In this document: one piece after another, positions 1-64,000 of the stretch
Numbering within the stretch: the stretch's first letter is position 1
How the letters are laid out: each line of letters opens with the position of its first letter
Assembly (NCBI GenBank): GCA_964016885.1
Contig: OZ024740.1
Location: 374,046,001 to 374,110,000, forward strand
Origin: Eledone cirrhosa
Taxonomy: Eukaryota
Direction of reading: 5' to 3'
DNA: 64,000 nt
The notes under the pieces: model-generated
The model's input: only the letters and a program-made list of their open reading frames with translations
What the model was told of the DNA's origin: nothing
Databases searched by the model: none
Made by a program: the position numbers and the translations under genes

Positions 1-180
1 TCGGCACCCCCAAAATTCTTATTTAGATTTACTCATGGTATTCTCATTAAAAACCCATTATATACTTGTTTAGCAGTAAATTATTTTACCATCTGTCATA
101 TTCTATCCCCTCTGTTCCTTCCTCTTTTACTAATATAAATACTTCAATTTTTCTGATTTTATCCAGTTTATCCAAAATCT

Positions 181-302
181 CTGAAGAAGTGACAACTGAT
201 TATACATTTGCTATCGAATACTTGCTAACATTATATGATTACGCAAGCAGCGATACATAGGTATTCGGTCTGTTACAGAAACATATGTCAATACCTAATA
301 AA
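181..302 (+). ncRNA. Degenerate type I hammerhead ribozyme with a long stem II insert
   Basis: CTGAAGA (181-187), stem II GTGACA...TGTTAC, GAAA (278-281), palindromic CATATG, then TC and AATAAA (297-302). Stem I pairing is poor. Confidence 0.45.
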
Positions 303-343
303 TTCCTTTTTTAACAAAAGCACTTTCATTTTATATTCATCCT

Positions 344-1136
<793 letters not shown>

Positions 1137-1546
1137 TGTACATATGTATATATAGGGTATATGTGTGCAAGTAACTGTGCTTGTAACTGTATCTGTGCTT
1201 AAGTATCCATATATTCATGTATGCATACATATGTGTATCCCTTTATCTGCAATATGTTAATGGGACTCAAGGCATGATGAATTTTAGTGTGAATTAAATT
1301 AGAATAAAACATCATCAATATATGGCGTTTCCTCACACAGACGTGTTTAATTATGCACATAATGATTTATTGCATAATTATCACTGTACACCTCCTCCCA
1401 GTGGAATGGTTCACAGCATCATATATGACAAGAGATGCAGAAATCGATAAATATGAGGAACTACACTGGAGGACAACAGAAACCGCACAAGCTCAAAATA
1501 TTGATCACATCTTGGGCAACTGAAGTATAGATATATCAAACTGAAT

Positions 1547-1613
<67 letters not shown>

Positions 1614-1759
1614 TTTTGAGTTTATGTTGGTTGTATACCAACACCTCAGTATGCAGGCTGGAGCACTCGACGAAGTGCGCAGGTTGGTTTGGTTACTCCG
1701 GAGTAGTGTAAAATAAAGTTAAATAAAAGTCAAATGATTAAAATTTAGCTTCGTTTATT

Positions 1760-1814
1760 ACTGCTATATATATTTCAGTGACAGCCATCTTTGGCTGTGA
1801 CCTCTTCAGGCAGT
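1760..1814 (-). ncRNA. Type I hammerhead ribozyme (family B, left arm)
   Basis: Reverse complement of 2050-2104. Confidence 0.75.
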
Positions 1815-2049
1815 TTGAATTAGAATGGTATAGACAAGTACATATGTTGTTTAGGTGTATGATATTGTCAATACTCTGATATGCCCAGTTCCTTGTTGGG
1901 TTGTTAATTCACTGGGGAACTGGAGTCATTGGATACGACTCCAGTTCCCCAGTGAATTAACAACCCAACAAGGAACTGGGCATATCAGAGTATTGACAAT
2001 ATCATACACCTAAACAACATATATACTTGTCTATACCATTCTAATTCAA

Positions 2050-2104
2050 ACTGCCTGAAGAGGTCACAGCCAAAGATGGCTGTCACTGAAATATATATAG
2101 CAGT
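2050..2104 (+). ncRNA. Type I hammerhead ribozyme (family B, right arm)
   Basis: actgc-CTGAAGA-ggtcacagcc aaagat ggctgtcact-GAAA-TATATA-TA-gcagt, immediately followed by AATAAA. Confidence 0.8.
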
Positions 2105-2148
2105 AATAAACGAAGCTAAATTTTAATCATTTGACTTTTATTTAACTT

Positions 2149-2192
<44 letters not shown>

Positions 2193-2310
2193 TAAAATAA
2201 CAGAATAAATATTTGCACTACGGTTCTTATATATTTGATATATATTTATCCTTATCGAGCCCTCTTTGGATTTTAGTCTTCAAATTTATTATTATTACTA
2301 TATATATATA

Positions 2311-2411
<101 letters not shown>

Positions 2412-2796
2412 GGTGACTGTACGTGTGTAGTTTGATTTATTTTAAAAGCTGGTTATAAATAAAACACTTTCAATTCAGTGACTCGATGTGTGGTTAGCCT
2501 TCGAGAATTATATTATGTATTGCATTAAAGTAAATGTAAATCCATTTAACTGAAAGTCCATAAATATAATTTTTAACAGAAATCTACGATAAGGTTAATT
2601 AAGCCGATCACAATTGGTATTGGGGAACTTCGTAAACAGACACTTGATAAAGTAATCCCTAAGGTTACGAAGTATTGCTAATGTTACTATGACAATATAT
2701 GGGATACATTATGCTCTGTTTCAAACAGATTATTTGTAATGAAGGTATGCACACAACCCCCCCCCCCCCCGGAACATACACACACACATATATATG

Positions 2797-2850
<54 letters not shown>

Positions 2851-2851
<1 letters not shown>

Positions 2852-3039
2852 AATTGTTTCTACTTTAGGCACAAGGCCAGCAATTACCCAGTGCATTACT
2901 GGTACTTTATTTTATCGACCCCGTAAGGATGAAAGGCAAAGTCAACCTCAGCGGGATTTTAACTCAGATCGTAAAGGGACGTAACAATGCTGGAAAGCAT
3001 GGCATCCGACCCTCTACCGATACTGCCAATCCACCGCCC
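2851..3039 (-). mobile_element. tRNA-derived SINE, family S1 (representative copy)
   Basis: On the sense strand: A-box-like TGGCAGTATCGG, B-box GTT(C/A)AAATCC, body TTTGCCTTTCATCCTTACGGGGTCGATAAAATAAAGTACCAG (resembles the Meta-domain as I recall it), tail AGAAACAATTA(TT). Other copies at about 18276-18360(-), 19160-19347(-), 19658-19843(+), 20730-20894(-), 23760-23908(-), 24035-24262(+), 24490-24673(+), 43905-44096(-), 53402-53592(-), 56463-56650(+), 58479-58565(+), 60205-60385(-). Confidence 0.9.
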
Positions 3040-3289
3040 TCCTATTAATAATGAGGAACAAGAAGTAAGTACCAATATAACATCATTGTGTTTATTAACA
3101 TACGACGCCTGTTCCGCGATTGATCAGCTTAAAGTAAAATCGATAGCTCATCCGACTTGTGGAGTTAGAAATATATACTGCTATTGTTTTCGGTGATAGA
3201 CTTATATATATATATATATATGTGGCGGGGGGGGGGGGGGTATGTGTGTGTTTGTGTATGTGTGCATGTGTTTGAGGAAGGTTGCATTT

Positions 3290-3690
3290 GGATGAATTTA
3301 GATGTTTCGTGGAATATGTTATATTTTGCGGGTGGTTTTACAAATGCAAGATAAAGTATGGGTGTCTGAAGACGGGTAACGTTTGAAGTAAGTGAATCTA
3401 AAGTGAGAACTCTTGGGTGGTAAACTATTTAAAAACTTATTTCTTGTAGAGATGTGCATGCCATATTGCGTGGAGAATTTAAGTACACGTCGGTAATCTT
3501 GAATTCTCTAATATTGCATTGAACTAGATCCAAGCTGAAAATAGTTTCTCTAATATCTAGAAAAATACAGTTAATAGTGGCTGCAGTTGATGACATTTTT
3601 CAAGGTTCAATCAAATTTTTGTCGACTTGATATGTATTGCAACGAGAGAGTGGGCTGACAAATGATCCACGTTGAGTAAGCCGAGGATCG
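3290..3690 (-). pseudogene. Highly decayed reverse transcriptase relic, possibly Penelope-type
   Basis: Frameshifted minus-strand pieces in the expected order: GSFVSPL (like MGSPLSP), SRY.. (like RYVDD), KFLN (like FLD), VKPP (like YRKPT). Confidence 0.3.
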
Positions 3691-5038
3691 AAATACATTT
3701 TCTACTATTGCGTACACATAAAATGATTACACGTGCTGTTACATAACATCTCGCCATGTATGCCCCACTCATCTATATTTAGAAACTGATGATTTGCTCA
3801 TGCCACCGACCCACTATCATGGCTTGTTCATACGACCACACATCAATTAACACACATTTACAGGATCTTTGTTTCTTATATATTCAAACACACAAAAGCA
3901 TACTCACAATTACACCCACACACACATGAGCATACACACAAACACATTCGTCTTTCGTATCTATGTTCTCTTATGCTAGTTAGGCTTATCTTTAGTGCAG
4001 CACGCCCGAAGTTATCAGCTGAAAAAGCACATTATTTTCGAATACTCAGTTCTTGTCACTTGTTTCAACAATTATGTTGGTTCAAATTTTGTGTTCTTTA
4101 CCTCCTATAATTCATACATTTTCTTCTTCTTACGGACGTAAGTACATCAGATTTCATGCATGTTCTTTGTTGTTGATCATGTTTTGTTTTGTATATTGCA
4201 TTTGCTTATTACATGGATAGATTTTAGAAACCTTATGACTACTAGCAGTGAATATCTAATTTCATTGCTCACGTATTTTTTTTAAAACTAATATTGAAAT
4301 AAATTTTTGAAATGTATAGCTTTCCAAATAGTTCCACAGTAGTAGTACTTTCAAAACAACATAATGCGATAATGAATATAATGAAAATGCAAGGTTTTGG
4401 AATAGAAAACTATATTCTAGGGATGTGTTATCAGTACCGAGACAATAACGAAGAAAATACATCAAATAGCACAATTGTGCTTTTTTATTTTAATTTCTTT
4501 ATTTTGTCCAATATAGTATTTGTCGAACGGTGTTACGTTATTTGATCCGGATATTTACGATCTAAATGCAAATTATTTTGAAGTTAACTTTGCGTTCGGT
4601 CTTCAGTGATTGACAAACTAATGCACCAGTGGTGCTGGGCTCCATATATGCAAATGCGATTACCCCAAATACCCCACCCAACCCCACCATAACACACGCA
4701 CATTCTTGTTTGTTTCAGATAATGATTCGGGTATTTCTTCTGGCTTTTTACGTGCTGACTTAAAATACCGAGGAGGTCAACATTGCATTTCTTCCATAAG
4801 TAGTCGATAAAACAGCGTCAAGTACTTCAGTGTGCATAATTGAGTGTTCCGCCATGCCTGGTACATATTTTATCGATCTAATTTTTTTTATCCCACCGGT
4901 AAGTGCAGAAGATAAACACGAACACAAACAAGACGAATACAAAAATATACACGAGCACACGCACGTGTTCACTCGCATACATACATACGCAAGCACGCAT
5001 ACACACAAACTCATACACACTTACACGAACATACACAT

Positions 5039-5090
<52 letters not shown>

Positions 5091-5897
5091 GTAGATAGAT
5101 AGAATGATTGATATAGGGTACACGGAGATCAGCTAGAGATCTAAAAAGTAATATGTTTGAGTCACGTCTCGATCTTATTTGATCACAGCGTTTCTCGCTC
5201 AATATATGAGAAGCAGTTAAACAACAAAAATGTTTTACTTCAAAAATGTTGTTTTGCGGAAACTTAACACAACAATATTTTTATAGAATGATATCGTCTA
5301 TCACGTTAGTTATATATTTATTTATTTTTATCTTATCGTTTTAATTTTATTTATTTTGTTAGGTTGTTTATTTATTTTTAAATGTTCTCCCTACTTTAAG
5401 TGAATGTGTAGCATATATTACTGAAATGGAATCTTTCAATACACGTAGCCAAATTAATACTAAATGACATTCCCATTTTTCTCATTTTATTTTCTGTTTA
5501 CTACAGTACTTATTTCTTTTATAATATCATCACGTATTTGTCATTTGATTTTTTTCTTCTGTTTTTATTTATTTAGAATGCGTTTATTTTTTCTTTAAAT
5601 CGTATGTCAGTCACATGCAATTTGTCCTACTTCTTGAAATAACATGCGATTTGCATTACGTTGTGGTTCTGCGATGTTCTTTATTTGGTGTTGTATTTGT
5701 TGCCTTTATTTTAGTTTATAATTCTTTGAATTCTCAACGCTTCCTTTTGCGCTGCATACGCGGATCTTTTCCATACTTAACTATTTGAAGTATCTTTAAT
5801 TCATTTGATAATTTAATTTGAAATTATCGCTATAGAAATTAAAGGTCACACACATACATACATATATATACATACTCACACACACACACACACCCAC

Positions 5898-6009
<112 letters not shown>

Positions 6010-6040
6010 TTGTGTGTCTGTGTGTGTATGTATATATGCA

Positions 6041-6083
<43 letters not shown>

Positions 6084-6129
6084 GCACACACCCATATATA
6101 CGGGTAAGAGAGAGCGATAAAGAGAGATA

Positions 6130-6167
<38 letters not shown>

Positions 6168-6771
6168 AAGTACGTGTATTCATGTATGTATATATGTATC
6201 TCGAAGCAGTCAAGTAGATGGAAAGCTTTGTTCGGAAGCATATACGAATGATCAACCAATGAAGACAAGTGAAATAAAATCGATTCTTCAGAAGAGTAGG
6301 ATCGTTTAACATAGGCAGATTTTATAATTGACAATAGTGCATCTCATTCTTTTCTCTCAGGATTATTTTTTGCCTCCCTGTTTTTATTACTTTATAGATA
6401 GTGTTATTTTCTTTACTATTAATGTATTCGTACCCAATTCACAACTCATCTGATTAAGGTGCACTGCTCTAATTAATGATCTACTTCAACTGTTGGCAGC
6501 ATACTGTAGGTTATATAAAGATTGATAAGGATGCCAGGGAAGCACACGTGAATCTAGTTTCTAGCTAGAGTACCAATATTTATATATAATCAAAACAATT
6601 ATTTCAAAATGATTTTAAATCCATGATAAAAACATATATTTATACCTGAAAGCAAGGTACACTGATTTATCGTTTGGGACGTCGTGATCCGGTAACCAAA
6701 ACCGTATACACTTGCTTTATACAGGAGATAAGTGTGCCAGGTTAGTTATTAGGTATTTCGAGAATTAGAGT

Positions 6772-6813
<42 letters not shown>

Positions 6814-7311
6814 TATATAAATCAATAAACGAATGATGAATTAAATAGAGTATATATATATATATATACGGATTAACAAATAATAGTTAAATGCAGTCCA
6901 CTTAGGTGAAGTCCAGTTATGGTATTCCAGGTAGTGGATGATATTAACGCTTGGTTTGGTTTGACTCAACAAGGCGTTTTCATAGTGATGCTGCGGGTAT
7001 GCTGTAATTCCTATGTTGTAAACACTTGGAGTAATAATAAATCAGGAAAGAAGGTTTACATGGTTTGCTATACAAACAAGTTTTTAATCACATAGCTTAC
7101 ATTTGTTTCACTGAACTGGTATGTCTAGAGATCGCTATCCGCCTAATTTTGCGTCACTCGATCTCGCCAATACAGTATTATAACCAGTCAGATCTTCGGA
7201 GCATGCGAGAATGAAGAAAATACACAGGCAAGAAAAGAAAAGAAAATATGGAGTAGTTATGGCATTCAATTAGAACAATAACAACAATTACAACAATGCT
7301 ATCAATAAACT

Positions 7312-7593
7312 GTGCACAGGCACTCAATGAAAAACCGTGCACTCATGGGTTCCACCTGCCTCGCCAGAAAAATATGGGAATTGAAGGACAGCAACGCTAG
7401 CTACACTATCAACTTGTCGAAGTTGTCGGCTGCTAAAACCTATAGTACAGGGATGTCCTATTGCGGGCTGTGTGATCTTGAGCTATTGTATATCCTTAGA
7501 AATGTTAAAAGGCTACTTAATAATAAGTTAGAAAGATCTATCTTCTGCAGACATAGAATAGCCACTAAATTCATAAGATTCAAACCTCCGTGA
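7312..7593 (+). pseudogene. C-terminal fragment of a Penelope-like GIY-YIG endonuclease
   Basis: STCLARKIWELKD...Y...CGLCDLE..YI....LLNNKLE...CRH matches the ST.L...IW.LK / CxLC / LN...E...CRH pattern of aquatic-invertebrate PLE endonuclease ends. It is truncated exactly at the inversion junction. Confidence 0.8.
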
Positions 7594-7919
7594 ATCGAAC
7601 CAACATAACATAGCTTTAAATTAGAATACCTACTACCCACAGAAATATATTCATTAAGTATACTATTTCCTTCACAAGTCTATACCACACAATTGTCTGT
7701 AAGTACCTCATCTACCAACAATCTTACTCCTTCTCAGCTGCTGCAATCATTTGATCCTAGATCCTAGTTTTTCTCATTTCACTACTACAATGTTACTTTA
7801 CCTTCTTTTTGCCATATACAATTAGCACGCTTTTCTCTTTGCATGTATGTATATTTTTGTACGAGTGTATATTGATGTGTATGTATGTGTCTATGTACAC
7901 ATATATGTGTATATATATT

Positions 7920-7972
<53 letters not shown>

Positions 7973-8311
7973 TCGTATATTAATTCGTTAACCTCTGTAT
8001 TAACTCTACAACTATTGAGCTTTGACAGTGGTCCCAGTCATGTATATTGTTGAAGATGAAGAGAAAGACTGTAAAAACTAGCTTATCTTTATAATTTAAA
8101 ATTGATACACACTACGATACTTTTTGCCTTATGACAGCTGGTTTTCACGCCGTACATTAGATACATTATATACCCCCACCTAAGTAATGTCAGGGTCTCC
8201 TTAAATAGTTTATTGATAGCATTGTTGTAATTGTTGTTATTGTTCTAATTGAATGCCATAACTACTCCATATTTTCTTTTCTTTTCTTGCCTGTGTATTT
8301 TCTTCATTCTC

Positions 8312-8425
8312 GCATGCTCCGAAGATCTGACTGGTTATAATTCTGTATTGGCGATCGAGTGACGCAAAAGTAGGCGGATAGCGATCTCTAGACATACCAG
8401 TTCAGTGAAACAAATGTAAGCTATG
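8312..8425 (+). ncRNA. HHR-like motif with a long stem II and a U4C core change (mirror copy at about 7090-7206 on -)
   Basis: gct-CCGAAGA-T CTGACTGGT...ACCAGTTCAG T-GAAA-CAAATG-TA-agc. Confidence 0.55.
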
Positions 8426-8473
8426 TGATTAAAAACTTTTTTGTATAGCAAACCATGTAAACCTTCTTTCCTG

Positions 8474-8522
<49 letters not shown>

Positions 8523-9767
8523 AATTGCAATATAATATTTATCACTTATAACTTTAAACATATATATTCACTGTTCATCGTTCGTTTATTGATTTATATA
8601 TTGACTTCTTTGAATTTAAGTTGTGTTTTATTCTCACTGTCATTTGAGGTCTTCTTTAATCGTAGACAGATACAATGGACAGCAGCAAAACAGGGTTACA
8701 ATTATATTTTATCCCCCAGTATTTTTTAGTAAAATCAAGACGTAATATACATAGCGATCTGAGGAGAAGAAATGAAGGAATGACTATCCTTGATTTATAT
8801 GTTTATTGAATAGTTTCAACTTACCCCAAGACCCAATCTATATTTTTAGTATGTCTATGGGATCAGTAAGTGAATATAATTATATTGAGGGAAGTTAAAT
8901 ATGCATGGTAGGCAGGGTAATGGCAGATTTTAAAATTATTTGAGAGAGTGCCTTGCGGTATATTTTTTGGTCCCCCTCTCATGTTGTATCGGTCTATTCT
9001 TTCTTTCTATACATTAAATAGCCCTGTCCCAGATTGTCAGTACTCCGAGAATATCCAGCCTGGAAGAAATAAGCTTTTATCAGCGAGAAGTGTAATCTTC
9101 CAATGTCCACATAAACTATTTACTCTACAATCGCAATGATTTATTTTATGAGATATAGTAATTAGTGCAAAATATACATCACAACTAATGTATTCCTCAT
9201 CAGAATCTGAAAATATTTCTTCTCTCAAAGACCAATATAAGTTTACATCTGTGGTGTGTTTACTCATACACAAACACATACCCTCACTACATCTAAAACT
9301 AGGAAATTCAATTATTTGGGACGAAGACCCTCACACACAGACTCTAATTGCTGGTATTTGCATTTGAAGTTGGGGCTTTAGATTCATCAAGCTGAATCTA
9401 CTTCGTTTCAAACCCTCTTTAAATAATTGGAACATTATATGCAGGATTTCAATTAAACAGTTGGTAGGACTCATTCATTGCCACTGAACATCAATTTTAA
9501 TATATTGTAGATCATTTCAAAGTTCAATATATACAAGCCAGTAATTTCATCCAATACAACACTGTCTGTTCGGTATTTAATACGCATCATGGACCTCCAA
9601 GTCAAATAATTTCTAAAAATAACTGCTAATACCATACCAGTACTGGTATCCTGCCCTTTCACTTTTACCTCATGCAATATTTTGTAAACATTAATAATTT
9701 GGAAAAACCTTGGGAAGCATTGCATTTTTCTCCACTGTATTTGAAATTTAAATCTTCAAAGTGACGT

Positions 9768-9967
9768 NNNNNNNNNNNNNNNNNNNNNNNNNNNNNNNNN
9801 NNNNNNNNNNNNNNNNNNNNNNNNNNNNNNNNNNNNNNNNNNNNNNNNNNNNNNNNNNNNNNNNNNNNNNNNNNNNNNNNNNNNNNNNNNNNNNNNNNNN
9901 NNNNNNNNNNNNNNNNNNNNNNNNNNNNNNNNNNNNNNNNNNNNNNNNNNNNNNNNNNNNNNNNNNN
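9768..9967. other. Assembly gap (200 N)
   Basis: Run of n characters. Confidence 1.
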
Positions 9968-10695
9968 ATAACCATTCCGACTAATGAAGATCGATAAGTT
10001 GTGTATGTAGGAAGTGCAGTAAAGGAGAAAAGATATGATGCAAAGTTGTTATTATTTTTCATTAAAGTTATAATAATTGCTGCATTTGTTTTAGTTGTGT
10101 TCAAGGGGATGAGTTACAGATGTGACCAACTTTTCTAATTCATATATCTTTATATATATTTAAGACTAAATGGAGGTCAAACAAATACATAGATACCCTT
10201 ATTTAAACAGGGAAATTATGTTAAAGTAAATGTTACATTTATGTAATCTACGTAAATTAATCTATAATATTTTGCTGCATTTTACATGGAAGCATATGGT
10301 TAAGGCTAAGTATAATTTGAATCCCTCTGTTTCATAATTTGGATTATATATATATATATACATATGAGGGCTGCAACTGGATTTTGAATAATGGCATCGC
10401 TTGATAATCAAGACGCGGCCTTTTTGTCTTGCTAGGGACTTACCTATGTCAGCAATATCATGCATCGAAATATATGTAACGATGCTTGCGCTTGAGGATT
10501 TTTAAAGTGAGGAAAGGCTTTCCAGGGAGCCCAATCTCACTCTCTGATTATTGAATACAATTGCCCAAAAAGAAGTACTTGTCTACATCAAAGGATGTCA
10601 ACGTACTTGCAGGTTTGATATCAAAGTGACCTTCTCTAGGAGAGATGTCTTAATGAAGACTACGAGTCTCTCGCTCCACAAACAAAGTATATATA

Positions 10696-10726
<31 letters not shown>

Positions 10727-10741
10727 ATAATATATTATATT

Positions 10742-11121
10742 TATTTATTAAAATAACAGATTAAAGTTTAAGCAAAAACTCGGTGCTTTCACCTTTAACG
10801 GATCTTTTGAAACTAACAAAGTCAATGTGTGAACGCAGATGTGAATATTTCAAAAAATCGTTGCCAGGGAACGTTTCACGAACCAAAGTATCGTCTTCTC
10901 GTCTTCCTCCGGTTGCAACGCCTTTTGAAATATTCACTTCTGCGTTTACAGATTGACTTTGTTAGTTTCAGAAGATCCCGTTAAGGTGAAAGCATCGATT
11001 ATTTGCTTAAACTTTAATATGTTATTTTAATAAATATTTCCTCTACGGTTCTTATATATTTGATATATATTTACCCTTATCGAGCCCTCTTTGGATTTTA
11101 CTCCTTCAAATTTATTATTAT

Positions 11122-11125
<4 letters not shown>
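10742..11125. mobile_element. Family D fold-back element in (TA)n
   Basis: Arms at 10742-10864 and 10915-11036, right extension 11037-11125. Carries an HHR-like relic, CAGAAGA-TCCC gttaa GG(G)T-GAAA. Fragments at about 2187-2297, 12345-12530, 19353-19405, 19606-19659 and 55845-55965. Confidence 0.75.
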
Positions 11126-11175
<50 letters not shown>

Positions 11176-11220
11176 TGTGTGTGTGTGTGTGCGTAGGTAG
11201 ATAGATATACTCATATATAT

Positions 11221-11260
<40 letters not shown>

Positions 11261-11266
<6 letters not shown>

Positions 11267-12572
11267 GAGGATGTCTGTGTGTCTGTTCCCTAAAACTCGA
11301 AAAGTACCCAACGGCTGTTTTTCAAACTGTACACGTGTAATAACTATGACCCCGGAAGTGCTTTCAGCAAAAACAAATTTCAAATTATTCTGTCCTAGGG
11401 ATCGAATTAGTGAAGTGACCAATGTCTCTACATAATGAGGGAGTGAGATTGGAGAGAAAGAAACGGTGAGGGCGAAGTGACGAAGTGGTTTTTTTCTCCT
11501 CTTCCTCTTACTCCCATTAGTCACAGCGTTTTTCGATAGAATGTAAGTTACAAAGAGAGAGAGAGAGAGTGAGAGTGAAAGAAAGAGACAAACTACAAGA
11601 GGGGGATAGCGGGAGGGAGAGAGAGAGTGAAAGACGCTGTCTTTTGATACTGTCAAAGATACATAACGTATAACTATTAACATCTCTGCGTGTGTGTGTG
11701 TGTGTGTGAGCGTTCCAATAAGAGTAAAATCTATTAACATGTGAGTGTGTGTATGTGCACATATGCGCGTGTGAGTTTTGCCATATGTATATGCGTCTGT
11801 ATCTGTATACACGTGTATATATATATATTATTATTATTATATATATATTTATATTAAATATTTAAAGTGAAACATAACCAATTTTTCAGGGTACTTGCTG
11901 ATGAGATCTGGATATGGTATTTTTTCACTTCTTCATTTATCGAAACTTATTTGGATTTTGAAGTTTAAACTTATCTACGGAACAGGTTTGGATTTTGAAA
12001 TTTGAATTTGTCCAAGTACCACGGCCATTTGCCAATATGGTTTGTTTTTATTGATTTATTATTTTAAATCGAGACAGGCAAACTGTATTATTATAATTAG
12101 TATTTTTCTCAATCTAGCTAACTTAGTCATTTACAATACAAACACTTATATGTTGGTATTTGTGTTTATCATATATATTAATTTATATTAACTTGTATAT
12201 ATATTTACATACGTGTATATGTCGTCTGCTTCCCTTATGAGTTAAATCTATTAACGAGTGTGTGAGTTTAGAATAACACATCTCTATACAACATATTTTA
12301 TTTTGCTCTTTTCTTCTAAAATGTAAGGAACAATTCATTCAAGGGCAGAATATCCCGTTAAGGGTGAAAGCAGTGATTATTTGCTTAAACTTTAGTCTGT
12401 TATTTTAATATATATATATATATAATTATATATTTATGGACAGATATTTTTGCATACAAAATAACAAAATATAAACAAACGTATTTATTTCACGAGGTTC
12501 GATAAGGATAAATATATATCAAATAATAAAAACCCTATAGCTAATCCCCAGCAAAGCCGGGCCATTCTGGTA

Positions 12573-12574
<2 letters not shown>
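11261..12574 (+). mobile_element. Non-autonomous Helitron-like element
   Basis: The 5' end (TA)n-AAAACAGAGGATGTCTGTGTGTCTG resembles Helitron-N starts. The 3' end has a GC hairpin, CCCAGCAAAGCCGGG, followed by ...GGTAG|T, a CTAG variant. No TSD is visible. Confidence 0.55.
11890..12020 (+). ncRNA. Type I hammerhead with an expanded stem III region
   Basis: Stem I GGTACTTG/CAAGTACC (8/8 bp), CTGATGA (11898-11904), stem II GAT...ATC, GAAAC (11942-11946), GTC (12010-12012). Confidence 0.6.
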
Positions 12575-12632
<58 letters not shown>

Positions 12633-12697
12633 CGCTTTTTTGTTAATTCAAATAGTTTTCCACTCCTCTCTCTATCTCTATTTCACAATATACATAC

Positions 12698-12821
<124 letters not shown>

Positions 12822-13189
12822 ACACAGAAGCGCCGGAACGCTGTAAACTCTGGAATTAAACGGTCAATTGATTTGATTTAATGTAATTAAAGTTAAGCAT
12901 ATTGGATTACCATTGTACCAGGTTGGAATATAGTAAGCGATACTGCGGATGCGCCGAATGTACCTTACAGCTTGATATGTTTAATTACATCTATACCCAT
13001 ATGAGTTGGAGAATTCAAGTCATTCGTTTACACCACGTGGTATTCTGGGAAACTTAGGATTGCATGGATTCACAGCCCCACAGCTATGATGCGAAGGTAT
13101 TGATCACGGCATGAGACTGGAGTAGATGATATTGTAATCTTAAGGGATAACACGGACGGGTGGAACACGTAGATATGTGTATGTATGTA

Positions 13190-13296
13190 TATTTAATGCG
13201 ATGAAATACCAATGATGGTTGGAAAATCACTGACGAAGGACTATTTTTATCATATGTAACCCATGTGCAAACCACGTAGTATTCTTCTTTCTTCTC

Positions 13297-13303
<7 letters not shown>
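13190..13303 (+). repeat. Family L dispersed repeat ending at (TA)n
   Basis: An inverted second copy lies at about 50872-50984. It contains CTGA(C/T)GA but no downstream GAAA. Confidence 0.6.
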
Positions 13304-13371
<68 letters not shown>

Positions 13372-13519
13372 TTATATATATATATATTCTATATATATAT
13401 ATATATATATGTGTGTGTGCGTGTGTGTGTGTGTGTGTGTGTGGTGGGTATGTGTGCGGGTGTGCGGGGGTCTATGTAGACTTACACACACACACACACG
13501 CAAACGTTATGTTTTACTG

Positions 13520-14241
13520 ATATATATAATGATTGCTTTCACCTGCTTCCACTACACTTTGCTTTCGCGACATGTATGTTCTGTGAACCACACAGATAAA
13601 TTGCATTTGAACGCCACCTATAACACTTGTCGCCATACTGTGATGGATACATGGAGTTCCACTATATGATGGCTTCATCTGAATCCCGTTTTATCTGGCT
13701 CTGCTTACATTCACTTTGGTTGATACCATTCTTAAACTGTCACCTCTGAAATCTTCTACTGTCTACTACCATATTTAATTGCATTTATTTAAATTGCTTA
13801 TATAATGTGTTATCTTTTATGTTTCATTTTTATTGTTTTTTTATATTTCCTTATATTATCATCACTTTATTGTTATCTTTATTTTATCTTTACTTCTAGA
13901 CTCTACGTTTTACGTTTTATCTCTTAACATTAATTTCCTTATCTTTTAATTTTCTTTATCTTTAATTATGTTTCATTATTTTTCCTTATTTTTCCTTATC
14001 TTTAATGATTGTAAGTGATTTGTGTCTAATATTTATCGGCTTCTAGCGGTGACGAGTCGGCCAAGCACCCCACTCTTCTTAGTCCTCTGTGCTACATATG
14101 GATCGTTCTGGTGATATAGGTCGGTAGAATTTATACTATTGATCTAATTCCTCTTTATAACGCTCTGATGAGTCCTGCAAGGACGAAACACTGTCAGCAA
14201 ATAAAGATTAATTGATAATGTAAGCGCTCTTTGTTTTTGTT

Positions 14242-14245
<4 letters not shown>
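13520..14245 (+). mobile_element. Penelope-like 3' end: endonuclease-tail remnant, T-rich UTR, HHR
   Basis: LNATYNTCRH near 13607-13636 resembles the LN...CRH tail of the ORF at 7312. An HHR follows at 14162-14198, then AATAAA and (TA)n. Confidence 0.55.
14162..14198 (+). ncRNA. Minimal type I hammerhead ribozyme with a canonical core
   Basis: gct-CTGATGA-GTCC tgcaa GGAC-GAAA-C act G-TC-agc, with a GUC cleavage triplet. Confidence 0.85.
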
Positions 14246-14270
<25 letters not shown>

Positions 14271-14274
<4 letters not shown>

Positions 14275-14547
14275 ACATTCCCTTCGTTATATATATATAT
14301 ATATATATAACGAATGGAATGTGGTAAGGAACCAGGTGGACCATAACGTCGGGGTCTTACTGGTTCTTATATATATATATATATATAGGAAAAAGTATGA
14401 CCCCAACGGCAGACCTCAAGCCGTTTCGACGGCTTGAGCTCTGCCGTCGGGTTCATACATATTTCCTATTACCCACTCTACTACCCTAAGTATTGATTAC
14501 TCTGCTGCGTTATGGTCCATCTGGTTCCTTACCACAATTCCTTCGTT
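14271..14547. mobile_element. Family C fold-back element (rearranged cluster)
   Basis: Three pieces (14271-14288, 14309-14368, 14387-14547) separated by (TA)n. They share termini with the other family C copies. Confidence 0.8.
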
Positions 14548-14565
14548 ATATATATATATATATAT

Positions 14566-14784
14566 AAAGGAACGATCGACTTTCGTCAAATCGCACCGAC
14601 GAATCAATGTTTCCGTTGGTCTTTCAAATTGCTAATACTATCTATCGGTCGCAACTCCAGGTAGAAGGAGCAATGTGAAATAAAGTGTCTTGCTCAAGGA
14701 CATAACGCATCGCCCTGTCCAGGAATCGAAATCACAACCTTACGATTGCGAATCCAATTCTCTAACCACTAAGCCACGCGCCTT

Positions 14785-14785
<1 letters not shown>
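14566..14785 (-). mobile_element. tRNA-headed CORE-type SINE
   Basis: The minus strand reads GGCGCGTGGCTTAGTGGTTAGA...TTCGATTCCTGG...TCCTTGAGCAAGACACTTTATTTCAC. A partial copy lies at 49193-49336. Confidence 0.75.
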
Positions 14786-14833
<48 letters not shown>

Positions 14834-15213
14834 TAAGTGCATGTGTACGAAAGAGAGTAAATGAGAGAGAAAGAGAGAGAGAGCGAGAGAGGGGGAGAGA
14901 GGGAGAGAGAGAGGAGGTGGTGAATGACTGACAGTGGAGATATATATTAAATATATATCTTTATGATTTTTTCTCTACATTTATTCCTGCATTTAAACGT
15001 AGTCACGCACACCCATACACAACACACCCCACACGCACATCCATACACACACACACACACACGCAGACGCATACCCACACAGGCGCACAACACACGCTGG
15101 TACATATAACATTTGACTTTACATCATTTATTTACTCCTGCCTTCAGTTAATATTTGTTTTGCTTCGATATTAAGAACAACCATTATTATTAATATTTTT
15201 CTTAGTAGTAGTA

Positions 15214-15250
<37 letters not shown>

Positions 15251-15411
15251 GTATTCCGTGGGAGTGTACATACATTCGTAAATACACTTCTCCCTTCATT
15301 TCTCCCCCGCCCCGTCTCTCATGTATATATATATATATATATGTGTATGTGTGTGCGTGTGTGTGAGTATGTGTGTGTAAATATATATATATGTGTATAT
15401 ATGTGTTTGTT

Positions 15412-15511
<100 letters not shown>

Positions 15512-15934
15512 AACACAGACACAGAAACACATATACTAGTAAATATATGTGTAATATGCGTTTGTGTATTTGCTTATCTGTATGTTTTTCTATATACGAA
15601 CGATTTACTTAAACTGTCCATGTGTAAATGTAGAATTATGGAGTAAGTAATAAATTTAGTTTTGCTTCATTAAAATATCGATATATTTCTAAATATAATA
15701 TACTACAAAAGATATATGTATGTTCAAATATTTGAGTAGTTTGAATAGAGAAAGAAAGTAATGCAGCGACTACTTAGTGAATTGCACTGTGCAGACTAGA
15801 AACTGCTGTTATCTACTGACAAAGACAATTACAAGGAGAAATGCATAGAAAAGAAGAGTGGGGAATAGAGAAATAACTGAATACATATGTATTATATATG
15901 TGTGTGTGTGTGTGTATATATATATGTATCTATC

Positions 15935-15966
<32 letters not shown>

Positions 15967-16011
15967 CATATATATATATATATATATACATATATATATA
16001 CATACCTACAT

Positions 16012-16084
<73 letters not shown>

Positions 16085-16563
16085 CGTGTGTGCGTGTATG
16101 TATGTATGTATATATAAGTATATATATATATATATATGAGATCGAGTGAGATCGGCCTGAAGGAGAAAGTGAGAAGCGGAGTGGGGAAATAGAAAGACAG
16201 TCAGTGAGACAGTTGAGGGAAGATTTCAAAAAAAGACATCGTATAAGAATGAAGGGAGGTAATAAGAAGAAATAGCACATAGCGTAAACATATCGGAAGC
16301 TCTCCATATGTATCTAACTATTTCATACTGTTTCTCACTGCTTCACTCTGTATGTTCAGGTAGTAAAATTTATTGTTAGATCTATAAATAGTTATTTAAG
16401 TCAAAGTAAATTGCAAGCTTATAACGGAATCAATTTATGTACGTCTTCCAATACATTTTACACACAAAACAAAATATGAGGGAGAGCACACATTCACAAA
16501 CACATACACACGCACACACACGCACACGCACACGCTCACCCACACACACACAGATGCACACAG

Positions 16564-16638
<75 letters not shown>

Positions 16639-16674
16639 TATTTTGAAATATATATATATTTATACATACATACA

Positions 16675-16731
<57 letters not shown>

Positions 16732-16939
16732 GGGGGGGGAGAATGAAAAAAGGAAAGAAAAAAAGTAAGGAAATAGAGATACATAGGTAGATAGATGGAT
16801 ATATACTGATTCAGTTAACGTATACTTTATTCTGCCCCACGCGTATTTAGGTCAACGATTTTCTGTGAACAAATTATTCATGTATTTTTCCACAGATGTA
16901 TACTTAAGACTAAATGCAAATTTAAGCTTTCTTCGATGG

Positions 16940-17700
16940 AAAAGAATAATACCGCAGTAATACAGAGAGCATGGTTCAGAACAATGATGAGAGAAGACAT
17001 AACACGCAATAGTAATGCAAACGCTAGCAAGCTAGTCAGAATGAATATGTGTATTTTGGTATTGACTGACATCATATATTACTAAGTGGCTGAGTATTCC
17101 GGAGATACTGGTCTCTTGATCGTGATTTACAAGCCGAATCAGCATGACATGATGACTGATGCAACTTGTACACATCTCGGCTTCAATCAAGAGGTTTTGT
17201 GTCCGCTCTAACCTATGTGTCCTCATCATTTCAAACAGAATATGTCCAGGAAGCGCTACACAATATGTCTAAAAGACTTATTTTCAACCAGTTGCTATTC
17301 CACCTGAGAGAACCTTTTATGCGAGAGTAAAGAGTAGCTTAAAAGACGAACGCAGGCTTCCAATCTATGTCTCAACTGTCTACTTCAACGCTTCCGAAAT
17401 CCAGGGAGAAAATTTGCAACCGCTGCATCAAAACGGAACGAAGATGTTCCCACATAAGCAAAGGCGTGCGGCTTCCAACCTTCAATTGCTGCAGAGATTC
17501 GTTCCAGTAGAATAGACGCAGATCGTAGTTTGTCACAAAATGCAATGCTCCAAAATGGAAGAATTGATGAAAAGGGATGCTCAGTAGGAATCTGGTAGTT
17601 GAATTACACGTACAATTCCATTAAAGGATCCCCACCGTTTTCCTCAATCCAATACAAACACCAAATCACATATACATAGTTCAGAGGTTAGGCAAGTGAA
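16940..17700. pseudogene. Possible decayed Tc1/mariner-type transposase relic
   Basis: Only frameshifted hints: W.EYSGD (like WPxxSPD) on + near 17087 and VIWC...VGSF on - near 17640-17675. Confidence 0.2.
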
Positions 17701-18901
17701 TATCCTTGCATTACTTAAAACATATACAAGGGATACATACGATCGTCTTCTACTTCCTTAAACTATCTGGTCCTATCTATGAGACTATAGAGACACAAAC
17801 ATGATGTCGATAATGATGGCCGGGTCTTTATGAACATAACAGTATCAAAAGATGATAATGTTTATACCGTACATGTCATTAACCCGCTGTAGATTAAGGT
17901 GGATATTATTTTCGATATGAGAATTTTTAATAATGAATTAGTCGTGCAATTAGACAACAAGTTTAGAAAGGATCTGCTTGAAGTATGAGTCGATTCTTAA
18001 CTCTTTACATTCCTGAAACTGCTATTTAGTCTGTCACAGTATTGAAATGTGGTTAAAATATACCACACACCAGGCCATACTACTTGTCAAATGAGAAGTA
18101 TACTGTATGAAATAAAGTGAATGATAGACAATATTTTCTTCCTTTGTATTCCAAACACTAACGACATAAAAAAAAGGATAAGTTGTATAACGTAGTACTG
18201 ATATGAAAGGAAATATCTCCATGCACATGTTAGCAACATTAGTTACATATAACTCTGCATGATTAGTGCCAACTTGGATAAAATGATGAAAGGCAAAGTT
18301 TACCTCTGCGGGATTTGAACTCAGACCATAAAGGGACGTAACTCTTTGTTGCAAAGCATGACAAGAACATCACTATATTGGGCAAGTCTTTTTTATCGTA
18401 AATAATTAGTTGTCCATCCGGACATCGTCCATGCTATATGGAGCTTGAACAAATAAGTGAAAATAAGTTGGAGAAATAGCGAATGTAAAGTGTGACATGT
18501 ATAAAATAGACTTGAAACGTCAGAGCAACTGTTAGACGGTCGGGAAAAGAGGAATACGAAAGAATGTGAATGTGAGGGAGAAAAATAGTTTTATGGGGAG
18601 GGGGGGGAGTGGAATAGAGTATACTAAATGTAACAGTGTATACAGTGTAACATAAAATCTATTCAGATTAGGGAGCGTTGGGAAAAAAAAAGCACTTTCA
18701 CTGTTATACACACAGTGTATAACAGTGAAACTTAGAATAAAATACATTCCTTGTCTGTAAATAGTTAGGTAGGAAAATGTATGTTTATATATATATATAT
18801 GCAGGTACATATATAAATGTATACATGCACACATACCCACACACACACACACACACTCACACACACACACCACACACACACATATATATATATATATATT
18901 T

Positions 18902-19089
18902 AACGAAGGAAATGTGGTAAGGAACCAGATGGACCATAACGCACCAAAGTACTCAACACTTAGGGTAGTAGAGTGGGTAATAGGAACGAGTAGGCCCCGA
19001 CGGCTGAGTTCTAGCCGTTTCGACGGCTAATTCTGGACTGAATTAGCCGTCGAAAAGGCTTGAGCTCAGCCGTCGGGGTGCTACTCGTT

Positions 19090-19092
<3 letters not shown>
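18902..19092. mobile_element. Family C fold-back element
   Basis: (TA)n-AACGAAGG...turn...CGTTCCT-(AT)n, with an 80-nt extension at 18902-18981. Further copies at 20398-20602, 22885-23076, 28698-28813, 48958-49180 and 50145-50337. Confidence 0.85.
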
Positions 19093-19156
<64 letters not shown>

Positions 19157-19450
19157 TTAATAATTGTTTTTACTTTTGGCACAAGGCCAGCAATTACCTA
19201 GTGTTTTACTGGTACTTTATTGTATCGATCGTGTAAGGATGAAAGGCAAAGTTTACCTCTGCGGGATTTGAAATCAGACAATAAAGGGACGTCACTCTTT
19301 GCTGCAAAGCATGGCGCCCGACCCTCTACCGATACTGCCAGTCCACAATAATAATGAATGTGAAAACTAAAATCCAAAGAGGGCATTAATCTGTTATTTT
19401 AATAAATAATATATATATATGATATATATATATATATATATATATATCTA

Positions 19451-19491
<41 letters not shown>

Positions 19492-19498
19492 CTATATA

Positions 19499-19554
<56 letters not shown>

Positions 19555-19845
19555 TAGATAGATAGATATATATATATATATGTATATATATGTATATATA
19601 TATTCTTTATTAAAATAACAGATTAATGCCCTCTTTGGATTTTAGTTTTCACATTCATTGGCAGTATCGGTAGAGGGTCGGACGCTATGCTTTGACGTAT
19701 AGAGTTACGGCCCTTGCCATTCTGAGGTCAAATCCCGCCGAGGTTAACTTTGCCTTTCATCCTTACGGGGGTCGATAAAATAAAGTACCAGTAATACACT
19801 GGGTAATTGCTGGCCTTGTGCCTAATGTAGAAAGGAATATTATTA

Positions 19846-19895
<50 letters not shown>

Positions 19896-19996
19896 ATGTG
19901 TGTGTGTGTGTGTGTGCGTGCGTGTGTGTGTGTGTGTGTGTGTGCGTATGTGTGTGTATTTGTGTTGTGTCGCGGGAAATCATAATTTGTCTGAAG

Positions 19997-20041
<45 letters not shown>

Positions 20042-20279
20042 GATAACAAGTCCCAGGGGTAAATAATGTATTGGAGATTGAGTGACGCAACTTCAAGCGA
20101 TTAGTGACCTCTAGACTCACATGATCAATGAAACAATTGTCAGTACTTGAAATAAAGCTCCTTATTGATTGCAGTTCCTCAGTGAAATAACAACCCAATC
20201 TGGAACTGGGCATATGAGAGTATTGACAAAATTATACACCTCAACAACATATGTACTTGTTTCTACCACACTAATTCGG

Positions 20280-20334
20280 ACTGCCTGAAGAGGTCACAGC
20301 CAAAGATGGCTGTCACCGAAATATATATAGCAGT
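20280..20334 (+). ncRNA. Type I hammerhead ribozyme (family B, copy 2)
   Basis: actgc-CTGAAGA-ggtcacagcc aaagat ggctgtcacc-GAAA-TATATA-TA-gcagt. The ribozyme looks better conserved than the sequence around it. Confidence 0.8.
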
Positions 20335-21138
20335 AATAAACGAAGCTACATTTTAAACAATTGACTTTTTATTTTACTTTATTTTATGTATATATATAAC
20401 GAAGGAAATGTGGTAAGGAACCAGGAGGACCATAACGCACCAAAGTACTCAATACTTAGGGTAGTAGAGTGGGTAATAGGAACGAGTAGGACCCCGACGG
20501 CTGAGCTCAAGCCGTTTCGACGGCTAATTCTGGACTAAATTTTAGTCCAGAATTAGACGTCGAAACGGCTTGAGCTCAGCCGTCGTGGTCCTACTCGTTC
20601 CTATATATATGTAACAATATTTTCGAAACAGCGAGTGGATTTGAAATTATTAGAAATGTTAGCTATCGCCGTATTTTGACTAAAGAAAGTAAAGAAATTA
20701 TTTAGCCTGATAGTATATATATATATATGTGTTTCTACTTTAGGCACAAGGCCAGCAATAATCCAGTTCATTACTGGTACTTTATTTTATCGACCCCGTA
20801 AGGATGAAAGGCAAAGTCAACCTCGGCGGGATTTGAACTCAGATCGTAAAGGGACGTAAGTATGCTGGAAAGCATGGCGTCCGACCCTCTACCGAATTGA
20901 TAGACAGTCATGTAAACAATTGTTTGTGTTGAAAGGTGTGTGGTAGAGATTATGTCTATCTTGCCTCTGTAAATAGAAACAATTAATGAAATGTTAACGG
21001 TGATTTACGTATGTGTGCGCCAGGTGCTACAAAATCGATTGCTTTTCAAAAGGCCATAAGATTCACTAGATTTTTTTCAGTGATTTTTATCTTGTCCCGT
21101 TACTGCGATCCTGGTGATATGGCAGCACAGTTTCTTAT

Positions 21139-21263
<125 letters not shown>

Positions 21264-21453
21264 AACGTTTGAATATGTGTAATAAGGCCAAGACAATGCA
21301 GGTATGGACATAGAAAAAAGAATGCAATAGTGAAAGATATTGATGTGAATTCGTCTTTCACCTTGAATTTATTTAAATGTCCTTAATTTTCGAGATAATA
21401 TCTCTTCTTCGGAGGGAAGTAAAGGTCTCAAACCAGCGTCTTTAACTCTCTAG

Positions 21454-21756
<303 letters not shown>

Positions 21757-21757
21757 C

Positions 21758-21985
21758 GAGGCATGTGGCCTAGTGGTAAGAGTTTTGGACGTACGATCAT
21801 AATGTCACGGGTTCGATTCCTGGGTTGCGTGTTATGTTCTTGAGCAAAACACTTCATTTCACGTTGCTCCAGTATACTCAGCTGAAAATGAGTACCTGTC
21901 CATGCGGGAGTCTTCTACTCTCAGTCGCTTCACGCCATGAAACCGAGATAAGCACCGGCCAAATTAGCCTTCTGGCTTAAGATAG
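21758..21985 (+). mobile_element. tRNA-headed CORE-type SINE
   Basis: GGCATGTGGCCTAGTGGTAAG (A box), GGTTCGATTCC (B box), TTCTTGAGCAAAACACTTCATTTCAC. A close relative lies at about 63520-63790(-). Related elements with different tails lie at 45668-45922(-) and 50545-50805(-). Confidence 0.8.
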
Positions 21986-22020
21986 ATATATATATATATA
22001 TATACACATATATATAATAT

Positions 22021-22385
22021 TATATAGAAATAAACACACAAAGAAGTGTGTTTAGAATTACATGGGTTGAAAAACCACTTTGGTGCAATGGATATATATA
22101 ATCTAAATGTGAATTAAAATGTACTATCCGTTTAATAATTATTGTAGCGGTTAGTACATTTTAATTCACCTTTTCCGGTTATTATGTATTTTCCGTTTGT
22201 TCATAGATTATATCAATTACACCAAAGTGGCTTTTCAACCCATGTAATTCTGAATACACTTATTTGTGTGTTTATTTCTATATATTGTATTATAAAGAGC
22301 TTAGTTTTTGTACTTTGAGATAATAAATTACAGGCTATTAATGCACGTTTTTAACATTGCTTTTCATTCGTGTATGTTTATTTAT
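22021..22385. mobile_element. Family E fold-back element in (TA)n
   Basis: Diverged arms at about 22021-22122 and 22152-22284, with a right extension of about 100 nt. No HHR was seen. Confidence 0.7.
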
Positions 22386-22392
22386 ATATTTA

Positions 22393-22831
22393 TATAAGCA
22401 AAGTGATATTTAATTTGTTGGTAATTCAACAACTATTTTTATAACAGATTTATAACAGATTCGAAGCACTCGACAAGTTTTCTGGAGTATAATATCAATG
22501 ATATTAATAAATGGAAACTATATTTATAAAACCATATTTATTATATTACATATATTTCAAGGGGACAAACACTTTGGTATGCACTCATCAGATTAAATAC
22601 AAAGTTTGTTTTATAAATATTGACATATCCAGGAATGAGATCTTAACGGTTCAAGTTTCACGGTGAAACTTTAAGAGATAAGGTCTAATTCCTGGATATG
22701 TCAATATTAATAAAACAAAATGTGTATTTTATCTGATGAGCGCGTACCAAAGTTTTGGTATCCTTGAAATATATATCATAGAATAAATATGGTTTTATAA
22801 ACATAGTTTCCATTTATTAATATTATTGATA

Positions 22832-22832
<1 letters not shown>
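22393..22832. mobile_element. Family F fold-back element with an HHR in both arms
   Basis: Arms at 22492-22645 and 22679-22832, left extension 22393-22491. A further single-arm copy lies at 26414-26645. Confidence 0.8.
22725..22785 (+). ncRNA. Type I hammerhead ribozyme (family F; mirror copy at 22541-22600 on -)
   Basis: tattttat-CTGATGA-...taccaaa gt tttggta...-GAAA-TATATA-TC-atagaata. Confidence 0.7.
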
Positions 22833-22887
<55 letters not shown>

Positions 22888-23074
22888 CATGTTTAACCGC
22901 GAGGGCAGAGCTCAAGCCGTTTCGACGGCTATTTCTGGACTCCAGAAATAGCCGTCGAAACGGCTTGAGCTCTGCCTTCAGGGTTAACATTTTCCTATTA
23001 CCCACTCTACTACCCTAAGTATTGAGTACACTGGTGTGTTATTATCCATCTGGTTATTTACCAAACTTCCTTCG

Positions 23075-23114
<40 letters not shown>

Positions 23115-23130
23115 TTATATATATATATAT

Positions 23131-23415
23131 GTTAATTGAACAAGTACTTTCATGCTTTCGCAATTTTCGGGTTCATATTCAGTGGTGACAGTCAAGTTTG
23201 CAATTTTTACAGTTGAAAATAGCAAACTTGACTGTCACCACTGAATATGAACCCGAAGATTGCGAAAGCAGGAAAGTACTTGTTCAATTAACACTTAACA
23301 TTTCAAATTCTACCATACTATTTCATTATAATATCATTATAATTTTATAGGATTGTAAATAAAACGAGTAAATCAGACAAAGTTGTAATTCCTTTTATTA
23401 ATATAATCTTCTATA
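23131..23415. mobile_element. Family G fold-back element in (TA)n
   Basis: Near-perfect 71-bp arms at 23131-23201 and 23222-23292, with a right extension of about 120 nt. Only a weak CTGAATA...GAAA relic is present. Confidence 0.75.
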
Positions 23416-24869
23416 CACAATTATACACACCCGTGTATATTTATTTACCTATATATATGTATATATATATATAGGGGGGGGGGGGGCGTGCAAGTAATCG
23501 TGTGTATTTATGTATACATAATTACACACATTTGATTATATATATATATATATATATTGTTATGCTTTGGGTGGGTCATGTTGCCAATAATGGTCATGTT
23601 GCTATATATATATATATATATAAATACATATATATATAATTATTTCAAATGGAAAACTAATGTTGTTACTCAAATTCCATCTGTAGTCTCTATAATTATT
23701 TCTATGGGGCTAAATAAAGCTCCAGTATCAATTATTGGTAATTGAATAATAATTGTTCATACTTAATGCACTGGTACTTTAATTTATCGACCCCGTAAGG
23801 ATGAAAGGCAAAGTCAACCTCGGCGGGATTTGAACTCAGATCGTTAAGGGACGTAACTATGCTGGAAAGCATAGTGTCCGACCCTCTACCGATACTGCCA
23901 ATCTACCGTAAGTGAATAATAATAATATTATAACAATATAATTAATAGTCGGTTCGTTTGCAAGCATATATCCCCAAAATACCATGTGTGTTTTCTAAAC
24001 AACTAATGTTAAATTATTTAAAACAGTGTGCTCAGCGTTGTGGATTGGCAATATCGGTAAATTGTAGGACGTTACACTTCGTGGCATTGAGTTACATCCC
24101 TTTACGATCTGAGTTCAAATCACACTGAAGATAATTAAGCCTTTTATCCTAACGGGGTCGATAAAATAAATCACCAGTAAGCTATTGGGGTCAATTTAAT
24201 TGACTTTCCCTTCCCCTTCAAATTGGTGTCCTTGTGCCTAAATCAGAAACCATTATTATTATTATCAGTGTTGTTGTTGTCGTTGTTGTTATGTTGCAGA
24301 TACATTTAAAAATTACTGTGTAAGATATATCGTTACAACGCCTAATAGGCCTTTCGACATATCGACTTTGGTATATGTTTTTGTGTGTGTGTGTGTCTGT
24401 GTGTGTGTGGGTGTGCGCTTGTGCTAATATAGGTTATTTAGTATTCATTGGCGCAATATATAACAACCCCTTCCCATGTGAATAGATTTGTGGTGCAGTA
24501 TTGGTAAAAGGTCGGACGCCATGCGTTGCAGCATAGACATAAGCCCCTTTACATTCTGAGTGCAAATCCCGACGAGGTTAACTTTGCCTTTCATCCTTAC
24601 GGGTCAATACAATAAAGTACCAGTAATGCACTGGGGTAATTGCTGGCATTGTACCAAAAGTAGAAACAATTATTTTGAGTTTGTGTGTGTGTGTATTTGT
24701 TGTTTGTAAATTTATGATTGCCCGGTTCAAATATTCATTGTTATTTCTGTGACTCCAGGGGACCCCATTTGCTCACCATACGGAGAGATGGGGCAGGCGA
24801 GAGAGATGGACGTGATGACAGTGGGAGTTCGGCTGTTCTTTCATATTTACTTAGGGTCCTATTTTCTAT

Positions 24870-24939
<70 letters not shown>

Positions 24940-25938
24940 CATAAAAGAGAAGAAGCCAGGTAAGCAGATGAAGAGACTAACAGTCAGTCGTTAATTGCAT
25001 AAACATTGTTGTTTTTAATTGAGACCAAGCGAGAGTATGTTATCATAAACTTTCTGTTCGTCAAATTGATCGATAACATTAGTAACGTTGTGGACATGAT
25101 AGACAAAATCCTTGAAGGCACTATTCTGTCATAGCCCCAATCCAATAACTGAAACAAGTACTACACACACAGATCCACAGACACATATATGAAGAAATAT
25201 ATACACAAATATATTACATAATATGGTTACGTTCTCGAGGTAATCCATATTGGAACGACAAGGGAACGGATAAAGATGATGTTTTTGAAGCCTTCATCCA
25301 CGCCCTCGTGAGGCCTAAACAACTTCCTTAGCCTTGCCGAGGCGCAAATGTGAAGGAAGTTAACCATTTATCTACTACCCATGGCACACCAGACCTAGCT
25401 TAGGGAAGCCTCTACCCAAACCAATCCCCGCCATTCACGCCTGTGAGGTGACACCGTCACAGTGTTCCAGACAGCTACTAAATTATAGCATACTTCTAGT
25501 CCAACGTCCAGCAGCAGCCGACCAGAGCCCTGTGGTAATGTAAATATTCAACTACAATCCCTATTTATGTGTGAACAATATAATTAAGTGCCAAGGGAAT
25601 AAAATCTTATGGTTTCACAATTGAAATTAAAATCAGTAATAGTGTTGAAATTTGGAAATTGAAAATCCAAAGTCAAAACTTTGAACTTCAGAATCATTGA
25701 TTGAAGTTAATAAAAAAAATGTGTGTAAATTATAATTATAAATGAAGGGAGGATCAATATCGGATATTAAAAATACATTATCCATTTATTGAGCGATAGT
25801 ACCGTAACCTTATTATGTAATAGGGATTGTCTGATAAGAGACTGACACTGTTTAAGCGGAATCGCGTAGCCACTGTCATCATTGAAATATATATCACAGA
25901 CTTATCAATAAAGGACATTAACATCTGCAGATACTTCG

Positions 25939-26024
<86 letters not shown>

Positions 26025-26441
26025 ATAGCATAATGAACATTATATTTACAATTTGAGTATCCATCCGTGGAAAAGCTCATTTCGTCGCTCGCACTTCCTT
26101 AAATTTTCTTCACTATCACTCTGCATAATCTTGTCTCTCTTTCTTTCTCCCTTTTTTATCACCCTTTTTTCTTTCTTCTCTCTCTTTCTCTTTTTTTTTC
26201 TCTCTCCATTTAACTATTCTTTCTCTCTCCCTTTCAATATGTTTTCTCTCTCCCTTTCACTAGTTTCTTCCAACAGTTTAATTTAAATAAACCGTTGTTT
26301 TTTCAATTTTTCTGACACTCATTTGCATACTTACTCATAATTTTGAATCGCCATCAATTAAAATCTGTTCCACTATCCAGCGAACCTCAACCGTTAAGGT
26401 TGTCTTTCTGCGGGTATGTCAATATTTATAAAACAAATTTG

Positions 26442-26507
26442 TATTTTATCTGATGAAAGCGCACCAAAATGTGCATTGGTTGCCCTTGAAATATATATAA
26501 TAAAATA
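26442..26507 (+). ncRNA. Type I hammerhead ribozyme (family F, additional copy)
   Basis: Stem I TATTTTAT/ATAAAATA (8/8 bp), CTGATGA (26450-26456), GAAA (26488-26491), TATATA-TA. Confidence 0.7.
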
Positions 26508-26640
26508 ATTATGTTTTTATAAATATAGTTCCATTTATTAATATATTGAATATTTACTCACCTAAACTTTTGTGTGCTTTATATCAGTTTTAAACATTTT
26601 AAAGCTTGTTGAATCCCAACAAATTAAATATAACATCTGC

Positions 26641-26678
<38 letters not shown>

Positions 26679-26806
26679 GTGAGGTTTTTTTTACAAAATG
26701 AAAAAATAATCGAGGTGTCCTACACGAGTGAAAGTATAAAGAAAAAGAGATGAAATCGAAAATGCAACTGGAGTCTTATTTTTTTTTTAAATATATTTAT
26801 TTGGTT

Positions 26807-26844
26807 CCTTTACCGGTTTCGCAGTTCTTCTGCTTTTCAAAAGG
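26807..26844 (-). ncRNA. Minimal hammerhead with a U3-A8 covariant core
   Basis: The minus strand reads cctt-TTGAAAA-GCAG aagaa CTGC-GAAA-CCGG-TA-aagg. Confidence 0.65.
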
Positions 26845-26902
26845 TGAGTTGAGATGGAGGGTCTGTGGTTTTTCTCACATCATATATATATATATACATA
26901 TA

Positions 26903-27365
26903 TATTTTGCAATACACTGTATGCTTTATTAAAAACATTTTGACGACCTTACGCTATTGTTTTAAAGTAGTGACTATGTCACTTCTTTTTCAATAAGCAA
27001 AGGGAGATAAGCTGACATATCTCTGTTTCATACTCTTGATATTCCTCAGCACACCCCTTGTTTGTTGAACATTATTAATGTTGGATTCATATAGAATTCG
27101 AGTAATAATCAGGAATTGATAAATCAGAGCGGTTGCCGGTCCAGCAAAAATTGAACATTATAATTGGTGCTCTGAAATAGCGATATATATATATGAATGT
27201 ATATATAGTGTATTTTGCAATACACTGTATGCTTAATTAAAACCATTTTGAAGACCTTACGCTATTGTTTTAAAGTAGTGATTGTGTCACTTACTTCTTT
27301 TTTCAACAAACAAAGGGAGATAAGCTGACATATATCTGTTTCATACTGTTGGTTGGTATTCCTCA

Positions 27366-27366
<1 letters not shown>
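26903..27366. repeat. Direct repeat of about 150 bp (26903-27050 and 27211-27366)
   Basis: TATTTTGCAATACACTGTATGC...ATATTCCTCAG occurs twice, next to the minus-strand HHR. This fits a partial-tandem pseudo-LTR. Confidence 0.75.
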
Positions 27367-27461
<95 letters not shown>

Positions 27462-27926
27462 GAGAGAGAGAGAGAGCGGAGGGAGATTAACATTAGCATT
27501 GAAGATAACGTTTTCAGGGTTTTTTCGTAAATATGTAATTGGATCTCGAGACGATAGATATGTTTATGAAGAATTCTATGTCTGCGGGCTTATTATTTTC
27601 TTATTTTCTTGTTTCTTATTTTCTTTTTAAAATATTGGTGTATTCCGTTCATGTATCTCTTGTTGTTTCCGTTTTACAATGTTTTGAATTTTTCAAAATA
27701 TTCTATAGAAATCAAAAACTTAAGAAATTATCCCCTCGAGGTATTATACTATAAAATGTTCACACGCTTTGCTGAAAGTAGGGACCAAACATCCATCAAT
27801 AAAATGTTTTATATGTACGAAACCACAAAAATGATTCTATATGATCGTTCCATTTGCTAAAAGTAAGCCATACCATACTTTATTCTGTTACAATTTACAG
27901 GGTGTTTATGTGTGTTTCTCTGCATC

Positions 27927-28042
<116 letters not shown>

Positions 28043-28176
28043 ATACCCTTTATTATTTCCTTACCTTATAAAATTATGTTTTTTCACAAAAAAGTATTCT
28101 GTCTCTTATATATTCCATGTGCCATTACCAACCTCAATTTTCTCTATAACCTTCGTTTTGTGTAGAAAATTACACT

Positions 28177-28228
<52 letters not shown>

Positions 28229-28440
28229 CGATGCATAGAAACACATATATACATATATATATATATATATATATGTATCTACAATAGCACATGGACAGAC
28301 AAACACACACTCGCACACTTATTTTTGAACTTTGCTCCATCCTGTCCCCGCTCTTTCACCGGGGTGTCTCTGGTGGATGCTGTATCTATCTATATATATA
28401 TATACATGTCTGTGTGTGTGTGTGTGTATGTGTGTGTGTG

Positions 28441-28608
28441 TCCCGGGTTCAACCGGGATAAACCACAGTAAGTAAGTTACTCAATACATTGCAGAGTATA
28501 AATATATAATATAGAAATGGGTTCTACAGGACTAGAACTGTTTCATTCGTGATGATTTCCTCCGGATGAAACAGTTCAAGTCTTGTAGAAACCATTTCTA
28601 TATTATAT
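28441..28608. mobile_element. Family I fold-back element
   Basis: Arms at 28503-28546 and 28566-28608, left extension about 60 nt. The turn contains TGATGA-ttTCC tcc GGA t-GAAAC. A second copy lies at 45481-45605. Confidence 0.7.
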
Positions 28609-29199
28609 ATATATATATAACCATATGTATATATATATATATATATATATACATATGTATATATAAATATATATATATATGTATATGTATATATATAACA
28701 AAGAGGGGTTTGGTAAGATACCTGGTGGACTATAACGCACCAGTGGTGTATTGGCTCGGACCTAGCTGTCGAAACGGCCGGAGCTCTGCCGTCGGGGCAC
28801 TTACTATTTTGCTATATATATATATATATATATATGCATATATCGTGAGAAAGGTAGACAATTGAATGAGAAAAGAACCACACACTCCACTCAATTAATA
28901 GAATTTCTCTGCAATTCGTATCAAATAACTAACTTTTTACGAGTTGTTACGTACGATCGTGTAGATATTTTCTATACAATCTGGTGAAAATGTAATCCAT
29001 GAATTAAGTATATCTCTAACGTACGTGTACACACGCATACAAACAGACAATGTTACCGAAAATCAGTCGATTATACTTACAAACATCTAAATAAAATACA
29101 AACATACCAGCCTAATCATCGAATGAAAAACGGGCAGGCTGTACTTCAATCATCCAACATATGTTAAAATAATTTCAACTATAATTAACTAATGAAGCC

Positions 29200-29760
29200 T
29201 CTACGTGTTCTACACGTCAAGTATACTATTAAATATTAAGATGTGTTCATTTAGGGACTTACTTAGTGAACTAAGTATTGCAAGTCCATCTGGAATTCAG
29301 CAAATCAGAAAGGAGGGGGATAAGAGGCAAATTAGAAGCCATTATCTAAAACATTGTAGCTTTTATACTGAATAGTTAATCACACAAATTTACATTGGTA
29401 TTCCGAGCCATTCAGTCAGCTATCACACACATTCCTGTATTCACGTATACAGAAACACACAAACATAAATACTTGACAGCTGCTTTAATTATTGACTCCG
29501 AAAAAATAAAAGTCCTATATCCAACTCAGACAGAAGAGACCATAAGGATTAGTGTAGTCTGTAAAACGCAATACCAATCATCGGAGTGCTAGACACGATC
29601 AGTAAATGCCTTAAGTTTTTCATCAAATGCCTTTGCATCCCCTACTTCATAGGCATAGACTAAATTTCTACAATCCATAGCACTGGCACAATCCTGCTCA
29701 TTGTATTGAGCCTCTGAGATCAGGGAATGTTCTGAGGTGAATTAACGCTTCAATTAGCAA
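29200..29760 (-). pseudogene. Very decayed non-LTR reverse transcriptase relic
   Basis: Minus-strand EHSLISEAQY and DAKAFD resemble the ..Q.GF and D.SKAFD motifs. Confidence 0.25.
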
Positions 29761-29807
29761 CAGATTGCTAGAGACTTTTTGAAACAAAACTTATTATTAT
29801 TATCACT

Positions 29808-31550
29808 GGGCGGTGGATTGGCAGTATCGGTAGAGGGTCGGACGCCATGCTTTGACGTATAGAGTTACGGCCCTTGCCATTCTGAGTTCAAATCTCGCCT
29901 AGGTTAACTTTGCCTTTCATCCTTACGGGGTCGATAAAATAAAGTACCAGTAATGCACTGGGTATTTGCTGGCCTTGTGCCAAAATTAGAAACAATTATT
30001 ATCACTACAAGGGCGGTGGATTGACAGTATCGGTAGAGTGTTGGACCCCATGCTTTGACGTGTAGAGTTACGGCCCTTGCCATTCTGAGTTCAAATCCCG
30101 CCGAGGTAAACTTTGCCTTTCATCCTTACGGGGTCTATAAAATAAAGTACCAGTAATACACTGATTTAATTGCTGGCCTTGTGCCAAAAGTAGAAACAAT
30201 TATTATCATTACTATTATGACAGGGCGCTTGTCCAAGTGTTCAGGGTGGCAGTGGCTTTTGTTTTATTTTTCTACGAGTAACCCTCGGTGGTCTCCCCTT
30301 ATTGGAAATTTTCCTGTTTCGATTTTGTGTCACACTCTTCGTTTTTATTATTTGTTAATTTTTGTAGACAAAAAAAACATATTTGTACAGTCGTATACCG
30401 TCGGGTGCTGTCCTTAATTTATTTTCTTGTAAACCCTTCTGTGGCTAATAAAGGAAACATTATTATTATTATTACTATTTTATTTATTTAGGGCGGTGGA
30501 TTGGCAGTATCGGCAGAGGGTCGGACGTCATGCTTTGACGCATAGAGTTACGGACCTTGCCATTCTGAATTCAAATCCCGCCGAGGTTTACCTTGCCTTT
30601 GATCCTTACGGGGTCGATAAAATAAAGTACCAGTAATACACTGTTTAATTGCTGGCCTTGTGCCAAAAGTAGAAACAATTATTATTATTATTATTCGACG
30701 AGACAGTCCTGCACGCACTCGTCCAGTGTCCGAGCATTGCTGACTTGTGGGTTTATGTCGATCACCTGCTGTCACGTGTAGGATGGATCCAGTTATCAGC
30801 TGAGTCCATCGTGAGGATTACCCCACCCTCTTCCTTTAGTCGGGAAGGGCAGGCAGTTTTTATCTGTCTGGTGGCCATGGCGAAAGAGATAGTATGGTGG
30901 ACACGTTTGAAAGGGCTGAAGACAAGCACTTACCTCTTCGGTGATGCCCCGATTAACTTTTTTTCAAATTTCATTTGAAAAGGAAAATCAGGGTAGAGAG
31001 GGAAGTGCTCTCTTCCCAGCATTTTGTTGAAAGATGTGTGTGAGAAGTAAGTATGGCCCGAGTGAATGGGCCTACTCTGAGTATGTGTCTGTAAATTAAA
31101 TGTGGAAAACTGGGAGAGGGCACTTGCCCTGGTTGTCAGGGTCACTGTGTCCTTTTACTCGGCTTTCCCCACGAATGTCCCTCAGAAGTCTCCCCCCTAT
31201 TGGGGAATTTTGTATTGTTATTTGTTGTTACATCCTCTGTTTTTGTTTCTTTACACGCAGAAATGCCAATTTGTACCGTCCTGTATTGTCCTGTACTGTC
31301 TTTAATGTCTACTTTATGTAAAGCATTGTGGTTAATAAAGAAAGCATTATTATTATTATTATATGACGGCGGTGGGTTGGCGATATCGGTAGAGGGTCGG
31401 ACGCCATGCTTTGCCATTCTGAGTTCAAATCACGCCGAGGTTAACTTTGCCTTTTATCCTTACAGTGTCGATAAAATGAAGTACCAGTAACACACTGGGT
31501 AATTGCTGGCCTTGTGCCAAAAAATAGAAACAATTATTATTATTATTATT
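29808..31550 (+). mobile_element. Head-to-tail array of 4 S1 SINEs and 2 truncated Tx1-like LINE 3' ends
   Basis: In order: SINE 29808-30000, SINE 30011-30205, LINE tail 30219-30458, SINE 30491-30695, LINE 3' end 30696-31345 (homologous to about 37240-37910), SINE 31368-31550. All are on + and joined by (ATT)n-like runs. Confidence 0.85.
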
Positions 31551-31683
31551 ATTTTATTTTATTTCATTATTATTTCTGAGATATATGCCGAGTGTCTTCC
31601 TGACACCTAGGGCAAATAAATTCACAGCGTGCATTGGTAAGCCAGTTAATACAGCACATTGATTATAATTAAAAAAAAATATA

Positions 31684-31716
<33 letters not shown>

Positions 31717-32237
31717 AGTTGCATTTATCTTGCCTTATGTTATACGAGTTATCACCAAGTCACAACCAGTGACCTCAATAGACAACAAGGTCCGCCATGT
31801 TCAAGAAAGAACAAACATACACACACACATGCATTTTAGGTGTTTAGACTTGTGATGTACTTATATTGACAGAATCTTCCTTAGTATATGGGCAGTTCCC
31901 ATTAGTACTATCTTTTGTATTTCTCCTATATGCGGATTTCCTGGGTTTTGCGATAAGTAATCATTAGACCCCTTGGGTATCATTCCTAGAGCGCGTACAA
32001 CCACTGGTAGTGTTATTATTATTATTATTATTGGTCTAAGCGGACGTATTTTGCTCGCTCCCAGTAAGTCGCTTTATTTGCCTGTTAAAATTGTTTGTTG
32101 TTAAATATTCTTGTTGCGTAAGGGATATAAGCCCTTAGACTTTGCCCCGTGAAGGGGCAATTATAATATTTGGGACTTTTGGCCCAAATATTTGAACATT
32201 TTTGACATGTTAAAACATTTACGAAGAAAAAAAAAAC

Positions 32238-34184
32238 ATGGCTGGGCCACGCCCCCCAGCTATATGTCTGCTGTCGTGCGACGACGACATAGAAGTTGAG
32301 AGAAACGCTACAGCAAAATTAACACACATTGCTAACACAAACACCACCACAAACAAGGTAAACAAAGACACCAATGATACCAATGAGAACTCTAATTTTG
32401 AAAAAAATGACGGTAACAGTGACAACGAAAATACAGATAACAAAAGAAAAAATAACAAATACAACAATATCAACACCACTAACATGAAATCAAATAGCGA
32501 CAACACCAACACCAACAATACCAACTGCACAGAGAACAACGGTGGCAACAAAGACAACAATGATAACAGCGACAGTGATAGCAACAACACCAACAAGAAC
32601 AACGACAACGACAACAACACCCCCAACGAAGACAAGAAAAACACCTTCGCTACGGCAGTAGCAAAAAAGACGCCATGCTTCAACATGGACCTCTTTAACA
32701 AAGATGAAAAGTTGATCCAGGCATGGAAGCTCATCAAGCAAGAGCAAACCTGGGCCAACTTAACTCTCTCGGTAGAAGCTATTGAGGCATTATATATGCA
32801 TCTCAGCACAAACCAAAAGGGCAGCTTTAATCCCACAAGCAGATGTCGAAGTCGCTCTGAGGTGCATCAGAGAAAACACCGAATACATAGAGAGGGACAG
32901 ACAATACGGCACCATTTCGGTGTTGTTCAAGTCAGAAGCCCTCGCTATGAAACACGCTATGACTCCTTGCAAAACCAGCAATGTCATAATGTACTCCTCC
33001 CACATGGGAAAAAGAACGGACTGTCTTTACATGTGGTGACTTTACATGTGGTGGCTTCTGTGATGTGTGATTGTAGAGGGGACGAATACTGTCCCTATAG
33101 AAGTGACCAAAACGAACAGAGAGGACTGATCCGGGGTTGACCTGGAGATCCTTCTGAGGATCAGACCCGATAATGTGAAAACAATCCCGGACCACATCCG
33201 CCTTCAGAATGGGACGGTCATTCACATTATGACCGAAAGTCAAAGGCCGCAGTCTTTTGTTTGTGAGGAAAAAACCCATTTGCGAGCTTTCTGCCCTCAA
33301 CTGCTGAAAGAGGCAAGGGGTCGAAAGGCTCCACTGCTGCCGACGCCGGGACGAGGACCACAACCAACACCAGCACCGGCAAAACCACCAACAACAACAC
33401 CAATAGAAAGACCACCACCAACATGACCACCCAGGGGGTAAACGGGGAAAGCTGTCAAAATCCCCCTCACCCCAAAATACACACACCAATAAAACCATAA
33501 ACATACATACAGACACACTTACAGACACAGACCCCTCATCTACCAGTAGTGAAGATGAGGGAAAACCAAAATCTTCCAAAATACAAAAAAGGAAACACAA
33601 AAAGAAAAAAAAAAATCAACAAAGCACAAAATCACCCACAATAAATAACGCAGACACCACCCATGCAAACACCTCTCCAATAACACCAACATCAACACCA
33701 CCATCACCATCACCAGAATCCCCCAAACGCAAACAACCTAAACAGACGCAAGAACAAATGTACACAAACATCTGAAACCACAGACACCGTACTCACAACA
33801 AACACAGACACAACCGAAACAACACCACCAAATCCATCGCCACCACAACCACCCAAACAAATAAAATCGCACCAACAAAAGATACAAAAGTTTGTGCTCG
33901 TCCGGAGAGCCAACAAGGAACTAATGGCCCTCGTAGCACGAAGTGAAAATATACAAAAAGAGAGGGACATTTTAAAGTCGAGCATACTTCGCGTGCCGGA
34001 AGATTTGGTTTTGGTGCGAATGTCGATCGATATATTCAAAGAAATACGAGACAGCTTTCCTCGGGACGTGGGAACCCCGAACGTAAAACCCACTTCAAGA
34101 CTTTTAAAGGGGTTCCCAAAAGAAACCCCACCAACTATGGAGGTCGAACAACCCGACCTTCACAAGAGCCCGGAAGGTAAGTAA
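32238..34184 (+). pseudogene. LINE ORF1 (frameshifted)
   Basis: Asn/Thr-rich N-terminus, TFATAVAK (like SYAxAV), a degenerate zinc knuckle SFVCEEKTHLRAFC (Cx2Cx4Hx4C with the first Cys lost) and a Pro/Thr-rich linker. Confidence 0.75.
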
Positions 34185-34215
34185 ACATTCCTCTGTCTCT
34201 TTTTAACCTGCCAAC

Positions 34216-37200
34216 ATGGCCGTATTAAGAGTAGGATGCTTAAAAGTTCGAGGTCTGGGATCGTCCTGGAAGAAGGGTCAGCTGCTCAACGACCTCAGGT
34301 CTATAGAAATGGATGTAATTGCCGTCAGCGAGACCAGGATTTCCGACACGCGCGCACTAGCCCCCATTTTCGACGACTATCAGATCTTTGCATCTGTTAG
34401 CCTGCCGGGAATGGGAGGCGGGGTGGCAGTGCTGTTTAGGAAACGCCTGGATCTCGAGGTAAGGTCGATCTTCCGGGACCCGGACGGGAAGTTGGTGGTC
34501 CTAGACGTGAACAATAAAGAAGGTGGTGCCTTTAGACTGGTGGCCGTCTATGCTCCTACTGGGGCAGGACGGCCGGACTTCTTTAGGCGCCTGGAAGCAT
34601 TTCTGGGTACGTCTCGCCCTTTAGTGTTAGCGGGGAACTGGAACGGCATCTCAGACGCACGCTCGGACTGTGTGGGAGTATCCGATAGGAGCGGGGGCGT
34701 GCAAAGCCTCAAGAACCTGATCAGCCAGTTCCAACTGTCTGACAGGTACCGACTGGATTTCCCTAATGCGCCAGTGTGGACCTGAGCTAACCGCATAGGG
34801 TCATCTAGATCGTATATAGACAGGATATTCATTAGGAAAATAGACAGAAGTAGTGTAAGCTGTCCACGTTTTGAAAGGGTCGCCTATTCAGATCAGAAGT
34901 TTGTGATCTGTATGGTCGACCTAGATAAGACGCGTAGGTTAGGACCTGGTTACTGGAAGCTAAATTTGTCATTTCCGGCACGTAAGGCTTACAGGGACCA
35001 GGTCAACATTTAGTTTAGAAAAAGTTGACAGGAAGAGCCGTCAACAATAGATGGTGGGGGGTTCTCAAAAGAGAGATTAGAGTAATGTCGACAGAGTTTA
35101 GTAAAAAAAGTAGCATTAGAGAAAAATAGAAAGGAGGGAGAGTTGGTAGATAATTTAGACGAGGCTATTGGTAGTGGCATTGCAACTGATGTGCTGGCGG
35201 CGAGAATGGCATTAGACCATTTCTTCAATGCGAAACACTAAGGTTGCATTGTCAGAGCGAAGGCGCATACTCTGAGAAACGAGGGAACCAAAGCTGTTCG
35301 ATGGGCCCGTGTGGCAGAGGCACAGCGTGGTAATAAAACCACGATTCGGTCTTTGACGGACCGAGACGGGCTCGAGCTGAGCGATTCCAAGAGGATGTGT
35401 GAGGCTTTTCGCCAACATTTGCTCGGTTCTTCGGGGGAAGTGGCGGGTCAGAGATGGTGGCGGTCTTCAGTCCCTACCTCGATGGCTTGCCGTAACTCTC
35501 GACGGCTGACGCTGAGCGCTGCGAAAGGCCAATTACTTCAGCCGAGATTCAGGATGCCCTTGTACGCTGCATGAGGCGCAAGTCACCCGGTTTGGATGGT
35601 CTGCCCTACGAGCTTTACGTAAATATGTCAGACTTGTTCTCCAATCTCCTCGAAGTCCTCTACTGCAACTGACAGCAAAGCGGGAGTATTCCCAGTTCTG
35701 TGAGCCGGTACGTAGTGACGCTGATAAGGAAGGACGAGAACAAGAGGGACACATTAGACAATTTCAGGCTCATAACTCTGCTCAACACAGAGTTTAAGAT
35801 TTTGGCCAGGGTCTTAGCGAAGAGGTTGGGGCTTGTCGTCAGGGATTTGTTTGGGGAGGCGCAAATTTGCGCAATCCCAACCAGGTCCATACACGACAAC
35901 CTCCACCTAATGCGATACATCATAGAGAGGGTAGGGTGTAAACCTGGCTTCGGTGGGGCTCTGATCAATTTAGATCAAACGAAAGAATTCGATAGGGTCG
36001 ACCATCGGTACCTGGAGGCTGTCCTCAAGGCGGCTGGCTTCGGCCCCGTCTTCAGAAGCTGGATCGCTGAAATGCACAGCGGCACCTGCTCGATGGTCTA
36101 AATTAATGGCCACCTCTCGAAACCGTTTCAGGTCTCCCGATCAGTCCCTCAAGTGTGCCTTCTCTCCTCCCTTCTGTACGTATTGACTCTCGAGACTTTA
36201 CTGCGGAAGCTGGAGCTGTTTCAGGGCATCCAGGCTCGAACCGGGACGCGGAAAGGCTGTGTCGGCTTATGCGGACGAGATCACCGAAATGGTGTCGGAC
36301 ACCTCAGAAATCGAGGTGGTCAGCAACTTATTGGAGGAATATGAAAGATTGACGGAAGCAAAACTTAACCCGGAGAAGGCAGTGGGCTTGCAATTCGGCA
36401 CCTGGAGAGGCAAGTCCATGCCGTCCAACAGCGTCGTTAGGCGCTGGACGGACGGACCGGTAAAGTTGCTAGGGGTTTGGTTCGGGCCAGACCTCCAGGT
36501 GGATAAGAATTGGGACGAGGTGACGGGCAGGGTAGTCAGTCTCACCCAGAAATGGGCTGGGATGAAGCTATCACTGAAAGGTCGGGCGGAGGTGGCGAAC
36601 GCATACATCGCGTCCGTCATCTACTACCGTCTGATTGTCGTCACTTGCCCCCGTTCGCGCCTCGCCATCTTGGAGTGGCTCCTCTTCAAATTATTGTGGA
36701 GGGGTCAGGTTACGCTCGTGAGGCGATCCTTGTGCTGCCAGCTCCCTCTATGTGGAGGGCTGGGCATGTCGTGGCTAATGATGCGCAGGCACGCGCTGAG
36801 GCTGCGGCATCTCCAGATATTCTGCCTAAACGGTGAACAGGTGTCGTCGCTGTTTGTCAGACGGGCCTTTCCGCAGCTCGTTTCTTTGACTGAGTTGCAG
36901 TCCCGGGTCAAAAAAGACCGAGACTGGGTGACTGGCATCTGGAATGTTGCCAGGCACTCACTGCCCTATACCAGCCGGGAAATGCGGTCAGTGGAACTTC
37001 TACTCTCGAGTTCTATAGAGGATTAGTGGTGGGCAAGTGCGACGACGCACTCGGAGAGGCTCTGGGAGTCAACGAAGTCGAACTAACCAGTCTGTACCGG
37101 AGGACTTTCGAGCCGGGGACGATGGATAATTTCCAAAAATCCCTCGCTTGGCAGTGCTACCGGGGGGGCACTGCCGGTTCGAGATAAACTCTACAGGCAC

Positions 37201-37638
37201 TGAAGTGCTGTCAGACGGACCTGCCGGTGAAGCGCGCAGAGCGACGAAACCGTTCTGCACGCAGTCGTCCAGTGTCCGTGCATTACTGACTTGTGGAGTT
37301 ATGTTGAACAGCTGTTGTCGCGTGTAGAACGGATCCGGCTATCGGCCGAGTCCATAGTGAAGATCGACTCGCCGCCTTCTTTTGGCCAGGAAGGACAGGC
37401 AATTTTCCTCTGTCTGGTGGCAGTAGCGAAAGAGGTTGTATGGTGGACGAGGTTGAAAGGATTGAAGACAGACACTTTTCTCTTCGGCCAATCCCTCATC
37501 AACTTTTTCAAGTTTCACTTGGAAAGGAAGGTGAGGGTGGAGAGAGAAGTGCTGCCCCCGAGTACATTTGCTGAAATGTGGGTTAATGTGGCGAGAATGG
37601 ACCGTGTGCGTGGGCCTACTCTGGTCATGCGGCTTTAG
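34216..37638 (+). pseudogene. LINE ORF2: AP endonuclease, reverse transcriptase and Cys-rich C-terminus, with many stops and frameshifts
   Basis: Endonuclease motifs: LKVRGL, SETR, VYAP, AGNWN, YIDRI. RT motifs: KSPGLDGLPYE, RLITLLNTEFKIL, LDQTKEFDRVDH, AYADEI, LLGVWF, GGLG. Confidence 0.92.
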
Positions 37639-37931
37639 GTAGGTAAATTTGAAGAGGAGAGAGGTGCCCTTCCAGGGTGCTCTCGAAGAGTCGGGTCGTT
37701 CAGGACTGGTGGGGTACCTGAGCGAACCCTAGGTGGTCATCCCCACTATTGGGGAATTTTTTTCTTGTTGTAATTTTATTGTTACTTTACTGTTACTTAT
37801 TGTTACTTTGTTTATTCATATTGTTTACTCGATTTTTCTGTAAAACCCCACTGTCCCAGTCTTTTGTATTGTCCCCTATATGTCGGCCCTAGTGGCCAAT
37901 AAATGAAATCATTATTATTATTATTATTATT

Positions 37932-37980
<49 letters not shown>

Positions 37981-38419
37981 GTAGTAGGAGTAGTAGTAGT
38001 AGTGGCTGCAATGTTGTATCCACTAAGCCTATATAATATTTGTGCCGCATTGTATGCAATTTGAATATGAGTTCCACTTTTGGAAGCGTATCTTTGTCAG
38101 ATAAATATCTTCCTAGTTATTACACTCTAGTATCACAGTATATGATTCCGAGTAACTGAAATGAATCAATTTTCAATTAAATTATATGTCCATAAACATG
38201 ACGAAATGTTATCAGCAGAAATGGAGCTGCAATATATGACAATATAATCCAACACTTTAACAACACGAACAATTCCTCTTCCCATTATTTTTATAACGAT
38301 ATCATATTCCAACAAAGCATACTTTTTAATTACAGTTTGAGACATCATATGGCAAAACCTCAAAGTATTATTTCTATCGAACTAAGAGATATATGAATAA
38401 GTGATTGTGACGAAAGGTA

Positions 38420-40420
38420 AGAAATAATGCTACATTAAGCAAATCCAATTCTCAGGCATTTACTCCTTTTGACATTCGCAGACTTTCGCAGGTTTACGAT
38501 TCATCTATTTAATAACAATATTTTACATATCTTGAAAGTTGTCAAAATTGTCAAGTGTATAAAATGACTGTTGATGTGTAAGGTTTGCCAAATTCTGGTC
38601 AGAAAGATGACTTGAGAAGAAAGATAAGCTGCATTGTTTGTGCACTGGGGTGCAAAGAAAATTGAAATAGCAGCTGCATTACGGTTTGCAGGAGTCGCAC
38701 ATTCTCATATGTCATAGCAGTTAACACAAGCAACAAAGAGAAAATCAACATCAACGAAAAACCAATTATATAGTCTCCACGTTCTCATAAACAGCACAGG
38801 TTCATTCCTCAAGGCCTATACAAATGACATAAAAAGGATGTATCATTCCTTATATCAATAATATAACGTACAAGTTGAATATTCATGGTCACAAATTTGA
38901 CTATTCTCATCTGGTAAATTACGGAGAATTGTGCCAATTTCATGAAAAATTAATACTATTTTCTTATTGTAGGCCATTCGAATAAATATGCTGACGATTA
39001 TCCAAGTTTGGGCCTTTACGTAGAAAATTATATTTTAATATTTTATTAAATTCGTTGCAAAATATGACATAATTTTCACATAAAATCTATACGAATTAGT
39101 CATCTTCATCAACTCTGTTACATGCGTTGTGAAAATTCGAAGAAATGTCCAGCATTCTGTATATTCCATCATGTAGAAGAAATTATCAATTGATTTACAA
39201 TGTTAGTTCATTTTGATTGAGAAAAGAAAAAAACAAAAAACAAAATTACTCTGTTATGTAAATATTCTGATCCATGATTCGAAAGATAAGAATTAAAATA
39301 ACATGGATAAAAAAGCCTGTTTCGAGTGAGAAAGGGAAAATGCCGTGAAACTACCCGAGTACATATGCGCAAGCATCTATTATCTGTTGTTTTTAAAAAC
39401 CTTGCAATATAAGGAAAATCTGTTGAACAAATCTATAAAATCAGTGAAGTGATTTTGATAACAGTTTAAATCCATTTCTTTTTTTACTTACCTCAAAGAA
39501 TCTTTAAGAAAAACGAGTAACATTCACATACACATCCTTTTATGGCCTTATCAATAAAGTATAAGACCTTAATCACAAGATATCAATATTCAAGATAGAT
39601 ATGTCGCAGATTATTGAAGAAGATGTGATGCTTAAACTGACAGAGTAGATAGCAGACTTAAACAGAATTTGAAGAGGTGGGAATTCAAGATTCTTCCCAT
39701 AACTTATTTAATTTGCTACTGCTCTATACGGGTTTGTCATCTCTACATAGGAATACAACAACTGGCATAGTCGTAAGTGCGATATGTGGATTTTGTTTGC
39801 AACAGTATTAAAACTGAGGATTGATAAGTTGATTTGGTAAGCTGAATGATAACGATCAAAAAAGTTCCATTTGACATCTAGGAGGAGATTTCATATCCTA
39901 CCGTATAAAATTACAAAACCTAGAGATAAACATGTGTATTGTGTACCTTGAAGGTCATCAGGTGTATAGACAGATGGCCAACAGCGTGGGACAAAATGTA
40001 ACATCTCATTCAATAAATCATTACGCGGTTTCTAATTATGGATTCCCTTCAGTATAAATGAATAATTAATGCCAGTGAAATATCCTAGACTTCAACACCC
40101 CTCATTATTTAGTAGTAAAATTTTGTTTATTAAATTAGATAATAAAAGTACGCTGAAAAATTATTTCTAGACAACCTCCACTCCAAAAGGAAAGAAAATG
40201 TTATGCTCCGATAGAGAGGCATCTTGTGTTGATTATCTTTGTTAATGTCTTCGCAAAAAGTAAACACTTCGATGAATCTAAATATTTAAAAATCATCAAT
40301 AATTTGTATAAAACGCTGGTGGGCTCTGTGCAACAAATGCTATTCCTCCAATAATACCAATTTCACTGTGAAAGTGATAAACGTCAAAGATACCATTCAT
40401 TATTTCCTTCTTTAAAATAC
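38420..40420 (+). pseudogene. Possible decayed ankyrin + Mab-21/cGAS-like (cGLR) gene
   Basis: Frameshifted motifs in Mab-21 order: VYCVP..IRCIDRWPTAW (39931-39990), HYLVVKFC (40103-40126), YAEKLFLDNLHSKRK/KCY (40149-40204), YKTLV, IHYFL. Ankyrin-like QLHYGLQESHILIC at 38671-38712. Confidence 0.35.
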
Positions 40421-41610
40421 CCCTGATGAATGAAAACGAACATTGCTGATATTTGAAAGTGAGTATGGAAATGGTAAAATGATTTATAATTAGAGACTTG
40501 AATAATCACGGTTGACTATTGTAGCATTTGGAATTTTGACTTGGGTGAGTACGATTGAATAAATAATTAGCTTTTAATTAAAATAAAACAAACGGCTATG
40601 TGAATGAAAGCATGCAATGTCAACAACAACAATAACAGGAGATATAAGAAATAAGCCCTATTTTTTTTTAACATTTAATTTTGACAAGAAGGCATATGAC
40701 AAGAAGCTGAGAGCTTGTTCCTAAATTTCTTATTTTACTTTGTTTCATTCTTTTGTTTTTCAATAGTATTTCATAAAAACACTTTCAATGAAATAAGGAA
40801 GTACTATTAACAATTCTTTTGATAATAAGTCGTAAAATAAAATGAAAAGAAAAATGTTGAAATGATAAAAATACATTAACAAAAGAAACAGGAAAGTTAA
40901 AGAACCAAACACAGGAGATGAGAGTGCATTTGGAAGCCTTTGCATATCGAAGCAAAAAAAAAGTGTAAATAAACAAACAGTAACGTGTATCTTTCGACCT
41001 GTTTGCAGCAGAATCGGTGATGGGTGGTGCGGAGAAGACACGCAAGTAAAGAATGCTAGAATGCTATTTAGAGCAAAGGAAAACAAGTAATTCAAAACAA
41101 TAATAAAAATACACAAGTGATGATTGAAATTACTATTTGAAGAAAGACAAACAAAGAACTCCCCCTTTAGAAAAAAAGATCAGCTGGAAGTTTACTGGGA
41201 CTTTAAGACACAAACGGTCTCATGCACGTACATCGCCACACAAACTCTTATATCAAATAAATATTAAAATAAGAAAGAATGTACTTTTATTGTATTGTAT
41301 CAACGATCTCCATGAAGTTAATGCCTATGTACGCAGTTTGCCCTAATGGTATCAATTCAGATAATGTTTATGTATAACTGCTACTGAAAACGTTTTTTAT
41401 GTGTTTTTAATATCAGTGGTTAATATACATGGCTTGATCATATACATATATATATTAATATGTGTGCATCATGTTAAATTTCAATTCAATAGAGACGATC
41501 AACCATTATATATGTAAGTATGTAGACACACGCACACTCCCAAATACACACGTAAACACACCAATACACATACACACACATACATACACATATATACACA
41601 CTAACACACA

Positions 41611-41647
<37 letters not shown>

Positions 41648-42339
41648 GTTAATTCAACAAATGTATATACTAGATATCTTTCATATTGTCATATTTCATA
41701 TTTGATTTATCTATTATTTGTATATTCTCTTAATCTTGTATTATCTGGGACAATACTTAATAAAAGACAACTCTTCTAAAACTCACTACCATGGAACAGG
41801 ATTAAAATAAATCAATATATCAGATATCACCTGTTGACAGTCAAGTAGGCTTCATGGCTGTTGTTTGTACATTTTCTTAATGATAAAAACATTACTTAAT
41901 GAAATGTATTTGTACGTTTTTGAGATAATACAAAAAAAAATGTTAAATAACACTTTAAAAAATTGTAGTTAACCAATAAAGAAAAATCTATACATTATTG
42001 ATTGCTATTTTCACACAAGGAACCCACAATCTACCACCCTGCACCCTCTTTATCCCTCTCTTACTTTAAGGCCCCTTTGGCTATTGAAAAAACCGTCATT
42101 ATCATTATTGACTGGCTTTCGAGCTCCGAAATGTTTGTCCATTTAAGTTGTTTGAAATTGATATTTAAAAGATATTGTTTGTGTCATGAGTGAATAAGTC
42201 ACTATCCATTGACTTTGTCCCTGTTGTAGGTATTGTCTCTCGAGCCATTACTGCACAAACTGGAGTCGTTGAGCGGCGTCACCCGTCGAGTGGAATAATT
42301 GAGAACAGTGTCTGCGTATGCCGACGACATCACTGTAGT

Positions 42340-43050
42340 GCTGTTGAGCACCAAACATTGCTCTCAAGGAATAAGAGTTGATTACATATGCAAAGATTAA
42401 CCAGGAACAGTCGATGGGCTTGGAGCTGGGCACCTGGAGAGGCATATCCATGCCGTCAAACAGCGCTGGCGTCAAACAGGCTGGCGCTGGACGGACGAAC
42501 TGGTTATTGCTCGGGGTCTCGCTTAGCACGGACCTCCAAATTGTTAAAAACTGGGGGAGGTGTTTGATAAATAGTTAAATGGGCTGAAAGAAAGCTGTCC
42601 CTGAAAGATCGGGTGCGGTTGGTGAACGCTTACATTGCGTTTGTCTCCTTATCGGCGCTGCAGTCCTGGGACAAGCGAACACCGAGAAGGAGGGTTTGGA
42701 GACTGGAATGGCGTCAAGTGCTCACAACGTTTAGCTAATCGGACAATAAGATCGATCGAAACTCGACGTTGGCGTACTATAGAGGGTTAATGAAGTGTAT
42801 GATGGACTATGTCCATAGGGAGACTCTTGGCGTCGATCAAAATCAACTATCTAATCTCTTCTGGAAAACGTTAGGGCCTGAGACGATGGATAATTTCCAT
42901 AAATCCCTGACCTGGCAGTGCTGCCAATGAGCTTTGCCATTTCGGGATGAACTCGTCACGCATGGAAGTGTGCAGCCGGAGGTGTTCTAGGGTGCACGCA
43001 TTCGTCGAATGATCAAGAATTGCTGACCTATAAGGCTATACACCGGGTTG
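42340..43050 (+). mobile_element. Older, decayed fragment of the Tx1-like LINE ORF2
   Basis: AKINQEQSMGLELGTWRGISMPSNS matches AKLNPEKAVGLQFGTWRGKSMPSNS at 36358-36432. ATGGATAATTTCCA.AAATCCCT matches about 37122. Confidence 0.85.
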
Positions 43051-43455
43051 TACTTTTAGAGTAATATAAATATTTTATTTACATACTGAAAATCTACCTC
43101 GCAACAACATTTACACTTTATATAAAAGTTGACTTGTTGAACCCTACAAATATAGATTACTATGCCGAATTTTCATACCTTCTCTGACCCATCATCATCA
43201 TTACCCGTGTTATCAGTATAAGGACCAGAAGAATAAACCTTGATCATAATCATGAAAAAAGATACAGAGGTTAACCCATTGAGTGATACACCTGCTTGAC
43301 AGGAATTGAAAAGCAATTGTCTTTATTTCTGCCGACATGGTCGTAGGGTGATTAAATGATTAAATAATAAATATATGCATAAGCACAGATGCACATTGTT
43401 AGACAAACAGAAAACGCATTTAATCACATGCTTACACACACACACACACACACAC

Positions 43456-43495
<40 letters not shown>

Positions 43496-45398
43496 TTTTT
43501 TATAGGTGTGTTTTTAGGAAAGTCCTTGCAGGCGTATTTCAGGTTACAGAATGCAAGTTAGAAGGAAATACATAGGCATACATACATGCATATATTTAGG
43601 CATGACATGATAATGCCCGCGTGCACATATAAATACACACAATTATATGCAGAAACACGCAAATTCTCAGTACACACATGCACACATATTCCCACATACC
43701 TGCACACATATTTATATATATAACCTTCACAGCAACACATATATGCCCTACCCACAGCCCCATATGACTACATTAACCGACTCCCTAATTTGCCCTCACA
43801 CATATATTCACTAACACACATTACCACAACAAAACACAAAACCAGCAAAGCGAATTAATTAGTTATACAAACACGACCATAGACGCATAAATACAATTTA
43901 TTATAATAACTGTTTCTATTTTTGGCACAAGGCCAGCAATTATCCCAGAGCATTTGTGGTACTATATTTTATCGACCCCGTAAGGATGAAAGGCAAGGTT
44001 AACCTCGGCAGAATTTGAACTCCGACCGTAAAGGGATGTAACTCTATGATGCAAAGCATGGCGTCCGACTCTCTACTGATACTGCCAATCCACCGTAATA
44101 ACTAATGATTATTTATTTAAATATAATGACGCTACCGCGTATAGTACAGTAAGTAACTAAACTAGCATGATTAAATAAATAAATCAACACTAACCTACCC
44201 AAATATTTATATAAATATATAATATAAACCAACACAATACATCAACGAAATTAACATACACACAGAGATACATACACCCACCCACCACCACCACCCACCA
44301 CCCACCACAAACACCACCACCAGTAACACCAACATACCCACAGCTGGGCTTTGCAGTGACCTTTGAACCTACCCTAAACTCCTCATCCAATTTCACTACA
44401 CGTTCACCCCGCCACTTTCTGTGATATGTACCCCATCCTAACTGTGTTGTCCACATGCTACACAGTCACTCCACCACCCTCTTATCTCTGGTAACTTCGC
44501 ACCGACAATTGCCCACTACACACCATTCCTCGATACCTCGATCACACCCTGGATACTCTTTCTTCGTTTGGTACACATACATGACCCCCGCCACACACAC
44601 ACACACATCGATGCAGATAGCCATACATGTTTTGCATATACATACACAAACAGACTCCTTTACACAATGTAATTACGGCATAAACGTATCCAAACACACA
44701 CACACACACACACACACACAAATGTGTACAGACATGCAATTATATACACATACATTAACCGACACAAGCACACATACTCATGCATAAACATACACACATG
44801 CTCGAAAAATACATAAAAACTTCGCAGACACACACGGAAATACAGACACACGCACACTTCCATCAGCGGTACGAAAACTACGCTTCCGCATGCAGAAGGA
44901 AACATATACACATCCAGGAAATGTCCTCCAGTAACATTAACACTAACAGTGATACACCTGGACCTTCCAGCTCATCCCGTGCACCCACATCCTTAACTAC
45001 ACGCCTTCCCATGTCGCCCATCTTTTTATTTCTCTCTCCACTTTTCCATCCTTCTTCCGTTCTACCAAACTTCTTTCCCGATGAGGATCATATGCCCCAA
45101 GCGTAAATCAAATGAGACTGTGATTCAGCATCTCTTCTCTTCGCTGGTTGTCAGCCTATATTCATAGCAGGGCTTTCAAAATGTCTATTTATTTAACATA
45201 CCGTATATCTTTAGAGATACGAAATTCACATACATGTATGTATACACTTATGCAGGAAGCTAAATGTTATTTCTACTTTTAGGTTGAGCCAACTTATACT
45301 ATACTGCTTCATATGCAGATAAGGCTAATCAGCCCACCGGCATAGGCGAATAAACTAAATATTTTCGCCTGTTTTCAAGTTCCAATCATATATATATG

Positions 45399-45481
<83 letters not shown>

Positions 45482-45622
45482 GTTATTCCGGGTTGAATCG
45501 GAGGTAACCACAGTAAGTAAGGTACTCAATACATTGCAGAGTATAAAAGTTTTAATATAGATGAGATTCTACAGGACTAGAACTGTTTCATTCTTTAGAA
45601 ATCATATACATATATATATATG

Positions 45623-45654
<32 letters not shown>

Positions 45655-48003
45655 CATATATATATTTTGTCATCCCTACCGAGGCACAGGCCTGGTCAAT
45701 GTGCGTTTCTAGAAGACCAGCAGTCCCCCGTGCATGTAGTCACACCTCTCGCACCAACGTTGATGTCCAAGGGAAAGGCCACGGCCGGTACAACTGGTAG
45801 AAGTGACGCCGAAACTCATTTCTCAACCTGAGTGAACTGGCTCAACATGAAAGTGTTTTGCAATATGAAGAGTTTGGCTCTAAAACACAACGCCCCGCCC
45901 GAATTCGAACTCGCAACTTTACGTAGTAGCAGTAGTAGTAGTAGTATTATTATTATTATTAGTAGTAGTAGTAGTAGTAGTAGTAGTGGAGGCGTGTTGT
46001 TATGCTTCCTTAAATGTATTGCCGTGACAGTATTTTTCATTCATTTGACCAATATTTTTGTTCACTATATATCCTTGATCATTAGAATGTATTGTCATTA
46101 TCATCATTATTAGGCTGTATAAATTAGATAACATGTAGTGCACCATATAGAAAGTTAAACAGAAATCTTGCAGTTGATCATAACATATAATAATACTAAC
46201 TTCAGTAAAATGGTCATGTTTACTGACTATGCTCATACAGAAAATATGCTGCATCGTGAAAATATTAGAAATCAACAAAACAAAAAAAAATATATATAAA
46301 TCATAATAATATAGCTTCATATTTAGGCACAAGTCTAGCAATTTCTAAGAAGTAGAAAGTAGATGTGTTCTGTTTTCGAATTAATAACCAGCTAGTTGAA
46401 CTTGGTGTAACTTTTTAAAAGTGTTTTGCCTAGTCGTATCTATCTGCATCACATAGTGTAAATGTTATTTTCATTGACGGCTGTGTACAACCAAGAGAAA
46501 AAAACAAAAAAAAACAATACACGGCTACCAGTAGATAAATGATTCGGTAAACAAAGGTAACGTTTCATTTAAGACCATTTGCAACACTCATACATAAAAT
46601 ATGTATGAGTGTCAGCGGTAACATTAACAATTATATCCACGCAAGCACAAGCAAACATATAAACATGAATAATGTGAAGATGAATGATTGTTTGTCTGAG
46701 CCGCCGGCAGTGCAAACACAATAAACAGATAAATAAAAAATAATATGATTAAAAACACAAACAAAATATTGTTTTGTAAAGATATAAGCATATTGAAGAA
46801 CGGTATATCAGCGGTGCCCCAAGCTGCCCCCGCCCCTGGATGTGGGAAGCAAGCTCCATATCCCATGACTACTGTTTAGAATTGAAACGTCGATGTGGAG
46901 GGCAACGTTACTAGCCAATAGAGCGATGTCATCACTTTATTTGGCCCAACTAAACACATAGGGCATCGTCCATGAGAATGTTGAATCACTATTTCACTTT
47001 TGTGTTACAAAGTAGGAAATTGGTCAGAACAGAGAAAACAAGATGATATATCTGGCCAGGGTGCCTGCCTGGACGTACATGTTTTAATAACAACCGATGC
47101 TCACAGTGATATGCAGTGCATGTAAAAAATAAAAATAAATAGAAAAAAAAACCACAGGTGTCCTGATACCAAAGGCATGGAATAAATGGTAGTAGGCAAA
47201 AAGCGTAGTTGCTAATGAAGTGGAGCCTCGCGCCAACCTACCCACTCCCTCCAACCTAGTGCCACCCACTCTTATTCTAATGTCGAAGTGTAGTAGGAGG
47301 AGGAACAAGAGTCCAAATTTCCGGTGGAAGTGTTAACAATTTAATGGTATAAATAGATATAAAAGGAAAAAAAAGGGTCAACTTCTTCACAACTATCATT
47401 GTTGTTTAGGAAATACAAGACTGATGGGGCAATCTACATTATATACACGAATAGTGTGAAACAGAACATATGCCGATATGTGAAAGGCATTAAAAATCGC
47501 TATATTGAGAATTCCAGAGAGGTTACTCGTGAAATGAAGCTTTTATTTATACGAAAGTGTGTATCTAAATCACATTCATTATGTAGCCGCTATTTACGCC
47601 ATCACCTACAGCCGAACTACCCATAGGCACATTCTGAAAGAAATATTGGTGGTACCTAGATAGAGTTGAAAGCGGAGTGAAGGTAATCACTGATCCAGCC
47701 TAAGTGGAATTATATCTTGATTATACCATGGGATAATCATTCCGTGTCCTTTGTTAAAAAGTCTTCAATTCGTATGTAAATATTCATTGTTATAACGTTA
47801 TAGTATAATAAATTGTAACTCAATATATATGTGTGTGTGTACTGAGTGTGATAGAGACGGACTGGGAGGGAGGGAACTGAACGAGATGTATAGATAGATA
47901 TTTGTAGTAGTAGTAGTAGTAGTAGTATATGGGAGAAAATCCTACATATAAAGCCTGCTGAATTAATATACGGCATAATGCTTTCCACATGCATACTTAG
48001 CAT

Positions 48004-48004
<1 letters not shown>

Positions 48005-48058
<54 letters not shown>

Positions 48059-48065
48059 GCTGCTG

Positions 48066-48126
<61 letters not shown>
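48005..48126. repeat. (TAC)n/(TGC)n trinucleotide repeat
   Basis: Seen directly. Similar tracts: 37911-38002, 51909-51996 (GAA), 53935-54045 (CAT), 54586-54752 (TAG/CAG/CAA/GAA), 58418-58458. Confidence 0.95.
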
Positions 48127-48891
48127 GGATGTGTTGATGGCGTCATTTGTTATGTCATTGTTGTTCATAGTATTTTCCTTACTGCTGCTGCGGTGTCTGT
48201 TTGATTGTGCAGTGTGTATACGTGTGTGTTGTTTTTACTTCGGAAGGTTATACTTCTTTATACGCTGTTATTGTTCTTGCTTGTAATGGTGCCTCCTGAC
48301 GCCTGATCTTGATATTGTTATTGTTACCTCGCCCCAGATCAAGCATTATCGAAATTCATTCCTATGCGTTTTCCCATTATTCATTTTAGATGGATTTGAA
48401 AGAGATTTTGGCTGCAGCTTCTAGCATATAGAGCAACCACATGGAGGCTACAGTGGTTATAGGGTGTGGTTGGGGATGGTACGTGTTGTAGGCTCCATTA
48501 TTTGATAGAGATTCAGGTTTATGCTTTGTGGTGTCTATCGAAAAGATGTTTTTGATGAAGATGTTTTGTTAACTTGTTCTTTCATTCGTTCGTTCGTTTG
48601 TTCGTTCATTCTGTTGTACGTTCGTTCTTACATTTTCACTTGTTCATTTCGTTTTCACTTATTTGCCTCTTCGATAGTTCGTGACGCAACGAGCTTCTTG
48701 TGAGTTTTATTCGCCAGCATGCAACGTGAATAAAGCAGTTGTATTTAAACTTTTATTAGCCGAGGAGCTACAGTGAAACAAGTGTCTAGAGTTTCATGCC
48801 ACATGCACATAAGTTTGAGGAGTAGAGTGCATCGGCCTGAACAGCTCGGCACTTGAGTCAAAGAAGATGCTGTCTATATGTTTATCTATCA

Positions 48892-48925
<34 letters not shown>

Positions 48926-49332
48926 TTTTCCCTCTCTCCCTATATATATATATAAATAACGAAGGAGTTGTGGTAAGGAACCAGATGGACCATAACGCAC
49001 CAGAGTACTCAATATTTAGGGTAGAAGAGTGGGTAATAGGAAAATGTATGACCCCGCGGGCACAGCTCAAGCCGTTTCGACGGCTATTTCTGGACTAAAT
49101 TAGAATTGTAAAAATTCTAATTTAGTCCATAAATAGCCGTCGAAACGGCTTCAGCTCTGCCGTCGGGGTCATACATTTTCATATATATATATAAAGGCGC
49201 GATCGACTTTCGTCAAATCCGACCGGGGAAACAGTGTTTACATCGGCTTTCACAACTGCTAATACTATCTATCGGTCGTAACACCTGGTAGAAGGAGCAA
49301 CGTGAAATAAAGTGTCTTGCTCAAAGAAATAA

Positions 49333-49502
<170 letters not shown>

Positions 49503-49545
49503 TGCCTATGTGAAAGCATGTATTAATGTATACAGACACACGCAA

Positions 49546-49577
<32 letters not shown>

Positions 49578-49774
49578 ACACATAAGCGCTTTCGACATGA
49601 AAACGCCCATGTTGTTCACACTACCCGAAACCCATTGGCGCTCCGTTCAGGATTCTATATGTTTCTATACCCACTCAACATCTCCTCAGGTATCGAGTAC
49701 TCACATGATTAGTGGTCTCCTCGTTCTCAGCACCACGGACTCTCTCTCTCTCTCTCTCTCTCGCTCTCTCCCTC

Positions 49775-49884
<110 letters not shown>

Positions 49885-50416
49885 TATATAATTTAATAAT
49901 TTATAAATTTCCGGTTATATATATATATATATATATATAACCGGAAATTTATAAATTATTAAATTTATAAATTATTAAATTTATAATTTTAATTTATAAT
50001 AAATTGGAGTGAAGGTAACTGGTGCGTGTGATTCTGATGGTAACATGGCCCTCCCAAAGCATAACAATATCGGTTTCAACACACATTTTCAGATAAAGAA
50101 TCTTGCTAAACAAATTCTAAAACGAAATATATATATATATATATAGGAACGAGTAGGACCCCGACGGCTTAGCTCAAGCCGTTTCGACGGCTAATTCTGG
50201 ACCAGAATTAGCCGTCGAAACGGCTTGAGCGCAGCCGTCGGGGTCCTACTCGTTCCTATTACCCACTCTACTACCCTAAATATTAAGTACTTTGGTGCGT
50301 TATGGTCCACCTGGTTCCTCTCCACATTTCCTCCGTTATATATATATAAATATATACATATGCATGTGGTGTGTGTATGTGCGCATGTGTGTAGGTGTCT
50401 TAGGGTGTTCGTATAA

Positions 50417-50457
<41 letters not shown>

Positions 50458-51288
50458 CGCGCGTGCGTTTGTGTGTGTGTGTGTATGTATGGAAATATAT
50501 GTCTCTTTTCGTCGGATGAACAGGGGTTTTTTACCTAAAAGTTTCCCCTCCGAGACAGTAAGACGAGCAGTCATATATACATTAAAGTCTTCTCTCTGCA
50601 CGTCACAGTTGTAGTCAAATAGAAAGTTAGAGGCCGATAGGCTTGGCATGAGTAACGGTGCCACTCATTGCAAGAGGGGTGAACTGGAGCAAGGTGAAAT
50701 AAAGTGTCTTGCTGAAGGCCAAAATGCACCACCCGTTCCGGGCATCCAACGTGCAACCCCTTGATTGGGAATTAAACACTGCAAGCAATAGGCCAACAAC
50801 GTCAGACACGTATACATACGCACACGTAAAGACATGCACACACGTACAGACACATATATATATATATATATATGAAAAACAAGGGGAAGAAGAATACTGC
50901 ATGGTTGCACATGGATTACATATTATAAAATTAGTCCCTCATCAGTGATTTTGCCAACCATCATTGGTATTTCATCGCATTAAAAATCAGATACCTCAGG
51001 TTGGTGCGAGCAATAACTAAAATAAGCTATTGGGATAAGTGAAACGCGTAAAGCGAGTGAGACAAGTAAACAACAGAAGGAAAAGCAAACCGAAGGTTGG
51101 AAAACAGCAAGCCACATGGTAGTTATCCGATCAGCATAAGCTGGGTGAATTTCATGAGCGGTCAGAGAAGCAGACCGTACGCTGTGAATGCGGAGTGAGA
51201 AAGAAGGAACCCCACTACTAGCGAACGGGAGGAAGTGAGAAGGGGAGTAACAGAGAGTGAGTGAGTGGAAGTGCGAGGAAGAGGTCAG

Positions 51289-51384
<96 letters not shown>

Positions 51385-51476
51385 GTGTATGTGTGTAAAT
51401 GCATATCCACGCAGACATAAACTCACACATGCACATCTTGCAAACACATACACACACATACACGTACACACACAAA

Positions 51477-51563
<87 letters not shown>

Positions 51564-51599
51564 CTGACCTCGTCCTCGCACTTCCACTCACTCACTCTC

Positions 51600-51652
<53 letters not shown>

Positions 51653-51999
51653 GTGTGAATGAATGAAAGGATGAATGAACTAAAGAACGAGTAAACGCGG
51701 AAAAATCGAATGAATACATAATTAAATAAAGATCGATCTGATCATCAATCAGAGAATGAAACTAATTGCTAAGTAGATGAGTAGAATAGTATGCAGTGAT
51801 GTCAGTCAGGATGCATTGCCACCGATAATTAGTAGATTTCTTCCTTCACAAAAATGTAAACTAGACCATCACAGCCATAACTACTAGCTTCACAGCCGAA
51901 GGGATGTTGAAGAAGAAGAAGAAGAAGAAGAAGAAGAAGAAGAAGAAGAAGAAGAAGAAGAAGAAGAAGAAGAAGAAGAAGAAGAAGAAGAAGAAGACA

Positions 52000-53260
52000 T
52001 GGCTGTGGATCGGACACTGGCAATATTCTAGTTTCGGTCTATGCTTGACACACGACTGCAGCACGGTCAAAGAACACCGTTGCAAATAACTTGTCCAGAA
52101 ACTTTAACTGTGTTAAGAAGAGTTACAGGCCGCAAATCGTCTATAACGTCCAACAGGTCCTCGCCTTTACTTATTTGCCAGTTGCAGTAGTAGCCAGAAG
52201 GCTCCAGTCTAGCATGTCTTAGTAAAACTTATAGGGCAGACCAGCCAAATCAGGAGATTTGCGCCTCGTACTACCAACCAGGGCTTCCCGAACCGCGGCT
52301 ATTGTTATCGGCTTTTTTCAGCACTTTGCCCCCTATTACGTCGATTGCCACTGTAAACTGATTCTTATACAACTTGCTAATCCCGTCACTCCAAGCTGTA
52401 TGCAACATGAACGACCTTTTTACCTCCAGCAACCATGCCTCCCTCTACGTGATACATCTAGGTAGACCTTTCAGATCACGAATTTGTGATCTGAATAGGC
52501 AACTGTATGAAATGGTAGACATCCCTATCTGCTAACGTAAAAAAGAACCTATCTAAATCCGTTATAGATGACCCTATGGGATTGGTCCAGTTTGACACTG
52601 TGGCATCGGGAGATCTAGGCGGTACCTGCCAGACAGTTGGAACTGCCTGCTCATGTTCTTGAGGCTTTTGAACCCCCTCTTCCATCAGCAAATCCTAAAC
52701 CTTCTCAGCTTGTGTCTTCTATTCTGTTCAAGTCCCCTGCTAAGAGTAAATGGTGTAACATTTCTAAAATTTCTTCCCTATGATATGCGGTCGTACAGAC
52801 CCTATTGGAGCATAGACCATCTAAAGTTCCATCTTATAATCCGATTCCAGTAATCATTTAGTCATTTCTAAACAGCAATGCCAGCTCACCTCCCATTGCA
52901 AACCGAATAAGTGGTATGAGGATCTCAAAGTCGTCTAAAAGGGAACCTATTCGTGGTTTTTAAATTAGTGTTTAACAGATCGCGGAGAAAAGCTTTCCCT
53001 ATTGTCTTCGTATGTTTCAAGAGACATTCGCAATCTCATTAGATTTTGTGGCACATTAAATGTGCTGGTACCGAAAATCTCCGCGTCTCTCGCAATGTTT
53101 TACTTTTTTGTGTCTGTATGCTTTCTTTTTGTTGTGGTTATTTTTGGTTGTGGTATAGTTGTTGTCGGTGCTCAGATGGGTCTGTGTTTGGTGTGGATGT
53201 GAGCTTTGTATTTTCTGGGGAACAGTTTGTGTGTCTTTCTAATTCGACCCCAGGTCGTTG
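52000..53260 (-). mobile_element. Internally deleted, decayed copy of the Tx1-like LINE
   Basis: 52470-52700(-) aligns with 34680-34910 (endonuclease). LRPVTLLNT lies near 52110-52135(-). An ORF1-like A/C-rich tract lies at 53050-53260(-). Confidence 0.8.
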
Positions 53261-53950
53261 AATGTACTTTATTTCATCGCCCTATAAAGGATGAATGGCA
53301 AATATAACTTCGACGCGATTTGAACTCAGCAAGTAAAGGAGCATTACTATGCACCGAAAAACATTTTCTGTAACAGATTGCTGATAGTGCGATAATAATA
53401 ATAATTGTTTCCACGTTAGGCACAAGGCCAGCAATTACCCAGTGCATTATTGGTACTTTATTTTATCGACTCCGTAAGGATGAAAGGCAAAGTTACCATT
53501 GGCGGAATTTGAAATCAGAATGGCAAGGGCCGTAACTCTATACGGCAAAGCATGGCGTCCGACCCTCTACCAATACTGCCAATCCACCGCCCTAATAATG
53601 CGATAATAGTGCGATAATATTAATAATGATTTCTGATTTATGCACTATGTCATCAAATTTGGATTATAGGAAAGGCGATTATATCGACTCTGATCTGTTA
53701 CTGGGGCTTTATTTTATCGAGCCCTTAAGAATGGAAGGCAAAGGTAACCTGCCCGACGCTCCACCAATATTGCCATAATTATAATAACGATATATACATC
53801 GGTTCTAAGGTGTCATCATTACACCCCCCACTGCTAACACACCAATATCCCATTCAACCTCATCTTTCCAGTATTTCTCCTTCTCCTCCTGATTTACCTC
53901 CTTATCCTTATGATGAAGATGATGATAACGGTGATCATCATCATCATCAT

Positions 53951-53988
<38 letters not shown>

Positions 53989-54585
53989 CCAACATCATCA
54001 TCATCATCATTATCATCATCATCATCCTCATTCACATCATCATCACTTAAATGCAAAACTCCATTACTGTTAAACTGCTGACAACATTTGACCGCAGTAA
54101 CACTCATTACAGTCACAATACACATTATCATCAGAGCCATCACCCCAATGACTAAATCATCATAATCAAAACCTACAACTCACCGACAATAATAGCACAA
54201 CTAACAACAACACAAACAACACGACTATATAAAGGATTACTAAAGCCACCCTATTTATCAAAATCAACATACAACTTTCATCATAAATTTGTTCATAATA
54301 ATCAACGTAGCCAACCTCCTCTCTATTACCATTATCACCACTATCACCACCATAAATATTACGATAGGCCTCCTTATAGTACCCACAAACAACCAGCAAA
54401 CATCGAATGCATTTTATTTTCTTATTTTATTTTTTATTTTTCTAATCAGAAGCATCTAACTCCTTCTCATCTTCACCAACACTACCGTACCGTTAGATAT
54501 AAGATTTACTATACAGCCTTGAGGTTTTGATGAAGTATTTGAACTTCTATCTTTAATACGTAATAAATAAATCTATATTTATTAC

Positions 54586-54672
<87 letters not shown>

Positions 54673-54715
54673 GTAGTAGAAGAAGAAGAAGAAGAAGAAG
54701 AAGAAGAAGAAGAAG

Positions 54716-54747
<32 letters not shown>

Positions 54748-54860
54748 GTAGTGTGGATCATGTTACTGGATTCAAAACTCACCGATATCATGCCCCCCCC
54801 CCCGTAAGAGATCAATATGAATTCTATTTAATCGATTACACCCCACTCATATATATATAT

Positions 54861-56262
54861 ACTAAGGGCCCGTCCAGCTGGCGCTCGGTGGGGTATACTG
54901 GCATTTTATTTTTCAGGAATCCCACCTACACTCCAGTGCAAAGATACCGCACACCCTCTCAAGTCTACGAGATTGGGGTGGGGGGTTTGGCGGGGATTAA
55001 CGTGATCTGATAATGGTTTGAATAGTTTTTAGGATTCCCCAGTTTAGCAGCCAGTGCGTCAAAGAAAATTGATAGTTACAGCAATAAACGCTGAACAGGG
55101 AACACATATTTAACAAATAATAATTTGTACAACCATAATGCAAATTCAAAGTAACAGAAAATATTTAAATTACATTGTTAGAGTATACAATATGTAAATT
55201 ACATTGTTAGAGTATACAATATTTTTTGTTCGGCCCTCCGGAGCAAAGATGAAGAGATTATTTGGCGAGTTCACCCTAGAGTATCCTGCATACAATTGAC
55301 CATGGGAGAATCTCTGATCTCGTAGCTCGACTCGCGGAGAAGCCTTGTAGACGTTGACCACTGGATACTCTTGTCAGGAGCAGGTAAGCTCTAGTGACTT
55401 AGAGGCCTACTACCAATCTCCAGGACACTGTTTTCAAGACAAATGAGCGCCATATTGAAAACGACGTTTGGAATGTGTCTGCGTGTGCGGTGGAGGATTT
55501 CCTCAGCTAGACTTTCACGGTGGTTGATCGACAGTGTGAGAGGGTCGGCGAGATCACAGTTGTGCAGCATAATAGCAAAAGGTTTTCGCAGCTGAGAAGT
55601 GAATTTCGCAGTTGCTGCTTCTTACAGGTTGAGGTGACAATGGCTGTCATCGTGTAACATACCATGCATCTGGCAAGCCAAACGGTAAGTGGAACATTGA
55701 TGGCAATTGATGGTTCTCAGATCATGGAAAGTCTGGGGTCATCCACCTCGAACAGTAACAATGACGATAAGCCGTCTGTGCTTTCGTGAAATAAATAGGT
55801 TTTTGTTTTTGTATATGCAAAAATATCTGTGCACGAATATATATATTAAAATAACAGATTAAGTTTAAGTTTAAGCAAAGAATCGCCGCTTTCACCCTTA
55901 ACGGGATCTTCTGAAACTAAAAAAATCCGTCTATGAACGCAAAAGTAAATATTTCGAAAAACGTTATCTAATGCAGACATCAGCCATACAGAGCTATGTA
56001 TTTATCTAAAAAGAAAAAAAAGAGGGGAATGTTGTGTGACGTCATAAGAAAAAGTGAGTCACGACTTATAACCGGAAGTGTTGACATTTGAAATTTTAAA
56101 GAAGTGAATATTTAAATAATATCTTTAATCTTTTAACAAAATTCAGTACACAAAAATTTTAAATGGAAAAAGTGACATCGATGGTGCAAATTGGGTGCTG
56201 TTTGGTCCAACCGTTTGGCAGAAAGTTGTTACCGACATACGGCCGTCAGCTCAGCTTTATAG

Positions 56263-56266
<4 letters not shown>
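54861..56266 (-). mobile_element. Internally deleted Helitron with RepHel fragments
   Basis: PQTFHDLRTIN...TYRLACQMHGMLHDD...QLRKPFAIML..C...P (55470-55740) and the helicase end FSHGQLYAGYSRV...APEGRTKNIVY (55215-55312). The 5' end reads TATACTATAAAGCTG. The 3' end has a GC hairpin then TTAG|T in (TA)n. Confidence 0.88.
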
Positions 56267-56316
<50 letters not shown>

Positions 56317-58417
56317 AAGGCGGGTAAAATTCCCGAGATCCATGGACGAGTTCTCTCCAGCGGTCTCTGTCCCTCATTATCGCTGCCATATCCTGCATCT
56401 GCAACAGACCATATATATGTACATATATATGACCGACTGGTTGTCGTTATATATGTATGTATTGGTGGATTGGCAGTATCGGTAGAGGGTCGGACGCCAT
56501 GATTTCCAGCATAGTTACGTCCCTTTACGATCTGAGTTCAAATCCCGCCGAGGTTGACTTTGCCTTTCATCCCTACGGGGTCGATAAAATAAAGTACCAG
56601 TGATGCACTGGATAATTGCTTGCCTTGTGCCTAAAGTAGAAACAATTATGTATATATTTATGTTTGTATGTATGTATGGATGGATGGAAGTATAAATACC
56701 ACTGATCGACAATAAAATACAATACATTTAAAATAGAATCAATCCAATCTATTATTGCTTTCCCACACATCTGTGGCTTTGGGGCCTCGACTGAAATAGG
56801 TATTGACTATTGTTCAGGGTTTACCAAAAACACCTTTGAGCATTAACATCGTGACAATCTATATTATTTTTGACATAGAGAATGAACACAGTGTTGCAAT
56901 TCCTAAGGCCTTTAGGTGTAATTATATGGTAATTCAGACATAATTTCTACTGTGTAGTGCGATCATGCTGGATATTTATTGGTACAATTTATTATCGTCT
57001 TTTATTTATTAAAATGAACTAAATGCTTGTGGATTGTCAAAATCCTTACACAGTCGGGGAAAATAGGTTGCGGTACTCCATACGGCTTTTTAAGTTTGTG
57101 TTCAAATCGTACCATAGTCAAAGGTAAAAGCGATCATCGACTTTCTCCTGTAATTGGGGCTTTGTGCCCAACTTTTAAATCGTTATTAGGAACACAAAAT
57201 TGATTGTGTCACTGCACCGCGATGTTTTATTTTGTATATTCTTAATACATTAGTTTTATACAGTAGTTGACTTTGAATTGAATCATTCCCAGTTCTACAT
57301 AATATGCTATACCCTCACGTACAATTTATAATCTATTTATATATTTTGTAGGGTAGACGTAGTTTCCACAATCCCTGCTAGTTTGTATGTTTAAGGCTCA
57401 TAGATATTTACTTATAGCTACATAGATATTAGTTGTAGCCCGCGTTTTCCTTAGGGTATAGAGAATTAGTTTTATTAATTGTATAGTGAGAAAGCTAGAG
57501 ATAATGAGAGGTGGGGTAGTATTTCTACCCATCTATGGCGGCACATAGTGTATAGACATTTCGTAGAATATTAGCACATCTTAGAATCACTGATTTCTGA
57601 ATTAGTCATACAACATGTTTACAGGCCAGTTCTTTGATGTTCTGCTATGTATTATGTTTTATTGCTCCAAAAGGATTGGGAGATTAAAGGGGCAGTCTTG
57701 TGGTTATTCAAGTTCCCATATTTCTATCTCTTGCTTGATTTCATATCCAGAGAATCTTTCAATTTTGTTTTGTTAGTTGAGAAAGCCAAGCTAATAAGAG
57801 ATCAATATATTTATATAACCTTTCATGAACACGTTGCGAATGTATAAATCTTCATATCCCCGTCAAAATATCACGATGTTTAATATCCACAGGATTCTCG
57901 TTCTAGGGGGAATTCTTTTCCTTTTCCTGTGCCTCTGCTAAAGTACTTTCAGTTCTTTACATCAGAAATAAGTAACTGCATCATGTATCTCCTATTCATG
58001 GTATATATTAAATATCCCAATGTGGGTTTCTAACCACAATATAACTCATGATTTAATTCAAGTGACAACGCATATCAGATTAATAGTTCATATATTGCAT
58101 CCGTGTATATATTTCAGATAATAATTATTGTTGGTTGAATATCGCAACAATTCTCAGGCTTAAAGTTTTGTCTATCATAAAAGATTATTAGAGCTAAATC
58201 TATTTCTATGTATTAGTTTCAATCGTGTTCTTCGTGTGTTTCGTGAATTAAATGTGCATAACTTTTAATTCTTGTTCGTGCTCATTTTCTAGAATGTTGT
58301 GTATATTACGCCATTCTTACAACTTCTTAGTTTTCCTTTCTATCTGTACAGTGTGTTGTTATGTAATGTTTCAATTTTTCGACGATAACGGTCAAATATA
58401 TGCTTGAATATATTATG

Positions 58418-58458
<41 letters not shown>

Positions 58459-60114
58459 GTTGCTGTTTTATTATTATAAGGGCGGTGGATTGGCAGTATC
58501 GGTAGAGGGTCGGACGTTATGCTTTGCAGCAAAGAGTTACAGCCCTTTAAGGTCTGAGTTCAAATTATTACTATTATTGTTATAATTATTAATATCTACT
58601 GCTGTCTAGTCTGGCACAATTTCAAGCCGTTCTTCAGAATTCTGAACATATTACCTGGAGTAATATTTCTTCGGGTGTATTCGCTTTGTAGATTCGGATA
58701 AATCTTCCCAAAGAGATCAGTTGAAAAATAATGTTTCATTAATTTGTTACTATATATGCAGTAAAAAGAAAGAAATGTCTACAATCCCGGCCATGTCCTC
58801 TCTTGTCACAGAACAAATAAAATATGAATTAAAACATATGCAGAGCGATATGAGCAAAAATAAAATAAGGATAGTTGATGACATTTCCATTCATAACGCC
58901 ACTATTATGAATATTTCCAGTTTCTTATTGAACACATCATTCGTAAACACACGCTAAATAGAAAGTAAACACAAACACATTTTGAAAACAGCAGTCTTGT
59001 TGATATTGCTCACTCAACAGCAACATGAAAAAAAAGAATACTCGATATAAGTAAACACAAGAAACAAAGTTTTCTGACAAACTAGATGATACGAGTTTGT
59101 CCTTGCCTGTTGAAGATGTCCAATGAGAAATGTCACGTGTGTGGACATATTTTGTTTGCAATGCATGATTTGCAGGTGGTAGTAGCAATAGCTTGGATAT
59201 CTAGAATGTAGAAAAGTGGACAAAACAGCCCATAACTTACTTGTTCAATATTCGAATATGAGGCAACATGACGTACCCATGCAATTTCACGTTGACATTT
59301 ACAGAGCATCAGTCCTTTTAAAGGACGCCTCATCTCGAACCATTAGAATGGGTGTGGGGATGTACTAACACCCCCCCCCCCCCCGTATTGTTGCTGCGAC
59401 AAATGAGCTAGCGTATTAGCACGAGGACTTTATTCTATATCTAAGCCCTTCTGAACTCCACAAACGCCACCTAATGAAATAAGGCAACACATGTTACACT
59501 ATAACGCAATAAAGCACCACAAACAACGTAGACAATAGTCTACACACTTACAACAAAATAATATAATCCGACCCACAATCCGACCTTCTATACAAGGGTC
59601 GGCTGACAAGTTTATAGGCCTGCGCAATTTACTCTCTTTGCATAACCAAAATGAGGATAAGTTTTCAACATAATCCCCGAGAAGTAACATAGCAGTTATT
59701 AATAAGATCTGAATTAATTAATGCAAGATTTCACCGTTCTAGCATCACTCCTTCATAATCAGTCTATGAACTTTCCTGTCTGCCCTAGATCATGAATTCA
59801 CCGCTATGGAATAATATGTATTCTTACTTCACAAACATCCATTAGTATAAAACATTCCACACACAACACCTAACTCAAATTATATTTAAAAAAAAGCTAA
59901 TATAAAACAATTAATATCGAACACATATCAAAACTTACATATCGCATTGAACATATTCTACATACAAACCAAAGAACTAATGGACTACAAAGATTAAAAT
60001 AAGAATTGCCAAATGAAACATATCTGTTGTTGTTGTTTTATTTTTATTTTTACATATCACCGATTTACTCTCACTGGAATGCAAGAACTTACTAAAATAA
60101 AACACACACTGCCG

Positions 60115-60152
<38 letters not shown>

Positions 60153-61548
60153 TTCAAAACGCATAGTAATGCATTCAATGTATGCAGTTAAAATAAAAGA
60201 AATAATTATTTCTACTTTTGGCACAAGGCCATCAGTTATCCCCGTGCTTTACTGGTACATTATTCTATCGACCCCGTAAGGATGATAGGCAAAGTTAACC
60301 ACGGTGGCCGTAACTCAGACCGTAAAGGCCCTTATTCTAGGCTGAAAAGCATGGTGTCACACCCTCTAACGATACTGCCAATTAACTGCTGAGAATGCAC
60401 TTATTTTATCAGGCCTGAAAATTCGTATTCAACATAAGTGCAAATAACTGAATGCCACAAGTGAACTTATCTCAAACGAATGCGAGTAACTGTTCCTAAA
60501 AAGTATTACGGGGAAATGCAGTGAATTAAATCGCCTACAATAGATAGTTTGTGCTATGCTGTAAGGTCCCTGAAAGGAATTAAGCTAAAAATGACCTCAC
60601 ATAGAACGTAAAGAGTCGGGTAAAATAATTGAAATCCTTTTGTCTGACGCAGAAATGTTTCTGACAATCCACCGCTATACATAAAATATAATCATACTAG
60701 TGATTTATAAATTACGCACAAGGTCACCAGCTTCAAAATTATTTCTCTCTCTCTCTCTCTTTCTCTTTCTCAATCTATCTATATATCTCACGCTTTATGT
60801 ATATATATATATATATATATATATCATTTAGATACACTTCATATATGAAACTATATGTGAAATCTATGATTGTATATGTACATATGTATGTATATTTGTA
60901 TAACTCTGAAATCCTTATATTGTACTTAAGCGTACTTCAGTAATTTATTTGAATGTCTAGATCAAAGCCAAGTAGAACAACAAAAACACCACGTTAAACG
61001 AAATTACTCGTAAGGCAACAACGGATAAAAGACATTGGAAGCGATTGGCGCTACTATTGTAAACACATATACATACAGTATTCTTTTATCTCATCTTAAC
61101 ATGTTCTGTGTGATTTGACGAACAAAAACAAAGCCGCCGAAAGATAGACATATCGATGAGCTGAAGATATATAATGGGGAGAAATAAGAGTGATGGAGAG
61201 GAAATGTCAAAGACGAACAGAGAGCTGGAAACGCTTCAATGGAAAGAGAGATACACAGTTAATGAGAGGGGACGGGATAAATCAGATGCAAGCAGAAAGA
61301 AAGTTGCAAAATGCGGTGAGAGAGAAAGACATCGTGAAATCGAGGAGAGAAAGGGGGTGGTTAGTGGGGGGGGGGGGTCGTTTAATGTATGTGGAAGATG
61401 ATAATGTGTACAATTGGAGGAGAGATGATAAAGAGGGAAGCAGACTGAAACGGAAGACTGATTAGAGACAGTGGGTTAACAGTCGATAGCTGACAATAGA
61501 AGAGAAATACAGAGGGTGAGACCAGTAATCAGAGAGAGTGATACATAG

Positions 61549-61579
<31 letters not shown>

Positions 61580-61619
61580 TATATAGATAGAGAGAGAGAG
61601 AGAAAGAGAGAAAGATATA

Positions 61620-61795
<176 letters not shown>

Positions 61796-62078
61796 GAGAG
61801 AGAGAAGATACTAAGGTAAAGGGGAGAATGTTCAGAATGAGAGAGAAAGATTGCGGAACTATAAAATATTTAGTACACATGAGCTAAATAGGGGTGAAAG
61901 AGTATCGGCTAGAGATGATGTTGAAGGCTGTAGGGAGAAAGTGAAATGGTGAACGAGAGATATAAGGGAGATATGGAAATGTCAATGGTAGCGTGATGAA
62001 ATATATACATATATTTTCACATACATATATTTGATTATCAGTCTATCCCTTTATCAAGCAGCCAAAATAAATCAATAA

Positions 62079-62293
62079 TTGCATGCATTCATGTATGCAT
62101 GTATCTATGCATGCATTCATGTGTGCATGTATCTATGCATGCATGTATGTATGTATGTACATATATACATACATATATACATACATACATACATATATAC
62201 ATACATACATATATACATACATACATATATACATACATACATATATACATACATACATGTATGTATATATGTATGTATGTATATGTATATATG

Positions 62294-62325
<32 letters not shown>

Positions 62326-62440
62326 TATGTATGTATATATATATATGTATGTATATATACATATGTATGTATGTATGCATGTATGTATGCATATATGTAT
62401 GCATATATGTATGTATGTATGTATGTATATATGTATGTAT
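62079..62440. repeat. Compound (ATGC/ATAC/ATGT)n tetranucleotide tract
   Basis: Seen directly. Confidence 0.9.
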
Positions 62441-62564
62441 ATGGGAGAGATGACCCCTTAGCCTTTGTCAAGGCAGAATTCTAGGAGAAGGAAAACTCTG
62501 ATATAACACCTGCAACTCTGATGGTATCCAATGATGTTGACGTGTTCTTCTTTTTGGTAAATAT

Positions 62565-63168
62565 CATCTTGGTTAAGAGAGTGGGACTGGCTTTGTGCAG
62601 TGCCTTTGCTCACTATAAAAGCTTCACGGCACAGGCATTGCTTTATATCTGGAGATCTCCCTGCATTTGTCGTCACATGATACCATGGGCCCAGCACTAA
62701 GTGTCAATAATTGTCACAAGTGTAGTGTTTGTACCAGAGTTTTCAAGTCGCTGGCTGGACTAAAAAGTCACACTCGTTCAGCGCATCGGTAGGGGTTCTC
62801 CTACATGGATATAAAGTAGTGGCCATACTCGAAAACGAGTTGGCAGCCACCATGTATGTATGTATATATGTATGCAAACATCTTGGTTAAGAGAGTGGGA
62901 CTGGCTTTGTGCAGTGCCTTTGCTCACTATAAAAGCTTCACAGCACAGGCATTGCTTTATATCTGGAGATCACTCTGCACTTCTCGTCACATGGTACCAT
63001 GGACCCAGCACTATGTGTCAATAATTGTCACAAGTGTAGTGTTTGTACCAGAGTTTTCAAGTCGCTGGCTGGACTAAAAAGTCACACTCGTTCAGCGCAT
63101 CAGTAGGGGTTCTCCTACATGGATATAAAGTAGTGGCCGTACTCGAAAACTAGTTGGCAGCCACCATG
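62565..63168 (+). mobile_element. Two tandem ~290-bp 3' ends of an RTE-like LINE
   Basis: Copies at 62565-62853 and 62879-63168. Each encodes a terminal C2H2 finger, HKCSVCTRVFKSLAGLKSHTRSAH, then a stop and a short UTR. Copy 1 has an (ATGT)n tail. Confidence 0.75.
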
Positions 63169-63202
63169 CAAACATGTATATATGTATATTTGTTTATGTG
63201 TA

Positions 63203-63314
<112 letters not shown>

Positions 63315-64000
63315 ATCGTCGTTATATTTTTCAAATTCATTATCAAAGGATATAGTGCCGGTTTCTAACCAAGAAGCGGTGTTCTTCGAAAGGGATTTCG
63401 ATGAAGTTTTGAACTAATATATTTCTTGAGTGTACTACATGTTTGTTTGTTGGTTTCGTTTATTTTCACAGCAGTATGTATTGGAGGCAATACGAGCTCC
63501 CATATATATGTTTCTAAAAATCTAAAGTCTATCTCAAGCCAGAAGGCTCATTTGGCCGGTGCTTATCCCGGTTTCATGGCGTGAAGCGACTGATAGTACA
63601 AGACACCCCCTGGACAGGACGTCAGTCCATGGCAGGCTTACACCTCCAGCTATTGCTGGTACTCACTTTCAGCTGAGTATACTGGAACAACGTGAAATGA
63701 AATGTTTTGCTGAAGAACACAACAGGAAACCCAGCAATTGAGCCCCCGAAATTATGATCGTATGTCCAACACCTTTACCACTAGGCCATACATGTATGCA
63801 TATGTATATAGATATATATGTGTATGTCTAGGCATCTATATAAATTTATTACATGTTCAACTTCTGGAATATTTTACATACTTTTGCATTTCCATTAATG
63901 GCTTGTACATGCAATTTCATAATTCGCCGTGTCGTATCTGGTTTCATGAATCAGATTTTCAATATTTGTGCCGAGGCAGTTAGTGACAAAACCAACTGCT

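Follow-up and report, generated by a model that had tools for sequence, protein, structure and literature searches.

Among Penelope-like retrotransposons (PLEs), the Hydra clade (Hydra-1_Obim, Hydra-1_Crog, Penelope-13_HM; PMC8557442), whose members are EN+ PLEs with a C-terminal endonuclease (EN), is the closest described system to the locus reported here. Its proteins are described as carrying RWK and DKT, a CxCX5C linker and a divergent reverse transcriptase (RT), without CCHH (Craig 2021, PMC8557442). In Fig. S7 of that paper CxxC and CxH flank a conserved E and N and are called Hydra-specific, and the nine Penelope, Nematis and Neptune rows shown there lack them. Insertion into (TA)n and a canonical type I hammerhead close to the 3′ end also characterize the clade. 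Published descriptions call hammerhead ribozymes universal in this clade, and the tables of the same paper already include a Hydra family with an inverted truncated copy and a record of the clade from an octopus. More generally, inverted truncated copies and one-sided tails are standard PLE features (PMC3846280, PMC8557442), and a case has been made that retrozymes derive from PLEs. Pairs of minimal hammerheads, one on each strand and 100-700 bp from each other, were described for Schistosoma by Cervera and De la Pena (2014, PMC4209133), and the link of such fold-backs to coding PLEs is already published.

We analysed a 64-kb window, by which we mean the whole stretch of Eledone cirrhosa DNA under study, and found a single insertion within a (TA)n tract at 6869-8478 (Table 1). 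With a probability of roughly 80%, it is a dead, 5′-truncated Hydra-clade PLE that arrived in that tract in one insertion event. The element is an uncatalogued new family within a known clade, and its arrangement is a known one. A sequence-only reading of the same DNA had described an asymmetric inverted structure, and comparison of the arms bears this out: 270 of 275 columns (98%) are identical in inverted orientation between 7037-7311 and 8207-8478/8479, with three substitutions and one 2-nt indel, and the left arm is 168 nt longer. Read outward, both arms are sense 3′ ends of one element. The 5′ truncation, the inverted truncated copy at the 5′ end and the one-sided tail, an optional feature, are the architecture of EN+ PLEs.

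The tail opens with ACTCC, 4 nt beyond the short end, and contains an AC-rich stretch. Profile searches detected no ORF homology in it, and its 57-codon open frame, faintly like Hydra N-termini, was rejected as lacking profile support. On its inner side the left arm is joined directly to the coding frame, which starts where the arm ends (7311/7312). Read in frame, the three triplets that precede the break (CAA TAA ACT) look like codons for Arg-Tyr-Thr; this may be a microhomology at the junction, but it is not significant.

TA tracts lie at both ends of the element. The sequences outside them (6812-6840 and 8573-8601) match each other in inverted orientation at 27 of 28 positions, a score reached by 0 of 5000 random draws. 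Since the flanks form an inverted pair, the element entered the central TA tract of an older fold-back as one unit; its boundaries are thereby fixed, and the empty site can be recovered via the outer fold-back. The arms of this older fold-back end in TGATTTAT, resembling the short end of the element. No second copy of the whole 6869-8478 unit is present in the window.

Table 1. Positions of the element, its flanks, its hammerheads and the fold-back families of the window.
Feature	Positions	Strand	Basis or remark
Older small fold-back, left arm	6812..6850	-	Inverted match to 8573-8601
Target (TA)n, left half	6851..6868	.	Sequence
One-sided tail (long 3′ end), 168 nt	6869..7036	-	Beyond the position at which the right arm reaches (TA)n
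Left arm, inverted 5′-truncated copy	7037..7311	-	Self-alignment with right arm
Predicted type I hammerhead, left arm	7088..7208	-	Core CCGAAGA at 7199
C-terminal 93 codons (7312-7590) and TGA stop, Hydra-clade PLE ORF	7312..7593	+	HMMER, profiles, motifs
3′ untranslated stretch, unusually long	7594..8206	+	ORF continuity inferred from one copy
Right arm, 3′ end of ORF-bearing copy	8207..8478	+	Stops at short end, TA-ambiguous by 1-2 nt
Predicted type I hammerhead, right arm	8310..8428	+	Layout as Hydra table; folding
Target (TA)n, right half	8479..8515	.	Sequence
Older small fold-back, right arm	8516..8601	+	Inverted match to 6812-6840
Sole other relative in window: stem-II loop and hammerhead 3′ half	20062..20159	+	73-76% identity
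Family B fold-back	1612-2155		Arms 99.5% identical, canonical hammerhead core, 97-nt tail
Family B relative, 90%	20166-20388		After the element-related hammerhead-loop piece 20062-20159
Family C fold-back and solo relative	22440-22832, 26383-26601		
Family D fold-back and solo relatives	10742-11124, 2204-2298, 12346-12545, 55812-55965		Decayed hammerhead-like core
Family E, eight head-to-head insertions	14305-14370, 14385-14555, 18894-19094, 20390-20604, 22881-23084, about 28689-28815, 48950-49184, 50143-50345		
Family F fold-back	23130-23293		Hydra-type hammerhead, U4C in both arms, sequence unrelated to element
Family G fold-back	22013-22294		

The peptide encoded at 7312-7593 carries, in order, CGLC, E, LNN and CRH, that is, CxxC and CxH around E and N as in the Hydra clade. 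A HMMER scan of 1.84 billion representatives returned 486 proteins at E<=1e-3 (best 9e-12, identity at most 47%), and CxxC..E..N..CxH is present in 131 of the best 150 matches. The fragment ends at a stop, and 223 of 273 alignments finish at most 15 residues from the C-terminus of the relative. In a frameshift-tolerant profile scan of the window, the peptide site scored 107-121 bits against a median of 14-20 across 428 bins; the top background bin of this endonuclease scan, 17300-17442 (+), reached 26-38 bits, probably by chance. Pfam found no domain in the peptide, two word-based searches run with the peptide by itself yielded no homologue among 66 and 3 candidates, no phage match was seen, and a PDB sequence search with the EN profile gave three weak and unrelated matches.

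A profile built from 29 sequences (the peptide and 28 short matches) led to 134 longer proteins, 120 of them listed; both organism-labelled proteins among the 120 come from corals. Relatives of at least 600 aa (n=32) all have DK[TS], [YF]RDD and a CxCx5-7C linker, 25 have RW[KRA] and 31 the full C-terminal motif. In 25 longer relatives Pfam detected neither RT nor GIY-YIG, and the RT call is therefore based on motifs and on resemblance to the rows of Fig. S7 in PMC8557442; among 18 shorter relatives it reported GIY-YIG in two, below cutoff. An AlphaFold model of one relative, P0067 (88 sequences, pLDDT 85), resembles I-TevI over residues 135-256 (Z 9.3, rmsd 2.4, 89 aligned), and also T4 EndoII (Z 8.3) and UvrC (Z 6.6). 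Foldseek gave no match to this model at E<=1e-3, though the same nucleases ranked first. The EN region of a relative led to unnamed eukaryotic protein clusters and to one cluster in which 31% of members have GIY-YIG. Folded alone, the window fragment gave a poor model (pLDDT 65, pTM 0.43).

The motifs, the relatives and the nuclease-like model of a relative thus uphold the sequence-only reading in taking the fragment for a PLE endonuclease tail, and they place it in the Hydra clade. That reading had staked itself on PLE proteins as best hits and on full-length relatives with the same terminus; the matches are PLE proteins, and seven coding relatives carry a hammerhead 80-194 nt past the stop. 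Its description of a GIY-YIG tail joined to the inversion is right about the junction, CxxC and CRH, and needs qualifying insofar as GIY, YIG and the catalytic Arg are absent, being upstream of the break, while H, E, N, CxxC and CxH are kept. The fragment retains 19 of 25 strongly conserved positions and differs at six, one of these a W-to-L change seen in 0 of 204 relatives. The conservation profile kept 204 of 269 proteins and required the Cys/His motif, and those columns are therefore conserved by selection of the sample. Judged by its sequence, the fragment would not be able to act as a working nuclease.

Possession of both CxxC and CxH separates the peptide from Penelope/Poseidon, from Neptune and from Nematis. 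Naiad/Chlamys elements have an N-terminal EN, a C-terminal RT and no canonical hammerhead, and here the EN comes last with a predicted hammerhead after it. The RT region is missing from the fragment, and the clade assignment draws on the C-terminal motifs and on the marks of the relatives. Elsewhere in the window, 2541-2672 is a decayed Hydra RT fragment between microsatellites, 51% identical over 39 aa to a full-length relative and interrupted by one stop.

The predicted hammerhead of the right arm consists of stem I, the CCGAAGAU core, a stem II of 9 bp capped by a 60-nt loop, U-GAA and a 3-bp stem III, with cleavage predicted after 8418. This layout, with a U4C core, fits the Hydra hammerhead table of PMC8557442, including the U before GAA; in many rows there, stem II has a U on either side. 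Folded without constraints, the right arm forms stems I and II in its MFE structure, with the core open and the weak ACA-AA-UGU stem III unpaired; the left arm needs 0.6 kcal/mol beyond its MFE to adopt the hammerhead fold. Compared with shuffled sequences the fold shows no excess stability (z -0.3), and Rfam found no hammerhead across 6869-8478. U4C is reported as a natural variant with reduced activity in vitro that is nonetheless functional in a viroid (PMC3088659), and with U4C and a weak stem III the ribozyme of this element would probably be slow. The stem-II loop was also considered as a SECIS or kink-turn, a reading given up since its G-A pairs are not conserved in the relative at 20062.

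Both arms carry the CCGAAGA core that the sequence-only reading had noted (8319 on the plus strand, 7199 on the minus strand). The further claim, that this shared mutation proves copying from one template, does not survive: CCGAAGA recurs at 23253, and the same U4C occurs in both arms of the unrelated family F fold-back found there. CCGAAGA cannot be used as a mark of one template, because calling it a mutation would take a family consensus and U4C recurs as a natural variant. One common template for both arms is still likely on other grounds. Nor do we recover the LN...CRH remnant proposed to precede a hammerhead cited at 14162, whose core starts at 14165. The letters lie at 13607-13636 with an N-to-C gap of 5 residues, not 8-9, and two profile HMMs run over the window did not detect the site. 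In the frameshift-tolerant scan it scored 15-25 bits, ranking 92nd, 48th, 50th and 120th of 428 bins under four settings, and it stayed under the 95th percentile even when long deletions were made cheap. From the T-rich stretch, a decayed PLE end before this hammerhead is plausible, yet unsupported. The hammerhead itself (14150-14243, plus strand) is canonical and minimal, ends in (TA)n after the long T-rich stretch and has no other copy in the window.

Fourteen fold-backs of the window were dissected (A, B, C, D, F, G and eight insertions of family E). One short and one long 3′ end are paired in all 12 that could be scored (A, B, C, D and the eight E insertions); F and G were left out because their ends are not scoreable as long or short. 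Spacers measure 1-9 nt in 9 of 12 fold-backs, and tails are about 86-97 nt in the neighbouring fold-backs versus 168 in the element. An RCTCY motif lies 3-5 nt past the short end in four of six families, that of the element included (background 1.75%). Family C and E tails contain a hairpin, RCTCY..GAGYRCT (4 of 5 window matches), which was not found in the tail of the element, where the 3′ half is lacking. A spaced motif of 18 letters is common to the tail of family B and the 3′ end of Hydra-1_Crog, a likeness found by eye with the pattern chosen afterwards; it has one match in the window, with 0.02 expected.

In each of the eight family E insertions one arm ends at reference position 77 and the other at 163, and the breakpoints are all different. 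All of them break inside or past the hammerhead, so that the 5′ core is missing. The arms do not overlap in two insertions, 14305-14370 and about 28689-28815 (reference spans 116-163 with 57-77, and 110-163 with 27-77), and in six of the eight the two 5′ ends are at most 6 nt apart. The two arms of an insertion resemble each other more (0.90) than arms of different insertions do (0.83), a value reached by 2 of 720 pairings. This greater likeness would fit a single template, a source locus in common or gene conversion at a later time, and it may also mirror subfamily age.

The sequence-only reading had tied these non-coding fold-backs to coding PLEs. Shared architecture and the tail motif speak for the tie; DNA homology does not, since only 20062-20159 matches. 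We infer that the non-coding fold-backs are the product type of the element with both cDNAs stopped before the ORF. The family B relative, together with the piece that precedes it, is either a chimera or a two-hammerhead family. Non-LTR retrozymes, in which non-coding units with a hammerhead apiece are repeated head to tail, do not describe the element, whose arms are inverted and enclose coding sequence, and no tandem unit other than microsatellites was found in 6869-8478. A partial tandem does occur at 26882-27370 on the minus strand, with two units 85% alike and hammerhead cores at 27049 and 27366; it is retrozyme-like or a PLE partial tandem.

Ten further Hydra-bearing loci (L001-L010) came from GTDB records titled bacterial MAGs and are probably animal DNA binned with bacteria; one of them, L007, is a 492-kb contig with Hydra PLE sequence. 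Nine of the ten match the window peptide, four (L001, L004, L005 and L006) have an inverted truncated 3′-end copy as in the element, and six have the RCTCY..GAGYRCT hairpin. L004 contains a non-coding fold-back with 95-97% identity to the 3′ end of a coding element in L009, which shows the fold-back-to-coding-PLE link directly, in another genome. Long-short pairing holds in three of five scoreable pairs at these loci; of the other two, one is short-short and the second long-long. Not counted were L001, which meets a contig end, L007 and two L009 pairs, which are rearranged, and L010, which has no EN. In L005 the ORF arm bears the tail; in the window element the ORF-less arm does.

Other features of the window include a broken LINE at 32200-37640 with AP-endonuclease and RT remnants (Pfam), its partial relatives at 42390-42980 and 52206-52753, and a SINE of ~200 nt in more than 10 copies (2833-3055, 19131-19350, 19654-19871, 29790-30218 and others), some in inverted or tandem pairs. 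ARAGORN found no tRNA. The frequency of this SINE and the density of microsatellites would suit a cephalopod. A 314-nt unit is tandemly duplicated at 62565-63187 (95% alike), and 9768-9967 is an assembly gap of 200 bases.

Twin priming could account for the structure of the element. Its RT-endonuclease would nick both strands of the TA tract; the first nick would prime a cDNA at the long start site, the end of the tail, that stops at the equivalent of 8207, and the second would prime at the short start site a cDNA that reaches 7312, a point within the endonuclease gene. Head-to-head joining of both cDNA ends and fill-in would follow. We would put this mechanism, taken by itself, at even odds. 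A purified PLE cuts and extends both strands and prefers AT-rich DNA, and its RT begins at two internal sites bounding the tail (Frangieh 2024, PMC11167929). Long-short pairing and the non-overlapping arms fit two-strand priming at two RT starts better than the self-priming snap-back proposed for head-to-head PLE repeats (Arkhipova 2013, PMC3846280), in which a strand folds back and copies itself and the endonuclease trims one end or the centre is deleted unevenly. Snap-back, which we consider unlikely though a serious contender, draws on the 1-9 nt spacers, the near-equal 5′ ends of six E insertions and the greater likeness of arms within an insertion, and the PLE tail is ascribed in published accounts to endonuclease resolution. 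The six insertions that break at most 6 nt apart are explained more simply by it, unless both RTs ran off one broken RNA, and uneven deletion of palindrome centres could mimic arm non-overlap. Snap-back needs extra steps to yield the element, with its spacer of 895 nt and a tail on the shorter arm, and to yield the two E insertions whose arms do not overlap, and no primer match was found between the ORF break and the sequence before 8207. The ORF-bearing arm carries the short end, with the tail on the other arm; self-copying of one cDNA is disfavoured because it yields neither this placement nor the non-overlapping E arms.

Other explanations concern the unity of the element rather than its priming. 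The stop codon lies 726 nt from the hammerhead core, against 80-194 nt in the seven coding relatives, and the untranslated stretch between them contains a TA/TG microsatellite at about 7843-7980, the kind of tract that the Hydra clade targets. With only a single copy seen, these facts would suit a composite in which the ORF piece and the hammerhead arms of two Hydra families were fused at the microsatellite, here taken as 7880-7964, by nested insertion or template jump. We find this improbable: no second hammerhead core was found in 7594-8206, before or after the microsatellite, though all Hydra elements are said to have hammerheads; the inverted arm directly adjoins the ORF break and is 98% identical to the far arm; and the outer fold-back brackets the whole element as one insertion. 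Most simply, the gap belongs to one element whose untranslated region is long or was expanded in the host, and captured spacers of 0.9-1.5 kb are known from Adineta Pen1. The long inverted repeats and TA flanks also recall a DNA transposon of MITE-like or foldback type, moving as a fixed unit after capture of a coding piece, an idea that variable breakpoints largely refute: every E copy has its own, the outer arm ends are unequal, the arms carry predicted hammerheads, and the unit has no second copy in the window, so we hold it very improbable. Palindromes are a known read artefact. That an assembly artefact from a fold-back chimeric read, or a chance frame, lies behind the element is barely conceivable, given arms that differ at four sites, ends that sit at conserved termini, flanks that are an older fold-back and a peptide with E 9e-12.

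As such the element is ordinary, another dead Hydra copy of an uncatalogued family. It serves as an anchor that labels dense, short, TA-flanked palindromes as PLE debris, which repeat pipelines often leave as unknown, and its variant hammerhead suggests an undercount of hammerheads in genomes of this kind. For the step that forms PLE inverted repeats, strict long-short pairing offers an inexpensive genome-wide discriminator between two models. More tentatively than the mechanism itself, we propose as a rule that fold-backs reflect paired RT start sites, one per target strand, and that this Hydra lineage would also have long tails and U4C/60-nt-loop hammerheads that escape standard searches. 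If this is true, genomes like that of Eledone cirrhosa hold thousands of natural read-outs of PLE integration. We did not find a PLE twin-priming model stated in the literature searched, older PLE-structure papers being outside that search.

In LINE-1 twin priming, both target strands prime and the inverted piece is joined head to head; the two pieces have no overlap, one of them beginning at the poly(A). The pieces seen here differ in that each begins in the 3′ terminus region and that they overlap for the most part. Closer parallels are Penelope and the Adineta Pen2a pLTR (PMC3846280, PMC8557442), where, as in the element, an inverted 5′-truncated copy is joined at the 5′ end and only one end is extended; the tail reported in these papers for canonical PLEs is 30-40 bp, compared with 168 here. 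Anolis Poseidon PAc in vitro resembles the element, as modelled above, in two tail-bounding RT starts, cutting and extension of both strands and an AT-rich target, and differs in clade; the passages compared do not address inverted insertions (PMC11167929). The Schistosoma pairs are the same non-coding fold-backs, ascribed to truncated PLEs in 2014, in an account whose compared passage gives no clade, terminus pairing or mechanism (PMC4209133).

Within the Hydra clade, the peptide is about 30% identical to Hydra-1_Obim by a by-eye count, indicating a different family. The stem-II loop of 60 nt contrasts with 3-10 nt in the Hydra rows of PMC8557442, and a U4C core, an 885-nt 3′ untranslated region and a 168-nt tail also set the element apart.
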